A stretch of DNA of 64,000 nucleotides. It comes from an uncultured Bdellovibrionales bacterium (GTDB lineage: Bacteria; Patescibacteriota; Minisyncoccia; Moranbacterales; UBA1568). A program made the position numbers and the translations under genes. Under the pieces are notes generated by a model that did not search any database, was not told the origin of the DNA, and saw nothing but the letters and a program-made list of their open reading frames with translations. The stretch spans positions 169,110 to 233,109 of the forward strand of contig CAYLJX010000001.1 of the NCBI GenBank assembly GCA_964384235.1, written 5' to 3'. Shown in pieces: positions 1 through 64,000 of this stretch. The number at the start of each line of letters is the position of its first letter. Position 1 is the stretch's first letter.

Positions 1-1721
1 CGAGAGTGTTCAGTCTGACGATTTCCGAGGGAGAGCACTATCGGGAAGTAGCCGAGCGCAACAGCCTCCGGCGGCTCGTCATCCCGGCGCCGCGAGGCAT
101 CCTGTATGACCGCTTCGGCAAGCCCCTGGTGCGGAACGTCCCGAGCACGGACGCGATCCTGGTGCCGGCGGACGTCCCGGCGGACGAGGCGAGGGTCGGA
201 ACTATCAAGGAAACGCTTCGGACGACGTTTCATCTGGAAGGCGGGATGCTCGATGAGCTCTTTGACAGGATCGATCGTCAATCGGTCAATCCGATCCTTC
301 TCAAGGAACGTGTCGATCAGGAGGAGATGCTGGTATTCCTGGGGCGCAGTCGCGAGCTTCCGGGCATACGTCTCTTTCAGACGACGCATCGCGAATATAC
401 CGATAGCCTCATCTTCTCTCATATTCTCGGATATGAGGGCAAGATCAAGAAAGAAGAACTGGCGGAACACCCGGACTATCTTCTGACGGATTCCATCGGC
501 AAGCAGGGGGTGGAAAAGAGTTACGAGTCGGCGCTTCGCGGCACGCACGGATTTCAGCAGGTCGAGGTGGACTCGCTCGGTCAGGTGAAGAAGGAGCTCG
601 GCATCATACAGCCGAAGACTGGGAACGACCTCATTCTCAACATCGATGCCGACCTACAGAAAAAGACCTTCGATACGCTCCAGTCGCTCCTTGAAAAACA
701 GGATCTCAAGAGCGCGGCGGCCATCGCGATCGATCCCAGGGACGGGTCGGTCCTGTCGCTTGTCAGTCTGCCGAGTTTCGACAACAATCTCTTCGCCCAA
801 GGGATCTCCTCGGAGGATTACCGGGGACTGGTGAACGATGCGGCGAAACCACTCTTCAACCGGGCGATCGCCGGCGAGTACCCGCCCGGTTCGACGATCA
901 AGCCGGTGATGGCGGTCGCGGCCCTTTCGGAAGGAGTGGTGACAGAGCATACGGAGATCGAGAGTAGGGGGGGTATCAGTATCGGCAAGTTCTTCTTCGG
1001 CGACTGGAAGGCACACGGTTTCACGGATATCCGGCGGGCGATCGCGGTGTCGAGCGACGTGTATTTCTACTCGGTCGGCGGGGGATACGGCGGTATCCGG
1101 GGACTCGGAATGGAACGGATGAAGGAATACGAGAACCGTTTCGGGTACGGGGAAAAGACCGGTATCGACCTGCCTGGTGAGGCGGACGGCTTCCTGCCCG
1201 ATCCGGAATGGAAGAAGGCGAAGATCGGCGAGCGTTGGTATATCGGTGACGACTACCATGCGGCCATCGGGCAGGGATTCGTCACGGCGACCCCTCTGCA
1301 GATCGTCAATTCCATCGCCGCCATCGCGAACGGCGGGACGCTCTATGCGCCCCGGCTGGTTTCCCAGGTCCGTTCTCCCGACGGCAAGGTGATTCCCGTT
1401 CCTCAGACGGTTCTTCGTAAGGACTTCGCCGATGCGAATATCCTTCGCATCGTCCGCGAAGGCATGCGCGAGACCGTGACGGAAGGGACGGCTCAGCCGC
1501 TCAACAGTCTTTCCGTCGAGGTGGCCGGCAAGACCGGAACAGCCCAGTTCGGCAATGAGAACAAGACGCACGGATGGTTCGTGTCGTTCGCGCCTTTTGA
1601 CAAGCCGCGGATCGCCATGATCGTCCTGGTTGAGGGGCAGGGTGAGGAGGGATACAATGCCGTCCCGGTGACGAAAGAAGTGTATGAGTGGTATTTTTCC
1701 CGTCCTGATACTGCAAATTGA
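1..1721 (+). CDS. mrdA: Penicillin-binding protein 2 / peptidoglycan D,D-transpeptidase, 5'-truncated by the window edge (N-terminal TM anchor missing)
   Basis: SxxK motif (GSTIKP), KTGT motif, PBP dimerisation domain (RGILYDRFGKPL). The ORF is open to the window start (frame from nt 6). Confidence 0.9.
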   Translation, partial: RVFSLTISEGEHYREVAERNSLRRLVIPAPRGILYDRFGKPLVRNVPSTDAILVPADVPADEARVGTIKETLRTTFHLEGGMLDELFDRIDRQSVNPILLKERVDQEEMLVFLGRSRELPGIRLFQTTHREYTDSLIFSHILGYEGKIKKEELAEHPDYLLTDSIGKQGVEKSYESALRGTHGFQQVEVDSLGQVKKELGIIQPKTGNDLILNIDADLQKKTFDTLQSLLEKQDLKSAAAIAIDPRDGSVLSLVSLPSFDNNLFAQGISSEDYRGLVNDAAKPLFNRAIAGEYPPGSTIKPVMAVAALSEGVVTEHTEIESRGGISIGKFFFGDWKAHGFTDIRRAIAVSSDVYFYSVGGGYGGIRGLGMERMKEYENRFGYGEKTGIDLPGEADGFLPDPEWKKAKIGERWYIGDDYHAAIGQGFVTATPLQIVNSIAAIANGGTLYAPRLVSQVRSPDGKVIPVPQTVLRKDFADANILRIVREGMRETVTEGTAQPLNSLSVEVAGKTGTAQFGNENKTHGWFVSFAPFDKPRIAMIVLVEGQGEEGYNAVPVTKEVYEWYFSRPDTAN

Positions 1722-1747
1722 GGCTTGTATAAGGGATAAAAAAGCTA

Positions 1748-1775
1748 TTGACAAGGTGGGGCGTTCTGGTAATAT
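1748..1775 (+). promoter_or_regulatory. sigma70-type promoter of greA (TTGACA-16-TAATAT)
   Basis: TTGACA at 1748-1753 and TAATAT at 1770-1775, about 85 nt upstream of the greA ATG. Confidence 0.6.
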
Positions 1776-1806
1776 GGAGGGGACCTAATCACTCTGAATA
1801 CTCATG

Positions 1807-1837
1807 CGCTGCTTTTTTGGAAAGCGGTTTTTCTTTT
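1807..1837 (+). terminator. Intrinsic terminator/attenuator inside the greA leader (GraL-like leader RNA)
   Basis: Stem CUGCUUU/AAAGCGG (7 bp with one G-U), loop UUUGG, then UUUUUCUUUU. It lies between the greA promoter and the greA start codon. Confidence 0.5.
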
Positions 1838-1858
1838 AAGAAAATTACACAAAAGCCT

Positions 1859-2314
1859 ATGGCACGGATTTTTACCGAAGAAGGATTGAAAAAGCTCCAT
1901 GCGGAGCTCGAGGATCGCAAGACCCGTCTCCGTCAGGAGATCGCCGAGTCCATCAAGGAGGCCAAGGAACAGGGAGACCTCTCCGAGAACGCCGAGTACA
2001 GCGAGGCCAAGCATCACCAGAACGAGAACGAGACGCGCATCGCCGAACTCGAAGGCATGCTCAAGGACTCCGTCGTGGCGGCCAAGGAGAAGCGTACCGG
2101 CACGGTCGGTATCGGTTCCAAGCTCACCGTCAAGGTCGCAGGCAAGGAGATGCATTTCGAGATCGTCGGTTCCAACGAAGTCGATCCGGCCAAGGGGAGG
2201 ATTTCCAACGAGTCTCCGCTCGGCAAGGAGTTCATGGGTAAGGGCAAGGGCGACAAGGTGGAAGTCGCCGCTCCCGCCGGCACCGTGAAGTACGAGATTC
2301 TCTCGGTGGAGTAA
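1859..2314 (+). CDS. greA: Transcription elongation factor GreA
   Basis: N-terminal coiled-coil (LKKLHAELEDRKTRLRQEI...GDLSENAEYSEAK) plus C-terminal FKBP-like domain. The ATG at 1859 is in-frame within the longer track ORF 1748..2314. Confidence 0.92.
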   Translation: MARIFTEEGLKKLHAELEDRKTRLRQEIAESIKEAKEQGDLSENAEYSEAKHHQNENETRIAELEGMLKDSVVAAKEKRTGTVGIGSKLTVKVAGKEMHFEIVGSNEVDPAKGRISNESPLGKEFMGKGKGDKVEVAAPAGTVKYEILSVE

Positions 2315-2340
2315 TATCCACGACAAGATGTGATATCAAG

Positions 2341-2376
2341 GTCCCGGGCTCATCCCGGGACTTTCTTCTTTTTTGG
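2341..2376 (+). terminator. Rho-independent terminator after greA
   Basis: GTCCCGGG-CTCAT-CCCGGGAC followed by TTTCTTCTTTTTTGG. Confidence 0.75.
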
Positions 2377-2383
2377 CTTTCCA

Positions 2384-2412
2384 TTGCTTTAAACGGCAGT
2401 ATTCGATACAAT
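2384..2412 (+). promoter_or_regulatory. lysS promoter (TTGCTT-17-TACAAT); the -10 ends only 8 nt before the ATG, so the mRNA is probably leaderless or near-leaderless
   Basis: TTGCTT at 2384-2389, TACAAT at 2407-2412, ATG at 2421. No SD is present. Confidence 0.5.
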
Positions 2413-2420
2413 AGGACCAT

Positions 2421-3881
2421 ATGCGTGAAGACATTCTGACGACAAAACAAGAAAAGCTCTCCAAGCTCCGCGAGGCGTTTGGCGTTGCCTACCCGGAAAA
2501 GACCGCTCGTACCCACTTGGTCGCCGAGGTGCTTTCGAATTTCGATACGCTCTCGACGGACGGAACGGTCGTAACCATCGTCGGTCGCGTGCGTTCCCTT
2601 CGTATGATGGGCAAGATCGGTTTCGTCCATCTCGAGGACGGGAGCGGCAAGATGCAGATCTTCCTTTCTGAACAGGTCACCGGTGCCGACAGGCTCAAGC
2701 TGTTTACCGATACGATCGAGATCGGGGATTTCGTCGAGGCGACCGGCAAGGTGTTTCTCACCAAGAAGGAAGAAAAGACCGTGGAAGTCTCCGAGTGGAA
2801 GGTTCTCGGCAAATCCATGCGTCCCATCCCGACGGAATATTTCGGTCTGGAAGACGAAGAAGAAAAGCTCCGTCGTCGCTATCTTGATCTCCTGATGAAC
2901 CCGGAGACGCGCGAGCTCTTCGTGAAGAAGAACCTCTTCTGGCAGACGGTGCGGACGCTCCTTGCCAATGAGAAGTTTCTCGAGGTGCAGACACCGGTTC
3001 TGGAGCACATTCCGGGTGGAGCCGAGGCGGAACCGTTTACGACCCACCACAATGCCCTCGATCAGGATTTCTATCTGCGCATCTCGCTCGAACTCTCGCT
3101 CAAGCGTCTTCTCGTCGGCGGGTACGAGCGCGTGTTCGAAATCGGTCGCGTCTTCCGCAACGAAGGCATCGACCGTGAGCACCTGCAGGAGTTCGACCAC
3201 ATGGAATTCTATGCGGCCTACATGGACATGGAGCAGGGGATGGCGCTGGTAGAAAAGATGTACAAGGAAATCGTCCGCTCTGTGACTGACGGCACGATGG
3301 TGACGGAATACGAAGACGAAAAGATCGACTGGAGCAAGCCCTTCCCGCGAGTGGATTATTTCACGGAATTCAAGAAAGAGACCGGTATCGATCTTTCCGA
3401 TGACGTGACAGTTGAGGAAATCAAAAAGAAAGCCGATGAACTCGGCATCAAGTATGAGGCGAACTACGGGTTGGGTCGAATGATCGACACGCTCTACAAA
3501 AAGACCGTGCGTCAGAGGCTCATCCAGCCGTGCTTCCTCGTCGGACACCCGCTTGCGGTCTCGCCGCTCGCCAAGGTCGATCCGACCGATCCGAAAAAAG
3601 TACTCCGTTTCCAGCCAGTCGCCGCAAAGAGCGAGCTCGGGAACGGCTTCGCGGAACTCAATGACCCCGAGGACCAGCGTCGGCGTTTCGAGGAGCAGAT
3701 GAAGCTCCGCGCCGCAGGTGACGCGGAGGGGATGATGCTCGACGAGGATTTCCTCCAGGCCCTCGAATACGGCATGCCGCCGGCCTGCGGCTTCGGCATG
3801 AGCGAGCGCCTCTTCGCCATCCTCATGAACCGTTCCGTCCGCGAAACCGTCATCTTCCCGCCGATGAAGGGGAGGGAGTAG
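2421..3881 (+). CDS. lysS: Lysyl-tRNA synthetase, class II
   Basis: OB-fold anticodon-binding N-terminus and class II motifs (FRNEGID..HNPEFT-like region, GGYERVFEIGRVFRNEG, GFGMSERL). 486 aa. Confidence 0.95.
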   Translation: MREDILTTKQEKLSKLREAFGVAYPEKTARTHLVAEVLSNFDTLSTDGTVVTIVGRVRSLRMMGKIGFVHLEDGSGKMQIFLSEQVTGADRLKLFTDTIEIGDFVEATGKVFLTKKEEKTVEVSEWKVLGKSMRPIPTEYFGLEDEEEKLRRRYLDLLMNPETRELFVKKNLFWQTVRTLLANEKFLEVQTPVLEHIPGGAEAEPFTTHHNALDQDFYLRISLELSLKRLLVGGYERVFEIGRVFRNEGIDREHLQEFDHMEFYAAYMDMEQGMALVEKMYKEIVRSVTDGTMVTEYEDEKIDWSKPFPRVDYFTEFKKETGIDLSDDVTVEEIKKKADELGIKYEANYGLGRMIDTLYKKTVRQRLIQPCFLVGHPLAVSPLAKVDPTDPKKVLRFQPVAAKSELGNGFAELNDPEDQRRRFEEQMKLRAAGDAEGMMLDEDFLQALEYGMPPACGFGMSERLFAILMNRSVRETVIFPPMKGRE

Positions 3882-4009
3882 GTATTTTGTATCATGTATC
3901 ATGTAGTATGTATGGAGCAGCCTTGCCAGATGTATAAAAATGAATTAGAGTTTCTTATGCTTTCCGTCGCGTAATACACAATACGGTATACGTGATACAA
4001 ATGAATTTT

Positions 4010-4086
4010 GGACAATTAGCTCAGTTGGTTAGAGCACAGCATTCACATTGCTGGGGTCGCTGGTTCGAATCCAGCATTGTCCACCA
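4010..4086 (+). tRNA. tRNA-Val (anticodon CAC), CCA encoded
   Basis: Cloverleaf read by eye: acceptor GGACAAT/ATTGTCC, D arm GCTC..GAGC, anticodon stem CAGCA/TGCTG with loop TTCACAT, T arm GCTGG-TTCGAAT-CCAGC, 3' ACCA. Confidence 0.85.
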
Positions 4087-4100
4087 TTTTTTGAAGAAGT

Positions 4101-4619
4101 ATGACGCTTGAGGAATATCGGTTCGAGCGGGCGGTTAAGGGATGGAATATCTTTTTCTCGTTTCTCTTTGCCATACTTCTGGTTCTTGGTATCCTCTTCT
4201 TGCAGAAGACCGATACGCTTCCGGACAAGGTCGATCTCTTTGATTTCTCTCTCCTTATCCTTGCGACGTTTCGTCTCATCCGACTCTTCGTTTACGACCA
4301 CATCACGCTTTTCATCCGGGAGTGGTTCATGGACCGGCACGTGGTGAAGTATCTGGAGGAGGGCGGTGTAGCCGACATCTCGTTCGTTCCGTCCAAGAAT
4401 CCTCTCAAGGCGACCGTTTCCAAACTGCTCGGCTGCCCATGGTGCCTCGGCGTGTGGATCGCCGCCGCGGTGACGCTTCTCTACTTTGCGTTTCCGGAAT
4501 TTTGGATCGTTTTCTTCGTGCTCGCCATCGCCGGCGTCGCAAGCTTCCTCCAGATTCTCGTCAACCTCATCGGCTGGAGCGCCGAGAGGAAGAAACAAGA
4601 GGCACAAAAGGAAATGTGA
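4101..4619 (+). CDS. DUF1360-family integral membrane protein
   Basis: Multi-TM protein with the CPWCLGVW motif typical of DUF1360. Its TGA stop overlaps the next start (ATGTGATATG). Confidence 0.6.
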   Translation: MTLEEYRFERAVKGWNIFFSFLFAILLVLGILFLQKTDTLPDKVDLFDFSLLILATFRLIRLFVYDHITLFIREWFMDRHVVKYLEEGGVADISFVPSKNPLKATVSKLLGCPWCLGVWIAAAVTLLYFAFPEFWIVFFVLAIAGVASFLQILVNLIGWSAERKKQEAQKEM

Positions 4620-4620
4620 T

Positions 4621-5115
4621 ATGCGTACCATTCGCAAGGAAGAAAAATATCCGTTGGCGCTCCTTGAGACATATCTGTCGGTGGTCGAAAAGAGTGTCGG
4701 ATCGGAAATGTTTCGTACGCTCTATGTCCGCAAGGGGAGGAGACTCGTCGATGTCATCGATAACGGCGATTTGGCCTGTGCGTACTTTGTCTCGGCGATC
4801 CTGCACCTTTTCGGTCTCATCAGAGGGGGTGTCCACACGACCGTCAAGGAAACGGAGCGCGACATGATAGCTTCCGGATGGGAACGGATCGCTCGTCCGA
4901 AGAAGGGGTGTATCATCTTCTGGACATGGAAGATGGGAACGGACGGCGCGCCGCATCGCCATCTCGGATTTTATATGGGGAAGGACGAGGCTATAAGTAA
5001 CAGTTCCGAGCACAAAGTGCCGACGCGGCACCACTTCACTTACGGAAAAGAAAAGGGCAAACCGGCAAGAAAAATCGAAGCCCTCTACTCCCATCCCCGC
5101 CTGTCTGAACGCTGA
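4621..5115 (+). CDS. Hypothetical protein, possible Cys/His hydrolase fold (D-x-G-D-L-A-C ... H-R-H-L-G-F-Y)
   Basis: The ATG at 4621 follows the DUF1360 stop (translational coupling); the track ORF 4486..5115 extends upstream without RBS support. No confident family assignment. Confidence 0.45.
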   Translation: MRTIRKEEKYPLALLETYLSVVEKSVGSEMFRTLYVRKGRRLVDVIDNGDLACAYFVSAILHLFGLIRGGVHTTVKETERDMIASGWERIARPKKGCIIFWTWKMGTDGAPHRHLGFYMGKDEAISNSSEHKVPTRHHFTYGKEKGKPARKIEALYSHPRLSER

Positions 5116-5299
5116 CCTTTGCCGTTTTTCCGTAAAAACGCTACACTGAAGACTGTTTGAAGCTAAGAAGCTATGCCCGGTAGTAGAACTTCGACCGAGC
5201 ACTCAGAACTGTTACAAAAAGGGAGATATTTTCGATAAAGCAAGAATTAATTCAACTTCCTCGATTTCAGGAGAGATTGTCGAAGTTTCACTACCGGGT

Positions 5300-6625
5300 A
5301 TGCTCGATATCCAATTCATCCGTGAGAACCAGGACGCCGTCCGGAAGGCCGCTGCCGATAAGGGGTTGGATTTCGATCTGGCTACTCTCTTGGCTACGGA
5401 TCAGCAGCGAGTCGCACTTCTCCAGGAGATCGAAGAATTGAAGTCTCTCAAAAACGACATCAACGATCTCATCCAACAGACCAAGACGCAGGAAGAGCGA
5501 GATGAGATCATCATGAAGGGCAAGGAGATCAAGGCCAAGCTCGATGAACGGGAACCGCAGTTCACGGCGGTGAAGCGTACCTATGATGCCTTGATGGCCC
5601 AGGTGCCCAACATCCCATCCGAAGACACGCCCGTCGGGAAGAGCGACGCGGAAAACAAGGAAGTCTACGTCTCCGGTCCGGTGCCGACGTTCGAGTTCAC
5701 GCCGCGCACGCACATCGAACTCGGGAAGATGCTCGATATCCTCGATCTGGAACGAGGTGCCAAGGTGTCCGGCTATCGCGGCTACTACCTCAAGAACGAA
5801 GGCGCTCTCCTCGTCATGGGACTGATGAGCTATGCGCTCCAGAAGATGGTGGCCAAAGGTTACACGCCCATGATTCCGCCGACCTTGGTGAAATCTTTTC
5901 CGCTTTTCGGGAGCGGCTACTTCAAGGGTCTCGAGTATAACGGCGAGGTGGACGAGATCTACCAGGTCGCGACCTCTGACAAGGAAGCGGACGGCAGCAT
6001 GAGCAAGGAGCAGAAATTCCTCGTTGGGACCGCCGAACCGTCGCTCCTCTCATACTATTCCGGCGAGATCCTGGAGGAAAAGGATCTGCCGCTGCGACTC
6101 GCGGGATACAGCCAGTGCTATAGAAGCGAAATCGGTTCCTACGGCAAGGATACCAAGGGCATGTACCGCGTGCATGAGTTCATGAAGGTGGAACAGGTGG
6201 TGATCGCGCCGACGGATCTCGAGCTCGTCGACAGGCTGCAGGAAGAGATGATCGGTATTTCGGAGGAGATGCACCGGGAGCTTGGCCTTTCCTATCGCAA
6301 GATCCAGATCTGCACCGGGGACATGAGCGCCGGCAAGTACCGCGCGTTCGATCTGGAGGCCTGGATGCCCGGGATGAACCGCTACGGCGAGACCGGATCA
6401 GCCTCGAACTTTCTCGATTGGCAGGCGAGGCGTCTCAACGTCAAATACAAGGACGCCAAGACCGGCGAGAAGAAGTATGCCTATCTTCTCAACAACACCG
6501 CGCTCCCGAGTCCGCGCATCTTCATCGCCATCCTCGAGAATTACCAGCGCGCCGACGGTTCGGTCGTCATCCCGGAAGTCCTCCATCCCTTCGTCGGGAA
6601 GGAACTGATCGAACCGAAGAAGTGA
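5300..6625 (+). CDS. serS: Seryl-tRNA synthetase
   Basis: N-terminal coiled-coil (MLDIQFIRENQDAV...) and class II core (RVHEF.KVEQV, GDMSAGKYRAFDLEAWMPG, TALPSPRIFIAILE). Confidence 0.95.
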   Translation: MLDIQFIRENQDAVRKAAADKGLDFDLATLLATDQQRVALLQEIEELKSLKNDINDLIQQTKTQEERDEIIMKGKEIKAKLDEREPQFTAVKRTYDALMAQVPNIPSEDTPVGKSDAENKEVYVSGPVPTFEFTPRTHIELGKMLDILDLERGAKVSGYRGYYLKNEGALLVMGLMSYALQKMVAKGYTPMIPPTLVKSFPLFGSGYFKGLEYNGEVDEIYQVATSDKEADGSMSKEQKFLVGTAEPSLLSYYSGEILEEKDLPLRLAGYSQCYRSEIGSYGKDTKGMYRVHEFMKVEQVVIAPTDLELVDRLQEEMIGISEEMHRELGLSYRKIQICTGDMSAGKYRAFDLEAWMPGMNRYGETGSASNFLDWQARRLNVKYKDAKTGEKKYAYLLNNTALPSPRIFIAILENYQRADGSVVIPEVLHPFVGKELIEPKK

Positions 6626-6660
6626 TGAATAGGGAAGTGTGAGATATGAGATACGAAAAA

Positions 6661-6687
6661 GACCCCGAAAGAGGGTCTTTTATTTTG
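6661..6687. terminator. Bidirectional Rho-independent terminator (serS on + strand, structured element on - strand)
   Basis: GACCC-CGAAAGA-GGGTC, followed by TTTTATTTT on the + strand and TTTTTCGT on the - strand. Confidence 0.75.
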
Positions 6688-6705
6688 GTGGGTCGTGCAG
6701 GGATC
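6688..6705. repeat. 18-bp direct repeat identical to the 3' end of tRNA-Lys (copy 1; attR/attL-like)
   Basis: gtgggtcgtgcagggatc occurs at 6688-6705 and again at 6872-6889 in the same orientation. Confidence 0.8.
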
Positions 6706-6871
6706 TCACTACTCGGCCTTCGGCCTGCGTTCTGAGAACCCACGGTTCTCAGCGCTTCGCTGCTCTCCCCCTACGGGAAAACAGATGTTTTCCCGACCCC
6801 TTTCTTGTTCGCTCCCTGCACGACTATAATCTGAAAGCCTCCCTGACAGGGAGGCTCTCACGGATTACAAT
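6706..6871. other. Highly structured 166-bp non-coding segment enclosed by the tRNA-Lys 3'-end direct repeats
   Basis: Multiple strong hairpins (GGCC-UUCG-GCC; CUGAGAACC-CAC-GGUUCUCAG; GGGAAAACA..UGUUUUCCC; AGCCUCCC-UGACA-GGGAGGCU). A 12-nt segment (ctccctgcacgac, 6812-6824) is the inverse complement of part of the direct repeat. Confidence 0.5.
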
Positions 6872-6889
6872 GTGGGTCGTGCAGGGATC
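6872..6889. repeat. 18-bp direct repeat (copy 2), overlapping the 3' end of the tRNA-Lys gene
   Basis: Identical to 6688-6705. Confidence 0.8.
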
Positions 6890-6945
6890 GAACCTGCGAC
6901 CGTTGGCTTAAAAGGCCACTGCTCTACCGACTGAGCTAACGACCC
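6873..6945 (-). tRNA. tRNA-Lys (anticodon UUU)
   Basis: The reverse complement reads GGGTCGTTAGCTCAGTCGGTAGAGCAGTGGCCTTTTAAGCCAACGGTCGCAGGTTCGATCCCTGCACGACCCA: a canonical cloverleaf with anticodon loop CUUUUAA, closely resembling textbook bacterial tRNA-Lys. Confidence 0.9.
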
Positions 6946-7029
6946 GAAACATAACGTGTCTATTCTAAAAAATTTATAGCAAGAAGTCAATTATTTTGCT
7001 ACAATACGGGCATATCAGTCAATCTCTCT

Positions 7030-8091
7030 ATGCTTAAAAAACTCTTGGCGGTCGTGGGGGGAAGCGTCCTGTTATCCGGTTGCAGTCTCAGCGTGCCGGT
7101 GCCGGGAGGGGGAGGTGGAGGGAGTCTCTGGAAATCCTCCGATGCGGGCAAGACGTTCGAGCCCAAGGTGACGGTCGATGAGAAGCGCAGGATCACGTCG
7201 GCGGATACGCTTTCCTTCGTCTTTCATCCGACGGATCCGCAGATCATCTACCTGGGAGCGCTCGAGAGCGGCCTTTTCAAGACGACCGACGGAGCTGAGC
7301 ACTGGACGCCGCTCGAATTCCCTCCGACCAAGATCTACGGGCTGACGATCGACCAGCAGAACGGCGACCGGTTGTTCGCGAGCGGTATCTATGAAAAAGT
7401 CGGCAAGATCTACCGGACCGAGGATGCCGGAGCAAATTGGACGGAAGTCTATGCCGAACCGGGACCGGGAAGCGTCATCACGGCACTTGTCTCCCATCCT
7501 GATCGTCCGTCGGTACTTTATGCCGGGACGAGCAACGGCGTCGTCATCAAGAGTGTGGATGCCGGTGTATCATGGGAGAATGTCGCGACAGCCAAAGGAC
7601 CCGTGACCAAGATTCTCATCCCGCGCGGAGCAGGGGAAAAGGTAGTGCTCCTGGTCTTCGGCAAGGGGACGATGGTTTCGGAGAACGGCGGTGGATCCTG
7701 GACGGAACACTTCGCCGCCATATCTCTCCCACAGACAGGGGAGGATACGGCGCCACAACCGGACACCATCTCGAATATCATCACGGATGTCCGTTCCGGT
7801 GCGCTCTATGCCGCCGCCAAGAACGGGGTCTTCCGCAGTCGGGACAGCGGTAAGACGTGGGAGAGTCTTCCGATCATTGAGAGTTCGCGCAAGTTCCCGG
7901 TCCGATCGGTCGCGGTCAATCCGGTGAATGGCAACGAGATCGTCTATGTCTCCGGCGCGACGTTTTACAAGTCCGTCGACGGCGGGACCAACTGGTCGAC
8001 CACGCAGCTCGCTATCGATCGCGGGGTGAGCGTCCTGGAATACCAGCCGGGAGCACCGGACACGCTCTATCTCGGATTGCGGAAATTCTAG
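7030..8091 (+). CDS. Lipoprotein with seven BNR/Asp-box repeats (predicted 7-bladed beta-propeller; sialidase/Ycf48-like fold)
   Basis: Lipobox LLSGC after the signal peptide; seven S-x-D-x-G-x-(T/S)-W/F repeats (SSDAGKTF, TTDGAEHW, TEDAGANW, SVDAGVSW, SENGGGSW, SRDSGKTW, SVDGGTNW). Confidence 0.75.
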   Translation: MLKKLLAVVGGSVLLSGCSLSVPVPGGGGGGSLWKSSDAGKTFEPKVTVDEKRRITSADTLSFVFHPTDPQIIYLGALESGLFKTTDGAEHWTPLEFPPTKIYGLTIDQQNGDRLFASGIYEKVGKIYRTEDAGANWTEVYAEPGPGSVITALVSHPDRPSVLYAGTSNGVVIKSVDAGVSWENVATAKGPVTKILIPRGAGEKVVLLVFGKGTMVSENGGGSWTEHFAAISLPQTGEDTAPQPDTISNIITDVRSGALYAAAKNGVFRSRDSGKTWESLPIIESSRKFPVRSVAVNPVNGNEIVYVSGATFYKSVDGGTNWSTTQLAIDRGVSVLEYQPGAPDTLYLGLRKF

Positions 8092-8128
8092 CCGACGGAT
8101 ATACTTAAGTGAAGTTAAACGAACACCT

Positions 8129-8686
8129 ATGGTCAAGGAACTGATGGATGCGAAACGGGAAGATTTTGAGAAAGCGGTGGATCACTTTGCCGGCGAGGCG
8201 GCCAAACTGCGCACCGGCCGGGCCAATCCCGCCCTCGTGGAAGGATTGATGGTGGACTACTACGGAACCCGCACACCGCTCAAGCAGATGGCGAGTATCA
8301 CCGTCCCGGAAGCTCGTCAGATCGCCATCTCGCCCTGGGACAAGGGGAGCCTTGCATTGATCGAATCGGCCATCCGGGAGTCCGATCTCGGTCTCAATCC
8401 CGTGAACGACGGGCAGCTTCTTCGTATCACGCTCCCGGCCCTGACCGAAGAGCGGCGCAGGGACCTAGTCAAGGCGCTCAACAGCCGGGCCGAGGAAGGC
8501 CGTATCGCCATCCGTACCATCCGCGAGGAGATCTGGAAAGAGATCCAGGAGATGGAAAAGGAAGGCATGATCGGCGAGGATGACAAGTTCTCCGGCAAGG
8601 ACGAGCTCCAGAAAATCGTCGACGAGTACAACGCCAAGATCGAATCGCTTCGGGAAAAGAAAGAAGAAGAAATACTCACGGTGTAA
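8129..8686 (+). CDS. frr: Ribosome recycling factor
   Basis: 185 aa with typical RRF sequence (RTGRANPALVEGLMVDYYG..., LNPVNDGQLLRITLP). Confidence 0.93.
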   Translation: MVKELMDAKREDFEKAVDHFAGEAAKLRTGRANPALVEGLMVDYYGTRTPLKQMASITVPEARQIAISPWDKGSLALIESAIRESDLGLNPVNDGQLLRITLPALTEERRRDLVKALNSRAEEGRIAIRTIREEIWKEIQEMEKEGMIGEDDKFSGKDELQKIVDEYNAKIESLREKKEEEILTV

Positions 8687-8786
8687 GATGATGTATGCTG
8701 TATGAGATATGGATCGTTCAGAAAATAAGGTCTCTGTTTTCGTAAATCATACATCCTGATTCATATCTCATATCTCAACAGACCCT

Positions 8787-9938
8787 ATGCTCACCATCCT
8801 CATCTTCATCGTCCTTCTCGGTCTCCTCGTTTTCGTCCATGAGCTCGGGCATTTCCTGACGGCCAAGTGGAACGGGATCAAGGCCGACGAGTTCGGGTTC
8901 GGCTTCCCGCCGCGCCTCATCGGCGTGGTCAAGAACGATCAGACCGGCAAGTACGACATCGTCTGGGGCGGCAAGGACGTGACGAGTCGGAACACCATCT
9001 ACTCGCTCAACTGGATCCCTCTCGGCGGTTTCGTTCGCATCAAGGGCGAGGACGGAAGCGGGACGAACGATCCGGAGAGTTTCGCCGGACGACCGGCCTG
9101 GACTCGGATCAAGGTGCTCGGTGCCGGGGTGTTTATGAACTTCGTCCTGGCCTGGGTGCTCATCTCGATCGTGTTCGCTCTCGGACTTCCGCAGCCGATC
9201 GACTCGAGCGAGCGTGCGAAGTATCCCGATGCCAAGATTCAGATCCTCGATGTGAAGAAGGGGACACCCGCGGAAACGATGGGTCTCAAGCTCGGTGATG
9301 AGGTGGTCAAAGTCGCCGGGAAGAAACCGGAGAGTCTCGATATGGTGCGCGAAGAGATCCTTGCTCACAAGGGGCAGCCGATCATGATGGAAGTGAACCG
9401 TCTCGGACAGACTATGACACTCACCGGGACACCCCGTGTCGATTATCCGTCCAACGAAGGCAGTCTCGGCATTTCCTTTTCCGAGACAGCGATCGTCTCG
9501 TACCCGTGGTATGAGGCCCTCTATCGTGGCCTCGTGGCGACCTATGACATCACGCTGGCTATTCTCGCCGCCTTTGGCAAGATGATCGCCGGACTTTTCG
9601 GCGCCGAAAAAGTCCCGGTCGACGTGACCGGTCCGGTCGGCATCGTCTATCTCACCAAGCAGATGAGCGATCTTGGGTTGCCGTATCTCTTGCAGTTCGC
9701 GGCGCTCCTCTCTATCAACCTCGGCATCATCAACATCCTTCCTATCCCGGCGCTTGACGGCGGCCGCATCCTCTTCGTCCTCATCGAAAAGCTCAAGGGC
9801 TCGCCTGTGAGCCAGCGCGTGGAGGGAATGATCCACCAGGTCGGCTTCATGCTCCTTCTCCTGCTCATGCTTCTCATCACTGTCCGAGATTTCTCCCAGT
9901 TCAAGATCCTGGAAAAAATCACGAATCTGTTTACCTAA
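8787..9938 (+). CDS. rseP: RIP metalloprotease RseP (site-2 protease, M50 family) with PDZ domain
   Basis: HELGHF zinc motif in TM1, a PDZ region (GDEVVKVAGK...), and the LDGG motif near the C-terminus. Confidence 0.9.
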   Translation: MLTILIFIVLLGLLVFVHELGHFLTAKWNGIKADEFGFGFPPRLIGVVKNDQTGKYDIVWGGKDVTSRNTIYSLNWIPLGGFVRIKGEDGSGTNDPESFAGRPAWTRIKVLGAGVFMNFVLAWVLISIVFALGLPQPIDSSERAKYPDAKIQILDVKKGTPAETMGLKLGDEVVKVAGKKPESLDMVREEILAHKGQPIMMEVNRLGQTMTLTGTPRVDYPSNEGSLGISFSETAIVSYPWYEALYRGLVATYDITLAILAAFGKMIAGLFGAEKVPVDVTGPVGIVYLTKQMSDLGLPYLLQFAALLSINLGIINILPIPALDGGRILFVLIEKLKGSPVSQRVEGMIHQVGFMLLLLLMLLITVRDFSQFKILEKITNLFT

Positions 9939-9961
9939 AAGACGGTTTTTTGGCAGCGAAA

Positions 9962-9988
9962 AGTCCCTTGAAAGAGGGACTTTTTTCG
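9962..9988 (+). terminator. Rho-independent terminator after rseP
   Basis: AGTCCCT-TGAAAG-AGGGACT followed by TTTTTTCG. Confidence 0.7.
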
Positions 9989-10000
9989 TTCGTACGACTC

Positions 10001-10029
10001 TTGACAGGTGCACGATTTTTTGGTACTAT
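10001..10029 (+). promoter_or_regulatory. sigma70-type promoter (TTGACA-17-TACTAT) of the envelope polysaccharide cluster
   Basis: TTGACA at 10001-10006, TACTAT at 10024-10029, about 36 nt upstream of the ATG at 10066. Confidence 0.6.
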
Positions 10030-10065
10030 ACTCCGTTACTCTTTTTAACGATGTAAAGCCTTATT

Positions 10066-10704
10066 ATGGCGAATTTTTCCCTTATCGAGATCGCCCGCGA
10101 ACGGGCCGGATCGCTTGTCTTGTCCGGGCTTCTTTTGGCGGCACTCGGCTTCGTTTCGCTTCTTTTCTTCGGGGCGCGCTACGAGGTGCGGACGGATTTT
10201 CTCGTCAGTCAGGAAGAGGCCGGGACCAAGGATTACTACACGCTCGCCCGTTCGTCCGAATACATGGGTAAGCTCCTCGGCGAGGTGGTCTACAGCGAGC
10301 GCTTCATTGCGGCGGTCGTCGATACCGGCAAGGTGGGGAGCGAATTCCTTCCCTTCGACAAGACCGCCCGCCTCAAGGAATGGCAGCGGATGGTCAAGGT
10401 ACAGAAAGAGCTCGACCTCGGCATCATCAAGGTGACCGTCTTCGGTGACAATGCCAAGGACGCGCAGAAAGTCTCCGCGGCCATCGCTCAGGTCTTGAGC
10501 GAGAAGAACGGCCAGTTCCTCGGAACCGGTGACAAGAATATCCCCGTGAGCATCCTTTCGGGACCGATCGCCGAACGCAATCCTTCCTTCAAGGAAATCG
10601 TTTCCGTCACAGCAGGCGGGTTCCTGTTCGGAATCCTTCTCTCCCTCCTGGTCTTCTTCATGCGCTACGAAGTCTTCCGCAAGGAAGTGCCGTACGAAGT
10701 GTAA
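10066..10704 (+). CDS. Wzz / polysaccharide co-polymerase (chain-length determinant)-like membrane protein
   Basis: N- and C-terminal TM helices flank a soluble domain; this architecture and sequence flavour are shared with the CDS at 22475 (paralog). Confidence 0.5.
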   Translation: MANFSLIEIARERAGSLVLSGLLLAALGFVSLLFFGARYEVRTDFLVSQEEAGTKDYYTLARSSEYMGKLLGEVVYSERFIAAVVDTGKVGSEFLPFDKTARLKEWQRMVKVQKELDLGIIKVTVFGDNAKDAQKVSAAIAQVLSEKNGQFLGTGDKNIPVSILSGPIAERNPSFKEIVSVTAGGFLFGILLSLLVFFMRYEVFRKEVPYEV

Positions 10705-10821
10705 GCTTCGACTTTCTCGTCTTCGGGGGAAATCCTTCTCCCCAAGCGAGAGAGCCGGGAACGGTTCTCTTGTTATTTGAAAATTCAGTCTTACTAACGC
10801 AGTACAGAAAAGGAGATTGCC

Positions 10822-11715
10822 ATGTCCAGACTCGGATGTGTTTTGTTGTTTCTGGTGCTTACCCTCACGGGTTGCGCCACGCCAAACACCATCCGGCTCA
10901 TGGATGGTGGCAAGGACGGAAGAGTGGTGCGAGAAATCGGCATCGACCCGGTGATGTTTTCCGGGTTGCCGTGGAGCGACGACCTCAAGCAGGGGAACTT
11001 CGTGACCCTTTTGGGGAACTTTCCTCAGACGCCCGAAAGCTACGCCGAGTGGGATCCCTTGCGGATCCGATATCAGGCGCATGCGGTCGGGACAGATGGG
11101 AAAGAATACGTCGCTCACGCGCTGTTCGCCGGTTACATCCAGTGTCAACCCCGTTTCTTCGTGTTCGTCGAAGGCTTGCGAAAGCCGACGTCGGACGTGA
11201 AGGTCGTGACGCTTTCGACGCTTCTCGATCGGGCCTACGGGCTCGACGGGCGGCCGATAAAGACATTCGACAGGGGCAAGTTCCAAAGCGATGCCAAGTA
11301 TCGCCAGGAGCTTGTCTCGCGCGAGGGGACGGCCCTGACCGCAGTACGTCAGATCGGTGGCATGGAGCGCGCGTTCGAGAACTGGACCGTCTACCAGACC
11401 AAGTCCGGCCTGATCGCCACCCCGCTTGACCCACAGAGGGTCAGGTTCCTCAGTGGTATCAACCCCCAATATTCCTACTGGGAGAAGGTGGTAGGTACTA
11501 CGAGAGGTGCCGTCAGTCTCGACTACATCGGGACGTCGCTCAATCTCGTGATCGAACTGATCCAAGCCGGCTCGGCGGACTCGAAAGGGTTCGACTATGC
11601 GTCGGTGATGTCTCGGAAGCAGCAGGGATACAACCTCGTGTTCATGGAGGCCCTGCGTACCGAAGGGCAGCGTTCGTGTATGACGGCCATCGCCGCGGAA
11701 AGGAGAAAGCCATGA
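10822..11715 (+). CDS. Lipoprotein, function unknown
   Basis: Signal peptide with lipobox LTGC; SD AAAGGAG 8 nt upstream. Confidence 0.6.
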   Translation: MSRLGCVLLFLVLTLTGCATPNTIRLMDGGKDGRVVREIGIDPVMFSGLPWSDDLKQGNFVTLLGNFPQTPESYAEWDPLRIRYQAHAVGTDGKEYVAHALFAGYIQCQPRFFVFVEGLRKPTSDVKVVTLSTLLDRAYGLDGRPIKTFDRGKFQSDAKYRQELVSREGTALTAVRQIGGMERAFENWTVYQTKSGLIATPLDPQRVRFLSGINPQYSYWEKVVGTTRGAVSLDYIGTSLNLVIELIQAGSADSKGFDYASVMSRKQQGYNLVFMEALRTEGQRSCMTAIAAERRKP

Positions 11716-11779
11716 GGCTGTTTCATCAACTGGAACCGCCATGGTGGCGGCTCCGAATTCTCAACGAAAGGAGAGAGCC

Positions 11780-13633
11780 ATGAGTGAACTGACTGGCGAC
11801 ATGCTCCGTTCTCCTGGACAATCAGGGAACGGTCGGCGGAAGACTGTCAGGAACATTTTCCTGGCGGCTCTGCTGCTTCTCGTAATGGGCGGGCTCGCCT
11901 ATCTGTATTGGCCTCAGGTCAAGAAAGGTGGGAGCGAGCTCTTCGAGCGGGTGTCACAGGTATTCTCAGGTAAGCCGCAAGGCAAGCCTCTGCAACCTGT
12001 GGTTCTCGCTGTCAACCTTACACAGGCCGAGGAAACGAAACCTGATCTACCGGCGGCGGAAGCCGATAAGGCTGAAGCGCCGGCTCCGGCAGATAGCAAG
12101 TATGTCGTCCGCGAGGGCGATACGCTCGGAGTCTTGTTCGGCAGGAACGCGAAAGCGGTGTGTGAGTTGAACAAGCTCGCAAACTGCGATCGTATCGTGC
12201 CGGACCAGGTGCTCAAGCTTCCCGAAGGTGTCGAGGCCAAGACCGGGACGCAAGTCCGTGTGTCGAAGCCGAAGCCCAAGCGGGTAAGCTCGGCGTTTGT
12301 CACCAAACCAAAAGTCGCGAAAGCGGCTCCGACCGAACCCGGTGTTTTCTACTGGAAGAAAGTTGGTGGTGCACCCCTCAAGGGGTGCGGCGGTAAGGAT
12401 GACGAGACTCTCAACGAGGAAGCCTGGACGAAACTTGGTCTCTCCGACGAGGAGAAGGCTGAACTGCGCGCCAAGGTGGCTCTCGAGAGCTTCGAGCACA
12501 CGTGGTTCAAGCCCGGTATGCGTCTCCCGGCAGTCGCCTTTTGCAAGAAGGGCGAAGTGGTTTTCCGGGAAAACGTGGTGACGGCATGGTCGGAATCGGA
12601 AGTCGTGATCGCAAGGACGTATGTCCTGCACAGCGGCCGACGGCTCCATCATGTCAGGAACTGCAACAACTGGGTGCCGGATGTATCGGTTCCGGTCGCA
12701 CCTGTCGCCGAAGCTGCCCAAGCGGTACCAACCGACGAAGCGGTTCCGACTCCCGCCGAAGAAGCTCCGCCTGCGCCGCCCATCTCGGCCTTCCCCAAGG
12801 AAGACATCGCCGAGTGGGAAGCGATCGTCGGGGCCGGCGTGTGGGACAACAAGCTCGCACACGGTAACTGGCGGTACGGCGAGGCGGCCCTGATGGCGAT
12901 TCTGCCTGACGGGTACCGTCTCGGTGGCGGCGTATACGGTATGTGGGGCGGCGGGTCGAGCGACACGTCGGACTACTCCTGGCGCGAACGCGGTTACGGA
13001 CCCCAAGTCGTGCTCAAAAAGAATTTCCTTCGAGAGCAGACGGACGAGTTCGGACAGAGCGTGCTTCTGCCGGCCATGTGGGGCCTCAAGCTCCGCTATA
13101 TCCCGAACGACCACGTGCATGGCAGCAATCCGGTTTCCGGGTATGCCAACACGCAGGACGGGAAGAAACTGGGTCTCTACGCCGAGTATCTCGCGCGGAC
13201 GAGTCCGGATTGGCTGTTGGGAATCACCGGCGAGGTGTGGCACAGTTTCGACCGCCGCATCAAGTCGACATGGTCCGGTGACAAGCCGCAAGACCGCGGA
13301 TCGCTCGCATTCAACCTGTTCCAGCAGTACCGCATCAACGACAACTGGCAGGTGAGGTTCGTCGAAGGCGCATCCCATCAGAACTGGGACAAGCTCAACT
13401 TCCTCAACCTGCACGCCGAAGCGCGGTACCAGGAAACGTTCATGTTCGGACCGCGGATCTCGTTCGCGCTCAACAAGCCGGATGCGTACAAGAACGTCGC
13501 TCGGGGTGACCTGACGACGATCGGCGCGTTTGTGCGGGCTGAGTTCGGCGACACCTTCCGCACGTGGGATCGCAAGTATCGCGAGAGCACGGTGCAACAG
13601 GTGGGACCGGTGTCCGAGCAGCAAAACGAATGA
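11780..13633 (+). CDS. Membrane-anchored LysM-domain protein with a large C-terminal domain of alternating hydrophobic/aromatic pattern
   Basis: LysM motif (YVVREGDTLGVLFG...NKLANCDRIVPDQVLKLP); N-terminal TM; SD AGGAGAG before the ATG at 11780. The longer track ORF starting 11741 lacks an RBS. Confidence 0.7.
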   Translation: MSELTGDMLRSPGQSGNGRRKTVRNIFLAALLLLVMGGLAYLYWPQVKKGGSELFERVSQVFSGKPQGKPLQPVVLAVNLTQAEETKPDLPAAEADKAEAPAPADSKYVVREGDTLGVLFGRNAKAVCELNKLANCDRIVPDQVLKLPEGVEAKTGTQVRVSKPKPKRVSSAFVTKPKVAKAAPTEPGVFYWKKVGGAPLKGCGGKDDETLNEEAWTKLGLSDEEKAELRAKVALESFEHTWFKPGMRLPAVAFCKKGEVVFRENVVTAWSESEVVIARTYVLHSGRRLHHVRNCNNWVPDVSVPVAPVAEAAQAVPTDEAVPTPAEEAPPAPPISAFPKEDIAEWEAIVGAGVWDNKLAHGNWRYGEAALMAILPDGYRLGGGVYGMWGGGSSDTSDYSWRERGYGPQVVLKKNFLREQTDEFGQSVLLPAMWGLKLRYIPNDHVHGSNPVSGYANTQDGKKLGLYAEYLARTSPDWLLGITGEVWHSFDRRIKSTWSGDKPQDRGSLAFNLFQQYRINDNWQVRFVEGASHQNWDKLNFLNLHAEARYQETFMFGPRISFALNKPDAYKNVARGDLTTIGAFVRAEFGDTFRTWDRKYRESTVQQVGPVSEQQNE

Positions 13634-13763
13634 CATGCGCTGCGTACGGCTCGAAAGAGTCTCTTCAGTAAGACTGGATAAAAAGGCTACTCGCGTGAAT
13701 ATACCGCGAAGTGGTGGGCATGAAGACGATTCGGAAATCCGAGTCGGACGCACAGCAATTCCT

Positions 13764-13810
13764 AACGGGCAGATACCTTGAAACTAAGGACTGCCCGTTT
13801 GATTTTTCTA
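13764..13810 (+). terminator. Rho-independent terminator after the LysM gene
   Basis: AACGGGCAG ... CTGCCCGTT followed by TGATTTTTCT. Confidence 0.6.
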
Positions 13811-13833
13811 AGGCTTTTTTGGGTATCTTACCC

Positions 13834-13861
13834 TTGACATTTTTATGAAAACATGTATACT
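13834..13861 (+). promoter_or_regulatory. Strong sigma70-type promoter (TTGACA-16-TATACT)
   Basis: Near-identical 30-bp promoter sequence recurs at 14501-14529. Confidence 0.65.
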
Positions 13862-13969
13862 GGTATGTTCGCTTGTAATATATTAAGCGGGCACTGGTTC
13901 GTTAAGTGTAGTTCAACCCGCGTCCTCGGCTGCTCGCCGAGACGTCAACCACCTCACAAGGAGGGCACC

Positions 13970-14440
13970 ATGAGCAAGACTCTGAATCTGAGCAATACCT
14001 CGGCCATGCTGTTCGTTTTCGGTCTGATCATCCTTACCTTTCTGATGATCCGTCCGGCCCACGCCGACTTCAGCAAGGACACACACCAGGTTCCGCCGAC
14101 GGCCACCATGACGGCCACGAAAGACGCGAATGGCAATGTGATGATCATCTGGACCGACCCGCTCAAGGTCACCAAGGTTCAGCATTACATCGGCCATGGT
14201 CGCAAGGGCGGCTTCATCAAGGACATCCAGGTGGGTGCCGAGAAGAAGGTGGTCCTCGCCGACATCGCCAAGAACGGTGGCCGGTTCAACGTCGTGACCG
14301 AGAATGGGAAGTTTCTCCACCTCGAATGCGGCGGCAACACCGAGACCGTCATGCCCAAGTTCGTCGGCATGAAGGTCGATTGCAGCTACCATGGCAAGGA
14401 CGGCAACGGCCCCGCCGAAGGCGCGCTCGTCGTCGAGTGA
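13970..14440 (+). CDS. Small secreted protein (signal peptide), unknown function
   Basis: SD AAGGAGGG 7 nt upstream of the ATG at 13970; hydrophobic signal peptide MLFVFGLIILTFLMIRPAHA. The upstream portion of track ORF 13853.. overlaps the promoter. Confidence 0.65.
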   Translation: MSKTLNLSNTSAMLFVFGLIILTFLMIRPAHADFSKDTHQVPPTATMTATKDANGNVMIIWTDPLKVTKVQHYIGHGRKGGFIKDIQVGAEKKVVLADIAKNGGRFNVVTENGKFLHLECGGNTETVMPKFVGMKVDCSYHGKDGNGPAEGALVVE

Positions 14441-14468
14441 CCCTCCGCCGGCCTGAATAGGCCATTCG

Positions 14469-14502
14469 AAGCCCCAGTTTCCATAACCGGATCCTGGGGC
14501 TT
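14469..14502 (+). terminator. Rho-independent terminator
   Basis: AAGCCCCAG ... CTGGGGCTT followed by TACATTTTTAT. Confidence 0.6.
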
Positions 14503-14529
14503 TACATTTTTATAAAAACGTGCTATACT
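14501..14529 (+). promoter_or_regulatory. sigma70-type promoter (TTTACA-17-TATACT), a duplicate of the promoter at 13834
   Basis: TTTACAtttttataaaaacgtgcTATACT versus TTGACAtttttatgaaaacatgTATACT. Confidence 0.6.
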
Positions 14530-14558
14530 ATCAGGTTTTGAAATATGACAGACCAAGT

Positions 14559-16034
14559 ATGTCGAAACATCACAAACTTGAAAGTACCGTGCTCGGATTC
14601 CTTGTCTTTTTGCTCGGAATCAACGTGTTTTTGAATGCGGCGTACGGGTTCGTACTGCCGGTATTCTTGGCGACGGTGCCGGTCGCGGGAGTCCTTTCGT
14701 TTTTCTTTCCGCAGGCGGGATTCTTCGCGGTGCTTGTCATGACCGTCTTCTTCGAGCGTTTCTTCACCCTCTCGCCGGTGATCATCGGAGAGCAAGTGTT
14801 CAAGCTCTACCCGCTTGATGTCATCCTCGTTGCTATTTTCTGTTCATGGCTTCTGTCTTTTCTCAAGGAGGGGAGAAACTTTTTCCGCTTCCGAAGTTTC
14901 GATAACTGGCTTCTCGGTTTTTTCGCATTCGTTTCCGTTTTGTTCCTTGCTGCGCTCTCGTGGGGGGATACGGACACGGCGGTCGCGTTCAGCACGTGGA
15001 AGAACTATGTGTTCTACGGTTTTTCGGTGTTCTTCCTCGCTGGGACGGTACGAAGCAAAGAAGATCTCTTCGCTCTCGGGAAACTGTTCCTGACAAGCGT
15101 CGCGGCGGCGAGCGTGTTTCTCCTTATTGGAATCATCCGCGGAGAGGGCCTGTGGACGGAATTTACGCCGCTCTCCACGCCGGGAGTGCGTTTCCTCGCA
15201 TTCCCGCACGCCTTCTATTTTTCGCTCGCGCTCATCACGCTTCTGTTTTCTCTGCCACTTTGGCTCAAAAAAGACGGGGTACGTCCGTCATCTCGTCTGG
15301 TGTTTTTCGTGAGCGTGCTCGCGCTCGGGGTCGTGGGATCGCTCATGCGTCACCTCTGGCTCGGAATCGGAGCGACCATTCTCATGGGCCTTATCCTGTC
15401 TCCGATGGTGTTTGGCAAGAGACTCGTTTCTTTGTCTCTGAAATTTGTTTTTCCTTTGTTTCTCATCCTCTCGGCGGCGTGGTTCGTACTTGCGATCTTT
15501 CCGGAAAGCGAGGCGACGGGAACGGTGGGACACAACCTTGCCGTTATCGGCGAGCGTATCGTTTCCATCGGCAACAGCACTGATGAGAGTCTCGCGTGGC
15601 GCGGAGCGGTCTGGGAGAGCGCGCTCGCGCGGTTCTCGGAGCATCCGTTCTTCGGTATCGGTTTCGGGGCGAGCGTCCCGGTGGAGATGGGGGATTATCG
15701 CCAGTACGTCGAGGTACGGAACATGCACAACTCTTGGCTCGCTCTCCTCATCCAGACCGGTTTCGTCGGATTCGTGCTCCTCGGAGGGTATATTCTCTCG
15801 CTTGTGATCGCACTTCTCCGTATCCGGATCAACGACGATTTTCTCAGATCAGTCCGCTTCGTCCTGTTGGGATTGCTTTTCTTTCAGGGGTTGGTCTTTT
15901 TCTCACAGCCATACCTGGAGACGAACCTTCTGGGTATCTTCTTCTGGATCACACTCGGATTGATGCGTGCAGTCATTAGTTTTACAGGCGTATCGTTTCC
16001 CAAAAATCTTTATGAAGATTCTCGAAGTCAATAA
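14559..16034 (+). CDS. O-antigen ligase / Wzy-like polytopic membrane protein
   Basis: About 12 TM helices with a periplasmic loop (HNSWLALLIQTGFVGF...). The ATG at 14559 is chosen because the GTG at 14520 lies inside the promoter -10. Confidence 0.55.
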   Translation: MSKHHKLESTVLGFLVFLLGINVFLNAAYGFVLPVFLATVPVAGVLSFFFPQAGFFAVLVMTVFFERFFTLSPVIIGEQVFKLYPLDVILVAIFCSWLLSFLKEGRNFFRFRSFDNWLLGFFAFVSVLFLAALSWGDTDTAVAFSTWKNYVFYGFSVFFLAGTVRSKEDLFALGKLFLTSVAAASVFLLIGIIRGEGLWTEFTPLSTPGVRFLAFPHAFYFSLALITLLFSLPLWLKKDGVRPSSRLVFFVSVLALGVVGSLMRHLWLGIGATILMGLILSPMVFGKRLVSLSLKFVFPLFLILSAAWFVLAIFPESEATGTVGHNLAVIGERIVSIGNSTDESLAWRGAVWESALARFSEHPFFGIGFGASVPVEMGDYRQYVEVRNMHNSWLALLIQTGFVGFVLLGGYILSLVIALLRIRINDDFLRSVRFVLLGLLFFQGLVFFSQPYLETNLLGIFFWITLGLMRAVISFTGVSFPKNLYEDSRSQ

Positions 16035-17196
16035 ATTTTATTACCTGCGAAGGGGAGCGGAAAGACACTTCCTCGATCTGGAAGCGCTCCTGAAATCACG
16101 CGGTCACGATGTGGCTATCTTTGCCATGGAGAGCGACGCGGTGCTCGATACGAAGTGGCGCAAGTATTTCCCGAGCTACGTGGGATACAACGCCTCCGAT
16201 GCGACGCTTTGGCAGAAGATCAAGGGCGTCGGACGGCTCTTCTGGTCGTTCGAATCATGTCGCAAGATGAAAGCGCTTCTCAAAGACTGGCGGCCGGACG
16301 TCGTGCATCTCCACAACATCTATCACCAGCTCTCGCCGTCCATTCTTGGGTCGATCAAACGGCTCGGTATCCCGATCGTCATGACGGTGCATGATTACAA
16401 CCTCGTCTCACCGGACAAGGATGCGTACTATCCGGAGGTCGGAAAACGGTATTGGAAATTTCTTTTCAAACGGAAGTACTCGTTCTTCAAACGGCTGCTC
16501 CTGGTCTTGAAGAAGTATATCGAAGACGTGGCTCGTCTGTATGAAGGGAAAATCGACCGGTATATCGTTCCGAGTCGGTACGTGAAAGATGTGCTGGTCT
16601 CTGCTGGCATGCCTGAAGAGAAGATAACGGTGCTTCCGCATTTTGTTTCCGCTTCCTTCGGTGACGAGAGCATCGTACACAGCGAAAGAAAACTGCAGGC
16701 CCTCTATTTCGGTAGTCTTTCCGATGTGAAGGGTGTGAATGAGCTCGTCGGTATGTTCGATGCTTTGAAAGTTCCTCTGGTGCTTGCCGGCACCAAGGAG
16801 GACGGCTTCATGCTTCGCGAGAGCAAATATGTCACTTTTGTCGGGAGGCAGAACCGCGATCGTCTCATGAGGCTGATCCAGGAGGCTTCATGCGTGGTGA
16901 GTACTTCGCGTCTTCCGGAAACGTTCGGACTCATCGCGTTGGAAGCGATCGCTTTGGGCAAACCGTTCTTCGGGCTGAAGAGCGGTGCACTTCCGGAAAT
17001 CATCGAGAACGGAAAGAACGGATATCTCGCGGAAAACGAGTCGGAACTGCGATCGAAACTGGAAGAATTTTTTTCCGGAAAGATGGTATTTCACTCGGAG
17101 GAAATCAGAAAAGATGCGGAGGGGCGTTTCGGCGAAAACCGGTACGGAGCGGCTCTGGAAAAGATTTTTCATAATCTAGCGGTTGACGTGGAGTGA
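16012..17196 (+). CDS. Glycosyltransferase family 4 (GT-B fold)
   Basis: GT4 N-terminal domain plus C-terminal domain with an E-x7-E-like region (ETFGLIALEAIALGKP). Confidence 0.8.
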   Translation: MKILEVNKFYYLRRGAERHFLDLEALLKSRGHDVAIFAMESDAVLDTKWRKYFPSYVGYNASDATLWQKIKGVGRLFWSFESCRKMKALLKDWRPDVVHLHNIYHQLSPSILGSIKRLGIPIVMTVHDYNLVSPDKDAYYPEVGKRYWKFLFKRKYSFFKRLLLVLKKYIEDVARLYEGKIDRYIVPSRYVKDVLVSAGMPEEKITVLPHFVSASFGDESIVHSERKLQALYFGSLSDVKGVNELVGMFDALKVPLVLAGTKEDGFMLRESKYVTFVGRQNRDRLMRLIQEASCVVSTSRLPETFGLIALEAIALGKPFFGLKSGALPEIIENGKNGYLAENESELRSKLEEFFSGKMVFHSEEIRKDAEGRFGENRYGAALEKIFHNLAVDVE

Positions 17197-17279
17197 TTTT
17201 CGGTGTATGGTATGGCGGTCGGTCCGCTGAGGAGAATTCCTTGGCATTCACAATCTTCTTTTGAGGGAGGGGTGAGGCA

Positions 17280-17813
17280 ATGAAGAAGCTCGCATCGATG
17301 GCAGTACTGATCGGTCTCGGTCTCGGCGGTCTGGTGTGGTCCATGCAGATGTTCGAGATCCTGCCGGGCAGGGTTTTGACGGTGGCGGAACCATCGGGAG
17401 AGGTAGGAATAGTCCTCGCGCATCCGAGGACGCCGAAAACCGTCCTTCTGGTGTGGAGGAAGAGTATGGGTTCTTCGGACGCTGATCTCGTTTCCTCGAT
17501 CCGGATTGAGGCGAGAAATGCCGGCTGGAAGGAGATTCCTCAGGTACCGGGGGAAACCAAGGAAGAAGACCTCTGTGAGATCAAGGTCTTTCCGGTGAGG
17601 GGCGACCTCACGAGGGCTGATTCTGCGGGCAAGCCCTTGGACCCCTATCTCAGCAGTTGCAATGTGCAGCACAGGCTGCTGAGTGCTGCCGGAGTGCATT
17701 CCGTGATGTACAACCTCGCGGAGTTCGCCCGACTGCCGAACAGTGCGCCGATCATGCAGGAAAGCGGCTTCTACCGGACGTGGCCGCAGATCGGGAAGAC
17801 TGTCAGGATGTAG
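17280..17813 (+). CDS. Hypothetical membrane-anchored/secreted protein
   Basis: SD GGGAGGGGTGAGG; N-terminal TM helix. Confidence 0.5.
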   Translation: MKKLASMAVLIGLGLGGLVWSMQMFEILPGRVLTVAEPSGEVGIVLAHPRTPKTVLLVWRKSMGSSDADLVSSIRIEARNAGWKEIPQVPGETKEEDLCEIKVFPVRGDLTRADSAGKPLDPYLSSCNVQHRLLSAAGVHSVMYNLAEFARLPNSAPIMQESGFYRTWPQIGKTVRM

Positions 17814-17877
17814 GAATGTGTGAGCGGTGAGTTGACAGGCAAAGGAAGAGCGTTTTCCTGAGCCTGTCTTTTTTTAC

Positions 17878-19986
17878 CTAAATCCTAATTCTGATCCGCG
17901 CGTCGAGGACATGGAAGTCGTCGGCGTCAGGGAAGGCGAGGAGGGGGTTGATATCGAGCTCCTCGATCTCGGGGAAATCAGTGACAAGTGCGGAGAGGCG
18001 GCCAAGGAAATTTTTGAGCGCCTCGAGGTCGACGCCCTGTTTGCCGCGTGCGCCTTGGAGGAGGGGGTATGTTTTCAGCTCCTTGAGCATCTCATCCGCG
18101 TCTTCTTGTGTGATCGGAGCGAAACGGAAGGCGACGTCTTTGAACGTTTCGACGTAGATACCGCCGAGGCCTATCAGGAGGAGGCTGCCGAGTCCTGGTT
18201 CCTTTTTCATACCGAGGATGATCTCGTGCCCTCCCATCGGCGCCATCTCGACGGCGAGCGCTCCTTGGATCCTGGCATCGGGGGCGTGTGTCCGGACATT
18301 TCGCATGAGTTCATCGTATCGCTCTTCCGCATCGTTTGCCGTGACATCGAGGATGACGCCGCCGACGTCGGACTTGTGCGTGATGTCGGGGGAGACGATC
18401 TTCAGCACCATCGCTTTCTTGAACGCTTGCGCGGCTTCGAGGGCTTCCTCGCGGCTCTCGACCATGCGGCTCTCGAGGAAGGGGAATCCGTAGGCTCTGA
18501 GTGTTTCCCAGGCTTCTTTCTCCGAAAGCATCTCACGGTTTTCTTTCTTGGCTTTTGAAAAAATATCCTTCACGCGTTTCCGGTCGGGTGTTCCGATGGA
18601 AAATGATGTGCGGAGAGTGGCACGCGCGTGCCATGAGGCGACCCGTGCCAGGGAGCCGAGCGCTTCCGCGGCGGCTTCCGGGTAGGTGAGGGTTGCGACC
18701 CCATTTTTTTCGAGGAGGGAGATTCCTTCCTCGAGTGAAGTCTTTCCGGCAAAGACGGCGACGATTGGTTTTCCGGAAGATGTTTTCACGTCGACGATTG
18801 TCTCTGCGGTTTTCTTGGCCTCGGTCATGGTCTGAGGAGTGACGATGACGATGAGAGCATCGACCTGCGAGTCGGTGGCGACCGCTTCGATCGCCATCCG
18901 GTAGCGGTCGGCGAGCGCGTCCCCGAGGACATCGACAGGGTTATGGGAGCTTGCGGCCGGCGGGAGAGCGGCACGGAGTTTCGCGGTGGTGGTCTCGGTC
19001 AGCTTGGCGAGACAGAGGCTCGCGCGGATAGCGGCGTCGGTCGCGAGGACCCCGAGGCCTCCGGCATTGGTGACGATGGCGACACGTTTGCCGGCGGGAA
19101 GGGGATTTTGTGAAAAAACGGCAAGGAGGTCCGTCAGGTGTTCCAGGGATGTGGCCCGGATGATGCGGGCCTGTTTGAAGAGGGCGTCATAGGCCTGATC
19201 GCTCCCGGCGAGCGCTCCGGTATGCGAGTTTGAGGCTTTCGTTCCGGCATCCGTCGCGCCGGATTTGAGAGCGATGACAGGTTTGGGTGATTTCTCTGAC
19301 AGGATAGTCCGTCCCGTCTCGATAATGCCGGTCGCGTCCGTGAGTCCCTCGCTGTAGAAGCTGATCACTTTGGTCTGTTTGTCCTCGGCGAAGTAGCGGA
19401 GAAGCTCCCGTTCTCCGATGACGGCCTTGTTGCCATCGCTGACGAAGGAGGAATAGCCGAGCGTTTCACCAGTAAGGTCGAGAAGGGCGGTACAGAGCGC
19501 GCCGCTCTGGGAGAAGAACGCGATGGATCCGTCCTTCGGGAGTGTCTTGGCAAAGGAAGCATTGAGACTGAGGGCGGGATGGAGGAAGCCGAGACAGTTC
19601 GGGCCGAGGAGAGCGATATCGTATTCTGTGGCGATCGCCTTTGTTTCCTCTTCGAGGGCCTTGCCTGCGCTTCCGGTTTCCTTGAAGCCGGACGAGATGA
19701 TGATGGCGGCTTTGGTTCCTTTCATTCCGGCTTCGCGCAGGGCCGTAGGGACGGCCGCTGCCGGGATGATGATGATGGCGAGTTCCACGTCGTCAGGGAT
19801 CGCGGCTATGTTCGGGTAGCAGGGGAGGTCGAAGAGGGTGTCGGTCTTGGGATTGACCGGATAGATTTTGCCCGTGTACCTGTTTTTGAGAAGGTTCTCG
19901 GTGAGACCGTGGCCGACGCTTCCTGGTTTGGTCGAGGCACCGATGACGGCGATGGATTTCGGTGAGAACAACGATTCGAGGTTCAT
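17878..19986 (-). CDS. Acetyl-CoA synthetase (ADP-forming), fused alpha/beta (NDP-forming acyl-CoA synthetase family)
   Basis: CoA-binding N-terminal domain (SIAVIGAS..PGSVG), succinyl-CoA-synthetase-like ligase domain, and C-terminal ATP-grasp. 702 aa. Confidence 0.85.
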   Translation of the reverse strand: MNLESLFSPKSIAVIGASTKPGSVGHGLTENLLKNRYTGKIYPVNPKTDTLFDLPCYPNIAAIPDDVELAIIIIPAAAVPTALREAGMKGTKAAIIISSGFKETGSAGKALEEETKAIATEYDIALLGPNCLGFLHPALSLNASFAKTLPKDGSIAFFSQSGALCTALLDLTGETLGYSSFVSDGNKAVIGERELLRYFAEDKQTKVISFYSEGLTDATGIIETGRTILSEKSPKPVIALKSGATDAGTKASNSHTGALAGSDQAYDALFKQARIIRATSLEHLTDLLAVFSQNPLPAGKRVAIVTNAGGLGVLATDAAIRASLCLAKLTETTTAKLRAALPPAASSHNPVDVLGDALADRYRMAIEAVATDSQVDALIVIVTPQTMTEAKKTAETIVDVKTSSGKPIVAVFAGKTSLEEGISLLEKNGVATLTYPEAAAEALGSLARVASWHARATLRTSFSIGTPDRKRVKDIFSKAKKENREMLSEKEAWETLRAYGFPFLESRMVESREEALEAAQAFKKAMVLKIVSPDITHKSDVGGVILDVTANDAEERYDELMRNVRTHAPDARIQGALAVEMAPMGGHEIILGMKKEPGLGSLLLIGLGGIYVETFKDVAFRFAPITQEDADEMLKELKTYPLLQGARGKQGVDLEALKNFLGRLSALVTDFPEIEELDINPLLAFPDADDFHVLDARIRIRI

Positions 19987-20352
19987 AGTTTGATTTTTTC
20001 GTGTTGCTTTTTACACTTTTCTTCCTTTCCTCGCGGTACGGTTCTCGAACACCTCTCGGCTCGCTTGTCGACAGAACGTCGCCGGTCCGGCTTACGCCAA
20101 GCCTCAGCGTCATCTTTTTGTCTCCGACAAAAAGCTCGTCCCGTCTTGTTTTGTACCGACTCGCTCACCGGACGTGTGACCGAGATTCCGTAAGGCTCCG
20201 AAAGAAAGAAAAGAGTAAGAATCCTTTTCGTTCTATGCAGAATCTGGTTTTAAACAAGCCATAACGATATTATTTTACCAAGAGTCGCGACTATTGACAA
20301 AATTGATGAATTTTGATAACATATTTTGTTTAAGAATTTATCCCCATTCCAT

Positions 20353-21300
20353 ATGAAGAGCCGGAATTTTTGGCTTTCCAAAGAGGTTTTCCTGGGATTG
20401 GCCCTCATGGTCGTGTTGGTCGTCCCGGTGTATGTCTTTGGCGGGTCCAAGGTGATTTTTGTCGACAAGAACGCGAAGGGATCCGAGAAGGGAACCTACA
20501 GTCAGCCGTATCACACCATCGAGCGCGCCCTCAAGCACGCCAAGGAGGGCACGGAAGTGCGCGTGAAGAAGGGAACATACGAGGAGAACATCACGCTCCC
20601 CGAGGACGTGAAGCTCGTCTCCGACAAGGAGGAGCGCGACGCCGTCACCATCAAGGGCGACAGCGACAAAAGAGCGGTCGTGACGATGAAGGATGGATCC
20701 AAGCTCAGTCACGTCACCGTGAAGGATGGCAAGGACGGTATCCTCGTCAAGGAAAACGCCAAGGCGCATATCTTCAACGTGCTCGTCAAGGACAATGATC
20801 GCGACGGCATCCACATCGAATCAGGGAAGACCGACAAGCGTCACCGCGCGTTCATGGAGGACGTGAAGGCGGCGAACAATGGGAAGGCCGGCATCTATGC
20901 CGAGAAGCGCCTCATCGTACTCATCGACTCCGACATCAACGGGAACCGAGGTGACGGTATCGACCTCGCGGCCGGCACCAAGGCCTGGTTCGAGGACAAC
21001 CACATGAGCCACAACCGCGGAAGCGGTGCCAAGCTCATCCTCGACGGTTCCGAGATCTGGAGCAAGGACAATGATTTCCGTTCCAACGGCCGCGAGGGCG
21101 TGGAAGTGAACTCCTATGGCCAGGCCGGACAGATTGGTCTCAAGAAGGCCGACCTCGTCGACAACGGTCACTACGGGATCGCCAAGATCGCCCGTACCGC
21201 AGCCGGTACCAAGGCGTTCGGCGGACTTCTCCTTCAGGACGGTGTCCGTATCGAGAGCAATGGTATGGGAGCACAGTCTCCTATCGTCCGCGGTTTCTAA
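20353..21300 (+). CDS. Secreted right-handed parallel beta-helix repeat protein (pectin-lyase fold; possible polysaccharide lyase/depolymerase)
   Basis: Repeated GDGI/NRGDGIDL/GREGVEV turns characteristic of beta-helix repeats; N-terminal TM/signal sequence. Confidence 0.6.
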   Translation: MKSRNFWLSKEVFLGLALMVVLVVPVYVFGGSKVIFVDKNAKGSEKGTYSQPYHTIERALKHAKEGTEVRVKKGTYEENITLPEDVKLVSDKEERDAVTIKGDSDKRAVVTMKDGSKLSHVTVKDGKDGILVKENAKAHIFNVLVKDNDRDGIHIESGKTDKRHRAFMEDVKAANNGKAGIYAEKRLIVLIDSDINGNRGDGIDLAAGTKAWFEDNHMSHNRGSGAKLILDGSEIWSKDNDFRSNGREGVEVNSYGQAGQIGLKKADLVDNGHYGIAKIARTAAGTKAFGGLLLQDGVRIESNGMGAQSPIVRGF

Positions 21301-21324
21301 TCCGCTCCGTAACCGGAGGCTTCT

Positions 21325-22497
21325 ATGAAAATCGCATTCATCGGACAAAAGGGAATCCCCGCCATCTCCGGTGGCGTGGAAAAGCACGTCGAGAAGCTCG
21401 CAACGAGGCTCGCGCAGTCGGGACATGAGGTGACTGTCTATGTCCGTCCGCACTACACGAACCCGCGCCTCACGAAATTCCAGGGTGTCCGACTCGTCCA
21501 TCTGCCGAGCATCCGGACCAAGCACCTCGACGCCATCACACATGCGTTCATGGCGACAGTGCACGCGCTGTTCCAGCCGTACGATGTCATCCACTATCAG
21601 ATGATCGGTTCGTCGGTACTTTCGATCATTCCTCGTCTCCTAAAACCGGGCACGCGGGTGGTAGCGACGTTTCACAGCCGTGACTATTTCCACAAGAAGT
21701 GGAACGCCTTCGCGCGCCTGTGCCTGCGGATGGCGGAGTATCTTACCTGTCGCTTTCCGGAAAAGACCATCGCCATCAGCGAAACGCTCTTCGAACATGC
21801 GAAAGCCAAGTATGGGAAAGAGCTCGTTCTCATCCCGAACGGCGCCGAGACCGGTTTCGAACCGGATACCGAACCGCTCAATCAGTGGGGACTCCGACCG
21901 AAGCGCTATGTCCTCTCGGTGAGCCGTCTCGTCGAGCACAAGGGTATCCACTATCTCATCAAGGCGTTCCAGGACCTGGAGCGCATGAACAAGGTGCCCA
22001 ACAACTTCAAGCTGGTCATTGTCGGAACGCATGCCGAGACGCCGGAATACGAGAAGTATCTCAAGGTGGTAAGCGCCGGTTCCGCGAATATCCTTCTTGT
22101 GGGGGAACAGACTGGGAAAACACTTGCAGCCCTTTTCTCACATGCGCTCCTCTTCGTGCAGCCGTCCGAGGACGAGGGATTGTCCCTGGCCCTGCTCGAG
22201 GCGATGGGATACGGGGTCGCTCCCATCGTGAGCGATATCCCCGCCAATGTCGAAGCGATCAAATCCGACTGCGGGAGCATTTTCCGGAACAAGGACGTCG
22301 AATCGCTCAAATCCGAACTCGCGTATTTCATCAACCGTCCCGAAGAAGCCGAAGCGATGGGGAAACTCGCCAAAGCCAGGATAGAAGAACACTACAGTTG
22401 GGACGCCATCGCCAGGCGGACCGAGGAAGTCTACGACGACCTCATCAAACAGCACAGCATCAAGAAAGGAAACTATGCGCATCTTCGATCGAAGTGA
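21325..22497 (+). CDS. Glycosyltransferase family 4
   Basis: MKIAFIGQKGIPAISGGVEKHV... GT4 N-terminus; C-terminal EGLSLALLEAMGYGVAPIVSD motif; SD GGAGG. Confidence 0.85.
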   Translation: MKIAFIGQKGIPAISGGVEKHVEKLATRLAQSGHEVTVYVRPHYTNPRLTKFQGVRLVHLPSIRTKHLDAITHAFMATVHALFQPYDVIHYQMIGSSVLSIIPRLLKPGTRVVATFHSRDYFHKKWNAFARLCLRMAEYLTCRFPEKTIAISETLFEHAKAKYGKELVLIPNGAETGFEPDTEPLNQWGLRPKRYVLSVSRLVEHKGIHYLIKAFQDLERMNKVPNNFKLVIVGTHAETPEYEKYLKVVSAGSANILLVGEQTGKTLAALFSHALLFVQPSEDEGLSLALLEAMGYGVAPIVSDIPANVEAIKSDCGSIFRNKDVESLKSELAYFINRPEEAEAMGKLAKARIEEHYSWDAIARRTEEVYDDLIKQHSIKKGNYAHLRSK

Positions 22498-23557
22498 TCT
22501 GAAATCCCTTTTCGCGAAGTGGGGCCGCGCGTTCGTCGTGGCCTTTGTCTTCGCGGTGTTCGCGAGCGGACTCGTCCTGCTTGATACGTTCCGCGGATAC
22601 CAGTCCGAGATCCGTGTCCTGGTCATCATGCGCGCCGGACAGTCGGCGGAGAGCGCCGATCAGGTGATCGGGAACATCGCCGAGCTTCCGAAAAACCTTT
22701 CTTTCTACGAGCGCGTGCTCGCTGACAATGATTTCCTCGAGGACCGTTTCGCCGGACAGACCCCCGATGACCGCAAGGCACTCTGGAATGAGACAGTCTC
22801 CGTCACCCAAAGCGACGAGAGCGGCATGCTCATGATCCGGGCGGAAGGGGAGAGTCCGGAAGAGGCGAGGCTTCTTGCCGAACAGACGGGGAAGACCTTG
22901 TTTGCAGTGACGGGGCGGTACTACGATATCAGGACCGATATCGATATGCGCGTGGTCGACGGACCGATTACTGGAACCGTCGTCGTTTCCCCGGTCCTGT
23001 ATGTCGTAACGAGCATCGTTTCTGGTTTCATCGTCACACTCCTGTTTTTCGTTTTTCTCTCGCTCCTGGAAAAGATCCCGGCGCGAAGGTTGAAAAAGCG
23101 CGAAACGCTCGAAATCTTCGTGCCGCATGACGAGGCGCCCAAGAAGACTTTCGGAGGATACGCGCAAGGTGACAGCGTCCCGTATATCGATCCGCGCACC
23201 TTCGTGCCCAAGAGACCGACCTCGCTCATTTCTTCCTTTGAGTCACAGAGCCAGGAAATTCATCCGGTAAAGAAGGAGGAGAAGAAGGAGGCGGTGCACA
23301 CTGGTACCAAAGCCTCCGCTCCTGCCAACCTCCCGATCGCCGAGGAAGAAGTATCTTTGTCATTCGGTTCGGGTGTGACAGAAATCATGGAGGAACCGAT
23401 CGTCTTGGAGAAAGAGCCGAAAGAAAAGCAGGCTGTCTTCGGAGACGAGAAGATCATGCCGGCCAAGGAAACGCCTGCCGAAGAGGATCTCTCCCGCGAA
23501 CCGACGATCGAGGAATACAAGCGCCGCCTCAACGAACTCCTCTCTGGAGGAAAGTGA
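22475..23557 (+). CDS. Wzz / polysaccharide co-polymerase-like membrane protein with a low-complexity E/K/P-rich C-terminal tail (paralog of 10066)
   Basis: Two TM helices flank a periplasmic domain; C-terminal region KKEEKKEAVHTG...EEEVSLSF. Confidence 0.5.
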   Translation: MRIFDRSDLKSLFAKWGRAFVVAFVFAVFASGLVLLDTFRGYQSEIRVLVIMRAGQSAESADQVIGNIAELPKNLSFYERVLADNDFLEDRFAGQTPDDRKALWNETVSVTQSDESGMLMIRAEGESPEEARLLAEQTGKTLFAVTGRYYDIRTDIDMRVVDGPITGTVVVSPVLYVVTSIVSGFIVTLLFFVFLSLLEKIPARRLKKRETLEIFVPHDEAPKKTFGGYAQGDSVPYIDPRTFVPKRPTSLISSFESQSQEIHPVKKEEKKEAVHTGTKASAPANLPIAEEEVSLSFGSGVTEIMEEPIVLEKEPKEKQAVFGDEKIMPAKETPAEEDLSREPTIEEYKRRLNELLSGGK

Positions 23558-23623
23558 CTCCGAGCTTGTCGAGGAGTCACCCTGAACGAAGTCGAAGAGT
23601 CTCGTATTGATGATTGAATTACT

Positions 23624-24994
23624 ATGAAAAAGTATTCGACGAAATTTTGGATTATTTTTTGGGTCGTTGCCATCCTGTTTCTCACGGGCTGGTACGCCTT
23701 TTGGGAATTCAAGAACCGCAATATCGATGACCTGAACGCCCTCACCGGTCTCTTGCCGGAAAGCGAGACCAAAGCCGATCTGCAGACACTTCTCGCGATC
23801 GCGGATACGCTCCTGCATACGGACGGTGAGACCAAGACGTTTCTCATCCTTTTCCAGAACAATCTCGAGCTCCGGCCCGGAGGCGGATTCATCGGGAGCT
23901 TCGGCATTCTCAAGGTGAAAGACGGTTCCGTCATGGAATTCCAGGTGCATGACACGGGAAATTTCGACGGGCGCATCCCGGATATCGTTCCGGCACCATA
24001 TCCCATGCCGGAAACATTGCGGGTCAAGTGGCTCAAACTGCGTGATTCCAACTACTCTCCCGATTTCACGACCAACGCCGCGAAGGCGGAAGAATTCTAC
24101 CGTCTTGGACAGGGAGGGGAGCAGTTCGACGGTGTCGTGGGGATCACGACCAACGTGCTTGCATCGTTCTTGAAAGTGACCGGACCGGTCGAGGTGCCGG
24201 GATATCCGGGTGTTTACGGATCGGACAATGCCGTGCTCGATCTGGAGTATCAGGTGGAACAGGGCTTCGTGGGGCAGAACATCGACCGCGGAGAACGCAA
24301 GAGCATCATGAACGCTCTCGGCAGAGCCATCCTCGACAAGGCCAAGGACCTGAGTCTCGCCAAGAAGTACGAACTCTTCGAAACGGTGCTCGACGACCTC
24401 CATCGCAAGGACATCCAACTCGCCTTCAAGGAGAAGGAATTACAGGAACGCGTGGAACGCTCCGGCTGGAGCGGCAGAATGGACCGCACCTGGCAGGATG
24501 ATTATCTTCTTGCGGTGGATGCCAATCTGAGCGCCCTCAAGACCGACTACAAGATGAAGCGGCGTATCGACTATACCGTCGATCTGCGTCCGAGCGAACC
24601 GAGCGCCACGGCGGTCGTCACCTATACCCACACCGGCAAGACCAAAGACTACATGACGCGGGACTATCAGACGTTCCTGCGCCTCTATGTGCCGGACGGG
24701 AGCTGGCTCAAACGCGTCTCCGGCAATACCACACCGGTCGTCTACGGAAGCGAGCTCGGCAAGAAGAGTTTCGGCGTCCTGGTGCAGGTGCCGCTCGGCA
24801 CGGAGAAGAGCGTGACGTTCGAATATGTCTTGCCGAAAAACATCGACGCTTCGGCGTATGATCTCAAGATCCAGAAACAGCCCGGTGTGAACGACATCCC
24901 GGTACGCCTCACCATCATCGGAAAGGACAGATCAAAAACGGAAAAGGAGTTCACTCTGAACCGGGATACGACGCTTGATGCGCTCTCGGAGTAG
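23624..24994 (+). CDS. Membrane-anchored hypothetical protein (possibly DUF4012-like), associated with the polysaccharide cluster
   Basis: N-terminal TM helix followed by a large soluble domain; no catalytic motifs recognised. Confidence 0.4.
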   Translation: MKKYSTKFWIIFWVVAILFLTGWYAFWEFKNRNIDDLNALTGLLPESETKADLQTLLAIADTLLHTDGETKTFLILFQNNLELRPGGGFIGSFGILKVKDGSVMEFQVHDTGNFDGRIPDIVPAPYPMPETLRVKWLKLRDSNYSPDFTTNAAKAEEFYRLGQGGEQFDGVVGITTNVLASFLKVTGPVEVPGYPGVYGSDNAVLDLEYQVEQGFVGQNIDRGERKSIMNALGRAILDKAKDLSLAKKYELFETVLDDLHRKDIQLAFKEKELQERVERSGWSGRMDRTWQDDYLLAVDANLSALKTDYKMKRRIDYTVDLRPSEPSATAVVTYTHTGKTKDYMTRDYQTFLRLYVPDGSWLKRVSGNTTPVVYGSELGKKSFGVLVQVPLGTEKSVTFEYVLPKNIDASAYDLKIQKQPGVNDIPVRLTIIGKDRSKTEKEFTLNRDTTLDALSE

Positions 24995-25124
24995 GTATAT
25001 ACTGGCACTTGCATGTGCGTTCTTGGCAGTCGCGAAGGCCTGAATTGTTTCAGGCTTTCCGAATGTCCGGAAGCAAAGGACAGAAGAGTTGTTTGGACAA
25101 TCGAATATGGAGAGGGGGTATGAT

Positions 25125-25763
25125 ATGTCTGTTATAGTATGGAAGCTAGTTTTCTGGATCAGCGCGCTTTCCGGGTTTACGTTCGGGTTTCTTGCGATGC
25201 TGGAAGGGGCGTTGAAGCAGGTGCTGCATGATCTCGGTGTTAGCCATCGAAGAAAGGAAAGGATGCTCAAGTGGTATCTCGTCGTGGCTGCGATATCATC
25301 CGTGGTTGCCCTCGTTTCCTACGCTTTTCTGGTAGGACCGCAAGAGACGGTGCCGGTTTATAAGGGGGATCTCATCGTCGTGTGGTCTACATCGCTTCTC
25401 GTGTTCGTCATCGTTACTCGCGAGCAATGGTCGCGTGTAAGGTGGATCGCGGATTTTGCAGATTACCAACGGCATTCTTCAAGCGTTACCGGTGTTATCG
25501 AACGCGTCGGCGACGGAGGAGATACGACGATGTATACCCTGGAGGGGGACGATTTCGTGTACTACGTTCATCACTCGATGTATTCCGCGAAGGTGGGTGA
25601 CTGGGTCAAGCTGTGGCTGAAGCCTAACGAGCATACGGTCTCGACTCCTACCGTACTCCTCATGCTGCACACCGTGCAGCAGAACGAGAAGTCTCCCACG
25701 TTTCCTTCACAAGAGGAGAGGGACAAACAAAAGAACTACCAACCCAAGGCCAAGTTCAACTGA
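25125..25763 (+). CDS. Hypothetical membrane protein
   Basis: SD GAGGGGG 7 nt before the ATG at 25125; 3-4 TM helices followed by a soluble C-terminal domain. The track ORF starts at a TTG (25089). Confidence 0.45.
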   Translation: MSVIVWKLVFWISALSGFTFGFLAMLEGALKQVLHDLGVSHRRKERMLKWYLVVAAISSVVALVSYAFLVGPQETVPVYKGDLIVVWSTSLLVFVIVTREQWSRVRWIADFADYQRHSSSVTGVIERVGDGGDTTMYTLEGDDFVYYVHHSMYSAKVGDWVKLWLKPNEHTVSTPTVLLMLHTVQQNEKSPTFPSQEERDKQKNYQPKAKFN

Positions 25764-26102
25764 TGCCCACACTTTCCGTTTCCCTGCCGCCGTGCGCTTG
25801 AATCTTCGCGCCCGGCGGCTTTGCTTTTTGTGCTACAATAGAAGCGTCCCAGATGGGTGTTTGGGGAATATTTTTGTTACTTGTACTCTATAAAGATCTC
25901 CCATTCTTTTCATTTTCGAAGCCTTACGCCTCGCTCGGCAACACGTCCGGGAGAGCGTCGCTAGAACTGGAGCGTGACGCGTGGCCGAGTTAGCAGGACA
26001 GCGACAGTTGTCGACGCTCGAGCCGAGACGTGTTCGAGGAGTCGTACAGCAAGAAAAGGGAAAGAATGGGAGTTCAAAGGGAACAAATGTTTGAATGTTG
26101 TT

Positions 26103-26789
26103 ATGAGGTTTGATATTATTTCCATTTTTCCGGAAAGTTTCCAGTCATACTTCGGTGTGTCTATTTTGAAGCGTGCGCAGGAGGAGCAGTTGATAGATAT
26201 CCACTTGCATAATCTGCGCGAGTATACCCATGATAAGCGTCAGACCGTCGACGATACGCCCTATGGCGGGGGAGCGGGGATGGTGCTCAAAGTGGAACCG
26301 ATCGCGGAAGCGATTGAAGCAGTCAACAGTCAACAGTCAACAGTGAACAGTGAAGAACAGAAAACACGAACAATACTGTTTTCAGCGAAGGGGAAGACGT
26401 TTACGCAGCAGGATGCGCGAAGACTCGCACGGTATGATCGGCTCATCATGGTCTGTGGCCGCTACGAGGGCGTCGATGAGCGCGTGGCGGAACATCTGGT
26501 CGACGAGGAGCTCTCGATCGGAGAGTACGTACTTACGGGTGGGGAACTGCCGGCCATGATCGTCGTCGACGCGGTGACGCGCCTCCTGCCGGGAGCGCTC
26601 GGGAACGACGAGAGCAGCGAGGAAGAATCCCATACTGAAGAAGGGATGATAGAACATCCGCAGTACACCAAGCCGGAAGAATATCGCGGATGGAAAGTCC
26701 CTGAAGTCTTGTTGTCCGGCCATCACGGAGAAATCGCCAAGTGGAGAAAGGAACGACAGAAAAAATCTGATGAGAATCAAGGACTGTAA
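26103..26789 (+). CDS. trmD: tRNA (guanine37-N1)-methyltransferase
   Basis: [11 protein letters not shown]..., GGGAGMVLK, and SPOUT-knot region [13 protein letters not shown]. Contains a short in-frame (CAGTCAA)n heptamer tract. Confidence 0.9.
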
Positions 26790-26993
26790 CGAGATTTTCG
26801 TTTCGTTTGAAACCTGGAAGGTCAGATCTCCCTTTTCGGAGTCTTGAAGATCCGAAAGCGGGCATGGTTCCGACTGGCAAGGAGGAGAGCGAAGGAGCTT
26901 CAGGAGTGAGGGTGCGCGCCGGGCAACCGAGCGACTCCGAAAAGGGAGGCTGACCTGAAAGAGTTCGCGATTTGAAGAAAAATTCAAAGATTC

Positions 26994-28109
26994 ATGACAA
27001 AAACACCGATACAAAAACCATTCGATCGCACGCTCTTCATCACTATCCTGATGCTCCTCGGGATCGGGCTTCTGATGATCGCGAGTGCCGGAGTCGTCTT
27101 CGGTAAGGTGCGCTTCGGTGACGAATACTACTTCTTCAAACAGCAGCTCATCGGCCTCGGTTTCGGACTGGCCGCACTCTTCATTTTCCAGCGTATCCAC
27201 TACCGGGTGTGGCAGAAGCTCGTCCTCCCTATCTTCCTCGTCGCTTTGGGACTCTTAGTCCTCGTCTTCATCCCGGGCTTCGGGACGACCGTGTACGGCG
27301 CGGCGCGCTGGGTGGAGCTCGGACCGCTCTCCTTCCAGCCGTCGGAAGTGATGAAGTTCGCCATCATTCTCTATCTTTCCGCCTGGCTTTCCAACAAGGG
27401 ACAGCGGAAGGCCGCGGATTTTTTCGAGGGATTCGTGCCGTTTCTCGTGATCCTCTCCATCGTGGGATTCCTCATCATCAAGCAACCGGACACGGGGACG
27501 CTCGGGCTCATCTTCCTTATGTCGCTTTCAGTGTTCTTCGCCTCGGGTGCGAGTATCGCGCATCTCGGGTATCTCTTTCTGGCGGGACTTCTCTTTCTTT
27601 TCATACTTATCAAGACTGCCCCGTACCGTATGCAGCGTTTTCTCGTGTATATCAATCCGGAGCATGACCCTCTCGGATTCGGGTATCAGATGACTCAGGC
27701 GCTCTTGGCTATCGGTTCCGGTGGCATCCTCGGGGTCGGTCTCGGACACAGTCGGCAGAAATTCAACTACCTTCCCGAGCCGGTGACGGACTCGATCTTT
27801 GCGGTACTCGGGGAGGAGCTCGGGTTGATCGGGGCGGTGGTCGTGGTCGGCCTTTTCCTTATGGTGGCCTGGCGCGGATTGAAGATCGCCAAGAGCGCTC
27901 CGGACGAGTTCGGCAAGCTGGTCGCGGTCGGTATCACGTCGTGGATCGTCTTTCAGGCCTTCATCAATATGGCGGCCATCACGGGACTCATCCCGCTCAC
28001 CGGTATTCCCTTGCCCTTTATCAGCTACGGCGGCACGTCTTTGGTGGTGCTTCTGGCGGCCGTTGGCATCTTGTTAAACATCAGTAAACACTCTACACTG
28101 AAAGCATGA
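26994..28109 (+). CDS. ftsW: SEDS-family peptidoglycan glycosyltransferase FtsW/RodA
   Basis: 10-TM SEDS protein with conserved periplasmic loop (PEPVTDSIFAVLGEELG). Confidence 0.85.
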   Translation: MTKTPIQKPFDRTLFITILMLLGIGLLMIASAGVVFGKVRFGDEYYFFKQQLIGLGFGLAALFIFQRIHYRVWQKLVLPIFLVALGLLVLVFIPGFGTTVYGAARWVELGPLSFQPSEVMKFAIILYLSAWLSNKGQRKAADFFEGFVPFLVILSIVGFLIIKQPDTGTLGLIFLMSLSVFFASGASIAHLGYLFLAGLLFLFILIKTAPYRMQRFLVYINPEHDPLGFGYQMTQALLAIGSGGILGVGLGHSRQKFNYLPEPVTDSIFAVLGEELGLIGAVVVVGLFLMVAWRGLKIAKSAPDEFGKLVAVGITSWIVFQAFINMAAITGLIPLTGIPLPFISYGGTSLVVLLAAVGILLNISKHSTLKA

Positions 28110-29230
28110 ACGACATTCCACGAGTAGTCCTGACAGGCGGGGTTTCCGGCGGGCACACGTTTCCCTTGGTCGCGGTCGCCCGGGAGCTGAAACGACAGTT
28201 TCCCGACGGTATCGAATTTCTCTTCATCGGTTCCCAGGGCCGCTTCGAAAGCGAGGCGATGGCAGTCGAACAGATTCCGGTCGTCTCCGTGCAGACGGGT
28301 AAGTGGCGCCGGTATTTTTCTTTACAGAATTTTACCGATCTTTTCCGTATCCCGATCGGATTTCTCCAATCTTTGTGGTACCTTTTCCGGTTTCTCCCGG
28401 ACGCGGTATTCGCCAAGGGAGGATCGGCTTCGGTGCCGGTGGTGCTCGCCGCCCGTCTCTATCGTATCCCGGTCATTATCCATGATTCTGATGCCGTAGC
28501 GGGAAGAGCCAACCGGTTCCTTTCACATTTCGCACAGCGTATTGCGATCGCGTATCCGAGCGCGCACCGGTTCTTCCCCGAGGAACGGACGGCACTGACC
28601 GGCAATCCTGTCCGGGAAGAGATCCTTGCAGGAGATGTTTCCCGTGCCGCAGCATCGTTCGGATTGCAAGCGGAAAAGCCGGCCGTGTTGGTAATTGGCG
28701 GGAGCCAGGGGGCGAGGATTCTCAACGTAGCGTGTCTTCGGGTCGTTCCGGCACTTTTGGAAAAAGGAGTGCAGGTCATCCATCAGACGGGGAGTGAAAA
28801 TTTCGATGATGTGGCTGACGCGGCCGAGGCTGTCGGCATACGGAGCGGGGAGAGAGGCTACGTGGCGGTACCGTTCATGACGGCCGAAGGCGTGGCGGAT
28901 GCACTCGCGCTCGCGACGGTCGTCGTATCGCGTGCTGGTGCCAGTTCGATCGCGGAACTCGCCGCGACCAGGAAAGCCGCTATCCTGGTGCCGCTCGGGA
29001 GCGCCGCCAACGACGAACAGCGGATGAACGCCTATGATATCGCCGACATCGGCGGAGCGGTCGTCCTCGAAGAAGGGAACCTCGGCGAACACCTGCTCCT
29101 GGAAAAGATCGAGGAGCTTTTGGGGAATGCTGAGCTGCGGACAACCATGGGACAAAAGATCTCCGCCTTCTATCATCCCGATGCCGCTCTCGCCATCGCT
29201 TCCGGTATCCGTGACGTGATGGTCAAATGA
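28106..29230 (+). CDS. murG: Undecaprenyl-PP-MurNAc-pentapeptide UDP-GlcNAc transferase
   Basis: GGVSGGHTFP N-terminus and C-terminal GT28 domain; its start overlaps the ftsW stop (ATGA). Confidence 0.9.
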   Translation: MNDIPRVVLTGGVSGGHTFPLVAVARELKRQFPDGIEFLFIGSQGRFESEAMAVEQIPVVSVQTGKWRRYFSLQNFTDLFRIPIGFLQSLWYLFRFLPDAVFAKGGSASVPVVLAARLYRIPVIIHDSDAVAGRANRFLSHFAQRIAIAYPSAHRFFPEERTALTGNPVREEILAGDVSRAAASFGLQAEKPAVLVIGGSQGARILNVACLRVVPALLEKGVQVIHQTGSENFDDVADAAEAVGIRSGERGYVAVPFMTAEGVADALALATVVVSRAGASSIAELAATRKAAILVPLGSAANDEQRMNAYDIADIGGAVVLEEGNLGEHLLLEKIEELLGNAELRTTMGQKISAFYHPDAALAIASGIRDVMVK

Positions 29231-29270
29231 TGTTTTCTGTACTCCTGACTTCCGTATTTTTCTGAACCGT

Positions 29271-30689
29271 ATGGATCTGAAACGATTGTCCCAACTGAAA
29301 AGCGTCCATATGATCGGCATCAAGGGTGCCGGGATGACGGCGCTCGCGGAACTCCTGAAGAAGCAGGGCGTCGCGGTGAGCGGTTCCGACACGGACGAAG
29401 TCTTTTTCACCGATCGCATTCTCAAGAAGGAGAAAATTCCCGTCACGGAGCATTTCGCTCCCGAGAACATCCCGGAGAATGTCAAAGCAGTCATCTATTC
29501 TACCGCCTACACTCCGGAGAAGAACGATGAACTGAAAGCGGCCTTCGAAAGGAAGAATCTGCCGGTACTTAGTTATCCGGAAGCGTTGGGGCTACTCACT
29601 CAGGAGAAAATGACACTCGCGGTCTGCGGTACCCATGGCAAGACGACCACGAGCGCGCTTTTGGCGGAGACACTCGAACACTGCGGACTGGATCCGTCGG
29701 CCATCGTGGGGAGCCGCATCATGAATTGGGAGGGAAACGCTCTTTCCGGAGAGGGGAAATATCTCGTCCTGGAAGCGGATGAATATCAGAACAAACTCGC
29801 CCAATACCAGCCCTTCGGGGCGATCCTCACCAGCGCGGACTATGATCACCCCGATTTCTTTCCCGATGAGAAGAGTTACGAGGAGGTTTTCGTCGAGTTC
29901 GTGAAGAAGATCCCGGCGCATGGTGTCCTGGTCTACTGCGCGGATTCGGCCGAGGTGGTCCGGATCGCTGAGCACGCGACGTGCAAAAAATTCTCCTACG
30001 GCTTTCTCGAGGGAGCGGATTTCCAGATCGTCGAGTACCGGCCGATTCCGCCGGGTTTTCTCGAAGACGGGCATGCTCTTCGGCAGTCGTTCTCCGTCAT
30101 CTATCAGGGGTCGCGCCTGGGGGAATGTTCACTCCGGTTGGCCGGGCGGCACAACGCCCTCAATGCGACAGCGGTCCTCGCGATGGCACTCTTTCTCAAT
30201 CAGGATATCGAGACGGTGACGGCCGCTTTCAAAAAGTTCTCCGGGACGGAGCGCCGGTTCGAGTATATCGGCGAACGCTACGGGGCGCTCATCTATGACG
30301 ACTATGCCCATCATCCCGAGGAGATCCGTGTGACACTGCGGGCGTTCCGTGATCTCTTTCCGGAGAAGAAGCTCCACGTCATCTTCCATCCGCACACCTT
30401 TACGCGCACCAAGGCACTCCTCACGGATTTCGCGCAGAGCTTCGACGATGCCGACAGCGTGGCGATTTTGGATATCTACGGGAGCGCTCGCGAGGAGCAG
30501 GGGGGTGTCTCGTCACAGGACCTCGTCGACCTCATCAACCGCTTTTTCCCCGGCAAAGCGACTCATGTTCCGTCGGTACCGGAACTCATCGGGGAAACGG
30601 AATCGAAGATGGGACGTCAGGATATCGTGATCACGCTCGGCGCCGGCAACGTCTGGGAGATTTCGCACGCGCTAGCGAAGAAAAAATAG
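29271..30689 (+). CDS. murC: UDP-N-acetylmuramate--L-alanine ligase
   Basis: IGIKGAGMTALAELL and GTHGKTTTS P-loop; Mur ligase middle and C-terminal domains. Confidence 0.92.
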   Translation: MDLKRLSQLKSVHMIGIKGAGMTALAELLKKQGVAVSGSDTDEVFFTDRILKKEKIPVTEHFAPENIPENVKAVIYSTAYTPEKNDELKAAFERKNLPVLSYPEALGLLTQEKMTLAVCGTHGKTTTSALLAETLEHCGLDPSAIVGSRIMNWEGNALSGEGKYLVLEADEYQNKLAQYQPFGAILTSADYDHPDFFPDEKSYEEVFVEFVKKIPAHGVLVYCADSAEVVRIAEHATCKKFSYGFLEGADFQIVEYRPIPPGFLEDGHALRQSFSVIYQGSRLGECSLRLAGRHNALNATAVLAMALFLNQDIETVTAAFKKFSGTERRFEYIGERYGALIYDDYAHHPEEIRVTLRAFRDLFPEKKLHVIFHPHTFTRTKALLTDFAQSFDDADSVAILDIYGSAREEQGGVSSQDLVDLINRFFPGKATHVPSVPELIGETESKMGRQDIVITLGAGNVWEISHALAKKK

Positions 30690-30853
30690 AAAAAATTTTC
30701 CCGAAAACCTTCCTATTCGAGACACTTAAAATTCCGAGCGGGCACGGTTCCGCCGAAGAGGTGGAGAGCGAGGAATTTTAGGAACGAGTGACTCGCCGGG
30801 GAAACGAGTGTGGTCGAGAAAGGAAGGTTGAGGGAAAAATTAAAACCACACCT

Positions 30854-31783
30854 ATGTTCACCGTCAAAAGAAACGTACCACTGGCTCCGATGACTACCTT
30901 CAAGATCGGAGGCAAGGCGGAATACTTCACGGAAGTCTCCGGCGCGTTGGAGCTGGCTGAGGCGCTCGAGTACGCCGAGAACAACAAGTTGCCTGTGTTC
31001 GTCTTCGGCGGCGGGAGCAATATCCTGTTTTCCGACAAAGGTTTCGCCGGCATAGTCATCCGGCTTCAGAACGGCGGGCTCAAAGTAAGCGGTGAGAAGA
31101 TCATCGTCGGGGCCGGTATCCCGCTCTTCGACGTGGTCAAAGCGGCTCGGGACGCTGGCCTTGCCGGTATCGAGAACCTGGCCGGCATCCCGGGATCTTT
31201 CGGTGGTGCGGTGCGCGGCAACGCCGGAGCGTTCGGAACGGAAATCGGTTCGGTCATATCAACGGTCAAGGCCTTCGCTCAGGATACGGGGCTGCTCACC
31301 GAGTATCGCAGAGACGAATGTGATTTCGGCTACCGTACCAGTCTTTTCAAGAAGCGACCGGGAACGATAGTCATTTCCGCGGAACTCATCCTGAAACCGG
31401 GAAACAGACAAGAGCTTGAGCGTATCGTGGAGGAAACGGTAGCGAAGCGCGAGGCCAAGCATCCGCAGTCGGCGAGCTGTGCCGGATCGTTCTTCATCAA
31501 TCCGATCGTCGAGGATGCAAACCTTTTGGAAGAATTCGAGAAGGATAACGGCGAACCGGCCCGCGGCGGCAAGCTGCCTGCCGGTTGGCTCATCGATCAT
31601 GCGGGACTGCGCGGAAAAAAAGTCGGCGGTGCACAGATCAGCGACCGTCATCCGAACTATCTCGTGAATACGGGGAACGCGACGGCCGAGGATGTCGTCA
31701 TGCTCGCAAGTCTTGTCAAGCAGCGCGTGCGTGACGAGCTTGGTGTCCAGCTCAAGGAAGAAGTACAGCTCGTGGGATTCTGA
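30854..31783 (+). CDS. murB: UDP-N-acetylenolpyruvoylglucosamine reductase
   Basis: FAD-binding region (TTFKIGG...FVFGGGSN, GIPGSFGGAVRGNAGAFG); C-terminal MurB domain. The ATG at 30854 is within track ORF 30788.. Confidence 0.9.
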   Translation: MFTVKRNVPLAPMTTFKIGGKAEYFTEVSGALELAEALEYAENNKLPVFVFGGGSNILFSDKGFAGIVIRLQNGGLKVSGEKIIVGAGIPLFDVVKAARDAGLAGIENLAGIPGSFGGAVRGNAGAFGTEIGSVISTVKAFAQDTGLLTEYRRDECDFGYRTSLFKKRPGTIVISAELILKPGNRQELERIVEETVAKREAKHPQSASCAGSFFINPIVEDANLLEEFEKDNGEPARGGKLPAGWLIDHAGLRGKKVGGAQISDRHPNYLVNTGNATAEDVVMLASLVKQRVRDELGVQLKEEVQLVGF

Positions 31784-32192
31784 AAGATATTTCTCGTCCG
31801 GACGTAGTACGGAGTGAAGAAGAAAATTCAATCACGGTATCTTCGACCAACCCCCTATGAAGATGCTTCCGAAAAAAAACGAAACGAAAACGCATCACGA
31901 TGATCATATCGTGATGACAGGCAGGCCGATCGGCAGGACGTACGCGTCACGCTGACCGGCCTGTTTTCTTTTCGAAAAAAACAAAAACAAACAATAACGG
32001 GCAAGAAACCTTTTTGAGAGAGCTCGTTTTTTCTTTTTGGAATTTTCAGGAAGTCATCGCTTCGGAGCAGGGGAGCCGAAGGTCGAAAGCGGATGACGGG
32101 GAACGTATAATCCGTAATCAATGATCAAAAATCCATCAATGTCGGCAACAGGTTTCCAAGGGTGAAGGAAGTCTGCTCCCGATACCAATCCT

Positions 32193-32765
32193 ATGCTGAA
32201 TATCATAAAAAGCCTGGTAGTCGTCATGGTAGCGGCGGCGGTCGTGAGCGGGGCGACCTATGCCGTGTTTTCCGCCACGGACTCCATCGATGACAACACC
32301 ATCACGACGGCCACCATCACGTTCGACGCCAAGGGCGAAGCGAACGAGACGACCTTGGCCAAACCGCTCAGTGCCAGCGGCCTTCTGCCGGGGGAATTTT
32401 CCGACTGGGCGCGCGGTGCGCTCTACAATCAGAGTGCCGTGCCGGTGAAGTTTTACATGTACGTGGACAACCTGGACGGTGCCGCCTGCCCCAAGGTCAA
32501 TCTGCGGGTGACGACCGGTCATGCCGGGAGCGACGCGGGTGAACGGGCGAGAGACGTCTTCAATGACGCGCTCCTCGATCTGGCAGGGGAGGCGAACCGG
32601 ATCGAAGTGACGGGTGTTCCTCCGTTCGAGACGGCCGGTCCCAATATCACGCAGGTGATCCAGCAGCGGGCACAACTCGACGAATCGACGGACAACGGTT
32701 CGCAGGGACAGGGCTGTACCTGGGATGAAGTCTTCATCGCGGAAGGTGCTCCCGAAGAAGAATAG
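32193..32765 (+). CDS. TasA/camelysin-like secreted protein with SipW-cognate class signal peptide (copy 1)
   Basis: N-terminus MLNIIKSLVVVMVAAAVVSGATYAVFSATDS matches the SipW-cognate (G-[GA]-T-[YW]-A-x-F-[ST]-x-[TD]) signal class known from TasA/CalY. Paralogous to the next gene. Confidence 0.7.
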   Translation: MLNIIKSLVVVMVAAAVVSGATYAVFSATDSIDDNTITTATITFDAKGEANETTLAKPLSASGLLPGEFSDWARGALYNQSAVPVKFYMYVDNLDGAACPKVNLRVTTGHAGSDAGERARDVFNDALLDLAGEANRIEVTGVPPFETAGPNITQVIQQRAQLDESTDNGSQGQGCTWDEVFIAEGAPEEE

Positions 32766-32806
32766 ATCCGATACTTTCTTCATACATAATACGTAATACC
32801 ACACAT

Positions 32807-33421
32807 ATGGGAGGGATCATACGAAGCATATTCATCGTTCTGGCCGCCGTGGCCATCGTCGGTGTCGGGACGTACTCGTTCTTCAGTACGACCGATACGG
32901 CGAGCGGCAATACGATCACGGCTGGGACGCTTGCGATCGATCTTCTGAACCAGAACACGAGTAATCCGCTTCTGTTCAACATACCGAATGTCCTGCCGGG
33001 ACAGGAGGTATCGGTGAACTTCGACGTGAAGAACGACTCCGTCGCTTCCGGTGTCCAGCTGCGCGGGGCGGCTTTTGGGGCGTGGGACAACGTCTCGGGC
33101 GGGGACAACACACTGTTCAAGGTGACCAAGGTGGAGCGTTGGAACGGTGCGGCGTGGGTGACACTCGCTTCCAATCCGGGCGGCATCACCGGTATCTTCT
33201 ATGACAGCGCCGACGGTACCGACGATGAGGCGAACGACGGCGGAGCCGATGCCTTGTTCACGGTTCCGGCCGGAGGCAAGGACCAGTTCCAGCTCACGGT
33301 GAAGTTCGACGAGTCGGCGGGAGATGTCTATCAGGGAGAGCAGTACAACGCCGCCATCAAGGTCCAGGCCCGTCAGAACGGTGCGACGACCTGGCCGGTA
33401 GATCTCAATACCGGTTTCTAG
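32807..33421 (+). CDS. TasA/camelysin-like secreted protein with SipW-cognate class signal peptide (copy 2)
   Basis: N-terminus MGGIIRSIFIVLAAVAIVGVGTYSFFSTTDTASGNTITAGTL, comparable to TasA GGGTWAAFND...SGTL. Confidence 0.7.
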   Translation: MGGIIRSIFIVLAAVAIVGVGTYSFFSTTDTASGNTITAGTLAIDLLNQNTSNPLLFNIPNVLPGQEVSVNFDVKNDSVASGVQLRGAAFGAWDNVSGGDNTLFKVTKVERWNGAAWVTLASNPGGITGIFYDSADGTDDEANDGGADALFTVPAGGKDQFQLTVKFDESAGDVYQGEQYNAAIKVQARQNGATTWPVDLNTGF

Positions 33422-33489
33422 TCGCGGTTTCTCCGGGGTCGTCCCTTCGAGGGGGCGAAGGGACGATCGGGAGAAGTCGTGTCTGAAAC

Positions 33490-34128
33490 ATGCCTGAGAA
33501 TATGATGAAAAAAATCCTCACGTTTTCCGTCAATGCGATTCTCCTCGGTATGGTCATCCTGGGAGCGTTGATCATCCTCTCGCTCTTGCCGATTCCGGGG
33601 AAGTACCGCATCTATGTGGTACAGTCCGGTTCGATGGAGCCGACCATCCGGACCGGAAGCCTCATTTTCGTGAAGCCGCAAAGCGGATATGCGACAGGCG
33701 ATATCGTGACGTGGCGTCCCATCTCGGGCAGGACGACCGTCACGCACCGTATCGTCGAGACGAAGGAGCGGGACGGTCGGACGGTCTTCTTCACCAAGGG
33801 GGATGCCAATGAGGCTCGGGACGAGGCGATGCAGGAGCAGCAGATCGTCGGCAAGACGCTCTTCTCCCTTCCGTATCTCGGCTACCCGGTCAACCTCGCG
33901 AAAACCAGGGCGGGGTTCCTGCTCTTGGTCATCCTCCCGGCTTTTCTCATCGTGCTCGATGAGGTCAATAACATCCGCAAGGAACTGGAGCGGCGCTCTC
34001 TCCGAAGGAAAGAAGAGCGAAGGCAGGCTGAAGCGTTTCCAGAAGATATTCCTTTCAGGGTGACATACCCAAAAAATATGAGATCGATGGACGGGATCGT
34101 ACGGTGGCGTCCCTTGAAGACGGTATAA
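33490..34128 (+). CDS. sipW: Signal peptidase I, SipW type (S26B, archaeal/ER-type)
   Basis: Catalytic-Ser box VVQSGSMEPTI, the THRIV box, the TKGDAN box; N-terminal TM and a C-terminal TM plus charged tail. Confidence 0.8.
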   Translation: MPENMMKKILTFSVNAILLGMVILGALIILSLLPIPGKYRIYVVQSGSMEPTIRTGSLIFVKPQSGYATGDIVTWRPISGRTTVTHRIVETKERDGRTVFFTKGDANEARDEAMQEQQIVGKTLFSLPYLGYPVNLAKTRAGFLLLVILPAFLIVLDEVNNIRKELERRSLRRKEERRQAEAFPEDIPFRVTYPKNMRSMDGIVRWRPLKTV

Positions 34129-34138
34129 GACGACCGAT

Positions 34139-34636
34139 ATGCCTCGTATCATGAAAAACATCTTCTTGTCCGCGTTCGTCTGTTTTTCGTTGATCATTTC
34201 GGTCTCTTCCGGGACCCGTTCGACATACTCCGATGAGGACAGGATACGGGGGCACCGGATCGACACGGGACATTGGGAAGAGGAATCCCATGAGAAGGAA
34301 AAAGACCACAAGGAAAAAGACCGGGAAAAAGATATGGATGATGAGAAGGAAGATGAGCACGACGATGCGGTGGCGACGAAAGAAGACGAAGAGTCTCATG
34401 AATCTGCCGCAGTGTCCTCTGTCGCGGAGGAACAAGAAAAAGAAGAGGAAGGAAAACCGGAAGAATCAGAACCTTTGATCGGGTTGCAAAATGCATCGGA
34501 AGAAAAGACTGAAGGGAGTGAAGCGACCAAGGAAGAAAATGAAGAAAAGGAGAAATCCTTGGAAGATTTGGAAGACGATGAGTCGGAGCGGGAGAACGGG
34601 ATGCCTAAGTCCGATGAAGATACGGCAGAAGAGTAG
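34139..34636 (+). CDS. Small secreted, extremely acidic low-complexity (E/K/D-rich) protein, last gene of the sipW locus
   Basis: Signal peptide, then SSGTRSTYSDED, followed by about 130 aa rich in E/D/K. Lower GC than its neighbours. Confidence 0.5.
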   Translation: MPRIMKNIFLSAFVCFSLIISVSSGTRSTYSDEDRIRGHRIDTGHWEEESHEKEKDHKEKDREKDMDDEKEDEHDDAVATKEDEESHESAAVSSVAEEQEKEEEGKPEESEPLIGLQNASEEKTEGSEATKEENEEKEKSLEDLEDDESERENGMPKSDEDTAEE

Positions 34637-34639
34637 CGT

Positions 34640-35473
34640 CTAGCTTTTCTCGAGGAAAAGGGCGGTTTTTCCTTCCGTGAGATTGTCGCTTCCTTTTAGG
34701 GCTTTCACGGAGAAGATACCGAGATCGAAGAGGCGGACGGCTGCCTGGAACGACATGAGCTCGGTCTCGCCGTAGACGATCGTCTGTCGGGCGGGCGGAA
34801 TCTCACCCGCGCGCTTCTCCAGTTCGCTTAAGGGGATGTTGACGGCGCCTTGGAGATGGATTTTCCGGAAAGCTTCCGGAGTCCGGACATCGAGCACGAA
34901 GAGGCCGGTGTTTCGATCGGCAAAAAGTTTCTTCAGCTCGTCCGCCGAGACAAAGGTGACTTTGGACTGGTCGACGAAGGAATTGGGATCGCCGGCCGAG
35001 AGGAGCCGGTTGCCGCCCTGCTTCCAGGCCTCGAACCCTCCCTCCAGGAAGAAGTAGGGGAATGATTTCCGGGCGAGGATGTTTCGGGCCGTCTCGTAGG
35101 CCGCCAGGTCCTGTTCCGAGAAAACGATGACGACGAGTTCATTCTTTCCGGGAGCCAGGTTTTCCAGGCTGCTTCCCGGCAGGGAGACAGAGTTCGGAAT
35201 GTGTTCGGCATCAAAGGCTTCTCGGGGTCGGATGTCGACGACGTATGTCTTTTCACCGTTCTGGATTTTTTTCCGGAGAACTTCGGGAGAGATGGTAGCG
35301 GTTTGGTCCTTCGATTTCGTTTCCTCCTTTTTGGCGAGATCGTTTATTTCCTGTTCCTTTTCGGACTTCGACCGCAGGATATCCTTCCCGATGAAGTACG
35401 CGCCCACGAGCAGGATAAGCCCGATACCGATGAGAACGGCCGTGACGTCATGTTTTCTGTTTTTTTGGGACAT
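34640..35473 (-). CDS. Membrane-anchored tandem rhodanese-domain sulfurtransferase-like protein
   Basis: N-terminal TM followed by two rhodanese-like domains (YVVDIRPREAFDAEHIPNSVSLP ... FVLDVRTPEAFRKIHLQGAVNIP). Confidence 0.7.
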   Translation of the reverse strand: MSQKNRKHDVTAVLIGIGLILLVGAYFIGKDILRSKSEKEQEINDLAKKEETKSKDQTATISPEVLRKKIQNGEKTYVVDIRPREAFDAEHIPNSVSLPGSSLENLAPGKNELVVIVFSEQDLAAYETARNILARKSFPYFFLEGGFEAWKQGGNRLLSAGDPNSFVDQSKVTFVSADELKKLFADRNTGLFVLDVRTPEAFRKIHLQGAVNIPLSELEKRAGEIPPARQTIVYGETELMSFQAAVRLFDLGIFSVKALKGSDNLTEGKTALFLEKS

Positions 35474-35509
35474 GACTTTTCGTTTCGGATGTTTCTTGAA
35501 ACAAAGACC

Positions 35510-36562
35510 TTACTGAAGGAGGGAACCGATGAAGCCCGCGTTCCCGCGCATGAATTCGGCGACGGACATCTTATCCTTGCCTTCGAGTTGGATCTCTTCG
35601 AGGAGAATGACGCCTGATCCGGACTGGACGCCGATCTTTTCCCCGAGTTCGAAGACTTCGCCTGTCCGATAGTGCGTCTCCGGGGTCTGTTTCTGAAAAG
35701 AGATCTGATGGAGTTTCAGGCGCAGGAGATCGTCGTCCTTTTTCCAAAAGGTGAAGATGCCCGGCCATGGGGAGAGCGCGCGGTAGCGGTTGTAGATCTC
35801 CTCGGCATCGTTCGTCCAGACGATCCGACCATCCTGGCGTTCGATGAGCTGGCAGAGGGTGGCCCCGTCGTTTTCCTGCTGTTGCGGCGTGATCCTCCGC
35901 TCCACCCAGAGCGGAATGGTTTCCAGGAGGAGTTCCCGTCCGATGTGGACGAGTCTCGCCGTGAGGTCCTCGCGCATCTCCGTGGGAAAGATCTCGATGC
36001 CTTTCTGGGCGAGGATGTCACCGGTGTCCATGCCTTCGTCCATCTGCATGATGGTGATACCGGTCGTCGTATCGCCGGAAAGGAGCGCGTTGTGGATGGG
36101 GGAGGCGCCGCGCCATCTCGGGAGGAGCGAAGCATGCACGTTGATGCAGCCGAAGCCAGGGATCTTCAGGAGTTCCTCGGGAAGGATTTTGCCGTAGGCG
36201 GCGACCACGATGAGGTCCGGTTTCCAGGCTCGTACCTTCTCGATGGCGGCTTCGTCGAGTTTCCCGGGCTGTTCAATCGGTAGATCGTGGGCCAAGGCGA
36301 GTGTTTTCACGGCGCTCTGCTCGATCTCTTTCTTGCGGCCGACGGGCTTGTCGGGTTTGGTCACGACGCCGACGATGTTGTACTCTTTCGTGATGAGACC
36401 CTCGAGCATCGAGGCGGCAAAGGCGGGCGTTCCCATGAAGACGACGCGGATCTTGGGGGTTTCCCGGTACGATGCTTCTTCTGTCCGGGGTTCTTCCTGA
36501 GGTGTCGTCTTTTTTTCTTGCACCGTCTGTCGTTTCTGACGGAACATGTCGAGGAAAGCCAT
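35510..36562 (-). CDS. fmt: Methionyl-tRNA formyltransferase, with about 40-aa N-terminal extension
   Basis: RVVFMGTPAFA, HASLLPRWRGASPI, and C-terminal Fmt domain. Confidence 0.9.
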   Translation of the reverse strand: MAFLDMFRQKRQTVQEKKTTPQEEPRTEEASYRETPKIRVVFMGTPAFAASMLEGLITKEYNIVGVVTKPDKPVGRKKEIEQSAVKTLALAHDLPIEQPGKLDEAAIEKVRAWKPDLIVVAAYGKILPEELLKIPGFGCINVHASLLPRWRGASPIHNALLSGDTTTGITIMQMDEGMDTGDILAQKGIEIFPTEMREDLTARLVHIGRELLLETIPLWVERRITPQQQENDGATLCQLIERQDGRIVWTNDAEEIYNRYRALSPWPGIFTFWKKDDDLLRLKLHQISFQKQTPETHYRTGEVFELGEKIGVQSGSGVILLEEIQLEGKDKMSVAEFMRGNAGFIGSLLQ

Positions 36563-36569
36563 AGGGGTT

Positions 36570-37049
36570 TTAGATTACCAATTTCTCTTTTGCTGTCTGT
36601 TTCTTGAAACGGTTGACGATGAGGATGCCGTTGAGATGGTCGATCTCGTGCTGGAGCACGATGGCGAGGAGACCGGTGGCGCGGAGCTTTTTCGGGAGAC
36701 CCTTTTCATTCAGGTACTTCACGGTGACCGTTTCCGATCGGATGATGGGGAAGAACTCTCCGGGGAGACTGAGACAGCCTTCCTCGAAGACGATCTTTTC
36801 CTGGGAGAAGGACGTTATCTCGGGATTGATGAAGTAACCGATCTTGCCATCGACTTCGGTGACGCATACCGCGATGGAACGGTCGATCTGCGGCGCGGCG
36901 AGACCGATGCCTTTCTCCTTGTGCATGGTCTCTACCATTTCCGGGAGGAGGGCTTGGATCTCGGGACTCTGCGGATCTTTGACCTTTTCGGTCTTTTTGA
37001 GAAGCACCTTGGTGGTGGCGCCGGTGATGAGTGTGAGCATAGGAGTCAT
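36570..37049 (-). CDS. def: Peptide deformylase
   Basis: GIGLAAPQ, EGCLSLPG and HEIDHLNG motifs. Confidence 0.95.
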   Translation of the reverse strand: MTPMLTLITGATTKVLLKKTEKVKDPQSPEIQALLPEMVETMHKEKGIGLAAPQIDRSIAVCVTEVDGKIGYFINPEITSFSQEKIVFEEGCLSLPGEFFPIIRSETVTVKYLNEKGLPKKLRATGLLAIVLQHEIDHLNGILIVNRFKKQTAKEKLVI

Positions 37050-38998
37050 GTCAGCGAAAGCGGATCGACGTCTATGATGAGATCCTTGTTGTGTCTCACG
37101 AGGAGCGAGCGAAGCGGAGGAAACAAGGAAGTGTCGTTCGGGATACGGATGAGGATCTGGCTTCGGAAGGTTCCTGACCGTTTGACGGCGACCGGGGGAA
37201 GGGGTGGGGCGATGCGGAGTGCAGGTTCTTTTTTCGCGAGAGATTCCAGCTCTTCAAAAAGTCGTGAGGCCTTTTCTTTGGTTTTTTCTTCCGAAGTGTC
37301 CTGCAAAAAGACGCTTATGAGTCTGGCAAACGGCGGATACCGGAGGGATTCCCGTTCGGCGAGGATCCGTTCGGTAAAGGTCTCCTGTGTTTCGCCGGTT
37401 ATCCGTTGAAAAAAGGTGCTTTCCGGATGGAAGGTCTGAACGATCACCTTGCCCGTGGGAGCGACCCGTATCCTTGCTCTCAGGATGTCCTGGAAGAGCC
37501 GTTCGTCGGCCCGAAAATCGGGAAAAGAAAGCAAACTGTCCGCGTCAATCATAGCAACGAGCGAGAGTTTGGGCAAGTCCGGACCCTTGAGGATCATCTG
37601 GGTTCCGATGAGGATATCAACCGTTCCGGAGGCGATTTTTTCATACAGTTTTTCTGCCGCTCCGGGCTTTTTCATGGTCGATCCGTCGGCCCGGAAAACT
37701 TTGGCTCCCGGGAAGAGTCGGAGCACCTCTCGTTCGATGCGCTCCGTACCGAAACCGATGTGCCGAAACGACAGGTGGCCGCACTGCGGGCAATTCGGGA
37801 AAAGACTGGTCCGATATCCGCAGGAGAGGCAGTGGAACGACCCATCCCTGTTGCCGATGAGGGCGTGGCCGCAGTCGGGGCAGCGGAAAAGCGTCCGGCA
37901 GCGTTCGCACACGGAAAAAGCGGAGAGTCCCTGACGGTTGATATAGAGGAGGGCCTGCTTCTTTTCGGTGAGGACAGTACGAAGGTCGGCGATGAGTTCT
38001 TCCGAGAGAGGGGAATAGTTTTTCCGGTAGCGTTCCAGCCGGAGGTTGACGACCGAGAGATTGCCGAGAGCAGAAGGTTTCTTCGGTGTCACATCGGTGA
38101 TCGTGCCGTCCTTGATTCTCTGGATGCTTTCTACGCTCGGCGTCCGTGATGTCAAAAGAAGCTTTGCTTGAGTGAAATGAACGAGAGTCGTCGCGACGCG
38201 CCTGCCATCGTAGCGCGGGCTCATGTCCCACTGCTTGTAACTCCCGTCCTGTTCCTCGGTCATGACGATGGTCCCGAGCTTCTGAAACGGCGCGAAGAGA
38301 CTCTGGCGCGTCCCGATGACGACCTTGGCCTCGTCTTGTCGGATGCGCTCCCATGCGCTGTAGAACGGACCGTCGGCGAGCCTGCTGTGAAGGATGGCGA
38401 TCTCGTCTTTTTTGAAAAGATTCGAGAACGTTTCAAAGAGCGGGGGAATGAGTGTGAGCTCCGGCACGAGGATGAGGATCTGCTGTTTTTTGACAATCCC
38501 TTTTTTGGCAATGAGGGCCAAGATTCTCGCTTCGTCAGAAAAGGAAGACGTGTCAAGGAACGCAGTGCCTCCCCGGGAGAGACGATCGAAACGCTCCAAT
38601 ATTTCCTTTTCACTCTTCGTCGCAGTGAGCGTCTTTCTTTTTTTCTCGGTCACGACTGGTCGTTTTCTCTCCTTGGTCTGTTTTGGAATGAAGTGCTTCA
38701 GCGTCTTCCCGAGCGGTGTGAAATATTCCTCGCTTATCCATTCGGCAAGTTTCAGCTGCGTCTCCGTGAGAAATTCCGGAGAGAGGACCTTGGTGATGCG
38801 CTTCATCCAGTGCGGCGGACGTCCCGGAAGCGGTGTGCAGTCGGAAACGATTCCCTGGAGTTTCTGTCGGCCGAAGGGGATGGCGACCAGCGTGCCGGGA
38901 GCGACCGGTTCGTCCGAGAGGTAGCTGAAAAACGGCGATCGGCCCAGGGGGAGGATCGAGAGCGGCGCGACTTCCAGGCGGTAGTGAGAGGTATTCAT
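37046..38998 (-). CDS. priA: Primosomal protein N' (replication restart helicase PriA)
   Basis: DEAD/DEAH helicase core plus Cys-rich zinc-binding insert (CERCRTLFRCPDCGH...CLSCGY...CPQCGH). The ATG at 38998 has SD GAGGT; an alternative ATG lies at 39007. Confidence 0.9.
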   Translation of the reverse strand: MNTSHYRLEVAPLSILPLGRSPFFSYLSDEPVAPGTLVAIPFGRQKLQGIVSDCTPLPGRPPHWMKRITKVLSPEFLTETQLKLAEWISEEYFTPLGKTLKHFIPKQTKERKRPVVTEKKRKTLTATKSEKEILERFDRLSRGGTAFLDTSSFSDEARILALIAKKGIVKKQQILILVPELTLIPPLFETFSNLFKKDEIAILHSRLADGPFYSAWERIRQDEAKVVIGTRQSLFAPFQKLGTIVMTEEQDGSYKQWDMSPRYDGRRVATTLVHFTQAKLLLTSRTPSVESIQRIKDGTITDVTPKKPSALGNLSVVNLRLERYRKNYSPLSEELIADLRTVLTEKKQALLYINRQGLSAFSVCERCRTLFRCPDCGHALIGNRDGSFHCLSCGYRTSLFPNCPQCGHLSFRHIGFGTERIEREVLRLFPGAKVFRADGSTMKKPGAAEKLYEKIASGTVDILIGTQMILKGPDLPKLSLVAMIDADSLLSFPDFRADERLFQDILRARIRVAPTGKVIVQTFHPESTFFQRITGETQETFTERILAERESLRYPPFARLISVFLQDTSEEKTKEKASRLFEELESLAKKEPALRIAPPLPPVAVKRSGTFRSQILIRIPNDTSLFPPLRSLLVRHNKDLIIDVDPLSLT

Positions 38999-39260
38999 AT
39001 ACCTCATTTTAGCACGAAACAGCCTTTATTTTTCTCTTTATAAAATCGCCGTTTTAATATTTCTCCCTTCAGAAATCAGCATTTTCTTTCTCCGGCTGAC
39101 GTCGGTCACATGTGCGACGAGCAAGCCGGTAACGGTCGAGCGTGACGGATGGTCTCGACAGGACAGCTCCCCGTTCGGCAGAGTGAGTCGGACATGTTCG
39201 ACGGAAGGAAAGGGAAAGAAAAGGGATTGATTTTCTGAAGGGTATTCTGTGCCAATATAT

Positions 39261-39289
39261 TTGATTTTTTGGCTTCTTTAAGCTATGAT
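39261..39289 (+). promoter_or_regulatory. Promoter (TTGATT-17-TATGAT) of the 2H-phosphoesterase gene, predicting a leaderless transcript
   Basis: The -10 overlaps the first ATG of the track ORF (39285); the next ATG at 39300 lies about 3-4 nt after the predicted TSS. Confidence 0.45.
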
Positions 39290-39299
39290 TGGCATATAT

Positions 39300-39851
39300 A
39301 TGAACAAACGTCGCCTTTTTGTTGGTATTTCTCTCTCCGAAGCGCTCAAGAAGCGCCTTGTGAGGGATATGTCTGCCTGGACTCCCGCCAAAGAAGCCCT
39401 GATCCTGACCGTCCCGGACAATCTCCATGTCACGCTCTTTTATCTCGGCTTCGTCGAGGAGGAGGAAGTCCCGGAGGTCTGCCGCAAGGTAGGGGAGGCC
39501 TCTCAGGGTATCCCGTCATTCGAGCTCACCTTTACCGAAATGGCGCTCGTCGACGGTCCCGAACACCCCAAGATGATTTGGCTCACCGGAGAGCCGAGTG
39601 AACCGCTCAAAAATCTTCGCGAAGCGGTAGAGAAAACGTTCTCGTCGTTTGTCGCCTCGAAAAAATCATTCCGTCCGCATGTGACGCTGGCCAAGATCAA
39701 GAAGGCCAAGTGGCAGAAACTTCCCGAGAAACCGAAACTCAAAGACGGAGTGCTTTTCGTCGATCCGGTAGAGAGTATTTCTGTCTTCGAGAGTCTCTCG
39801 ATCAATGGCAAGCGCCGCTACGAAGCGATTGATACGTTCCCGTTGCAGTGA
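39300..39851 (+). CDS. thpR: RNA 2',3'-cyclic phosphodiesterase / 2'-5' RNA ligase family (2H phosphoesterase, ThpR/LigT-like)
   Basis: Two H-x-T-x motifs (HVTLFYLG and HVTLAKI). N-terminus MNKRRLFVGISL resembles ThpR M..RLFxAI. Confidence 0.8.
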   Translation: MNKRRLFVGISLSEALKKRLVRDMSAWTPAKEALILTVPDNLHVTLFYLGFVEEEEVPEVCRKVGEASQGIPSFELTFTEMALVDGPEHPKMIWLTGEPSEPLKNLREAVEKTFSSFVASKKSFRPHVTLAKIKKAKWQKLPEKPKLKDGVLFVDPVESISVFESLSINGKRRYEAIDTFPLQ

Positions 39852-39896
39852 GTAGTTTGTAGTGAGTAGGGAAATAGAAGAAAGAAAACAAACAGG

Positions 39897-40655
39897 ATGA
39901 ACATATTGGGTGTTCCGATAGACAATATTTCGCGAGAAGAAACTCTCGATTGCGTCTGTATCTTTTTAGACGAACCGAAGTTTCACCGTATCGCGACGGT
40001 CAATCCGGAGTTTTTGTTGCTTGCTGAAAAAGACCCGGCTTTCCGGCAGTCGCTTCTTAACGCCGATCTCCGTATCGCGGATGGCTTCGGTATCGTGATT
40101 GCCGGACTCTTACGAGGCGAACGCATCACGCGCTTTCCCGGAGCGGATCTGATGGAAGAGATATTGCGAATAGCCAACGAAAAACATCTTTCCGTTTTCC
40201 TTGCCATCAGAAAAGACGGACTCTCTTCGTATGAAGAAGTTCGTTCAGCTATCTTGAAAAAATATCCGAATATCCTTATCGGTGGAGAGAACATGGACGT
40301 GTATCATGTATCAAGTATTAAGTATCAAGTATACGAGATACATAATACGAAATACGATATACTCTTTTGCAATTTCGGCGCCCCAACCCAAGAACTTTTC
40401 CTTTCCGATTTGAAAAACAATCCCGGGAATATCCGTCTCGCGATGGGCGTTGGAGGAAGTTTCGACTATCTCACTGGCAAGGTACGCCGCGCCCCGCAGT
40501 GGCTCCGCATGATCGGTCTCGAGTGGCTCTGGCGTCTCATTCTGCAACCAAATCGCTGGAAACGCATATGGAACGCAGCGGTTGTTTTCCCGGTGAAAGT
40601 AGTATTGATGAAATTTAAAAGCCGTCCTGGTGGTTCCACCGGGACGGCCTGCTGA
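39897..40655 (+). CDS. WecG/TagA/CpsF-family glycosyltransferase (GT26; UDP-ManNAc-type transferase)
   Basis: PEFLLLA, IADGFGIV and FCNFGAPTQELF motifs; same length as WecG across the region encoded by the AT-rich heptamer tract. Confidence 0.75.
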   Translation: MNILGVPIDNISREETLDCVCIFLDEPKFHRIATVNPEFLLLAEKDPAFRQSLLNADLRIADGFGIVIAGLLRGERITRFPGADLMEEILRIANEKHLSVFLAIRKDGLSSYEEVRSAILKKYPNILIGGENMDVYHVSSIKYQVYEIHNTKYDILFCNFGAPTQELFLSDLKNNPGNIRLAMGVGGSFDYLTGKVRRAPQWLRMIGLEWLWRLILQPNRWKRIWNAAVVFPVKVVLMKFKSRPGGSTGTAC

Positions 40656-40877
40656 GATTGTCTTTTTTTGACTTTGAGGATTTTCCTCAGGAGTCTCAGC
40701 TACGGGTTTGCCGAAGCCCTCTCCTTGCCGGGTTGAATGCCCGACAGATTCACCTTCGATCCATAGCAATCTCCTTTTTAGGTACGATTTTACATTATAC
40801 ACCTTTTTATAGGTTATGTCAATACTTGTGTTTTGGCTTGAAATAGGGGATTATAGAGATACTATTGAACGACAACT

Positions 40878-42416
40878 ATGGAAAAAAATGTAAGAGTTCG
40901 TTTCGCGCCGTCGCCAACGGGGTACCTCCATGTCGGGGGACTACGTACCGCGCTGTACAATTATCTTTTTGCCAGGAAAAACGGCGGGACGTTCATCCTG
41001 CGTATCGAGGATACCGATCAGAAACGTTTCGTCCCGGGCGCGGTCGAGAATCTTGTAAACGTTCTTACCGAGATGGGTCTTGCTCCGGATGAGGGAGTAC
41101 ATGAAGAGGCAGAGGTTGGAGAATTCGGGCCGTATATCCAGTCCAAGCGTCTTGATATTTACAAAGAACACGCCGAGCAGCTTATCAAGAACGGCAAAGC
41201 GTACCATTGTTTCTGTTCCGCGGAACGGTTGGAACAAGTGCGCGAAGAACAGACCAAGAACAAGCAGGCGCCCAAATATGACAAGCGCTGCCTCTCTCTT
41301 TCCGCCGACGAAGCGCAGGCGAAACTCGCAAACGGCGAACCGTATGTCATCCGTCTCAACGTGTCGGAAGAAAGAGGCGAGGTTGCGTTCGGCGATCTCG
41401 TGCGAGGCGAAGTGAAGATCCATGCGAAAGACATCGACGATCAGGTACTTATGAAATCGGACGGGTTCCCGACGTACCACCTCGCGAACGTCGTCGACGA
41501 TCACCTGATGGCGATCTCGCACGTCATCCGTGGCGAGGAGTGGTTGCCGTCGACGCCCAAGCATATCCTCCTTTATGAGGCGTTCGGTTGGGAACAGCCG
41601 CAGTTCGCGCATATCCCGCTCCTTCTCAATCCTGACAAGAGCAAGCTCTCCAAGCGTCAGGGTGATGTGGCGGTCGAAGACTATCTCAAGAAAGGGTATC
41701 TCAAAGAATCGCTCATCAACTTTGTCGCGCTCCTCGGGTGGAATCCGGGGCAGGGGAGCACGCAGGAAATTTTTTCTTTGGAAGAATTGGAACAGGTGTT
41801 TGATCTCGGAAACGTTCACAAGGCCGGAGCGGTCTTTGATCAGAAGAAGCTCGATTGGATGAATGCGGAGTATATCAAGCGGTTGTCCGTTGAGGAACTC
41901 TATGAACGCTCAATCCCGTTCTTGAGTGAGAAGGATTTTTTCAAGGAATGGAACAGCCAGCCCGCCCGACACGCTGACGCGAGTCATGCGGGCGGGCAGT
42001 CAACAGTCAACGAGGAATCTAAGGCTGGTTTTATCAAGAGAGTCCTCACCATCGAGCAAGAGCGTCTGACGAAACTCTCAGATGTCGGCGAACAGAACCC
42101 GTTTTTCTTTGCGAGCGATCTCTCATATGACACGGCGCTTCTCAATTGGAAGGAGAACACGGCCGATATGACCAAGGCATCACTCGTCCGGGCGGAGGAA
42201 GTGCTTGCGAACGTGAGTGAAGAAGAATGGACGAGAGAACATCTGGAAACACTCCTCATGGAAGCCGCTGGCGACAAAAGAGGGGATTTCCTCTGGCCGC
42301 TTCGCGTGGCGCTCACCGGTGCACAGAAGTCCCCTTCGCCCTTCGATGTGGCGTGGGTCCTTGGGAAGAAAGAAAGTCTCAGACGCGTTCAGGAGGCGAT
42401 ACGGAGGCTCTCTTAA
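40878..42416 (+). CDS. gltX: Glutamyl-tRNA synthetase
   Basis: VRVRFAPSPTGYLHVGGLRTALYN (HIGH region), KLSKR (KMSKS), and C-terminal anticodon-binding domain. Confidence 0.93.
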   Translation: MEKNVRVRFAPSPTGYLHVGGLRTALYNYLFARKNGGTFILRIEDTDQKRFVPGAVENLVNVLTEMGLAPDEGVHEEAEVGEFGPYIQSKRLDIYKEHAEQLIKNGKAYHCFCSAERLEQVREEQTKNKQAPKYDKRCLSLSADEAQAKLANGEPYVIRLNVSEERGEVAFGDLVRGEVKIHAKDIDDQVLMKSDGFPTYHLANVVDDHLMAISHVIRGEEWLPSTPKHILLYEAFGWEQPQFAHIPLLLNPDKSKLSKRQGDVAVEDYLKKGYLKESLINFVALLGWNPGQGSTQEIFSLEELEQVFDLGNVHKAGAVFDQKKLDWMNAEYIKRLSVEELYERSIPFLSEKDFFKEWNSQPARHADASHAGGQSTVNEESKAGFIKRVLTIEQERLTKLSDVGEQNPFFFASDLSYDTALLNWKENTADMTKASLVRAEEVLANVSEEEWTREHLETLLMEAAGDKRGDFLWPLRVALTGAQKSPSPFDVAWVLGKKESLRRVQEAIRRLS

Positions 42417-42466
42417 GCCATTGTGGTACAATGTAAGATGCTACAGTCTTTTCGAGCATCTTTTTC

Positions 42467-43741
42467 ATGTCCCTCAGACAGAACAAATACCACATTCTCT
42501 CAGCTGTTACTTTGGCGCTCCTCGCAAGCGGTGCGCTTTCTTTTGCTATCGTCCGGGCAGAGAGCAGTAGCGTGACGGAACTTTCCAAAGAGGCCAAGGA
42601 AGCCATCGAAGACAAACAGGACCAGCTTGACGCCATCAATGCCAAGATCAAGGCTTACAGGCAGATCATCGACCTGAAACAGCGCCAGGGATCGACCCTT
42701 GGCGATCAGATCGCGTCTCTCGGTGCGCAGGCGGACAAGCTCCAGCTCGAGATAGACGAGAACAAGAAGCAGTTGGATGAACTGAGCAGCGGCATCCAGA
42801 ACCTTTCCGCCCGTATCGCCGAGAAGGAAGCGCTCATCGTCAGTCAGAAGCGGATCCTTTCGGAACTCATGCGCTCCTATTACAACGACGCGACCTATCG
42901 CGCCGTGCCATTCCTGTTTTCTTCGGGGGAAGCGGACACGTATTTCAATCAGGATGAGTGGGGGAGTGAGGTGAGCGACAAGGTGCGCGAAGTGCTCGGG
43001 ACCGTCAAGTCGCTCCGGGAGAGTCTTACGGCGGAACATACGGACCTCTCTCGCAAGAAATCCGAGCGTGACACGATCCAGCTGCAGCTTACGGAGCGCA
43101 ACGACTCCCTGGAAAACGCCAAGGAAAACAAGGAACAGCTCCTGAGGAAAACGCAGGCCGAGGCGGCCAAGTACGACAACCTGGTGGATCAGTTGCAGAA
43201 AGAGCGGGAGGAGATCGAGAGTGAGATCGAGGATCTGGAATCGAGCAAGATCGGCGACCTCAACCTCAAGGACATGCCGGCCTTCAAACGCGGCCTTCTC
43301 GAGAATCCCCTCAAGAAATTCACCATCAGTCAGCGATACGGCAAGACGAGTTTCTCCAAGACCGCCTACAAATCCGGCAAGCACAACGGCATCGACTTCG
43401 CCGCGCCCTCCGGGACACCGGTGTATGCCCCACTTGGCGGCAAGGTGATCGGTGTCGGAAACCTGGGCCGCTATGCCTACGGCCGGTGGATCGCCATCGA
43501 CCACGGCAACGGTCTGGTGACGCTTTATGGCCATCTCTCCTCGCAGAACGTGAGTGTCGGGAAAAAGGTGAGTACCGGGGACAAGATCGGCGCGGTCGGC
43601 TCCACCGGATTCTCCACGGGTCCGCATCTCCACTTCACGGTCTTCTCGGCCAAGTCGTACGAGGTCGTGCCTTCCTCGACGGTCAAGGGACTACGTATCC
43701 CTATTGGCGCCACGGTCAACCCGGCAGTGTATCTTCCCTGA
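42467..43741 (+). CDS. M23-family metallopeptidase with N-terminal coiled-coil (EnvC-like murein hydrolase/activator)
   Basis: Signal/TM, about 250 aa coiled-coil, then LytM domain ([22 protein letters not shown]...GHLSS...[13 protein letters not shown]). Confidence 0.85.
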
Positions 43742-43798
43742 AATCCAGTTTTTCGGTTAACGAGTTACGGGTTAACGGGTTATAGCTCACTCTTTTTT

Positions 43799-44566
43799 AT
43801 GGCTGTAAAGAAAAATGCATATCCTCTCCGCACTCGTTTTGCCAAGGACATCGTTGCGGAGGTCTTGTTCCCCGAGAGGCAGCAGGGGAAAGTGGTGATC
43901 GTTTGTACGGGACTACCCTCCTCGCCGTTCAAGCAAGAGTTCTTACGATTTCTCGCGGGACAGGGATATGTCGCTATCCTGCCACGCTATCGTGGCACAT
44001 GGGAAAGCGGGGGAATGTTTTTGGAAAAATCCCCGGCCCGGGATATCGCTGACGTGATCGAGGACCTTGTGAAACACAAAGCGATTAAGGATCTTCGGAC
44101 CGATGAAGCGATCGGTGTTCGTGTCTCAGCGATCCATCTCTTCGGGTCGTCGTTCGGCGGTCCGGCCGCGCTCCTTAATTCACGGTTTCCTATCGTCAAG
44201 AAGATTATCGCGACCGCTCCCGTCATCGATTGGAAACAGGAAGGGGAGGACGAACCCTTTCATCCGCACGTGCGGTTCGTAGAGAGGGGATTCGGCGGCG
44301 CCTATCGTGTCCGGCGACCAGGCGATTGGGACAAGCTCATCAAGATGGATTTCTATAATCCCCTCTCACATACGAAAAATATCGACGGGCGTAAGATTTT
44401 CATTATCCATGCCAAGGACGATCGGATTGTCCCGTATGGGCCGCTTCTCGAATTTGCCGAAAAGACCGGTGCGCAATATTATCTCAAACCCAAAGGTGGA
44501 CACGGTCTCAAGATCTCTCACAAGTTTCTCTGGAAGAAAATCGACGCGTTCCTGAAGAAGAAGTGA
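43799..44566 (+). CDS. Alpha/beta-hydrolase (dienelactone hydrolase/S9-like)
   Basis: Nucleophile elbow GSSFGG; HAKDD..VP; terminal GGHGL. Confidence 0.7.
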   Translation: MAVKKNAYPLRTRFAKDIVAEVLFPERQQGKVVIVCTGLPSSPFKQEFLRFLAGQGYVAILPRYRGTWESGGMFLEKSPARDIADVIEDLVKHKAIKDLRTDEAIGVRVSAIHLFGSSFGGPAALLNSRFPIVKKIIATAPVIDWKQEGEDEPFHPHVRFVERGFGGAYRVRRPGDWDKLIKMDFYNPLSHTKNIDGRKIFIIHAKDDRIVPYGPLLEFAEKTGAQYYLKPKGGHGLKISHKFLWKKIDAFLKKK

Positions 44567-44599
44567 GTGTTATATTTTTCTTTCAATTTTTTGAGACAA

Positions 44600-44646
44600 G
44601 ACTCCCCCGGCACATTTTGCAAAAACGGGGGAGTCTGGTTTTTTAT
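44600..44646 (+). terminator. Rho-independent terminator after the hydrolase gene
   Basis: GACTCCCCCG ... CGGGGGAGTC followed by TGGTTTTTTAT. Confidence 0.75.
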
Positions 44647-45246
44647 ACCGGTTAAGAAAGTAATATAATCCTACGACCGTGGAATTATGACACTTTTTGT
44701 GACAGATGGAATGAAGAGAGTGGAATGGGTCGGGAAGGAGATATATATCGATGTACCTTGGAATATCCAAAACGTCCCAGAACGCAAAATTTGAAGTCGT
44801 TTGGGGAATGGAAAGAAGCCGAGAGGTTTTTCTTCAAGGATTCTTTTTATTCAAGGCTTTTCAGATTAATATAATGTCGCATAAGTTACATTATGCGACG
44901 TTGTATACAAACTAAAGACAAGTACAATTGGCGATGAAAAATTCTTTCAAAACGCAATCATCCTCTCCTGATGACCGCTGGTGATGACTCTTTCCCCCTG
45001 CCGATGCCTGGTAAATTTTAGCGGGTGAATTTTTTGAAAAAAAATAATTTCAAAATAAAAAGTTTAAAATATTCCGGCTCCCCCGAAGATTGGAAAAGAA
45101 TTGAAAAGCCGGGAGCGATCATGAGAGATCGGTCCCGGTCTTCTTATTCTTGTGATGCATCATACAATCTAATGCTCATCCTAATGTTCATCTGATGCTT
45201 CTGGGGTTTGTTCCGATGTGTGGAAGTGTCGACGGATGTCCTGTTC

Positions 45247-46026
45247 TTAAGTCGTCGAAATCCCGTTCACTCGGTAGTCCCGTTCCACCCCGTTCTGCTT
45301 GAGTGGACGAAGCGCCTGGTCTGCGATGTCCTTCGCTCGTTCGTAGATATCGCAGAGTCTGTCACGGGAGGAAACGCGGAGAGTGCCCACTCCGCCGCTG
45401 GTTCCTACCCTGACCATGTTTCTGCCGTCTTGCTGTCTGCCGCCGAACACGAGCCGCGAATCGTTCCGGAGTGATTCCGTGAACGCGGTTGTGATGCGTA
45501 TGCCTTCGTCATGATCGATGCCCGGGAGGATGACAATGAACTCATCCCCTGCGCGGTTGGATCGCCCGACGAGATTTTTGCGGTCTTGGAAATGCTCGCC
45601 CAATATCTGCGCGAAGGTACGGAGTGCTTCGTCTCCCGTACCGTGTCCGTGTGTATCGTTCACTTGCTTGAAGTGATCGAGATCGAAATAGACGAACGTG
45701 ACGACGATGGAGTCGTCTTCTGCACCTGCATTGCGTAATCCGCGAAAAAGTCTTGATACGTAGGATTTGAACGCCTGCTGCAGTCCGTACTCGTTCAGGA
45801 TCCCGGTGAGATAATCGTGTTCCAACTTATCCCGGATTTCCTGATTGCGACGCTGCAGCCGATCGTTGCCTTTCTGGAGTTCATCGATTTTTCCTTTCAG
45901 TCTGATGTTCTCCAGTGAGGTGACAACGAAGCCTCTTTGAAGCTCGCATGAACGACAATCGCGCCCGTTGACGATCCCGACAGTCTTACAGGACTTGCTG
46001 GGTGTCCGAGGTTTGAGAGGATTCAT
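45247..46026 (-). CDS. GGDEF-domain protein (diguanylate cyclase-like) with AGDEF variant active-site motif and an N-terminal Cys-cluster/coiled-coil
   Basis: DLDHFKQVND..HG.GDEALR...RSNRAGDEFIVIL; N-terminal C-x8-C-x2-C; SD AAAGGAAC. Confidence 0.8.
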   Translation of the reverse strand: MNPLKPRTPSKSCKTVGIVNGRDCRSCELQRGFVVTSLENIRLKGKIDELQKGNDRLQRRNQEIRDKLEHDYLTGILNEYGLQQAFKSYVSRLFRGLRNAGAEDDSIVVTFVYFDLDHFKQVNDTHGHGTGDEALRTFAQILGEHFQDRKNLVGRSNRAGDEFIVILPGIDHDEGIRITTAFTESLRNDSRLVFGGRQQDGRNMVRVGTSGGVGTLRVSSRDRLCDIYERAKDIADQALRPLKQNGVERDYRVNGISTT

Positions 46027-46312
46027 GACTTGTGTTCCTTTTCAGTCCGAAACGGTCGTGGTCGTGAAGTGACACGAACAAGACGGATTACCGGAACGTG
46101 GCAGGTGTGGTAGGGAACGCATGATAGTCTCCTTTCAGGAGGAAGTGATTGAAAAAGGATTGATGAAACGTCTGATGCGCGTGAGTCTTCGAAACCTCCG
46201 GTTCGAAAAAGTTGTCAAAGGACTTTTAAAAACACGCTTCTCACGGTCTTGTTGCACGAGAAAGGCACGTGATATGGAAGCAACCTTATTACAGGGATTC
46301 CGGTTTTTTCTT

Positions 46313-46362
46313 TCAGACAAACAAAAAACCGGCGAGCGAGTACTGCTGTACGCTTGCCGGTT
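46313..46362 (-). terminator. Rho-independent terminator between the two GGDEF genes
   Basis: The minus strand reads AACCGGCAAGCG ... CGCTCGCCGGTT followed by TTTTTTGTTTG. Confidence 0.75.
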
Positions 46363-46383
46363 CAATCTTAATCCCGAGAAATT

Positions 46384-47328
46384 CTAACCCAGGATATCCT
46401 CGATTTCCTTGGCCAGACTGACGCGGTTACGTCCCTTCGCCTTGGAAACATAGAGGGCGCCGTCGGCTGCGTTGATGGCGCGATCGATTGCTGCCTCGAC
46501 CTCCAGGTTATTGAGATGCTCACTGTCGAGATGCACCTTGGCCACGCCGATGCTTGTCGTGATGCGAAGCGCTCCATCGGCAAAGAGGAAGGTATGGTCC
46601 GCTTCGATTTCTCGACGCAGCTTCTCGGCAAGTTCCAGGGCCCCTTTTTCGTCCTCCTGGATGATGACGAGGAACTCATCCCCTCCCTTTCGGCCGACGA
46701 TATCCGACCCGCGACGACGGAAGACTTCCAGAAGCTTCTTGGCGAATGCCGCAAGCGCCCTGTCCCCTTCCTTGTGTAATTGCATCTCGTCGTTCAGGAC
46801 CTTGAAGCCGTCGAGATCGAGGAAGATGACATACATCTCGGGCATCTCGAGCACGATGTCCGGATGCTGCTTCTCGATCTGTCGCAACGTGTGACCTATG
46901 AGACCGGCCTCACGTTGCATGGCGATCTTGATGCCACGCAAGTTCAGGATCCCGGTCAGCTCATCCAGGAAAGCGATTTCTTTCAGCTGATCCCTCTCCT
47001 TCGTCAGCTCAAGGATCGTTGTGGTCGCTCTTGCTATCACTTCCTGGTCCCGTTCGTGAGAAGCGGCCAGTTTCTTGAGGAGCCCTTCCAGTTTGATGAT
47101 CTCGTTCCGCGCTCTCGCGTGGGCGTTGATCATCGTTTTGGTCTGGCTTGAGGCCTCAGATACTGCATGCTCCAACACCTCCTTCTCTTTTTCGAGCCGC
47201 TGGTTTTCCTTGTGGAGCTGATTGAGCTCAGCCTGCTGCGGGAACAACTGAAACAACTTCTTGATCCACCCCCCGATGAGGAAGGCGGCGAAGTCAACCA
47301 TGCCGTTCTGTTCATTCTTGGTAGTCAT
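46384..47328 (-). CDS. GGDEF-domain diguanylate cyclase with N-terminal coiled-coil
   Basis: Canonical RKGGDEF motif (VGRKGGDEFLVII), DLDGFKVLND, and inhibitory-site-like KVHLDSE. Confidence 0.85.
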   Translation of the reverse strand: MTTKNEQNGMVDFAAFLIGGWIKKLFQLFPQQAELNQLHKENQRLEKEKEVLEHAVSEASSQTKTMINAHARARNEIIKLEGLLKKLAASHERDQEVIARATTTILELTKERDQLKEIAFLDELTGILNLRGIKIAMQREAGLIGHTLRQIEKQHPDIVLEMPEMYVIFLDLDGFKVLNDEMQLHKEGDRALAAFAKKLLEVFRRRGSDIVGRKGGDEFLVIIQEDEKGALELAEKLRREIEADHTFLFADGALRITTSIGVAKVHLDSEHLNNLEVEAAIDRAINAADGALYVSKAKGRNRVSLAKEIEDILG

Positions 47329-47566
47329 TTTCAGCCCTCCTCAGGCAAAAAGATGTGGAAAGTTGAGCGCAAAACAGAGGTCTTGGCACTCAGGGGGTGA
47401 TTTTAAGGTACAATTACCATTATAGTACAAAAACATATTTTTGTCAAGAGTGCTCGAGCGAGATTCTTTTGCTACAATACAGATGATTGTTTACCAATCA
47501 TTCACTCTTACTCTTGTTTTCTCTTCTCACTTTTGACTTTTAACCTTTGACTTTTGCCTTTACGTT

Positions 47567-48724
47567 ATGCGTCTCTCCTACTCCAGTCTCGATACCTACC
47601 AGACCTGTCCGCTCAAGTACAAGTTCCGCGAGATCGACAAGCTGTCTGAGCCCAAGTCCAAGGAGGCACAGTTCGGCACGCTCATCCACTCGGTGATGAA
47701 GTATATCCATACGCCGAGCCTCCTTCCCCCTACCCTGGAACAGGCGCTCGACCTCTATGCCAAGGGATTCAATCCGGAGACGTACGACAACGAACTCGAG
47801 GAACGCGCAGCCTTTTCCGCCGGCGTGCAGATGATTCAGAATTACTACGGGAACAACAAACCGGAGGATTTCACCATCGTCGACTTGGAAAGCCGTTTCG
47901 CTATCGAGATCGGAAACGAGGAAACAGGGAAACACATTGTCTCCGGTATCATCGACCGTATCGACAAGACCGCCGATGGCTACGAGATCATCGACTACAA
48001 GACGACGCGCAAGATGCCCTCGCAGGACAAGGTCGACAACGACATCCAGCTCTCCATCTATCTCACGGCGTTTCTCAAACGGTATCCCAAGGAAGCCGAG
48101 AACCTCGACAAGATCACGGTGAGCCTCTACTACCTCAAGCACGGCGTGAAGCTTTCTTCCAAGCGGACGAAAGAGCAACTGGAGAAGTTGGAAAAGACCT
48201 TCCTCGATGTCATACAGAGCATCGAAGAGGAGAAATTCGACCCTATCCTCTCCCCTCTCTGCGACTGGTGCGGGTATCAGAAGATCTGCCCCCTGTGGAA
48301 GCACAAGTTCGCCGAGACCCACAAAGTGGAAACGGACGAAGTGAAGCAGGCCATCGGCGACTATATGGATCTCAAATCGAAGATGAGCGAGGAGAAACTG
48401 CGTCTTGGCAAGCTTCAGTCCCTCATCCTCTCCTACATGGAACAGGAAGGCGTGGAGCGCGTCTTCGGCGAGCAAGGCATCATCGGCAAGTCGCTCCGGA
48501 AAACGTACAAGTACGATGAGGAGAAACTGAAAAATCTCCTCGAGCCGCTCGACAAGTGGGAGGCCGTTCTCAAGGTCGACGGCGTGGCGCTCCGTAACAT
48601 CCTGGCCGTCCTCCCCTCTTCCGTGAGACAGGAGGCCGAATCCGCCAAGACGATCGACAAGGAAAGCGTCTCGCTCTCCGTCAAGAAAGCGAAGATCGAG
48701 GCGGATGATGAGCTTGCGTTCTGA
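47567..48724 (+). CDS. PD-(D/E)XK nuclease superfamily protein, Cas4/RecB-like, with Cys cluster
   Basis: N-terminal Cys (TCPLKYKF), catalytic core D..EIIDYKT (D-x(n)-E-x-K), and C-terminal CDWCGYQKIC (C-x2-C-x5-C). Standalone; no CRISPR array or cas genes nearby. Confidence 0.7.
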   Translation: MRLSYSSLDTYQTCPLKYKFREIDKLSEPKSKEAQFGTLIHSVMKYIHTPSLLPPTLEQALDLYAKGFNPETYDNELEERAAFSAGVQMIQNYYGNNKPEDFTIVDLESRFAIEIGNEETGKHIVSGIIDRIDKTADGYEIIDYKTTRKMPSQDKVDNDIQLSIYLTAFLKRYPKEAENLDKITVSLYYLKHGVKLSSKRTKEQLEKLEKTFLDVIQSIEEEKFDPILSPLCDWCGYQKICPLWKHKFAETHKVETDEVKQAIGDYMDLKSKMSEEKLRLGKLQSLILSYMEQEGVERVFGEQGIIGKSLRKTYKYDEEKLKNLLEPLDKWEAVLKVDGVALRNILAVLPSSVRQEAESAKTIDKESVSLSVKKAKIEADDELAF

Positions 48725-48776
48725 AACGCTCCGTGACGTGATATACTAGAGGTGTCTTTTTTTGTAACCGATAAAT

Positions 48777-49922
48777 ATGAAAATCGAGCAGCGACGGTTC
48801 GTAAGCGGAAAGTGGGAGGCACCGGTTGGTCCGAACGTCGGCGCTACGGCGCAATTGGTCCTGGCGTTCGGAAGCCGGGCGCTGGTCGAGGACGAGAGCG
48901 CGTATAAGCAGCTCGCCGAGTGGTATCCGGCGGCCAATATCATCCTCGGTTCGACATCGGGTGAGATTTTCGATACGACAGTCGCGGATGACACGTTGTC
49001 TGTCGCGGCGATCTTTTTCGAAAAGACGACGGTGGTGGTCGGCAAGACGACCATCGAAAATTATGAGGAGAGCCGTGAGGTCGGACGTCGCCTGGCGGGA
49101 ACGCTTCCTCAGGAGGGTCTGACGCATGTGCTCGTATTTTCCGAAGGATTGAAGGTCAACGGGACGCAACTGGTAGCCGGTCTCGGTGAGGGTTTGCCGA
49201 AAAACGTTTCGGTGACAGGTGGTCTGGTCGGTGACGCGGAGCTTTTCAAGGAAACGGCGGTCGGTCTCGACGGACCGGCACAGTCCGGTATCGTGGTCGC
49301 GGTCGGTCTCTACGGAAACGCCCTCAAGGTCGGCTATGGGTCGCTCGGCGGTTGGGATCCCTTCGGTATCGAGCGCATCATCACCAAGTCCAAAGGCAAC
49401 ATCCTCTACGAACTCGACGGTCGCCCGGCCCTGGAGCTCTACAAGGAATATCTCGGTGATCAGGCCAAGGACCTCCCGGGCAGCGGTATCCTCTTTCCTC
49501 TGAGCATCGAGGTCAGAACCGGAGGAAAAGAGGCCAACGTCGTGCGCGCCGTCCTCTCCATCAACGAGGCCGATCAGAGCATGAACTTTGCCGGCGACGT
49601 ACCGGAAGGCGTTCCTGCCCAGCTCATGAAGGCCAATTTCGAACGCATCATCGAAGGCGCGGAAAAAGCCGCTAGCATGAGTATCGAGAGCATCGGGAAC
49701 GGTCAGGCCGAACTCGCCCTTCTGGTCTCCTGCATCGGCCGGAAGATGGTGCTTCGCGAACGGACCGAAGAAGAGCTCGAAGCGGTCCGCAACGTGGTCG
49801 GTCCGCAGGCGGTCATCACCGGTTTCTATTCGTACGGCGAGCTCTGTCCGACAGTCGCTACCGAAAAGCAGTGCCAGCTTCACAATCAGACGATGACCAT
49901 TACCACCCTGCGCGAAGAGTAG
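48777..49922 (+). CDS. FIST-domain sensor protein (FIST_N + FIST_C)
   Basis: Typical FIST sequence (LVLAFGS..., GGLVGDAELF, ITGFYSYGELCP). Confidence 0.75.
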   Translation: MKIEQRRFVSGKWEAPVGPNVGATAQLVLAFGSRALVEDESAYKQLAEWYPAANIILGSTSGEIFDTTVADDTLSVAAIFFEKTTVVVGKTTIENYEESREVGRRLAGTLPQEGLTHVLVFSEGLKVNGTQLVAGLGEGLPKNVSVTGGLVGDAELFKETAVGLDGPAQSGIVVAVGLYGNALKVGYGSLGGWDPFGIERIITKSKGNILYELDGRPALELYKEYLGDQAKDLPGSGILFPLSIEVRTGGKEANVVRAVLSINEADQSMNFAGDVPEGVPAQLMKANFERIIEGAEKAASMSIESIGNGQAELALLVSCIGRKMVLRERTEEELEAVRNVVGPQAVITGFYSYGELCPTVATEKQCQLHNQTMTITTLREE

Positions 49923-49956
49923 TCATTCAAAAAGCAAAAAAACAAACACCACTTTC

Positions 49957-50673
49957 ATGACTTTCGATTTAAACTCTCTCAACCTGCATCCCACGCTCAA
50001 GCGGCAGATCACCAGGTATCTTCCTTCGGAGACGCCGGTTCTCGCTGTGCATGCGCCCATACTCAAAGCGATCAGTGAGACCTATACCCACGCCGACGAC
50101 GATCGGACGCTCTTTGGGCGCTCTCTGGACCTGAGTTCCAAGGAACTCTCTGGGAACGTCTCTCTGCTCAAGGCGACGCTTGAGGCGACGACCGACGGTA
50201 TCCTCGTGGTAGGAAGTGACGGCCGGATCGTCACTCACAACCAGAAATTCGTCGACATGTGGCACATCTCCAAGGAAGTGATGGCGACGCGGCAGGATGA
50301 CAAGGCGATCGAGTTTGTCCGGGAACAGCTCGTCGATCCGGAGACCTTTACGGAAAAGGTCAAAGAACTGTACAACCAGGCGGATGCCACAGGCTTTGAT
50401 ATCTTGGAGTTCAAGGACGGCCGTGTGTTCGAGCGCTATTCTATCCCCCAGAAGGTCAGAGGCAAGACCGTGGGTCGCGTCTGGAGTTTCCGCGACGTGA
50501 CGGAAAAGTACCGGTCGGAAAAAGACCTCGAGAAGAAGGTCGTCGAGCTCGAAAAGATGAACAAGTTCATGATCGAACGCGAGCTCAAGCTCGTCAACCT
50601 CAAGAAGGAACTCAAAGCCCTCAAGGCAAAGTACGGCGAATCCTCCCCTGCCGAGGAGGAGGAAGCGGTCTAA
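49957..50673 (+). CDS. Stand-alone PAS-domain protein with C-terminal coiled-coil, no output domain
   Basis: PAS fold (LEATTDGILVVGSDGRIVTHNQKFVDMWH ... GRVFERYSIPQKVRGKTVGRVWSFRDVTE). Confidence 0.75.
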   Translation: MTFDLNSLNLHPTLKRQITRYLPSETPVLAVHAPILKAISETYTHADDDRTLFGRSLDLSSKELSGNVSLLKATLEATTDGILVVGSDGRIVTHNQKFVDMWHISKEVMATRQDDKAIEFVREQLVDPETFTEKVKELYNQADATGFDILEFKDGRVFERYSIPQKVRGKTVGRVWSFRDVTEKYRSEKDLEKKVVELEKMNKFMIERELKLVNLKKELKALKAKYGESSPAEEEEAV

Positions 50674-51386
50674 GACCCTTTCTTTTGGATCGTCGCGACA
50701 ATCGCGGCGTGGTCACTTACACCGAATTGTAGTCGGACGTTTTCAGTCTGGTATTCCGGGGTACTGAAGAGCCCGTCGACCATGAACCGTACCGCTCCCT
50801 TGGTCTTGTGAAGGTTTGGATCCAGGCTGGTATCGTACTTGCTTGGGATATGATCTCGATATTTCATGGCGATCGTATCAAAGGTTTCCATTCCTCGGGG
50901 AGCGTTGAAGTCGCCGCAGAAAAGGATGTCACGGTAGCCGGAGAGGAGATCGAGAAATACGGAAAGGTCGCGACGTTGCCGGTCGTCAGGTTCCCCTTTT
51001 CCCGTGAAGGTGAAGTGCGTCGTTCCGATCGTGTAATCAGTCCCATCGCAAGAGACCGACCCGGTGAGAAGTACCCTGTTGACCACATGACCCCAGGTGA
51101 AATCTTTTGCGGAAAAATAATATTCGGTCCGGATATCCGTGAGCGGAAAGCGTGAAAACAAGCCGATACCGACCATTGCCTTTTCCTCGTCGGGATTTTC
51201 GATTGTACCCATTGGAGCGAAGGCATGATAATAGCCATATCTCTCTGCGAAATCGTGCACCTCGTTTTCCCGCAGCTCCTGAAGGCAGAGGATGTCTGGG
51301 TTTTCTCTCGCGACGAAATCACGGACCCGCGTTTGGTGCATGGTCCCGTCCGCCCCCTGGATATTGATGGATACGAGCTTGAGCAT
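50670..51386 (-). CDS. Endonuclease/exonuclease/phosphatase (EEP) family protein
   Basis: LCLQEL, GDFNAP and SDHAAIV motifs. Confidence 0.8.
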   Translation of the reverse strand: MLKLVSINIQGADGTMHQTRVRDFVARENPDILCLQELRENEVHDFAERYGYYHAFAPMGTIENPDEEKAMVGIGLFSRFPLTDIRTEYYFSAKDFTWGHVVNRVLLTGSVSCDGTDYTIGTTHFTFTGKGEPDDRQRRDLSVFLDLLSGYRDILFCGDFNAPRGMETFDTIAMKYRDHIPSKYDTSLDPNLHKTKGAVRFMVDGLFSTPEYQTENVRLQFGVSDHAAIVATIQKKGS

Positions 51387-51395
51387 GGGACTCTT

Positions 51396-51740
51396 TCAGT
51401 TTAGTTCAGAAACGAGTTGAATCCTGATCGCAAGAACGCCGAATTCTTTCTCCTCTTCCGGAGTGTATGTCTTATACATTTTCATATATTCGTCCTGGCT
51501 GAGGCTCCCGTATTCATTCGGTGGAAAGGCAGCGAACATTTCTTTGAACGAAGGAAAGACTGATAGAGCGAGTATCTTGGTTAGGATTTTCTCTTCTTCA
51601 TCGTGCGCAAGACGAAACTCGATCTCGTCCCCTATTTTGAGCCGTCTTCTTTTCTCATCGTTCAATCTGATCTCGATGACTTTCGATCCATCCTTGATTT
51701 TCCCAAATCCGCTGGGATTGAGTTTCATGCGATGAAGCAT
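51396..51740 (-). CDS. ASCH-domain (PUA-like, nucleic-acid/modified-base-binding) protein
   Basis: GSKVIEIRLNDEKRRRLKIGDEIEF core; markedly lower GC. The track start (TTG at 51797) coincides with the -35 box of its own promoter, so the ATG at 51740 is used (51728 is also possible). Confidence 0.6.
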   Translation of the reverse strand: MLHRMKLNPSGFGKIKDGSKVIEIRLNDEKRRRLKIGDEIEFRLAHDEEEKILTKILALSVFPSFKEMFAAFPPNEYGSLSQDEYMKMYKTYTPEEEKEFGVLAIRIQLVSELN

Positions 51741-51768
51741 AGGGTTGACGGGTCTATATAACAACTGA

Positions 51769-51797
51769 AATATAGCCTTAAAACAAGCTTTTTTCAA
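51769..51797 (-). promoter_or_regulatory. Promoter of the ASCH-EEP operon (TTGAAA-17-TATATT)
   Basis: Minus-strand TTGAAA (51797-51792) and TATATT (51774-51769). Confidence 0.55.
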
Positions 51798-51862
51798 GAG
51801 AGAAACAGTCTGAAATCCTAAGAGATAAAACGATAGTTTTGACAGGTTTTTGTTTCTTTGGC

Positions 51863-51890
51863 TTGAAAAAAATCCGATTTTGTGTAGAAT
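51863..51890 (+). promoter_or_regulatory. tRNA-Gln promoter (TTGAAA-16-TAGAAT)
   Basis: Sequence read. Confidence 0.55.
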
Positions 51891-51916
51891 AGGGAGGTAT
51901 ATTTTATGACCGATAT

Positions 51917-51988
51917 TGGGGAGTAGCCAAGCGGTAAGGCACCAGGTTCTGGCCCTGGTATGCGTAGGTTCGATCCCTACCTCCCCAG
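51917..51988 (+). tRNA. tRNA-Gln (anticodon CUG)
   Basis: UGGGGAG acceptor paired with CUCCCCA, anticodon stem CCAGG/CCUGG with loop UUCUGGC, T arm GUAGG-UUCGAUC-CCUAC. Confidence 0.85.
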
Positions 51989-51996
51989 CACATCAA

Positions 51997-52039
51997 ATCA
52001 AAGAACGTATCCTTCTTTGGGTGCGTTCTTTGATTTTAT
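51997..52039 (+). terminator. Rho-independent terminator after tRNA-Gln
   Basis: ATCAAAGAACG ... CGTTCTTTGAT followed by TTTTAT. Confidence 0.75.
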
Positions 52040-52257
52040 CTGAAGAGTAGGAATCGAACAGTGAAAGGGGTCGGGAAAACTCCCGTTTTCCCGTTGCGGA
52101 GAGCAGCCCGTCAGGGCGCTGAGAACCGAGGGGTTCTCAGAGAGCGCCGAGTGAAACGAGAAGCGAGTGAGATCCTGCCTCCACAGTATTTCAACATAAA
52201 AAAATCGGGTGATTGGAAGGATTCCAACCACCCTTTTCATGTCATATGACCCGTCGG

Positions 52258-52689
52258 TCAGCTGCTGGTCCGTTGACCGTTTTTCGACCCGACCCCGAAG
52301 AATTCTGCCGCGTCGTCGACGTTTGTCATGCCGAACGGCTTCCCTTCGCCGTCTTCGATCGCCTTGCACACTTTTTTCATGCATTGGGCGAAGAGCTCGA
52401 CCGCATCTTCCCAGACACGCATGGTCTGTCGGAGCGATGTCTCAGACAGGGAGCGCTCCGGCTCATTACGGCCGTATCGGCTCAGGGAGACATTATGCTT
52501 CTTCCCGTCGCTACGGAGGGAAAGTCCTCGGATCACGTACAGGTCTTGCGTGTGTAGCTCTACCCAGACCTGGCCCAGATCAAGCGAGATTTTGCCGCGA
52601 GGACTGCGGCGGAGTTCGGGGTGTCCCTGAGGTCTTTTCCCTTGTAAGTCACCCAAGCGCCTCGGTGAAAGTTTGCTTTTAACAGTCAT
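52258..52689 (-). CDS. Hypothetical basic protein, co-oriented immediately downstream of the HD-hydrolase gene
   Basis: SD GGAGAG 6 nt before the ATG at 52689 (track start 52701 lacks an SD). Arg/Lys-rich; no recognisable domain. Confidence 0.4.
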   Translation of the reverse strand: MTVKSKLSPRRLGDLQGKRPQGHPELRRSPRGKISLDLGQVWVELHTQDLYVIRGLSLRSDGKKHNVSLSRYGRNEPERSLSETSLRQTMRVWEDAVELFAQCMKKVCKAIEDGEGKPFGMTNVDDAAEFFGVGSKNGQRTSS

Positions 52690-52822
52690 GATTCTCTCCA
52701 TACCCGTTTTGGAAAACAGCTACTGTCATTTCTCGCATGACCCAGTCATTCTGTCAATGCAATCCGGTACCCTGGTCCTTTTCTGAAAAAAACGCGCCGT
52801 GGTCCTGTGGTCAGGTACGGCG

Positions 52823-53497
52823 CTAGAGGTTCTCGGCTTCGCGCAGGGCGGCACAGAGCTCCTTGTAGAGGAACTGGTACTTCCTGGCGAGATCCAAAAG
52901 GTGGATTTTCGTCTCACGCGTCTTGTACAGACGGCGGGCTCTGTCCCGGATGAAGCAGAGGGTGATGATGTTGTGGAGCCGGTCGCAGAGCTTCACCCGG
53001 ATCGACCCGGTATGTACCCGGCGCATCCTCCCTCTCATGCGGGGTTTCACGGCGTGGCTTCGTCTGATGCGGGTGTAATAATATGCGGCCCGATCCTCTT
53101 CGGAAGCGAAGTAATGCAGATGCGGGATGATGGTGCACTCATCGACGATCTTAGCGATGCTTCTTCCGAAGCGTGCCGCGATCTTGTACGTCGGCCATCT
53201 CGTCCAGAATTCCTCTTGGATGTCATGGAGGATGAGAGCACAGATTACCCGATAATCCTTGATGCCGGCGTAGATGACTCCGATCACCACGACGGCGTGG
53301 AGGTGGGTCATGTACGGTTCCCCGCTTTCGCGTCGGACGTTTGCGAATTCGTGCTCGGCGAGCTCGTAGGCGTCCTTGATGGAACGATAGCGGTGATCGG
53401 TACGTCTGAAGAGATGCCCTTCCAGATGACGGAAGAGCGACTGCTTGGAGGCGTAGCGCTCCAAGAGGCGGCGAATCTTCGCTAGTCTTCCGTCCAT
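52823..53497 (-). CDS. Stand-alone HD-domain (p)ppGpp pyrophosphohydrolase, RelA/SpoT hydrolase-domain homolog (small alarmone hydrolase, Mesh1-like)
   Basis: HEFANVRRESGEPYMTHLHAV, ILHDIQEE and VKLCDRLHNIITL match the RSH hydrolase motifs. The start ATG at 53497 carries SD AGGAGA; the track TTG at 53572 overlaps a TTGACG -35 box. Confidence 0.75.
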   Translation of the reverse strand: MDGRLAKIRRLLERYASKQSLFRHLEGHLFRRTDHRYRSIKDAYELAEHEFANVRRESGEPYMTHLHAVVVIGVIYAGIKDYRVICALILHDIQEEFWTRWPTYKIAARFGRSIAKIVDECTIIPHLHYFASEEDRAAYYYTRIRRSHAVKPRMRGRMRRVHTGSIRVKLCDRLHNIITLCFIRDRARRLYKTRETKIHLLDLARKYQFLYKELCAALREAENL

Positions 53498-53596
53498 GGT
53501 AAGTCTCCTGATTGGGTTGAATTGGGAAAGATCCAGACATTGAAACATACCCCATTTTAGGGTATTCGTCAAGGACCGTTTTTTGCTTCAGGGAAG

Positions 53597-54511
53597 CTAC
53601 ACTTTCAGATAGCGGCGGATGGCGATGATACTCGAGATGACCCCGAGGAAAACGCCGAGAAGAAGCAGTCCGATGAAGGTGAAGACGAAGTTCTGCAGGT
53701 AGAGATCCGTGAAATTCCCCTGGGGGATGGCTCCTTCGGTGAGCGGCGCGATGGCGCGGGCAGCGGCGAAGAGCAGGACCATCGTGACGACCGCCGCGGT
53801 GATGCCATAGAAGGCACCCTCGAAGAGGAAGGGTGTGCGGACGTAGAGGTTGGACGCGCCGACGAGACGCATGATCTCGAATTCCTGGCGGTGTGAGTAG
53901 ATGGTGATGCGGATGGTGTTGAACGTGATGAGGACGGCGATGAAGATGAAGATGGCGCCGAGGAACAATCCGGCCCTCTCCGTCGTCCGATTGATCTTCT
54001 CGACGCGGTTGAAGACTCGCTCATTCTTGTCGAAATTGGTGCGGCTCACGTCGTTCTGGAAGGTAGAGTTCTTGATTTCCTGGTCGATGAGGGCATAGTC
54101 CTCCGGGTGGACAGCCTTGATGGTGAGGGACGGCAGGAGCGGGTTCTCACCGATTTCCTCGACGGCCTGGACGATGATCGGGTCATGCTTGTTTTCCGCG
54201 AGGAACTGTGAGAGCGCTTCGTCACGGGAGATATATTCCACCGAGGCGATCTCCTTGGTGTACTTGGAGAGCTCGTCACGGATCTGGAGGATGCGTTCCT
54301 CGGGAACGTCCGGGTTGAATGAGACGATCATGTTCACCTTCTCCCGCATATTCTCGAGCATGAGCTTGGTCGTGACGCCCAGGAGGAATGAGAAGCCTAC
54401 GATGAACAGGGAAAAAGTCAGGATAGAGACCGTCGCGAAGGACAGCCAGCCGTTGCGCCGGAAGTTCTTCCCGCCTTCTTTGAACGTTCTCCAAAGTTTG
54501 AGCGTCTTCAT
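53597..54511 (-). CDS. ftsX: Cell-division ABC transporter permease FtsX
   Basis: FtsX architecture: TM1, periplasmic domain, three C-terminal TMs (RLVGASNLYVRTPF). Confidence 0.88.
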   Translation of the reverse strand: MKTLKLWRTFKEGGKNFRRNGWLSFATVSILTFSLFIVGFSFLLGVTTKLMLENMREKVNMIVSFNPDVPEERILQIRDELSKYTKEIASVEYISRDEALSQFLAENKHDPIIVQAVEEIGENPLLPSLTIKAVHPEDYALIDQEIKNSTFQNDVSRTNFDKNERVFNRVEKINRTTERAGLFLGAIFIFIAVLITFNTIRITIYSHRQEFEIMRLVGASNLYVRTPFLFEGAFYGITAAVVTMVLLFAAARAIAPLTEGAIPQGNFTDLYLQNFVFTFIGLLLLGVFLGVISSIIAIRRYLKV

Positions 54512-54514
54512 ATC

Positions 54515-55216
54515 TTAGTGCAATAAATATTTCCCTTTGCTCTGGTCGTGACTAATTCGGCCTTTATCGATCGTCACCACGCGTTTGCCGAGCTTGTCGA
54601 CGATGCCCTTGTTATGCGTGGCGAGGAGGATGGTGGTGCCGAAGGAGTTGATCTCGACGAGGAGCTGGATGATATCGGCCGTCGAGACGGGGTCGAGGTT
54701 GCCGGTCGGTTCGTCGGCGATGATGACTTTGGGGCGATGGATGAGCGCCCGGGCGAGCGAGACGCGCTGCTGCTCCCCTCCCGAGAGCTGCTTGGGGAAG
54801 TGGTGCATCTTGCTCCCGAGGCCGACGATCTCGAGGATTTCCGGGACCTCTTGGTTGATTTCCGCCGAACTCTTGCCGTCGACTTCGAGGGCGTAGGCGA
54901 CGTTCTCAAACGCGGTTTTCTGCGGGAGGAGCTTGAAATCCTGGAAGACGGTACCGATGTTGCGGCGGAAGTATGGGAGGTGCTTGCGATTGATCTTCCC
55001 TAAAGGGCGTTCGTTGAAATACACCTCGCCTTGGGTGGGAACCTCCTCCGCGTAAATGAGTTTGAGGAGAGTCGATTTGCCGACACCCGAGGGGCCGACG
55101 ATGGAAAGAAACTCTCCCGGCATGATGCGGAGATTGATGTCCTCGAGGACGGCGAGGTCCGGACCGAACGTCTTGGAGACGTTTTCGAAACGGATGATGG
55201 GGTTGGTTTCTGGCAT
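54515..55216 (-). CDS. ftsE: Cell-division ABC transporter ATP-binding protein FtsE
   Basis: Walker [10 protein letters not shown], signature LSGGEQQR, Walker [12 protein letters not shown]. Confidence 0.92.
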
Positions 55217-55231
55217 ATTGCTTTTAGAAGA

Positions 55232-56324
55232 CTATGTGGTGTGTTGGTATTTGAGAGTGCTTTCTATGAAAATTTTGAGGTGGCCGTCGAGGACTTTCGT
55301 CGTATCGCTCGTTTCGACATCGGTGCGGTGATCCTTGACCATGGTATAGGGATGGAGGACGTAGGAGCGGATCTGATTCCCCCACTCGGCGCTCTTGACC
55401 TCGCCGCGGAGCCTCCGCTTCTCGGCTTCCTGCTCCTCGAGTTTCTTCTGGATCAGCTTGCCGCGAAGCATCTTCATCGCTTCTTCGCGGTTCTGGAGCT
55501 GTGAGCGCTCGCTCTGGCAGGAGGCGACGAGACCGGTCGGGAGATGGGTGATGCGGACGGCTGATTCGGTCTTGTTGACGTTTTGTCCGCCGGCGCCCTG
55601 GGAACGGTAGGTATCGACACGGAGGTCGTCCGGCTTGATCTCGACGGAACGGTCGTCCTCGATGACCGGCATGACTTCGACGGAGGCGAACGAGGTCTGA
55701 CGGAGACTGTTGGCATTGAAAGGCGAGAGACGTACCAACCGGTGTACTCCGGCCTCACCGCGCAGGTAGCCGTAGGCATAGCGGCCGGAGACCTCGAACG
55801 TCACGCTCTTGATGCCGGCTTCGTTGCCGCGCGACTCGTCGAGGATGTGCGTGGCGAATCCTTCGTGCTCCGCGTAGCGCAGATACATCCGAAGGAGCAT
55901 CTCCGCCCAGTCCTGGGCGTCCACACCTCCGGCACCGGAGCGGATCGTGAGGAGTGCGCTCCCCGCGTCGTATTCCCCGCCGAGAAGCGTCCTGAATTCC
56001 CACTCCCCGATCGCTTGTTCGGCCGCGGCGTATTCCTGCTCCAAGCCGAGTGCGTCTTCGGGGCTCAAGTCTTCCAGGGAAGAGAGTCCTTCCAGGTCGG
56101 TCAAGGTCTTCTCGAGTTCCTGGAAAGAATCCCGTTCGTTCTGGAGCGCTTCGAGTTCCTGCATGACGCGTCCAGCCGACTGCGGATCGTTCCAAAAATC
56201 AGCCTGTTCGCTCCGTGTGCGGAGCTCCTGGATACGGACTTCCTTTCGGGCGAAGTCAAAGATAGTCCTGCAACTGCAGGAGTTTTTGTCGAAGAACCGT
56301 CACTTTTTCTTTCATTCCGTCCAT
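55232..56324 (-). CDS. prfB: Peptide chain release factor 2, with programmed +1 ribosomal frameshift; CDS = join(56324..56259, 56257..55232) on the minus strand
   Basis: Frame-0 segment MDGMKEKVTVLRQKLLQLQDYL ends at shifty site CUU UGA C (56261-56255), preceded by internal SD AGGAC. The +1 frame continues DFARKEVRIQEL...RLSPFNA...GGQ. The track only shows the downstream piece from its first Met (56164). Confidence 0.85.
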
Positions 56325-56392
56325 TGGTTTGGATTATACCATATTTCGCTGCCTTGAAAAAGAAAAACAGGTCATAGAGACCTGTCTCTTTG

Positions 56393-56465
56393 AGCCACCT
56401 GCCAGGATTGAACTGGCGACCTACGCGTTACGAGTGCGTCGCTCTACCAACTGAGCTAAGGTGGC
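56393..56465 (-). tRNA. tRNA-Thr (anticodon CGU)
   Basis: The reverse complement GCCACCTTAGCTCAGTTGGTAGAGCGACGCACTCGTAACGCGTAGGTCGCCAGTTCAATCCTGGCAGGTGGCT folds as a cloverleaf with anticodon loop CUCGUAA. Confidence 0.8.
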
Positions 56466-56540
56466 GTAAAACGTATTTCATCTTACATGAGAAAAGCAAA
56501 AATATCAACCAGCCTTCGTTCCCAGCTTTTCATATCCACC

Positions 56541-56590
56541 TTGACAGGTCTTTCCTCTCTTTGCTACTATACCTATACCATAGGTATAGG
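56541..56590 (+). promoter_or_regulatory. Promoter (TTGACA-18-TACTAT) followed immediately by a perfect 8-3-8 palindrome CCTATACC-ATA-GGTATAGG, a candidate CsoR-family operator
   Basis: TTGACA at 56541-46, TACTAT at 56565-70, palindrome at 56572-56590, ATG at 56615. CsoR/RcnR operators are ATACC..GGTAT-type inverted repeats. Confidence 0.55.
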
Positions 56591-56614
56591 ATATTAAATA
56601 CTGAGTAAGAAAAT

Positions 56615-56890
56615 ATGGAACGAACCCACAAGGAAAAGGTGGCCATCGCCATCAAGAAAGCCGAGAGTCACCTCTCAAAAGTCCGTTCATTGATCGAGGA
56701 AGACGCGTCCTGTTTCGCGATCATGCAGCAGAACCTGGCTGCCATAGGTCTCCTGAAGTCGGTCAATCTCCTTATGTTGGAGGGGCATATCGACCGTGAG
56801 ATAGGCAGGCATGGTGGCCCGGCGTCGAAACAGCTGCAGTCCCTGAAAACGGAGATCCTCAAGGTCGTGAAGACTTCGCAGAACAAGTAA
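56615..56890 (+). CDS. CsoR/RcnR/FrmR-family (DUF156) metal- or aldehyde-responsive transcriptional repressor
   Basis: 91-aa all-helical protein with conserved Cys (EEDASCFAIMQQ) and His (LEGHI) at the family W-X-Y-Z positions; it lacks the second Cys of bona fide Cu-CsoR. Confidence 0.7.
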   Translation: MERTHKEKVAIAIKKAESHLSKVRSLIEEDASCFAIMQQNLAAIGLLKSVNLLMLEGHIDREIGRHGGPASKQLQSLKTEILKVVKTSQNK

Positions 56891-56916
56891 AGGGTAAATA
56901 TTTTCGTCTGAATCGT

Positions 56917-58071
56917 ATGAAGAAGCGCTTTTTTGTCATGGTCGGAATCCTGTTTTTGGTACTTGGCGGAGGTGCGGTCATCGCGCGCTCCGGCAGTGCC
57001 GAAAACGAAGACGTGAAACCGAAAAAGACGGTCAAGGCGGTTCCTGTCTCCCCTGCCCCGTTCCGGTCCGAAGAGACGTTCTCCGGTTTTGTCCGTGGCG
57101 CGAGACAGTCCGTCGTCTCGGCGAAGACAAGCGGATATATTACAAGGCTCCTGAAGGAAGAAGGTGATACGGTCCGTCGGGGAGAAACCATTGCCGTCAT
57201 CGACGGGAGCGATCTCGCGGCTGCTGAAGCGAGCGCGATTGCGGTCTTCGAGTCTGTCAGGGAAACCTCGAAAGAAACGAAGCGCTACTATGAACAAAAA
57301 ATCGAAGAAGCCGAGGCGGCGCTTGAAAGGGCGCGCGATGAGCACGAGGACGGAAACGCGTCGGAAAAGGAGGTCGATCTCGCCGAAGAATCCCTGAAAA
57401 GCGCCAAGCGGCTGCGTGACGCGCAGGTCGCCTCCGCGAAGGCGGAAGAAACAACCGCGAAGGGCGTGGCAGCGATTGCCCGGGAAAACGCAGGCAACAT
57501 CGCGATCAAGGCGCCGTTCGACGGGGTGATCGCTGAGAAGCGGGCTTCTCTCGGGAGTTTTCTTTTCCCTGGTTCGGCTGTCTATGTGGTCGCTTCGGAA
57601 GAGGCGCTCGAAGTGGCTGTGTCGCTTCCCGGCAGTGTCGCCGATGGCGTCGCGAACGGATCCAGGGTCAAGGTATCTTCGGATGGTCTGGGAGATATCG
57701 AAGGACATGTCTTTTCCTTGTCTCAGACAGTCGGAGAGACACAGCGATCGCGTGTGCGTATCCGGTTCGTATCGGATACCGCGAAAGCGCTTCGCCTCGG
57801 TGAACACGTGTCCGTAGTCTTTCCTTACGGTGATGCGCGACAAACGATCTTTATTCCCCAGGAAGCGATCATCAGGACATATGACGACGCGTTCGTATTC
57901 GTCATACGGGACGGACGATCGAAGAAGACAGCCGTCACGCTCGGTGAAAACGTGGACGGCAGACAAGAGATCCTTTCCGGTCTTTCCGAAGGTACGCATG
58001 TCGTCGTCGAGGGCGGACATGGTCTCGACGATGACGAGGAAATAGAAGAACGCTATGAAGAATCACGATAA
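56917..58071 (+). CDS. Efflux RND periplasmic adaptor (HlyD/MFP family)
   Basis: N-terminal TM, coiled-coil hairpin, lipoyl and beta-barrel domains. Confidence 0.8.
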   Translation: MKKRFFVMVGILFLVLGGGAVIARSGSAENEDVKPKKTVKAVPVSPAPFRSEETFSGFVRGARQSVVSAKTSGYITRLLKEEGDTVRRGETIAVIDGSDLAAAEASAIAVFESVRETSKETKRYYEQKIEEAEAALERARDEHEDGNASEKEVDLAEESLKSAKRLRDAQVASAKAEETTAKGVAAIARENAGNIAIKAPFDGVIAEKRASLGSFLFPGSAVYVVASEEALEVAVSLPGSVADGVANGSRVKVSSDGLGDIEGHVFSLSQTVGETQRSRVRIRFVSDTAKALRLGEHVSVVFPYGDARQTIFIPQEAIIRTYDDAFVFVIRDGRSKKTAVTLGENVDGRQEILSGLSEGTHVVVEGGHGLDDDEEIEERYEESR

Positions 58072-61000
58072 GGATACGTCAAATCAGGTGTCGCTCGGTC
58101 TTGCGGGAAAAATCACCCGGGTATTTCTCGTCAACAAGGAGCTCTCGATCCTCTCGATCATCGTGCTCTTCGTCTGGGGCGCGGTCTCGTTTTGGCTTAT
58201 GCCGAAACAGTACAACCCGGAGATCGTCGCTCCGGCCTTCACGATCTCGACGGAATTTCCCGGCGCTTCCGCGGAAGAGGCGTATGAGCTTGTCACTCGT
58301 CCTCTCGAAGACATGATTTCCGAGCTTCCAGGCATCGATGAGATAACGTCGGAAAGTCATCCGGGCGGACGAAGCGTCGTCACGGTCAAATTTCTTGTCG
58401 GATCTGACAGGGAAGATGCGAAAACCACGCTCAATCAGAAACTCCGGGACAATATCGGTCTCAAGCCGGCGGGTGCCGCTGAGCCGACAGTGCAGTCTGT
58501 CGATCCGGATGACGTGCCGATACTCGATATCGGACTCTCGTCGGAAACGCTTTCCGAGAGCTCGCTTCGCAAGCTTGCCTTCGATGTCGCTGACGAGCTG
58601 AAGCGTTCCGAAGGCGTGTCGAAATTCGAGATCAAGGGTGGACGCACCAATCATCTTCAGGTCGAGCTTGACGCGAACAGGCTCTCGGCGCTCGATATGA
58701 CGATCGGAGAGGTGACGCGTGCCATTACCGGACAAAACGACGTCTTCACGTACGACTCGCTGCAAGGCGACGGACGCGACCCTGTCGTGAACATCGTCGG
58801 AAGCGTCCGGGATCGGAAGGAACTTTCGCGGCTTATCATACGAAAAGAAGGTGATATGGCGGTGCGTCTCGGTGACGTGGCGGCCGTCTCGTACGGACCG
58901 GGCGAGATCACTGATTACGTCCGGATAAGGAATCGCGGATCCGTATCCGGACCGGTCGTCCACATCGCGTTCTCGAAACTCAAAGGCACGAATTCGACCG
59001 CGGTCTCGACGGCTGTTCTCGAAAAGCTGGAGGTTCTGAAGGAAGGACTCATCCCGAGCGATGTGACCGTGACGGTCTTGAGCGACGAAGGCAAGACGGC
59101 ACAAGACGAGATCGGCAAGCTTACCTTTGATCTGGTGAAATCGATCGTCATCGTGGGCATCCTCCTGTACGTCTTCCTCGGCGCCAAGAATTCGCTCATT
59201 GCGGCCATATCGATCCCGCTCGTGCTCTTGGCCGTGTTCGGCATGGGACTTCTGGCCGGTGAGACGGTGAACCGCATCACGCTCTTCGCGCTCATTCTCT
59301 CCCTCGGGCTTCTTGTCGATGACGCAATCGTCGTCGTGGAGAACATCGCCCGGTATTTTCGTCTCTATCCCGAAGAAAAGAAGACTGTCCTCATCGTTCG
59401 GGCGGTGGACGAGGTCGGCGGGGCGCTTTCGCTTTCGACCATGACCATGGCGCTGGCGTTTCTTCCTATGGCGTTCGTGACCGGGATGATGGGCCCGTAC
59501 ATGGGACCGATCCCCTTCTTTGTGCCGGCCGCGCTTTTCGCCTCGCTTCTTTTTGCCGTCACTATCAATCCCTTTCTCGCCTCCTTGCTCGTATCCGGCA
59601 AGAAGAGCGATGATGCTTCTTTGGAACGTTCGTATGAGTCGGGAATCTTTTTCCGCATATCGAAACGTGTCGAGACCCGATACGCGGGATATCTTTCCGG
59701 TCTTCTCGCTGACAAGAAGAAGCGCCGGCTGTTTCTCTCCGGCGTCCTTGTGATGCTTGTTTTTTCTCTTGTCCTGCCGATGACGCCGCTCGTCCCATTT
59801 CGTATGCTCCCCAAGGCCGACAAGGACCAGTTCTACGTCTATCTCGATATGCCGGCCGGATCGAGTCTTGGAAAGACCGCTTCAGCCGCCACGGCGCTTG
59901 AGGAAGCGATACTTCGCATGGCTGAGATCGAGTCGGTCGAAAGTTTCGTCGGCGAGTCGCAGGTCATCGATTTCAACGGACTTTTCAAAGGAAGCGCGGC
60001 ACGTACGTACGGGCATCAGGCGACGCTCAAGGCACATCTCACGCCTCATACGGAACGCGATGAGGTTTCCGAAGCGATCGTCGCCCGTCTTCGCGGCGAG
60101 CTTGACGGGTACCTGCAAGAGTATCCCGACGCGACGATTCGCCTCATAGAGGATCCGCCCGGACCCCCGGTGCTCTCAACGTTTCTTCTCAAGGTAAAAG
60201 GGAAAGACGACGTCATGCGGGAACGGATCGCCCAGGATTTTGAAGCAATGATGGGGAGCATCGAGGGCATCGTCGATATCAAGACGACATTACCCGAACG
60301 TGGTCTGGATCTCACGTACCGGGTGGATCGGGACAAGGCAGCAATGCTCGGCATCGCGCCGAGAGATATTGTCTCGACGATCCATACCGCCCTTTCCGGT
60401 TCGACCGTCGGGCTGTATCACGGATCGACCCGGGAGGATATCCGCAAGGCCGAAGCAGAACACGTTGTGGTACGGTTCAGGCAAGAAGACCGAAACGGCG
60501 AAGGCGACCTGTCACGGATCCTGCTTTCCGGCAAGGACGGCACCAGTACCCCACTTTCCGAAGTGATCGTCAAAACGGATGGAGCGGTCGAACCGGCGAT
60601 CCTCTCCGATGGACGCGAGCGCACCACGTATCTCTCGGGTGAGATGGAGGGACGAAGCGTCGTGTATGCCGCTATCGATATCTTTCCGTGGCTGTTCTCA
60701 TACGCGCTGCCTGACGGCACGGGGAAGCTTGTTTCCTGGTCGCCTTTCGGAATGACCTATGAGGACCAGACGACGCACGAACGCTATTCGGTCGGGATCG
60801 GCGGCGAGTGGGAGCTCACCCTCGAGGTGTTCCGTGACCTGGGGATCGCCATGGGACTAGCGATGTTCCTTATCTACTTCGTCCTTGCGGCCAAGACGGA
60901 ATCGCTCTTCGTTCCCCTGCTTATCATGGTCAGTATCCCGCTCTCGCTTATCGGAGTACTTCCGGGTTTCGCTGTCCTGTACGCGCTGAAAGGCACGTAC

Positions 61001-61342
61001 TTCAATGCCACCTCGATGATCGGGGTGATCGCCCTCTCCGGACTTGCGGTCAAGAACGCGGTCATCTATCTCGAATACCTCGAACCGTTGAAACGGGCCG
61101 GCAAACCGATCGAGGAAGCGTTGATCGAGACCGGCCGTATCCGGCTTCTTCCGATCGTTCTTACCTCTCTCGCGGCCATCTTCGGGTCGCTGACCATCGT
61201 GAGTGATCCGGTCTGGGAAGGACTCGCCTGGTCGATCATCTTCGGTCTCGCCGCATCGACGTTTCTGACGCTCATCGTCTTCCCGCTTGCCTACTACCTA
61301 TCCGAACGAAAATCCTGGACTGACAAGAGTCGTCATACGTGA
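58055..61342 (+). CDS. RND-superfamily efflux transporter permease (AcrB/CzcA-like), 1095 aa
   Basis: 12 TM helices with two large periplasmic loops; typical RND motifs (LAAISIPLVLLAVFG.., GLLVDDAIVVVENI). Confidence 0.85.
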   Translation: MKNHDKDTSNQVSLGLAGKITRVFLVNKELSILSIIVLFVWGAVSFWLMPKQYNPEIVAPAFTISTEFPGASAEEAYELVTRPLEDMISELPGIDEITSESHPGGRSVVTVKFLVGSDREDAKTTLNQKLRDNIGLKPAGAAEPTVQSVDPDDVPILDIGLSSETLSESSLRKLAFDVADELKRSEGVSKFEIKGGRTNHLQVELDANRLSALDMTIGEVTRAITGQNDVFTYDSLQGDGRDPVVNIVGSVRDRKELSRLIIRKEGDMAVRLGDVAAVSYGPGEITDYVRIRNRGSVSGPVVHIAFSKLKGTNSTAVSTAVLEKLEVLKEGLIPSDVTVTVLSDEGKTAQDEIGKLTFDLVKSIVIVGILLYVFLGAKNSLIAAISIPLVLLAVFGMGLLAGETVNRITLFALILSLGLLVDDAIVVVENIARYFRLYPEEKKTVLIVRAVDEVGGALSLSTMTMALAFLPMAFVTGMMGPYMGPIPFFVPAALFASLLFAVTINPFLASLLVSGKKSDDASLERSYESGIFFRISKRVETRYAGYLSGLLADKKKRRLFLSGVLVMLVFSLVLPMTPLVPFRMLPKADKDQFYVYLDMPAGSSLGKTASAATALEEAILRMAEIESVESFVGESQVIDFNGLFKGSAARTYGHQATLKAHLTPHTERDEVSEAIVARLRGELDGYLQEYPDATIRLIEDPPGPPVLSTFLLKVKGKDDVMRERIAQDFEAMMGSIEGIVDIKTTLPERGLDLTYRVDRDKAAMLGIAPRDIVSTIHTALSGSTVGLYHGSTREDIRKAEAEHVVVRFRQEDRNGEGDLSRILLSGKDGTSTPLSEVIVKTDGAVEPAILSDGRERTTYLSGEMEGRSVVYAAIDIFPWLFSYALPDGTGKLVSWSPFGMTYEDQTTHERYSVGIGGEWELTLEVFRDLGIAMGLAMFLIYFVLAAKTESLFVPLLIMVSIPLSLIGVLPGFAVLYALKGTYFNATSMIGVIALSGLAVKNAVIYLEYLEPLKRAGKPIEEALIETGRIRLLPIVLTSLAAIFGSLTIVSDPVWEGLAWSIIFGLAASTFLTLIVFPLAYYLSERKSWTDKSRHT

Positions 61343-61357
61343 TCCTCTGGTCAAGCA

Positions 61358-61392
61358 AAAGAAAAATCCGGCCTGATGCCGGATTTTGTCTC
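61358..61392. terminator. Bidirectional Rho-independent terminator between the convergent RND and DsbA genes
   Basis: AAAATCCGGC-CTGAT-GCCGGATTTT with U-tracts on both strands. Confidence 0.8.
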
Positions 61393-61404
61393 AATAAAGA
61401 GGAA

Positions 61405-62424
61405 TTACTCCGCGAGTTCCTTGTCGATCGCGGCTTTGAGCTCGTCTTGGCTGACCGCGCCGGAGAGGAGCGTGTCGTTGACGAAAGTGACCGGTGTGCC
61501 GGAGAGCATGAACGACGCGGCCTCGTTCTTGTCGGCGTTCACTTTCTCCTGATACTTCTTTTCGTCGAGACACTGCGAGAATTTCCGTCCGTCGAGGCGG
61601 AGCATCCAGGCGTAGTTCTTGAACTTCTGCGTGCCGACGGAGTTTCCCCAGTCGTTCTGTCGTCCGAAGAGGGCCGCGGCATACGTCTCGAATTTCCCCT
61701 GCTCGTTGGCACATTCGGAAGCGAGCGCGGCGTTTTCCGCCTGCTTGTTGGAAGCGAGAGGGAACTGTTTGAAGACGAAGAGTACTTTTCCTTCGTACTC
61801 CTTGAGCACCTTGGTGAGGGTCTGCTGATAGGTCTTGCAGTGGGCGCACTGGAAATCGGAGAAGACCGTGAGAGTCACTGCAGCGTCCTTGGGTCCGATG
61901 GTGATGGAATCACTCTCCACTTTCGGGAGTTGGAGATACTTGCCGGCGGTCAGACCGATCTTGGTCATGTCGAGGAAGTAGCGCCCGGATTCCTCCCGGA
62001 AGAGGCTCTGTGCCTGAGCGTAGAAATCCGTTTCCGTGATGCTCTTGGAAAAGACGAAGGCCGGGACGGTCACGATCTGGAAGCGGTTGATGAGGGCCTG
62101 GCCGAGATCGGAGTCGCTCTCTACGCTTACGGCCTCGATGGTCGGAACGATACGGCGAAGCCACACCAGTGCCTCGTTGGGATCGCACTGCTCGCAATCG
62201 GAATCGTTCACGACTTGGAGCGTCACTTTGGGGTCATCGTACGCGACCCACGTCTTGCCGGCAGTTTCCAGAAGGTTGTGTTCCTTCACTGCTTTCCCGG
62301 AGAATCCCTGTCCCGTGGCGAGCTGGACGAAATCGACGAAGAGACTGCCGACAAACAGCCCGACAAGGAGGATGACGAGCGCGGAGAGGTTCTTGGCTTT
62401 CTGGTGTTCGGAAGCGGTTTTCAT
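61405..62424 (-). CDS. Membrane-anchored tandem thioredoxin-fold (DsbA-like) thiol-disulfide oxidoreductase
   Basis: N-terminal TM; two CxxC active sites (CEQC and CAHC) in two DsbA-like domains. The ATG at 62424 is chosen immediately before the TM helix. Confidence 0.7.
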   Translation of the reverse strand: MKTASEHQKAKNLSALVILLVGLFVGSLFVDFVQLATGQGFSGKAVKEHNLLETAGKTWVAYDDPKVTLQVVNDSDCEQCDPNEALVWLRRIVPTIEAVSVESDSDLGQALINRFQIVTVPAFVFSKSITETDFYAQAQSLFREESGRYFLDMTKIGLTAGKYLQLPKVESDSITIGPKDAAVTLTVFSDFQCAHCKTYQQTLTKVLKEYEGKVLFVFKQFPLASNKQAENAALASECANEQGKFETYAAALFGRQNDWGNSVGTQKFKNYAWMLRLDGRKFSQCLDEKKYQEKVNADKNEAASFMLSGTPVTFVNDTLLSGAVSQDELKAAIDKELAE

Positions 62425-62437
62425 AGGGTTGTTGTGG

Positions 62438-62785
62438 TTATTGAGCGCTTGGACTTTTGTCCGTGCAGAGGGGTGCCGTGGGAGGATTCGGCGAGACGGC
62501 GAGCGACCCGCCCTTCGCGAGGATGTCACTCTGGACCTGGTTGAAATCGACGAGGGTCCGGGAATCGGCGAGACGATAGTCCTCGAAGCCGATAGTCAGG
62601 ACGTTGTGGAGGGAAACCTTGAAAGCGATGCCCACGAAGAAGCCGAGGAAAAACAGAAGCGCGATGTCCCTCAGGGTGAAATCGCGCTCCATGAAGCGAA
62701 AAAAGACGTTTTTGGTTTCAAGAAAAAGGCTCCGGAGCCGTTCGGATAGGGTTTCGTGGGAGGAAGACGGAATACCTGTTTCCAT
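62438..62785 (-). CDS. Small membrane protein, unknown function
   Basis: One or two TM helices (IALLFFLGFFVGIAF); start uncertain (62785 or 62692). Confidence 0.35.
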   Translation of the reverse strand: METGIPSSSHETLSERLRSLFLETKNVFFRFMERDFTLRDIALLFFLGFFVGIAFKVSLHNVLTIGFEDYRLADSRTLVDFNQVQSDILAKGGSLAVSPNPPTAPLCTDKSPSAQ

Positions 62786-62873
62786 AGTTGAAACCGGACT
62801 TCCCCTCCCGGAAGCACCTTAAAAAGTCGATACGCTACCGTACCACAGAGCCGGATTTTGCACAAGGTGCCGT

Positions 62874-63212
62874 CTAGAGCTTCTCGATGTTATCCAAAAC
62901 GTCGTCGAGGTCGTCGAGGCTGCGGGAACCGAGGCCGTCGGCTTTGCAGGAAGGATTGTCGAGCTCGGCGCGGACCCGCTCCACGGCCGAGAACGGTCGC
63001 ATGCCGGTGACGATGTTGTCATTGATCGCGATGTTGGGTCCTTGCTTGCAGTTTCCCAGACAGCGCGGCGATTCCATGATAATCGCTTCCTCAGATGTGA
63101 GACCTTCCTGAAGCGCGCGATACACCGCTCCCGCTCCTTTGTCGCGGCAGTTCGGAAAGAGACAGACCTTGATGGTCGCTCTGGAAGGAGTTTTTTCGTC
63201 TTCGTGATCCAT
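62874..63212 (-). CDS. Thioredoxin-like [2Fe-2S] ferredoxin
   Basis: Cys pattern C-x4-C ... C-x3-C (CLFPNC ... CLGNC), typical of Trx-like 2Fe-2S ferredoxins (NuoE/HndA family). Confidence 0.7.
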   Translation of the reverse strand: MDHEDEKTPSRATIKVCLFPNCRDKGAGAVYRALQEGLTSEEAIIMESPRCLGNCKQGPNIAINDNIVTGMRPFSAVERVRAELDNPSCKADGLGSRSLDDLDDVLDNIEKL

Positions 63213-63241
63213 CGTGTTCTGCAGCGGGGGCCGGTTTTTTT

Positions 63242-63991
63242 TTACGTGGTTTTGGGTGTGTCGGTTTGTGGTGAGGCAGGAGCATCGTTCGCGGGCGTTT
63301 TATACGGAGTTGTTTCTGGTGATGTCGTGGTGTCGCTTGTAGATGTATCGGTCGGTACTGTCTCGGAAGCGATCACCGGTGCAGCAACCACTTTCTCTTT
63401 CCCAGTGTTTACGAGCGTCATGAAGAGAAGAATGACGGTGAAGAGAAACGAGACATCCGGAACGACAGAAAAAGAAGTGAGCGTGCTATAGAGAAGCGGC
63501 ACGGTGAGGAGGTAGAGACCGGCCTTGTAGGAGGTGCCATAGCCCCAGTCGGCGCCGCGGATTTTGGCGGCGAGCCAGACGACGAGTGCGCCGAAGAGGA
63601 GATAAAGGGCGTTTCCAATGGCCAATCCGAAGAAGAGGAAGACAGGGATGAGGAAGAGGAGGACGACACCGAAACCCATGAGGAATTTCTCCAGTGCCCC
63701 GATCCACTCGGTGTACTGCGCCTTGTCCACGGTAAACGGAGTCTCAAAAGCTCCGCGCAGGTCCTGGATCTGAATCTTCCCCTTTTCCTCGTCGAGGATA
63801 CCGATGCTGTCCGCGCTCAGGATGATGTTGGTGTTGTACGTGTAGAAGTCCTCGACGTCGATCGGCTTTTCCGTGTCGATGACGAGAAGGTTCCGCTGAT
63901 ACTCCCCCATATAATTCGTCGCGTCTTCCTCGTAGCTCGTCCCTTCCACTCCTTCCGGTATCGGGATGACATACGGACTCTCCATGTTCAT
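63242..63991 (-). CDS. Polytopic membrane protein with Thr/Pro-rich C-terminal tail; may extend beyond the first Met toward the window edge
   Basis: Four predicted TM helices; C-terminal TDTSTSDTTTSPETTPYKTP low-complexity tail. Confidence 0.45.
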   Translation of the reverse strand: MNMESPYVIPIPEGVEGTSYEEDATNYMGEYQRNLLVIDTEKPIDVEDFYTYNTNIILSADSIGILDEEKGKIQIQDLRGAFETPFTVDKAQYTEWIGALEKFLMGFGVVLLFLIPVFLFFGLAIGNALYLLFGALVVWLAAKIRGADWGYGTSYKAGLYLLTVPLLYSTLTSFSVVPDVSFLFTVILLFMTLVNTGKEKVVAAPVIASETVPTDTSTSDTTTSPETTPYKTPANDAPASPQTDTPKTT

Positions 63992-64000
63992 CGAGAGCTC

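Follow-up and report, generated by a model that had tools for sequence, protein, structure and literature searches.

When the 3' end of a tRNA gene recurs a short distance downstream in the same orientation, the question arises of how the DNA between the two copies came to be there. Such a tRNA-Lys gene is found in the window, the whole stretch of 64,000 nucleotides analysed here. The repeat had been described, from the sequence alone, as the classic attL/attR signature of an integrase, and three origins had been offered for the enclosed DNA: a decayed integration scar, a miniature non-autonomous element, or a structured RNA with a tRNA-like terminus. The SerRS gene of the locus places the window within Candidatus Moranbacteria (CPR/Patescibacteria), the best relatives having 75-82% protein identity. 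Pfam matches among the neighbouring genes comprise an Asp/Asn-type aminoacyl-tRNA synthetase, DUF1360, SerRS, a BNR lipoprotein, RRF and an M50 peptidase, with no integrase domain and no mobility gene among them.

The tRNA-Lys locus and its insert

Within the 64 kb the 18-nt sequence GTGGGTCGTGCAGGGATC has exactly two occurrences, 6688-6705 and 6872-6889, which share one orientation and are separated by 166 bp (6706-6871), their positions, orientation and spacing being those given in the sequence-only reading; none of 100 shuffles contained two or more matches with three mismatches tolerated. In the direction of the tRNA gene, the locus comprises:

6962-6990, minus strand: promoter-like site of tRNA-Lys, TTGACT-17 nt-TAGAAT, with 10 of 12 consensus matches
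6873-6945 (start 6872/6873), minus strand: tRNA-Lys(UUU), from ARAGORN and Rfam (71.9 bits)
6872-6889, minus strand: left copy of the 18-nt repeat (X), tRNA-Lys positions 57-74, from a repeat search
6825-6871, minus strand: spacer J, with a strong hairpin (6832-6845/6847-6860) and partly palindromic flanks, from repeat search and folding
6807-6824, minus strand: inverted copy of the tRNA-Lys 3' part (GUCGUGCAGGGAGCGAAC), complementary at 17 of 18 positions to tRNA 6876-6893 (G53 to position 70)
6728-6806, minus strand: conserved family core, from covariance model R1 (58.3 bits, E 9e-18) and covariation
6706-6727, minus strand: 3' part of the element, hairpin GGCC-GAA-GGCC (6715-6725) and then GAGUAGUGA, common to L010, L100 and L115
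6688-6705, plus CA at 6686-6687, minus strand: right (orphan) copy X' of the tRNA-Lys 3' end, the original ...ACCCACCA end
6657-6681, no strand assigned: original terminator hairpin between the convergent SerRS and tRNA-Lys genes, its homologue being the terminator of L023, a relative with an empty site

On the tRNA-Lys strand the discriminator A6873 precedes C6872, the last base of the near copy, and then A6871, and since an A comes after this copy the gene has no encoded CCA. In the far copy, which reads GAUCCCUGCACGACCC-A-CCA (...ACGACCC-A-CCA), the CCA is present, and beyond it come the hairpin and T-run at 6657-6681, which face the end of the SerRS gene (5300-6625). Four promoter-like sites are present in the tRNA-Lys region, against 0.2 expected from shuffles. 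A terminator scan found no terminator-like site between tRNA-Lys and the 166-bp insert, for which reason the two are probably co-transcribed in the window, as far as sequence can tell; read-through of spacer J is likely because it has no T-run.

The hairpins described previously are largely present, with stems of 9 bp (6732-6740/6744-6752), 10 bp (6774-6783/6786-6795) and 14 nt (6832-6845/6847-6860) recovered by repeat search, but the UUCG tetraloop reported among them exists on the plus strand only, the tRNA strand reading GGCC-GAA-GGCC. The internal inverted copy of part of the repeat held up, 6813-6824 being complementary to the far repeat at 12 of 12 positions. Within the core lie a linker (AAGAAA), GGGGUC, P2 at 6774-6795 (CGGGAAAAC-AUCU-GUUUUCCCG), a subfamily hairpin and P3 at 6732-6752. 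Transcript folding is far better than that of shuffles (z = -6.9 and -9.8), the first value being that of the 217-nt RNA downstream of tRNA-Lys.

Such structure might belong to a cis-acting functional RNA module of tRNA and other highly expressed transcripts that is not mobile, for instance a self-cleaving ribozyme, a terminator, an element conferring stability, or a platform on which RNase P, RNase III or RNase Z would process the transcript. In that case the arm would base-pair with either the gene 3' end or the orphan copy, and selection or gene conversion would keep arms and gene in step. The folding scores and the absence of a terminator between tRNA-Lys and the element both favour this explanation, as does the resemblance of the 12-bp closing helix, formed by the inverted arm and far repeat and followed by ...CCACCA, to an acceptor/T-arm minihelix. 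The tRNA-like terminus proposed earlier does exist, as ACCCACCA ahead of the terminator, but it is simply the original tRNA 3' end.

In relatives, tRNA-Lys(UUU) again adjoins SerRS, with either orientation. The claim that the repeat flanks inserted DNA was borne out when empty-site alleles were sought among them and found in L016, L023 and L004, where tRNA-Lys-CCA is followed directly by the terminator. Past the far repeat, the window sequence (AAAAGACCCUCUUUCGGGGUCUUUUU) shows homology to this terminator in L023. From these empty sites and this homology it follows that the far copy and terminator constitute the original 3' end of the gene. An insertion of ~184 bp, placed between C74 of tRNA-Lys and the CA and terminator that originally followed it, duplicated its target and so gave rise to the 18-bp repeat. 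This insert brings together a hairpin-bearing spacer, the T-loop, T-stem and acceptor 3' strand of the tRNA in inverted form, and a conserved structured core, and it leaves the host gene intact with the loss of the encoded CCA only.

Every insert at the tRNA-Lys site is flanked by a repeat derived from the tRNA 3' end of the genome in which it lies, and this sequence differs from the window's. Insert family A is found in L001 and L042, as the second insert of L002 and partly in L003; family B in L008, L011, L014 and as the first insert of L002; and family C in the window and L010. L008 and L023 form a filled and empty pair with identical flanks, differing by exactly one insert and one repeat, and in L002 the B and A inserts stand in tandem, both bounded by the repeat. 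Among the loci fetched, families A and B were found at tRNA-Lys/SerRS loci and in one candidate family A match in L072. The ORF lists of the larger inserts in L003 and L012 contained no obvious integrase or mobility gene. A core is common to the window and L010, and their hairpins differ by compensatory changes (CUGAGAACC/GGUUCUCAG versus CUAGAGGGC/GCCCUAUAG, and GGCC/GGCC versus GCCC/GGGC). Within the species, four contigs of other samples with an identical SerRS match the window exactly over 6626-7030, and a fifth differs from it by one base in an A-run. This identity indicates that the element is fixed in the sampled population, which counts against a mobile-element reading.

Several of these observations fit an attL/attR scar left by a decayed island or CIME specific for the tRNA-Lys 3' end: the direct repeat of the tRNA end from the T-loop, the displaced original CCA and terminator, the tandem accretion in L002 and the empty sites. 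Targets that are tRNA-like or tmRNA-like are, moreover, typical of tyrosine integrases. Against such a scar, the insert is a conserved, covarying unit and not random residual DNA, and an inverted copy of the target is foreign to a normal att scar.

A conserved core and its distribution at gene ends

The core, about 70 nt long, has the form GAAA-GGGGUC-(CGGGAAAAC-N4-GUUUUCCCG)-GYGGNGGAA-(covarying hairpin). In an alignment of 70 cores GGGGUC is invariant and the palindromic P2 nearly so, and these are accompanied by the G-YGG-N-GGAA strand and by the P3 hairpin around AACC-loop-GGUU. A structure-covariation check was positive: P3 has compensatory double changes at 8 of 8 pairs, and 94.6% of its cells are paired against 84.8% in shuffles, with none of 500 shuffles that high and slid controls at 29-66%, although these counts lean towards structure because the alignment was fitted to the covariance model. 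Mutual information also suggests covariation of the strand after GGAA with P3 and of GG-N-GG with the P3 loop, signals confounded by subfamily structure; the nucleotide after GGAA and its P3 position combine as G-C 39 times, A-T 29 times and T-G 7 times. The core is under constraint, and being conserved and covarying it does not have the character of the decayed scar suggested earlier. Covariation beyond the helices, and the combination of invariant unpaired purine-rich strands with a covarying hairpin, speak for an RNA module, but the near absence of G-U pairs from P3 (5 of 786 cells) is unusual for a purely RNA helix.

Rfam 15 gave only tRNA matches in the window at the gathering threshold, no score of the element coming near one, and nothing relevant up to E = 10 for the window region or E = 1 for four other loci; there is accordingly no Rfam ribozyme or processing-element match to favour an RNA module. 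Vague likenesses, noted by eye, to hammerhead, HDV-like and twister cores and to RNase P and tmRNA segments were rejected, as no Rfam model supported them. Searches of the literature, including by the core sequence string, returned nothing on this element, and the family is apparently undescribed.

Covariance model R1 detects exactly two strong copies in the window. A further candidate at 39033-39092 (16.7 bits) was rejected as AT-rich and devoid of the core motif. The second copy, likewise of family C, follows a tRNA-Gln gene:

51917-51989, plus strand: tRNA-Gln(CUG), host of the second copy, from ARAGORN
51995-52036, plus strand: terminator-like hairpin between tRNA-Gln and the element
52047-52059, plus strand: inverted copy of the tRNA-Gln T-loop and T-stem (GUAGGAAUCGAAC), 12 of 13 positions complementary
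52061-52144, plus strand: second conserved core, from covariance model R1 (58.9 bits, E 6e-18) and folding
52167-52186, plus strand: degenerate direct copy of the tRNA-Gln 3' end (GUGAGAUCCUGCCUCCACAG)

Elements adjoin two of the four tRNAs of the window. A metagenome scan, made with the exact 23-nt pattern GGGGTCGGGAAAACNNNNGTTTTCCCG and with sampling biased accordingly, found at least 120 further loci with the core. The element at tRNA-Lys is one of two in the window that belong to a large CPR (Patescibacteria) family, whose members are 90-200 nt long, non-coding and non-autonomous. Among the matches listed, the covariance model identified at least 109 copies in 100 sources, with several per contig in some cases (three in L137, for example), and 77 of 126 (~60%) had a same-strand tRNA 12-232 nt upstream. 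These tRNAs cover 18 amino-acid specificities (Met, Gln, Lys, Ala, Leu, Asp, Arg, Gly, Ser, Ile, His, Glu, Val, Pro, Asn, Phe, Tyr and Trp). Several matches with no called tRNA lie downstream of tmRNA-like 3' ends, and six others follow apparent tRNA 3' halves with a LAGLIDADG-like ORF, recognised by eye, upstream; these six are probably intron-containing tRNAs.

The elements have a common layout, in which the gene end (X) is followed by a spacer, often with a terminator hairpin, an inverted X, (N)GGAAA, the core, ...CGA(C) and a second, orphan copy of the gene end that runs on into the native downstream sequence. At the sites examined the arms match the local gene end, so that their sequence differs by locus. 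An exact direct repeat of at least 12 nt accompanies 45 of 70 tRNA-linked copies and starts 4-8 nt after G53 in 38 of these 45; an exact inverted repeat of at least 9 nt is present in 40 of the 70, with its start at G53 in 25. Genes for tRNA are the favoured sites, with X starting at G53, the border of T-stem and T-loop, and the core lies a median of 62 nt from the tRNA end. The 5' arm copies the local T-loop variant, for instance GGAUUUGAAC next to a UUCAAAU loop; in the 3' arm a family-wide GUGAGAU usually replaces the T-loop, and local sequence is found only beyond it. In one subfamily (L132, L166 and L192) the whole 5' hairpin is common to different loci, which indicates that it travels with the element and is not derived from the target.

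The same layout, with unrelated arm sequences and duplications of 11-88 nt, is found at protein-coding genes:

L090, L103, L114, L163, L169 and L172: N-termini of GTPases (EF-G-type), at the AHVDxGKT codons
L116: N-terminus of L11
L113, L121, L185 and L187: C-terminus of S9
L141: C-terminus of an FtsZ-like protein

At every site the gene body lies 5' of the element, so that same-strand genes carry it at their 3' end and opposite-strand genes at their 5' end. Where genes are read towards the element, the upstream reading frame crosses it and stops at the true start codon.

This range of targets bears on the integrase most directly. The same core is found with tRNAs of 18 specificities, at tmRNA-like ends and at the ends of protein genes, with arms matched to each site, a breadth of targets that no single integrase is known to have. 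Integrase genes are absent from the surroundings of the window copy, and the ORFs lying up to 3 kb from the 120 loci listed fell into recurrent clusters of housekeeping genes and one of LAGLIDADG-like ORFs (by eye), with no integrase, transposase or reverse transcriptase recurring. The core pattern was also absent from 2.9 million viral contigs, on which ground a phage origin was rejected. The diagnosis of a classic att site was therefore abandoned, and a scar of this kind is regarded as highly improbable.

The distribution also bears on an RNA module. The copies in L097, L129, L138 and L150 have neither duplication nor arms and are placed between tRNAs or directly 5' of one; these core-only copies end in ...CGAC immediately before position +1 of the tRNA, an arrangement more in keeping with an RNA module in tRNA transcripts than with the footprint of an insertion. 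Most tRNA loci, however, have a terminator-like hairpin between the tRNA and the element, and at opposite-strand genes the element is antisense to the host mRNA, which implies that no single RNA polarity is used. The turnover of unrelated insert families at one site and the duplications at protein genes would, furthermore, require an insertion process in any event. Overall, a purely cis-acting RNA is considered unlikely.

The inverted arm and a proposed mode of insertion

The inverted arm could in principle pair with either copy of the gene end, and the closing helix it forms with the far repeat, 12 bp in the window, was at one stage a candidate conserved structure. At 56 of 60 tRNA loci, however, the arm is a closer match to X, the functional copy upstream, than to the orphan, and this preference is also seen at most of 21 other loci examined, including most of the old insertions at protein genes. 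In L103, for example, the arm agrees with X at 11 of 11 positions and aligns with X' over a 3-nt stretch only, and in L113 the corresponding figures are 24 of 26 and 9 of 12. Because the arm tracks the upstream copy, the closing helix is no longer taken as a selected feature and was dropped; the unit that persists is instead the long hairpin of X, spacer and inverted X. L141 shows it as an almost perfect snap-back hairpin whose loop measures 4 nt, and there it has even overwritten the final codons of the FtsZ-like gene.

At the EF-G-type sites orphan and functional copies differ mostly at synonymous positions. All 14 N-terminal residues compared are identical in both L103 and L116, with DNA identities of 78% and 91%, respectively. 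Differences of this type are compatible with either transfer from another genome or selection on the orphan copy, and mean that simple duplication in situ is not proven.

A long quasi-palindrome centred on a hairpin might also arise as a by-product of replication or repair, in which a strand snaps back on itself at the terminator or T-arm and then switches template into and out of another copy, with neither machinery nor function involved. The arrangement of X, spacer and inverted X, the snap-back hairpin of L141 and the arm's preference for the upstream copy are as expected from such events, the scarcity of G-U pairs points to hairpins formed at the DNA level, and there are short similarities at the junctions, where the CGAC of the core resembles the TCGA(A/C) of T-loops and the GTCGAC/GTCAAC of GTPase genes. 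More than 100 recoveries of one core, with subfamily covariation and one preferred tRNA position, would nevertheless be hard to obtain from rare multi-switch accidents in the absence of selection or a dedicated mechanism, and the by-product explanation is judged very unlikely.

The reading preferred here, with a probability of roughly 0.6, is that of a non-autonomous mobile element that preserves the gene ends it enters and has an RNA-like structured core. Of the three origins first offered, the miniature non-autonomous element is closest to it. We infer that the element is or was mobile, in trans, from its layout and local arms, the turnover at its sites, the constraint on its core and the absence of a linked mobility gene; no transposition intermediate, enzyme or recent pair of identical copies was seen among the copies examined. 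Insertion might involve mobilisation in trans, fold-back copying in which the template is switched, or recombination through short homology at a target whose sequence is conserved. By one route (a), a broken or nascent strand would fold back at the terminator or T-arm and copy X, after which copying would proceed into the core and re-enter the target at a short similarity; the end of the core, CGAC, resembles UCGA(A/C) of T-loops and GUCGAC/GUCAAC of GTPase genes. By another, Campbell-type route (b), a unit of X, spacer, inverted X and core would recombine at a short conserved X, which would explain why, at EF-G-type, L11 and similar sites, the orphan differs from its functional counterpart mostly at synonymous positions. 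Both routes fit the structures, and they are non-exclusive.

The conserved core may be the part that is recognised or needed for insertion, possibly as RNA or as folded single-stranded DNA. It could serve as a ribozyme or guide scaffold, as a site for a protein or recombinase, or as single-stranded DNA in folded form. It is conceivable, if doubtful, that the element is a protein-less, self-targeting unit of CPR bacteria, in which a small structured RNA or folded single strand would bear, beside its scaffold, the inverted arm as a copy of its target; this arm would programme a trans-acting host recombinase or polymerase to insert the unit at conserved gene ends and rebuild the gene, the core possibly being a ribozyme. 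Likewise, only a small chance is given to its being categorically new, in the sense of a guide-carrying or catalytic unit; should the arm be a guide or the core catalytic, minimal-genome organisms would possess a programmable insertion mechanism of a new kind.

The family is of interest as an abundant, conserved sequence that is absent from Rfam and from the literature searched, and that adjoins a large share of the tRNA genes in some CPR genomes. Its repeats of tRNA 3' ends would present island-finding tools with false integrase att sites. It also shows how DNA can settle at the ends of essential genes, including those for tRNA, tmRNA-like RNA, EF-G-type GTPases, L11, S9 and FtsZ-like proteins, without being lethal.

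Comparison with known systems

In its workings the family comes nearest to tRNA-targeting integrative elements, with a further likeness to MITEs and Rickettsia palindromic elements. The integrative elements and CIMEs that target tRNA and tmRNA genes resemble this family in sitting in the 3' part of the tRNA from the T-loop onwards, in providing a replacement gene end that keeps the tRNA intact and in their flanking direct repeats (18 nt in the window, at 6688-6705 and 6872-6889), tandem accretion, as in L002, and empty sites in relatives. Unlike them, the inserts are only 90-200 nt in length; no cognate tyrosine or serine integrase was found in the window, at the 120 loci listed or in viral contigs; the duplication varies from 11 to 88 nt; and there is an extra inverted copy of the target. 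In place of a single attB specificity, one core serves dozens of targets, among them tRNAs of 18 specificities, tmRNA-like genes and protein genes.

Introns and retroelements provide further points of reference. Group I introns are found in the anticodon loops of Patescibacteria tRNAs, and group II introns have not been detected in Patescibacteria (PMC13011429). The element has no Rfam intron match, and it leaves its host gene intact with a duplicated end. A target duplication of variable length is shared with SINE-like, target-primed retroelements; no A-rich tail was visible at the copies inspected.

Small structured RNAs are also known 3' of tRNAs, HDV-like theta ribozymes lying downstream of phage tRNAs, and tRNA-like minihelix mimics exist. 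The element resembles these in its position, closing helix and NCCA tail. It differs from them in that it does not abut the tRNA end (a median of 62 nt away, often past a terminator), matches no ribozyme model, and occurs at protein genes and in antisense. As in the bridge RNA of IS110 and the omega RNAs of IscB and TnpB, a scaffold adjoins segments complementary (5') or identical (3') to the target DNA, an arrangement that, by analogy, could in principle programme the choice of target. Unlike in those systems, no such gene is adjacent, there is no Rfam similarity, and the putative guide equals the local flank everywhere. Integron attC and CTX-phi attP offer another parallel, in that an inverted repeat folds one strand into a duplex copy of a recombination site, and the G-T-free hairpins of the element are consistent with similar folding at the DNA level; attC and attP are, however, used by IntI or XerCD at fixed sequences, whereas the duplex sequence of the element is arbitrary.

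With MITEs, Rickettsia palindromic elements, Correia elements and REP-REPINs the family shares its small size, absence of coding capacity, richness in hairpins, multiple copies and non-autonomous nature, and with Rickettsia palindromic elements in particular its tolerance at or within essential genes. It departs from these repeats in its strong orientation rule, its preference for the T-loop and the RNA-like covariation of its core, and in having terminal inverted repeats that are copied from each local target instead of being a fixed family sequence, with a long and variable target-site duplication (18 nt in the window) instead of a fixed short one. Because it has no integrase, single target, family-wide terminal repeats or fixed duplication length, it is classed apart from both tRNA-targeting elements and MITEs, and is filed among the small non-autonomous insertion elements.

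tRNA genes of the window and their CCA ends

The element, a small, structured, protein-less insert referred to as family C, is present at two of the four tRNA genes in the window, those for tRNA-Lys and tRNA-Gln, with tRNA-Val and tRNA-Thr lacking it.

6872-6945, minus strand: tRNA-Lys gene
51917-51989: tRNA-Gln(CUG) gene
51917-52186, plus strand: tRNA-Gln(CUG) and, 3' of it, the second copy of the element, whose arms match this tRNA
4010-4086 and 56392-56465: tRNA-Val and tRNA-Thr genes

Only tRNA-Val encodes its CCA. As the other three genes (tRNA-Lys, tRNA-Gln and tRNA-Thr) do not, the genome must, judging from these sequences, rely on a CCA-adding enzyme. The formerly encoded CCA of tRNA-Lys is lost through insertion of the element.

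Core helices and variant forms

In an alignment of 109 copies of the core, G-U pairs occupy just 5 of 786 cells in P3, the covarying hairpin, a near-absence that would fit a helix required on both strands or as DNA. In one contig from the same species (L205:1690-1700, equivalent to 6779-6783 in the window), the A-run in the stem of P2, a hairpin of the core, is shortened by 1 nt (GGGAAAC); this difference reflects a sequencing error or else a polymorphism.

A longer subfamily occurs at three different loci (L132, L166 and L192), which have in common an extra 3' domain and a whole 5' hairpin (AAGACUCCCGCCA...UGGCGGAAGUCU); this hairpin moves with the element and is not derived from the target. 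Core-only copies, with neither arms nor duplication, were found at L097, L129, L138 and L150, where the ...CGAC end directly precedes position +1 of the downstream tRNA; one of these lies between tRNA-Ile and tRNA-Ala.

Other host genes

The element is also hosted by tRNA-like 3' halves at L134, L197 and four other loci, each preceded on its 5' side by an ORF judged by eye to carry a LAGLIDADG-like motif. These halves, none of which was called by ARAGORN, are probably parts of intron-containing tRNAs.

At nine metagenome loci (L090, L103, L114, L116, L118, L140, L163, L169 and L172), the host gene is on the opposite strand and has the element at its 5' end; the hosts include EF-G/LepA-type GTPases and L11. 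The orphan copy of the gene end retains a start codon, and its reading frame crosses the antisense element for 53-68 codons in all nine cases, stopping between -23 and +14 nt relative to the true start codon, with an ATGA overlap at L163 and L169. This arrangement of reading frames suggests translational coupling.

The tRNA-Lys site in relatives

Among the SerRS loci of relatives (L001-L042), the tRNA-Lys cassette lies between SerRS and a BNR-lipoprotein gene, in an orientation that differs among Moranbacteria: plus strand in L001, L004, L007, L009 and L012-L014; minus strand in L002, L008, L010, L016, L023 and L042, as in the window. Second tRNA-Lys copies, partial or complete, lie 3' of the gene in L009 (4471-4560), L013 (at the contig end) and L022 (4012-4125). 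Small GC-rich hairpins interrupt their T-loops and, in L022, the region of the anticodon stem as well; the copies are either pseudo-tRNAs or another kind of insert.

The site holds two further insert families, A (GGAAUCGAAGGGCGCGAGUAG...) and B (...GGACAGAUUAUCUGUGACC), in L001, L002, L008, L011, L014 and L042. Both, too, start with the complement of the T-loop, and GGGGUCGCGGAAAUC is found within family B; A and B may be distantly related to family C.

Follow-up and report, generated by a model that had tools for sequence, protein, structure and literature searches.

In NosP/NahK (NosK)/NosR signalling, a stand-alone FIST sensor works with an adjacent histidine kinase and a response regulator that metabolises c-di-GMP, and examples are PA1975-PA1976 of P. 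aeruginosa, the L. pneumophila system and BPSS1646-1648 of B. pseudomallei (PMC12570481, PMC8846402). The dif site of E. coli, GGTGCGCATAATGTATATTATGTTAAAT, is the 28-bp site at which XerC and XerD resolve chromosome dimers (Kono et al. 2011, PMC3025954). Here we compare these systems, together with the Cas4/AddB family of nucleases and tRNA-linked genomic islands, with a 9-kb stretch inside a window of 64,000 nucleotides (the whole stretch of DNA that was analysed), whose host is a candidate-phyla-radiation (CPR) bacterium, a Moranbacteria-type Patescibacterium. An earlier note had described the stretch as one linked accessory island of signalling and nuclease genes. All of the genes and domains listed there were found again with the right positions and order, and the functions of all genes in the region are assigned by homology. 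We consider it probable that the 9-kb stretch is a patchwork assembled at a landmark that the chromosomes of Moranbacteria-type Patescibacteria conserve, and neither a single island nor a single system. The close relatives (nuclease identity of at least 72%) with sufficient flank are a handful, all of them metagenome contigs. The features of the region are as follows.

44567..45246, no strand: AT-rich intergenic region of 680 bp (GC 0.396) between the convergent alpha/beta-hydrolase gene and GGDEF_A
44596..44650, + strand: intrinsic terminator of the hydrolase gene (14-nt arms 44596-44609 and 44626-44639, then a T-run)
44874..44901, + strand: dif-like 28-bp near-palindrome, ATGTCGCATAA-GTTACA-TTATGCGACGT, with 11-6-11 architecture
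45247..46026, - strand: GGDEF_A, N-terminal coiled-coil and GGDEF domain (Pfam GGDEF E=2.4e-21)
46384..47328, - strand: GGDEF_B, long N-terminal coiled-coil and canonical GGDEF (Pfam GGDEF E=5.9e-22)
47567..48724, + strand: PD-(D/E)XK nuclease of Cas4/RecB/AddB type (PDDEXK_1 E=2e-38, Cas_Cas4 E=5e-7)
48777..49922, + strand: FIST protein, stand-alone, NosP-type auxiliary sensor class (Pfam FIST_N and FIST_C, E=5e-42 and 3e-36)
49957..50673, + strand: PAS protein (PAS_7/PAS_4), kinase-less FIST partner in which a conserved module (about 65 aa) at the N-terminus is joined to a single PAS domain and, at the C-terminus, a coiled-coil
50670..51386, - strand: EEP (endonuclease/exonuclease/phosphatase) protein (Pfam Exo_endo_phos E=2e-16)
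51396..51740, - strand: ASCH (PUA-like) protein (Pfam ASCH E=1e-8)
51917..51989, + strand: tRNA-Gln(CTG) (ARAGORN and Rfam)
52042..52186, no strand: structured GC-rich segment with inverted fragments on either side that look like the 3' end and T-arm of tRNA-Gln (by direct reading of the sequence)
52161..52815, no strand: strain-variable segment of 655 bp, with about 90 bp in its place in strains L001 and L003
52258..52701, - strand: 147-aa basic protein of a small uncharacterised family with the conserved motif G.RP.GHP...GQVWVE
52823..53497, - strand: stand-alone HD_4, a RelA/SpoT-type hydrolase domain (Pfam HD_4 E=7e-12)

The reading as a single island largely fails because related genomes have these genes in scattered places and because neither GC nor codon usage is distinct except in ASCH. 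The region has a GC content of 0.523 against 0.551 for the window and is the 22nd lowest among 220 sliding 9-kb windows, a value that is due to intergenic DNA and ASCH. The latter (GC 0.438, GC3 0.51, z of about -4 for GC) is the sole compositionally deviant gene, and the remaining genes, with GC of 0.526-0.592 and GC3 of 0.62-0.80, lie within the distribution of the window's genes (GC 0.558 +/- 0.032, GC3 0.675 +/- 0.086). Thus the claim that several genes are visibly AT-rich stands for ASCH and the intergenic DNA but not for the other genes, and the window's ORFs average 55.8% GC rather than the 58-60% that had been given for housekeeping genes. Around FIST genes in 80 other Patescibacteria loci, GGDEF, EEP and ASCH are each found in 0, HD_4 in 2 and the nuclease in 1. 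EEP homologues elsewhere sit in unrelated contexts with no ASCH neighbour. The right half at 48.7-53.5 kb is lineage-specific, but the left half (AT-rich block, GGDEF genes and nuclease) is conserved backbone and not accessory. Likewise, what survives of the suggested stress or defence cluster is not a coherent island but a variable slot with one real signalling module, FIST-PAS. The earlier observation that no known defence system is recognisable agrees with PADLOC, which matches only Cas4 models, on the core nuclease.

By sequence comparison the nuclease is a core, vertically inherited gene within the deeply conserved block LigT-WecG-GluRS-M23...nuclease. It is 72-83% identical across Moranbacteria, and its 120 listed homologues, at 71-82% identity, are named Moranbacteria or Moraniibacteriota. 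The genes that precede it in 83 related loci include M23 (34), GluRS (31), WecG (27) and LigT (25), and the synteny LigT-WecG-GluRS-M23 is kept in 28 of the 31 loci with a full 10-kb upstream flank (tallied from the listing), down to 43% nuclease identity. The protein has 385 aa, about 140 of which make up a conserved extension at the C-terminus, and the Cys cluster recognised earlier consists of four residues, Cys14, Cys232, Cys235 and Cys241, which are invariant across homologues. Its low-confidence structural model finds ACE1, AddAB, SSO0001 Cas4 and AdnAB as Foldseek fold matches, and the protein is predicted to be a housekeeping Cas4/AddB-like iron-sulfur enzyme for DNA-end processing. 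In 8 relatives, the closest Moranbacteria, a GGDEF gene lies upstream of and adjoining the nuclease; relatives have one GGDEF gene at this position and the present genome has two, GGDEF_A being the second. One canonical GGDEF and one AGDEF protein had been distinguished, and both are indeed recovered as Pfam GGDEF. GGDEF_A reads AGDEF in translation, lacks an RxxD I-site, and is 30% identical to GGDEF_B and 31% to the GGDEF protein of L098, the closest relative sampled. GGDEF_B has RGSD before its GGDEF motif, consistent with RxxD I-site spacing, and is transcribed divergently from the nuclease, with a sigma-70-like promoter at 47447..47419 (12/12 match). A coiled-coil GGDEF cyclase divergent from the nuclease is the conserved arrangement of the closest relatives, and the present genome has two such cyclases.

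FIST-PAS is, to judge from homology and gene order, a real two-gene module of NosP/sensor-kinase type and the one real functional module of the region; what had been described as separate FIST and PAS genes is a conserved gene pair. FIST itself is widespread, with 7999 homologues found and about 60% identity across many Patescibacteria (43% to Legionella and 42% to Azospirillum plasmid FIST proteins), and a protein 80% identical to it lies elsewhere in an entirely different gene context. A co-directional ORF starts at most 100 bp past the FIST stop in 61 loci, and the ORF downstream of FIST carries HATPase_c in 43/62 and HisKA in 42/62 cases. The N-terminal motif of the partner is common to 59 of the 61 FIST partners and recurs in an Azospirillum PAS protein encoded next to FIST, with a response regulator after it. 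These comparisons indicate that the PAS protein corresponds by homology to the sensor half of those histidine kinases that come after FIST elsewhere, the kinase having been lost here; in other lineages, short kinase-less partners usually have a separate kinase next door. FIST would sense a small ligand, by analogy NO via heme; to our knowledge CPR bacteria generally lack heme synthesis, and so its ligand may differ from that of NosP. It would act on the partner through the conserved N-terminal helical module of the latter, and the partner, because its HisKA/ATPase core is absent, would serve purely as an adaptor via its PAS domain and coiled-coil. The nearest candidate targets would be the neighbouring coiled-coil GGDEF cyclases, a connection to which the proximity of FIST and GGDEF genes (0 of the 80 loci) lends no comparative support.

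The other genes of the right half belong to separate units. EEP, which is patchily distributed, comes second in a two-gene unit with ASCH; its best non-self homologues show 64%, then 54% identity or lower, and lie in a glycosylation cluster and in an unrelated context, in neither case with an ASCH neighbour. ASCH matches phrog_19935 'RNA-binding protein' (E=1.7e-24) and has one weak relative on a viral contig. For tRNA-Gln, the promoter described earlier corresponds to a promoter-like site (51863-51890) and the terminator to a hairpin at about 51995-52036; the gene adjoins FtsX in L098 too, on the opposite strand. Behind it, 51990-52200 has a fold z-score of -5.1, and the structured segment at 52042..52186 may be a remnant of site-specific recombination at tRNA-Gln. 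In strains L001 and L003, which are 97% identical, homology stops at 52160/52161 (blastn of the loci against the window). The 147-aa ORF is the only gene that differs between these strains; it has no Pfam, NCBIfam, PHROG or PADLOC match, and its family amounts to 75 representative clusters among 1.84 billion proteins. HD_4 matches the TIGR00691 spoT_relA N-terminal region with E=4e-18, far below the cut-off, and is the last gene in the co-directional run prfB-ftsE-ftsX-HD_4; it was not detected in the L098 locus, where tRNA-Gln comes directly after FtsX. The slots flanking the backbone, from M23 to the GGDEF gene, from the nuclease to tRNA-Gln and from tRNA-Gln to FtsX, probably swap gene content between species. 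Here they contain a NosP-type FIST sensor with its partner, an unrelated ASCH-EEP pair, a small strain-variable gene at tRNA-Gln, and, added to the end of the prfB-ftsEX cluster, an HD_4 hydrolase.

It could be argued that about 48.7-53.5 kb, with FIST, PAS, EEP, ASCH, the basic protein and HD_4, was acquired horizontally as one stress-signalling or defence island at tRNA-Gln, and we regard this as unlikely. The segment, which runs from the nuclease to FtsX, is missing in all sampled Moranbacteria relatives: the nuclease is followed by CsoR-MFP-AcrB in L091 (in L100 and L169, too, AcrB lies at about +2.7-2.9 kb), by hemerythrin in L092, by SpaA/sortase in L090, and by CMAS-NUDIX-tRNA-Gln-FtsX-FtsE-PrfB in L098, which thus shares both flanks but has CMAS and NUDIX between them. 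Att-like fragments of the tRNA 3' end adjoin tRNA-Gln, the 655-bp strain difference begins at one of them, and ASCH is AT-rich and matches a phage family. However, the segment has no integrase or other mobility gene and no direct repeats flanking it as a whole; FIST, PAS, EEP and HD_4 are typical of the genome in GC, GC3 and codon usage; the genes stand on both sides of tRNA-Gln in three separate transcription units; apart from FIST-PAS, no pairing recurs elsewhere; and PADLOC returned no defence-model match for them. We think it highly improbable that a second messenger controls the nuclease as in CBASS or type III CRISPR, with FIST/PAS providing the input to the divergent GGDEF-nuclease pair and the Cas4-like nuclease being the effector. 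While the adjacency is kept in the 8 relatives, those relatives have no FIST, and the nuclease is retained at 43-69% identity where the GGDEF gene has given way to an iscR-iscS-iscU operon or to nothing, and is therefore independent of the cyclase. The GGDEF proteins are about 31-37% identical to those of relatives and the nuclease about 80%, so the two are not co-evolving. The conserved C-terminal region of the nuclease would suit an effector, but no cyclic-nucleotide sensor domain was detected in the protein with Pfam, PADLOC or NCBIfam, and the weak Cas10 palm match of GGDEF_B (E=0.006) is expected given the shared palm fold. The patchwork around a conserved backbone remains our preferred reading.

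The AT-rich, ORF-free stretch reported at the left edge was confirmed: it contains no ORF of at least 90 aa and none conserved in relatives, nor is any ORF conserved upstream of the palindrome, and Rfam gave only sub-threshold chance matches. A comparable non-coding gap is found in L090 (389 bp), L091 (929 bp) and L092 (606 bp). The hydrolase gene is the last of a + strand gene run ending M23-hydrolase. The near-palindrome occurs once in the window and 0 times in shuffled sequence, as a single copy per locus in 38 of the 83 related nuclease loci, and 0 times in 1.2 Mb of other Patescibacteria loci. It is most likely the Xer/dif chromosome dimer resolution site of the replication terminus, because gene orientation and strand composition flip there in related genomes. 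In relatives, 83% of coding bases are on the + strand upstream of it and 25% downstream, and the GC3 skew of + strand genes in 24 loci changes from +0.080 to -0.069 (Wilcoxon p=1e-6). Gene orientation switches in the present genome too. Its GC3 skew shows no switch there over about 70 kb (+ strand genes about -0.06 and - strand genes about -0.22 to -0.27 on both sides), and thus the skew-defined terminus may lie elsewhere. A Xer-type tyrosine recombinase would bind both arms and exchange strands across the 6-bp centre, and the near-identical arms suggest one recombinase acting as a homodimer, by analogy with the XerH, XerS and XerA systems, in which a single recombinase does so. No XerD-like recombinase was found in the window; such a gene was found once, in L172, with no recognisable palindrome nearby. 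The element might instead be transcription-related, which we consider possible but doubtful: an RNA hairpin or a terminator working in both directions where two operons converge, or else an operator to which a dimeric regulator binds. In most relatives the transcription units on its two sides converge, the arm combinations that depart from Watson-Crick pairing are mostly compatible with G-U on the + strand (35 vs 9), a scan of the - strand marks it as terminator-like, and the constant skew of the present genome points the same way. Yet it has no U-tract, and its stem pairing is not kept (among 36 distinct sequences, 16 have A-G at pair 9-20 and 7 have A-A at 10-19 and 11-18), whereas its primary sequence, including the loop, persists while neighbouring proteins drop to about 45-50% identity, which is not how terminator hairpins behave. 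Its position relative to promoters is also inconstant, at 57-420 bp upstream of the nuclease in some lineages and at the 3' ends of both flanking genes in others. A dif site fits the 11-6-11 architecture, the core CATAA-N6-TTATG, the stronger conservation of the right arm, the presence of one copy only, and the switch of orientation and skew in relatives.

Set against known systems, the nuclease resembles the 4Fe-4S nucleases Cas4, AddB, AdnAB and RecB in its PDDEXK_1 and Cas_Cas4 domains and in its invariant Cys residues, one N-terminal and three C-terminal; ACE1, among its fold matches, is an Argonaute-associated Cas4-family protein. Unlike members of the Cas4/AddB family, it is stand-alone, with an extra conserved C-terminal region and a stable housekeeping context; its scores stay under the NCBIfam equivalog cut-offs for Cas4 and AddB, the window has neither cas genes nor a CRISPR-like array, and no helicase partner is seen among the genes flanking the nuclease. 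The surroundings of tRNA-Gln are like tRNA-linked genomic islands in their variable gene content, in the partial copies of the tRNA 3' end and in the strain-level insertion or deletion that starts at one copy, but they differ in having no integrase, no direct-repeat pair around the region and a native composition except in ASCH, with genes in separate units on both sides of the tRNA.

The FIST-PAS pair differs from the NosP systems in that its partner lacks HisKA and HATPase_c, no response regulator is present, and the GGDEF proteins have no receiver domain and no conserved closeness to FIST. Its FIST protein scores 55.9 bits with the NCBIfam NosP model, far below the equivalog cut-off of 450, although the alignment runs end to end. 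As in the NosP systems, a stand-alone FIST_N and FIST_C protein lies directly upstream of a co-directional partner with c-di-GMP enzymes nearby; Cys319, Cys366 and His369 are common with proteobacterial FIST proteins, and the N-terminal motif of the partner is likewise that of the Azospirillum PAS protein. The palindrome, in turn, differs from E. coli dif, of which only the inner arms are alike, in that its two arms are near-identical throughout, and from dif sites in the skew of the present genome. It is like E. coli dif in being a single-copy, intergenic 28-bp element of 11-6-11 architecture with conserved inner arms CATAA/TTATG and 17 of 28 positions identical. It is a palindrome by the criterion of PMC3025954, with complementarity in five of the six pairs that positions 7-12 form with 17-22, and in relatives it lies, as dif does, where gene orientation and strand skew switch.

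The region between positions 44570 and 53572 of the window has two components. One is a conserved backbone, in which a core nuclease and a GGDEF gene stand next to a probable dif site. The other is a species-specific filling: a NosP-like sensor pair whose partner protein lacks a kinase, the paired genes ASCH and EEP, a very small gene that varies between strains, and an HD_4 hydrolase. On its left the region is flanked by genes for an M23 peptidase and an alpha/beta hydrolase, on its right by FtsX-FtsE-PrfB. The earlier note had described the whole stretch as a lower-GC signalling and nuclease accessory island beside tRNA-Gln. Mapping of ORFs, together with scans for Pfam domains and tRNAs, recovered all the items it had named at the same coordinates, including the tRNA-Gln gene with its own promoter-like site and terminator hairpin.

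Features of the region, in window positions
44567-45246, no strand, non-coding stretch of 680 bp (GC 0.396)
44874-44901, dif-like palindrome within that stretch, ATGTCGCATAA-GTTACA-TTATGCGACGT
45247-46026, minus strand, GGDEF_A, whose translation shows AGDEF
46384-47328, minus strand, GGDEF_B, whose translation shows GGDEF, with RGSD ahead of the motif at a spacing that fits an I-site
47567-48724, PD-(D/E)XK/Cas4-like nuclease (ORF map and Pfam)
48777-49922, FIST_N+FIST_C protein (ORF map and Pfam)
49957-50673, PAS protein (ORF map and Pfam)
50670-51386, EEP protein (ORF map and Pfam)
51396-51740, ASCH protein (ORF map and Pfam), GC 0.438
51917-51989, tRNA-Gln(CTG) (tRNA scan), with promoter-like site and terminator hairpin
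52258-52701, minus strand, basic ORF of 147 aa (ORF map)
52823-53497, HD_4 protein (ORF map and Pfam)

The claim of lower GC holds for the region as a whole (52.3% against 55.1% for the window), but the deviant parts are only ASCH (43.8%) and the intergenic DNA, which account for the deficit; in the other genes GC, GC3 and codon-usage likelihood lie no more than about 1.5 standard deviations from the window's gene means. The window's roughly 55% GC compares with 42–44% in three Moranbacteria loci of 18–21 kb (L090, L091 and L092) whose nucleases are 77–82% identical to that of the window, and this is a large compositional shift inside one Moranbacteria subgroup. The genome is also GC3-rich, and the window carries long shadow ORFs that overlap real genes, one of 400 aa opposite FIST (48681-49883, minus strand) and one of 401 aa opposite a DsbA-like gene (61339-62544, plus strand); naive longest-ORF calling takes the wrong strand at both places. 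Rfam searches, run at the gathering threshold on the whole window and at an E-value threshold on both non-coding stretches, returned only tRNAs and chance-level matches.

Homologues of the nuclease are 71–82% identical, and those that carry names come from Candidatus Moranbacteria or Moraniibacteriota; the exact locus was found again in several metagenome assemblies, including strains 97% identical at the DNA level. All three Moranbacteria compared (nuclease 77–82% identical) have the same gene order, with PriA on the opposite strand, LigT, WecG, GluRS, M23 and the alpha/beta hydrolase, then a long non-coding gap, a GGDEF gene on the opposite strand and the nuclease. The proteins of the window were further compared by tblastn with 83 nuclease loci, namely these three looked-up Moranbacteria and 80 loci from a nuclease-alignment scan of metagenome contigs. 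Upstream of the nuclease M23 is present in 34 of the 83, GluRS in 31, WecG in 27 and LigT in 25, and by our own tally upstream synteny holds in 28 of the 31 loci whose upstream flank extends over the full 10 kb, with nuclease identities as low as 43%. Because the LigT-WecG-GluRS-M23 context is kept over this distance, the nuclease is a core gene, inherited vertically. The left half of the region, with its intergenic block, GGDEF and nuclease, is conserved across relatives instead of being accessory as had been proposed. Eight relatives, those with at least 72% nuclease identity and one at 65%, have a GGDEF gene transcribed divergently from the nuclease; the window has two GGDEF genes, 30% identical to each other and about 31–32% identical to the single GGDEF of the closest relative. 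In deeper-branching relatives (L101, L112, L147 and many more) an iscR-iscS-iscU(-GNAT) operon for iron-sulfur assembly is divergent from this Fe-S-cluster nuclease, and its place between the palindrome and the nuclease is taken by the GGDEF gene in the Moranbacteria subgroup.

The nuclease matches Pfam PDDEXK_1 and Cas_Cas4 and has invariant C14, C232, C235 and C241, that is, the PD-(D/E)XK core and the four cluster cysteines of Cas4. Its score against TIGR00372 is 41.9 bits, with a cut-off of 65, and neither cas1/cas2 nor a CRISPR array was found in the window or in the 83 related loci. The predicted structure is of low confidence (pLDDT 60.8, pTM 0.38; shallow alignment) and served for fold class only, where it matched ACE1/Cas4, AddAB and AdnAB; a sequence search of solved structures gave nothing significant for the nuclease and nothing for FIST. 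Because of the four invariant cysteines and the fold-class matches of this low-confidence model, the nuclease is predicted to belong to the Cas4/RecB/AddB nuclease family. When 10 proteins (the nine called proteins and the adjacent hydrolase) were scanned against PADLOC-DB, only Cas4 models were matched, on the nuclease (best E=9e-12), with no match among the 10 to Cas1, Cas2, cyclase, effector or sensor models, and the 64-kb window holds no CRISPR-like repeat array. Apart from the Cas4 domain, the PADLOC models recognise nothing of CBASS, Thoeris, CRISPR-Cas, RM or the other known defence systems among these proteins.

When the 680-bp gap was compared by blastn with the gaps of relatives, one conserved island appeared, the 28-bp near-palindrome at 44874-44901. 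Its consensus is ATGTCGCATAAGTTACATTGTGCGACAT, with the right arm better conserved than the left. With up to seven mismatches to this consensus tolerated, 38 of the 83 nuclease loci carry the palindrome, each in a single copy. Its orientation is constant, and in all of them the M23 gene run lies on one side of it and the nuclease on the other; the 64-kb window likewise has a single copy, and 1.2 Mb of other Patescibacteria loci have none. The layout is 11-6-11, with two 11-bp arms, a 6-bp centre and inner arms CATAA/TTATG. E. coli dif is identical to the window palindrome at 17 of 28 positions. A dif palindrome as defined by Kono et al. has positions 7–12 complementary to positions 17–22 (PMC3025954), and here five of the six inner pairs, worked by hand, are complementary. 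The two arms in the window are near-identical, which suggests a single-recombinase Xer system. In deeper-branching relatives the M23 gene run and the iscR-iscS-iscU-GNAT operon converge, and the palindrome is located between their 3′ ends. Counted across relatives, the plus strand carries 83% of coding bases upstream of the palindrome and 25% downstream. The GC3 skew of plus-strand genes, positive upstream (+0.080), turns negative downstream (-0.069) in 24 loci (Wilcoxon p=1e-6), a comparison restricted to plus-strand genes so that most confounding by gene orientation is removed. The switch of orientation and the switch of skew are both signatures of a replication terminus.

Other readings of the palindrome have to be weighed against these observations. 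The window has a 72-codon open frame that could make the palindrome the end of a small conserved ORF, but a similar peptide occurs in no related locus, and we rejected this candidate. An RNA stem, which we retain solely as a rival, would have its inner positions paired, and this pairing is not maintained. On account of the 11-6-11 layout, the orientation and skew switches in relatives, the lack of a conserved ORF and the stem pairing that is not maintained, the palindrome is probably the dif site of the clade, a reading to which we give somewhat better than even chances. Against it stands the window genome itself, in which gene orientation flips at the palindrome and GC3 skew does not change: on either side of it plus-strand genes have about -0.06 and minus-strand genes about -0.22 to -0.27. 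This holds for about 70 kb (the window with its extensions L177 and L182), and a downstream extension by 5.8 kb brought no flip. The terminus may have moved, a recent rearrangement may have taken place, or the palindrome may not be dif. Also against dif, tblastn with XerD over the window and fetched loci gave no Xer recombinase except in one fetched locus (L172), whose XerD-like gene has no palindrome nearby and is uninformative. The literature searched held no paper on dif in Patescibacteria. The palindrome is a candidate dif site for a large Patescibacteria clade, and as a marker of the replication terminus it could serve assembly checks and replication-rate estimates in CPR genomes.

Downstream of the nuclease gene content differs in each relative compared. 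In L091 the nuclease is followed by CsoR-MFP-AcrB, and in two further nuclease loci (L100 and L169) AcrB lies about 2.7–2.9 kb past the nuclease start; in the window the CsoR-MFP-AcrB genes are placed after PrfB. Hemerythrin follows in L092 and SpaA/sortase in L090, while in the closest relative sampled (L098, 83% nuclease identity) genes for a CMAS methyltransferase and a NUDIX hydrolase come first, ahead of tRNA-Gln, FtsX, FtsE, PrfB and tRNA-Thr. The window and L098 have in common a backbone from the nuclease to tRNA-Gln-FtsX-FtsE-PrfB-tRNA-Thr, with the slot filled differently in each. HD_4, which stands between tRNA-Gln and FtsX, likewise belongs to the window's lineage alone, and the whole FIST-to-HD_4 segment is absent from all sampled relatives with at least 72% nuclease identity. 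In the promoter region of the window's CsoR-MFP-AcrB operon, where the CsoR-like gene starts at about 56616, we also noted a palindrome, ATACCTATACCATAGGTATAGGATAT, at about 56566-56592, which looks like a candidate CsoR operator.

Nor do the genes of the right half recur as one unit in the other loci sampled. By tblastn, the other 82 loci have none of FIST, PAS, EEP, ASCH and HD_4 in the neighbourhood of the nuclease except for one EEP (37% identical, on the same strand and directly past a nuclease 55% identical, with its ORF starting 1136 bp from the nuclease start, in the distant relative L154), the sole nuclease-EEP proximity seen again among the 83. Around FIST we compared 80 loci of Patescibacteria, taken from a genome scan with a FIST alignment; within 10 kb they contain GGDEF, EEP and ASCH in none, the nuclease in one and HD_4 in two. 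A FIST 80% identical to that of the window occurs in a wholly different context (L089), where a 51-aa Cas1-like fragment (2221-2376) lies just upstream of it and the context is otherwise unrelated. EEP homologues (52–54% identity), in a glycosylation cluster and in an unrelated region, have no adjoining ASCH, and ASCH itself has one relative, 33% identical, on viral contigs. The right-half genes were not found together in any other place sampled.

The marks of a mobile island were likewise scarce. Distinct composition or codon usage is confined to ASCH and intergenic DNA, Pfam gave no recombinase domain in the region's proteins, E. coli XerD gave no tblastn match in the window, and no repeat pair spans the region, there being only degenerate tRNA-3′-like fragments about 50–200 bp downstream of tRNA-Gln. 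The copies of a direct repeat, D3 (48657-48695 and 56628-56666; 74% identity), bracket exactly the segment absent from L091; we judged it to be chance because both copies are lysine-rich coding sequence, of the nuclease C-terminus and the CsoR N-terminus. The earlier note had made the island depend on linkage in related genomes and on distinct composition, and by that measure the island as a functional unit fails, with genes unlinked in relatives and composition native save for ASCH. On present evidence it is by coincidence that second-messenger enzymes lie beside three nuclease-like modules. The candidate defence or stress island is not upheld and should not be treated as a novel system. What the slots around a stable backbone make visible is gene turnover between closely related CPR species.

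Rearrangement on a smaller scale is seen beside tRNA-Gln. In two strains 97% identical to the window (L001 and L003), about 90 bp stand in place of positions 52161-52815, a segment of 655 bp that includes the gene for the 147-aa protein. The left breakpoint of this segment falls at a tRNA-Gln-like fragment (T-arm and 3′ end), and a second such fragment, inverted, lies about 110 nt upstream of it (52042-52059 and 52169-52186); the GC-rich hairpin domain of about 110 nt between the two, just downstream of tRNA-Gln, folds strongly. In L098 tRNA-Gln (12986-13060) and tRNA-Thr (16130-16205) are on opposite strands relative to FtsX-FtsE-PrfB when compared with the window. The tRNA-Gln fragments and the strain difference are traces of local site-specific rearrangement over a few hundred bases, not of the 9-kb region. 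The 147-aa basic protein (52258-52701, minus strand) belongs to a small uncharacterised family with 75 representative clusters among 1.84 billion proteins, and one relative of 1809 aa holds 16 copies of the domain.

Among the filling, FIST and PAS form a real conserved module. FIST is a stand-alone FIST_N+FIST_C protein (Pfam FIST E=5e-42, FIST_C E=3e-36, residues 26-358 of 381) whose named homologues are from Patescibacteria, Doudnabacteria and Taylorbacteria, with about 60% identity over many Patescibacteria. A co-directional ORF of at least 150 aa starts no more than 100 bp past the FIST stop in 61 of the 80 loci, and among the 62 partners scanned (these 61 and the window's) HATPase_c is present in 43 and HisKA in 42, usually after PAS domains. 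The N-terminal segment of about 65 residues of the window PAS protein (49957-50151; alignment A2) is common to 59 of the 61 partners, with the consensus MH..LERQ.KK..G....P.....FL..VS.TY...D.DR.L.ERSLELSSKEL and no Pfam match in these scans. On an Azospirillum plasmid the PAS protein after FIST begins with this segment too (L179, 6139-6400), and a response regulator comes next; the segment is likely a FIST docking module. Short partners also occur in other lineages, where the neighbouring gene usually encodes a separate membrane kinase or Cache/HAMP protein on the downstream side or a receiver protein upstream, which fits a role of short partners as adaptors. Many contigs with the Patescibacteria-type FIST (L009-L088) are labelled as Gammaproteobacteria, Methanosarcinales, Woesearchaeota or Nanoarchaeia bins, probably through wrong binning or labelling of metagenome-assembled genomes. 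CPR bacteria generally lack heme synthesis, and the conservation of such a FIST in Patescibacteria raises the question of which ligand is bound. The literature searched held nothing relevant on FIST in Patescibacteria.

Near the FIST-PAS pair of the window no kinase was found. Of the proteins encoded nearby, the two coiled-coil GGDEF proteins would be the closest candidates for a target of the PAS protein, although GGDEF genes lie near FIST in none of the 80 loci compared. It seems very improbable to us that the divergent coiled-coil GGDEF cyclase and the Cas4-like iron-sulfur nuclease constitute a second-messenger-controlled nuclease module of Moranbacteria beside the dif-like site, to which this species would have added an extra cyclase and FIST/PAS input through a kinase-less adaptor. 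If true, such a module would connect a NosP-type sensor to DNA processing in a new way, in bacteria that are heme-auxotrophic and host-dependent.

The known systems closest to the pair are the NosP sensors, in which a stand-alone FIST protein controls an adjacent kinase and thereby a c-di-GMP-metabolising regulator (PMC12570481; PMC8846402). The gene arrangement is alike, with a stand-alone FIST and an adjoining partner, but the window partner has no kinase core: beyond its N-terminal module there are only one PAS domain and a coiled-coil. While a c-di-GMP response regulator belongs to the NosP operon, Pfam gave no receiver domain in the region, and the window GGDEF proteins are without REC and in transcription units separate from FIST. 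Cys319, Cys366 and His369 of the window FIST are conserved with proteobacterial FIST proteins, heme/NO binding being putative. Because the NosP model (NCBIfam NF041558.1) gives 55.9 bits against a cut-off of 450 despite an end-to-end alignment, the window FIST is NosP-like, not NosP.

Follow-up and report, generated by a model that had tools for sequence, protein, structure and literature searches.

A FIST gene and its kinase-less PAS partner as a probable two-gene signalling cassette beside an unrelated nuclease gene

Two co-oriented genes for FIST and PAS proteins, both without an output domain, lie behind a gene for a Cas4-like nuclease in the 64,000-nucleotide stretch of DNA analysed here (the window). 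Are they pieces of a broken multidomain protein, sensors that act in trans on the nuclease or on two GGDEF genes just upstream, or a unit of their own? The features that bear on this question are listed below. Nmod denotes an N-terminal module and ccC a conserved C-terminal coiled-coil motif.

45247..46026, minus strand: short coiled-coil plus GGDEF-domain protein with an AGDEF motif (259 aa; GGDEF 76.6 bits)
46384..47328, minus strand: coiled-coil plus GGDEF cyclase with intact GGDEF and RxxD motifs and no sensor domain (314 aa; GGDEF 78.6 bits)
47567..48724, plus strand: PD-(D/E)XK (RecB/Cas4-like) nuclease with a four-Cys cluster and a C-terminal extension of ~140 aa (385 aa)
48777..49922, plus strand: stand-alone FIST_N + FIST_C sensor protein (381 aa; FIST_N residues 26-216, FIST_C 218-358)
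49957..50673, plus strand: FIST-partner protein of the kinase-less class, Nmod + PAS + ccC (238 aa)
49984..50163, plus strand: Nmod, ~60 aa, residues 10-69, LHPTLKRQITRYL…ISETYTHADDDRTLFGRSLDLSSKEL (locus survey and profile searches)
50164..50526, plus strand: PAS core of the PAS_7/PAS_4 type, residues ~70-190 (Pfam, NCBIfam, AF2 and Foldseek)
50542..50640, plus strand: ccC, residues 196-228, VELEKMNKFMIERELKLVNLKKELKALK (ccC profile)

A sequence-only reading of the locus had described the separate nuclease, FIST and PAS reading frames, the lack of output domains in the latter two, an Fe-S-type cysteine cluster in the nuclease and two GGDEF genes just upstream on the opposite strand. All of these descriptions hold, Pfam having found no output domain in FIST or PAS. 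As to what they mean, we consider it probable (roughly 0.7) that FIST and PAS together make up a conserved signalling cassette of two genes, an accessory sensor and its dedicated Nmod partner, that the neighbouring nuclease is unrelated to it, and that the pair does not represent a multidomain gene in decay.

The FIST gene and the Nmod module

The FIST protein contains FIST_N (Pfam, E = 5e-42) and FIST_C (E = 3e-36) and no further domain, which is the known stand-alone architecture of the NosP type (PMC12570481, PMC8846402). Its subfamily is very large and consists of stand-alone FIST_N+FIST_C proteins of ~380 aa, mostly from Patescibacteria. In the homolog search, 7999 of 8000 scored candidates lay at E<=0.001, and the 120 matches listed were all stand-alone proteins of 373-471 aa, with ~57-62% identity except for a few closer relatives. 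FIST had been taken to be normally fused to outputs, a view that these homologs contradict: no output-domain fusion was found among the relatives examined, that is, the 120 listed homologs and the 80 FIST loci, in all of which FIST is a separate gene. The FIST alignment (A2) has 98 invariant columns, and dN/dS against the sister strain is 0.045. Against the NosP equivalog model NF041558 (NCBIfam) the protein scores 55.9 bits, far below the cutoff of 450; judged by its sequence it is NosP-like by architecture only, and the ligand is thus not transferable from NosP. A PDB sequence search gave nothing meaningful for FIST, nor did one for the nuclease. The spacers measure 52 nt between nuclease and FIST and 34 nt between FIST and the PAS gene. 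An extended -10-like element, TGATATACT, was read by eye at 48739-48747 and could be FIST's own promoter.

Nmod is the signature of a family of FIST partners that is defined in this analysis. Its pattern is MHxxLERQLKK…TY…D.DR.L.ERSLE.SSKEL, and in the AF2 model it comprises a short helix and, after a loop, the beginning of a long one. It has no Pfam, NCBIfam or PDB match, and the isolated peptide likewise matched no Pfam family at E<=10. In 76 of 80 loci collected with the FIST profile, the adjacent co-oriented gene starts with Nmod (74 downstream of FIST, 2 upstream; median gap 4 nt). As a control, 80 loci were picked solely by PAS-core peptides, and FIST lay directly upstream in 8/8 of those with a full Nmod and 0/72 of those without (one-sided Fisher test, ~3e-11). 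Exact-sequence look-up of four Nmod proteins found FIST upstream in all four, one of them on a contig labelled Thermodesulfovibrionales, and an annotated Azospirillum plasmid operon has the order FIST, Nmod-PAS protein, response regulator. The window protein belongs to this family, with the full module at its N terminus and a same-strand FIST gene ending 34 nt upstream. The Nmod profile (A3) matches residues 10-68 of ortholog P0121, which is 95% identical to the window protein, at 79 bits, and the whole-family profile (A1) aligns the window protein itself from residue 10.

Some FIST genes fall outside this rule. About 5% have no Nmod neighbour; a Legionella plasmid copy is one of these, and L093, a relative of 80% identity, is another. 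A Roseomonas plasmid FIST of 25% identity also has none, which limits the pairing to this FIST subfamily rather than to FIST proteins at large. Within the subfamily, gene adjacency suggests a role for Nmod in docking or receiving FIST.

A profile search of cluster representatives matched 4862 proteins, and Nmod was N-terminal in all 150 listed. A Pfam scan of 144 representatives found it together with PAS (~58), HisKA (49), REC (13), GAF (10), GGDEF (3), EAL (2) and SpoIIE (1). Architectures were taken from this exhaustive search because a word-indexed collection of 5.8 billion proteins yielded no more than 40, all of 54-109 aa and without Pfam domains, and was uninformative in this respect. 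Beside FIST, the Nmod carriers are histidine kinases in 44/76 loci; others are GGDEF-EAL proteins, mini-proteins of ~105 aa and, as in the window, Nmod-PAS proteins of ~220-240 aa. The cognate kinase gene that accompanies NosP is present in these 44 loci and absent next to FIST in the window.

It had been suggested that read-through fusions be sought in relatives. Such fusions exist for the partner, as Nmod-PAS-GGDEF-EAL (L103) and Nmod-PAS-HisKA-HATPase(-REC) (L101, L104, L107, L132 and L152), all adjacent to FIST, but FIST itself is never part of them. The sensor part of the L103 protein is 47% identical to the window Nmod-PAS unit over residues 10-193. Among the 25 kinase-less related loci, at least 15 hold a separate Nmod-free kinase; HAMP domains, PAS domains or both are present in the seven that were checked. 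The pair occurs with no kinase nearby in three lineages, including the window, where neither kinase nor receiver domains turned up in 64 kb; a kinase-independent function is therefore possible.

The PAS gene and the ccC motif

The assignment of the PAS domain is based on Pfam PAS-clan scores above the gathering score (PAS_7, 31.6 bits, cutoff 27; PAS_4, 30.0 bits, cutoff 23.1), an NCBIfam sensory_box match and a PAS fold in the AF2 model. The model has a pLDDT of 85.8 overall and ~90 across the PAS core, with core strands at 81-180; two helices, the second of them long, precede the core, and another long helix follows it at the C terminus. Foldseek matched the model to PAS, LOV and FixL structures. 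The protein contains no cysteine, and hence no flavin-binding Cys (NCRFL motif), so it is not of the LOV type. Pfam and NCBIfam scans of the 238 aa found no HisKA, HATPase, GGDEF or EAL domain; the protein lacks the DHp/HisKA and HATPase_c domains of a sensor histidine kinase.

The C-terminal helix carries ccC, with the family consensus ELExxNKxMVGRELKMIELKKxI and a GRELKMIELKKEI-like ending in the window protein. The ccC profile matches the PAS protein at 2.4e-14, its sole match in 64 kb, and its R, E and K do not vary across the alignment (A6). The motif is always C-terminal (median tail 4 aa) and occurs in Nmod, Nmod-PAS, dCache-HAMP and CHASE4-HAMP proteins, of which the latter two are sensors without a kinase. 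The isolated peptide matched no Pfam family at E<=10, and a PDB profile search returned generic coiled coils only. It is a distinct conserved motif and not a truncated DHp domain; our guess is that it serves as an output or docking helix.

Full-length orthologs of the PAS gene are found in several lineages (219-243 aa, 42-53% identity), and both the stop position and ccC are kept across the separate Nmod-PAS-ccC genes (220-243 aa, 42-52% identity). The dN/dS of the gene is 0.12, from 35 synonymous and 17 non-synonymous differences. Its end shares 4 nt with the convergent Exo_endo_phos gene, which leaves no place for a kinase remnant downstream. Rather than a fragment or pseudogene, the PAS gene is intact, under purifying selection and of the kinase-less class. 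The sequence-only reading, which had offered a fragmented multidomain protein as one explanation, had itself said that FIST and PAS homologs consistently encoded as independent proteins would count against it. Such independence is what was found, FIST being separate in 80/80 loci and Nmod-PAS-ccC across lineages, and the fragment explanation falls.

Neighbouring genes and rival explanations

The other explanation offered was a trans-acting sensor set that controls the nuclease and/or the diguanylate cyclases. The idea of a sensor set stands insofar as FIST and PAS are a conserved pair joined through Nmod, but the proposed partners do not recur: a nuclease homolog is present in 1/80 FIST loci and GGDEF genes in 0/80.

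Control of the two adjacent GGDEF proteins is the rival that survives best, although we regard it as unlikely. Under this explanation, a cyclase would bind ccC through its N-terminal coiled coil, which would gate c-di-GMP synthesis, the locus being a split version of Nmod-PAS-GGDEF-EAL. Both GGDEF proteins are sensor-less and have N-terminal coiled coils, and no further signalling enzymes were found in 64 kb, which makes them the only local effector candidates for the pair. The FIST-adjacent L103 fusion and the Nmod-GGDEF proteins among the representatives (3/144) provide fused counterparts, and accessory sensors that act in trans on cyclases are known (H-NOX with diguanylate cyclases; IsmP with ImcA; PMC8846402, PMC10904736). 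However, GGDEF genes are absent from the 80 FIST loci, and none turned up around the other Nmod-PAS-ccC genes (L008, L010 and L096 by Pfam annotation, L099 by GGDEF homology search). The arrangement is kept in near-identical strains only and is lost where FIST identity falls to 80%. The GGDEF genes are divergent from FIST and PAS, and that at 46384-47328 has its own consensus sigma70-like promoter at 47447-47419. Its GGDEF domain is only 28% identical to that of L103, a generic level, and gives no sign of a recent gene split. Cyclase control is an unsupported possibility drawn from proximity in the window species only.

Somewhat less probable still is that the Nmod-PAS-ccC protein acts as a decoy or buffer, which would titrate FIST or heterodimerise with Nmod kinases encoded elsewhere and relay nothing itself. 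The retention of a FIST-linked Nmod where the enzyme domain is absent would fit such a role, as would the orphan pairs of three lineages. However, ccC is strongly conserved and common to membrane sensors that have no Nmod, which argues for an active docking function, and the canonical place directly after FIST is held by the pair's partner and not by a kinase.

A single operon of nuclease, FIST and PAS, in which the sensors control the nuclease as, for instance, a signal-gated DNA-repair or defence enzyme, is very improbable. The catalytic motifs of the nuclease are intact (IID130, D143-Y-K145 and Q161xxxY165), and its exactly four cysteines (C14, C232, C235 and C241) are spaced C…CxxCx5C as in Fe-S nucleases of the Cas4/AddB type, so that the PD-(D/E)XK motifs and four-Cys cluster expected of Cas4 are both there. 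The three genes are co-oriented and closely spaced, and the 52-nt spacer showed no terminator, so that nuclease and FIST may be co-transcribed; the -10-like element, on the other hand, could give FIST a separate promoter. In Pfam, PDDEXK_1 matches over the full-length model with 133 bits and Cas_Cas4 with only 30.5 bits. The score against TIGR00372 (cas4) is 41.9 bits, below the cutoff of 65, and the best match is a phage-type exonuclease (phrog_69, 109 bits). A defence-system reading was rejected, as PADLOC gives only weak Cas4 matches for the nuclease. No PADLOC model matched the FIST, PAS or GGDEF proteins, no CRISPR-like direct repeats were found in 64 kb, and seven neighbouring proteins gave no other cas match. 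In the one FIST locus of the 80 that has a homolog, this forms the C-terminal domain of a 991-aa protein encoded 1.8 kb away from FIST on the other strand. No nuclease homolog occurs in L093, whose FIST is 80% identical, in the Nmod-PAS-ccC loci L008, L010 and L096 (annotation) or in any of the 80 PAS-selected loci, L099 included (homology search). The nuclease is an unrelated neighbour outside the cassette.

The least credible alternative is that the PAS gene, or FIST and PAS together, are a non-functional remnant of a broken sensor kinase or cyclase; the fused relatives Nmod-PAS-HK and Nmod-PAS-GGDEF-EAL and the missing output domain may be cited for it, but the same architecture, stop position and ccC recur across lineages, and the dN/dS of the PAS gene, the distinctness of ccC from DHp, the convergent gene over the stop codon and the unfused state of FIST in all relatives examined speak against it.

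Proposed mechanism and related systems

As a cassette, the pair may work as follows. Nmod is joined in different genomes to alternative C-terminal ends, which are HisKA-HATPase (the commonest), GGDEF-EAL, a short coiled coil only or, in the window, PAS-ccC. Ligand-dependent docking of FIST on Nmod would change the long helix connecting this module with PAS, and the PAS domain may act as a second input. The ccC helix would then pass this state to a separately encoded effector through coiled-coil docking. A kinase that is encoded separately and lacks Nmod, as found in most of the kinase-less relatives, is the likely effector class.

A broader generalization is tentative, and we doubt it more than we believe it: Nmod and ccC may belong to an undescribed modular "split-sensor" scheme, especially common in Patescibacteria, in which kinase-less sensors (FIST on Nmod(-PAS)-ccC, dCache-HAMP-ccC and CHASE4-HAMP-ccC) converge via ccC on a shared, separate effector. 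This effector would be a kinase in most genomes and possibly a coiled-coil GGDEF protein here, and Nmod, as a new FIST-receiver domain, would allow cognate partners to be predicted across bacteria. In the paper collection that was searched, none links FIST with the Candidate Phyla Radiation, and none joins the FIST domain, an accessory role, a histidine kinase and a coiled coil.

Stand-alone NosP-type FIST sensors are widespread, and Nmod, which lacks any database model yet predicted FIST adjacency in the control loci, gives a testable handle on the interface between FIST and its partner and on genome-wide partner prediction. The kinase-less Nmod-PAS-ccC proteins, together with ccC on Cache- and CHASE4-HAMP proteins, suggest that small-genome bacteria build sensory pathways from separately encoded parts. 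For annotation, a sensor-controlled Cas4-like nuclease is removed as a false lead, and the PAS gene is no pseudogene.

Short LOV proteins signal through helical dimer interfaces. PpSB1-LOV and PF5-LOV, short LOV or stand-alone PAS proteins among the Foldseek matches, resemble the window PAS protein in having a PAS core with flanking helices and no effector domain. Unlike them, the window protein has neither the cysteine nor the LOV motif, and it adds the FIST-tied Nmod and a ccC common to Cache/CHASE4-HAMP proteins. The nuclease shares D…(D/E)XK, QxxxY and C…CxxCx5C with the Cas4/AddB/RecB Fe-S nucleases, along with the PDDEXK_1 and weak Cas4 matches. It differs from Cas4 in its TIGR00372 score, its phrog_69 best match, its 140-aa C-terminal extension and the lack of CRISPR-like repeats around it.

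The closest parallel to the pair is NosP with NahK, NosK or NarR, where a stand-alone FIST_N+FIST_C protein is likewise encoded directly upstream of its signalling partner. NosP-type proteins bind and regulate an adjacent kinase without a recognised sensor domain, and the published operons (PMC12570481, PMC8846402) match the 44/76 relatives in which such a soluble kinase is followed by response regulators. The window differs in its low NosP score, in its kinase-less partner and in having no kinase or receiver within 64 kb. Output-less sensors also act in trans on separate enzymes in H-NOX with HnoK or cyclases and in IsmP with ImcA (PMC8846402, PMC10904736). These systems have two layers, whereas the kinase-less form in the window implies three, in which FIST would act on the Nmod-PAS-ccC adaptor and the adaptor on the effector.

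Architecture of the FIST and PAS genes

Three plus-strand open reading frames are present in the window behind a pair of minus-strand GGDEF genes, which confirms the observation made in the sequence-only reading. That reading had suggested that the FIST and PAS genes are either a fragmented multidomain signalling protein or a trans-acting sensor set controlling the Cas4-like nuclease and/or the cyclases.

45247-46026 (-): GGDEF gene, 259 aa
46384-47328 (-): second GGDEF gene, 314 aa; both lie just upstream of the nuclease
47567-48724 (+): PD-(D/E)XK nuclease, 385 aa; PDDEXK_1 at 133 bits across the whole model
48777-49922 (+): FIST gene, 381 aa; FIST_N + FIST_C, no further domain
49957-50673 (+): PAS gene, 238 aa; PAS_7/PAS_4 core at residues ~70-190

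On sequence grounds, the FIST gene is predicted to be a normal stand-alone sensor. A threshold of E<=0.001 was passed by 7999 of 8000 scored candidates for this protein, and all 120 homologs listed are 373-471 aa long and contain FIST and FIST_C only. Save for a few closer relatives, the listed homologs are 57-62% identical to the window protein, and those with names belong to Doudnabacteria, Taylorbacteria, or the "Patescibacteria group". The dN/dS of FIST against a sister strain is 0.045. The PAS gene represents a kinase-less variant and is intact. Pfam and NCBIfam searches of its product returned no kinase, GGDEF, or EAL domain, and its full-length orthologs (219-243 aa, 42-53% identity) have 26 invariant residues in common. 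The dN/dS of the PAS gene against the sister strain is 0.12, based on 35 synonymous and 17 non-synonymous differences. With the FIST homologs standing alone and the PAS gene intact, under constraint, and matched in length by its orthologs, the fragmented-gene interpretation is refuted. An AF2 model of the PAS protein (pLDDT 85.8) predicts a short helix (residues 12-21), a long helix (30-77) that runs into the PAS core (81-180), and a C-terminal long helix (182-225). The structural matches from Foldseek are PAS domains flanked by helices, among them short LOV proteins that lack an effector; the PAS protein itself has zero cysteines.

Nucleotide identity to the sister-strain contig shifts abruptly along 45247-51386. 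Identity is 99.7-99.9% for the nuclease and both GGDEF genes, 98.6% for FIST, 92.7% for the PAS gene, and 93.9% for the following Exo_endo_phos gene, and this jump suggests a recombination breakpoint within or just after FIST. The Exo_endo_phos gene is convergent and overlaps the PAS stop codon by 4 nt; the segment at 50670-51797 (-) encodes this 238-aa protein and an ASCH-domain protein that matches the phage family phrog_19935 ("RNA-binding protein", 87 bits). Counting the phage-like exonuclease upstream, the sensor pair is flanked on both sides by nucleic-acid enzymes. A tRNA gene at 51917-51988 (+) is followed by approximately 800 nt (52000-52800) with overlapping, unconvincing ORFs only; in other assemblies, a 143-aa minus-strand gene without a Pfam match is called in the same stretch. 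Further along, the sister-contig annotation matching 56668-61342 lists a CsoR-like repressor, a membrane-fusion protein, and a 1095-aa RND (ACR_tran) pump, the ORF of which was also found in the window; a pump of this kind would be surprising should the organism be a monoderm Patescibacterium.

An N-terminal module shared by proteins encoded next to FIST

A FIST-profile scan with one genome per species yielded 80 FIST loci, in which ORFs were called and searched with profiles built in this analysis. In 76 of these loci, the co-oriented gene adjacent to FIST begins, at residue 1, with a module of about 60 aa that we term Nmod (consensus MHxxLERQLKKxxGxxxxxPxxxxxFLxxVSxTYxxxDxDRxLxERSLExSSKEL). 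This gene is downstream of FIST in 74 loci and upstream in two (median gap, 4 nt), and in the window PAS protein the module spans residues 10-69. What follows Nmod is variable: a histidine kinase in 44 of the 76 loci, a short coiled coil with a second conserved motif, ccC, at its C-terminal end in 15 (proteins mostly of ~105-160 aa), PAS and ccC in eight (220-243 aa in six of them, like the window gene), and other arrangements in nine.

As a control, 80 loci were collected in a metagenome scan with the PAS-protein alignment; the queries were PAS-core peptides, and the loci were therefore chosen independently of Nmod and FIST. All eight PAS proteins with a complete Nmod have a FIST gene directly upstream, and FIST is absent throughout the locus for all 72 without one, including a protein that carries half a module (one-sided Fisher test, about 3e-11). 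Thus, FIST adjacency tracks Nmod and not the PAS domain. The eight proteins include Nmod-PAS-HisKA-HATPase(-REC) forms and one Nmod-PAS-GGDEF-EAL protein, the first 194 residues of which are 47% identical to the window PAS protein. FIST is likewise upstream of all four Nmod proteins found by exact-sequence look-up. For the FIST-PAS pair, the trans-acting sensor proposal holds.

When 1.84 billion cluster representatives were searched with the Nmod profile, 4862 proteins matched at E<=1e-3, of which 2382 also passed E<=1e-10. The module is N-terminal in all 150 matches listed (67-1069 aa), and a Pfam scan of 144 listed representatives detected HisKA (49), PAS_4 (58), REC (13), GAF (10), GGDEF (3), EAL (2), and SpoIIE (1). 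Nmod itself has no match in Pfam, NCBIfam, or PDB sequence searches. On an Azospirillum oryzae plasmid (NZ_CP054620.1, 6001-12183), a FIST gene 42% identical to that of the window precedes a 1305-aa "PAS domain S-box protein", which starts with an Nmod bearing a ~25-aa loop insertion, and a response regulator; the module is thus seen in Alphaproteobacteria as well. Legionella plasmids carry a 43%-identical FIST gene without a partner gene. In one locus (L026, 2006-7322), the partner is split further into an Nmod-only gene (118 aa) and a PAS-ccC gene (182 aa) behind FIST, followed by a further ccC protein of 393 aa and a 658-aa PAS kinase, and its parts behave like separable modules.

The ccC motif and candidate effectors

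The ccC motif of the window PAS protein, VELEKMNKFMIERELKLVNLKKELKALK, occupies residues 196-228, and the full-length orthologs close with this motif too (family consensus ELExxNKxMVGRELKMIELKKxI). A search of the 80 FIST loci found it in 41 proteins from 30 of them, in every case close to the C-terminal end (median tail, 4 aa). It also ends kinase-less membrane proteins of the dCache_1-HAMP (~405 aa) and CHASE4-HAMP (~411 aa) types, and is not confined to FIST partners. Nine loci each encode two or three ccC proteins. Of the 25 loci whose Nmod partner lacks a kinase domain, at least 15 also encode a separate Nmod-less kinase; the seven such kinases checked contain HAMP and/or PAS domains, in some cases together with dCache_1 or CHASE4. 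This co-occurrence of kinase-less ccC sensors and separate kinases suggests that ccC may serve as a docking or output helix coupling the sensors to a separately encoded effector.

Type IV pilus genes adjoin FIST clusters in other Patescibacteria, a hint that pili may be regulated by such systems. One cluster (L097, 1-10820) is ordered REC, T2SSE (weak MshEN), T2SSF, pilins, FIST, Nmod-ccC, CHASE4, PAP2, and HAMP kinase; another (L010, 5850-14666) ends with kinase, REC, REC, and T2SSE. Searches of the 64-kb window detected neither a kinase nor a receiver, and no second ccC protein or type IV pilus gene; the pair is thus an "orphan", like those of loci L008 and L096. An extended -10-like TGATATACT, read by eye in the nuclease-FIST spacer (48739-48747, +) 29 nt ahead of the FIST start codon, raises the possibility that FIST and PAS may have their own promoter.

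Control of the cyclases by the sensors is unsupported. GGDEF genes occur in none of the 80 FIST loci, and these neighbours are not part of the FIST-PAS cassette. By proximity alone, the two GGDEF proteins are the sole local effector candidates. Both have an N-terminal coiled coil only, without a sensor domain; the 314-aa protein has a GGDEF motif with RGSD five residues upstream, and the 259-aa protein has AGDEF without an RxxD site. A perfect sigma70 consensus promoter (TTGACA-17-TATAAT; 47419-47447, -) precedes the 314-aa gene.

The trans-acting sensor proposal fails for the nuclease, which is not part of the cassette. Only one of the 80 FIST loci has a nuclease homolog, which forms the C-terminal domain of a 991-aa protein encoded on the opposite strand, 1.8 kb from FIST. 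Nuclease and GGDEF are both absent from the other Nmod-PAS-ccC contexts L008, L010, and L096 (Pfam annotation) and L099 (homology search). A near-identical strain retains the entire nuclease/FIST/PAS/GGDEF arrangement, and an 80%-identical FIST relative stands alone amid unrelated genes. The nuclease motifs are intact (D130, D143-Y-K145, Q161xxxY165) and its four cysteines (C14, C232, C235, C241) fit the Cas4/AddB pattern. It scores 30.5 bits with Cas_Cas4 and 41.9 bits with TIGR00372 cas4 (cutoff 65), and its best matches are phage-type exonucleases (phrog_69, 109 bits). The 64-kb window has no CRISPR-like repeats, and the FIST, PAS, and GGDEF proteins match no PADLOC model.

Comparison with NosP

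In its stand-alone FIST_N + FIST_C architecture, the window protein is like NosP, an accessory sensor that is encoded beside a histidine kinase and binds and regulates that kinase (PMC12570481; review PMC8846402). The operon of a 60%-identical Doudnabacteria homolog, in which FIST is followed by a 456-aa HisKA-HATPase kinase and a receiver, has exactly the NosP-type arrangement, and only the N-terminus of the window PAS protein aligns with this kinase. The window FIST scores 55.9 bits with the NosP equivalog model against a cutoff of 450, and the resemblance is one of architecture and context, ligand not included. The FIST-PAS cassette is a new form of NosP-type accessory-sensor system, and its interest lies in two unannotated elements, Nmod and ccC.
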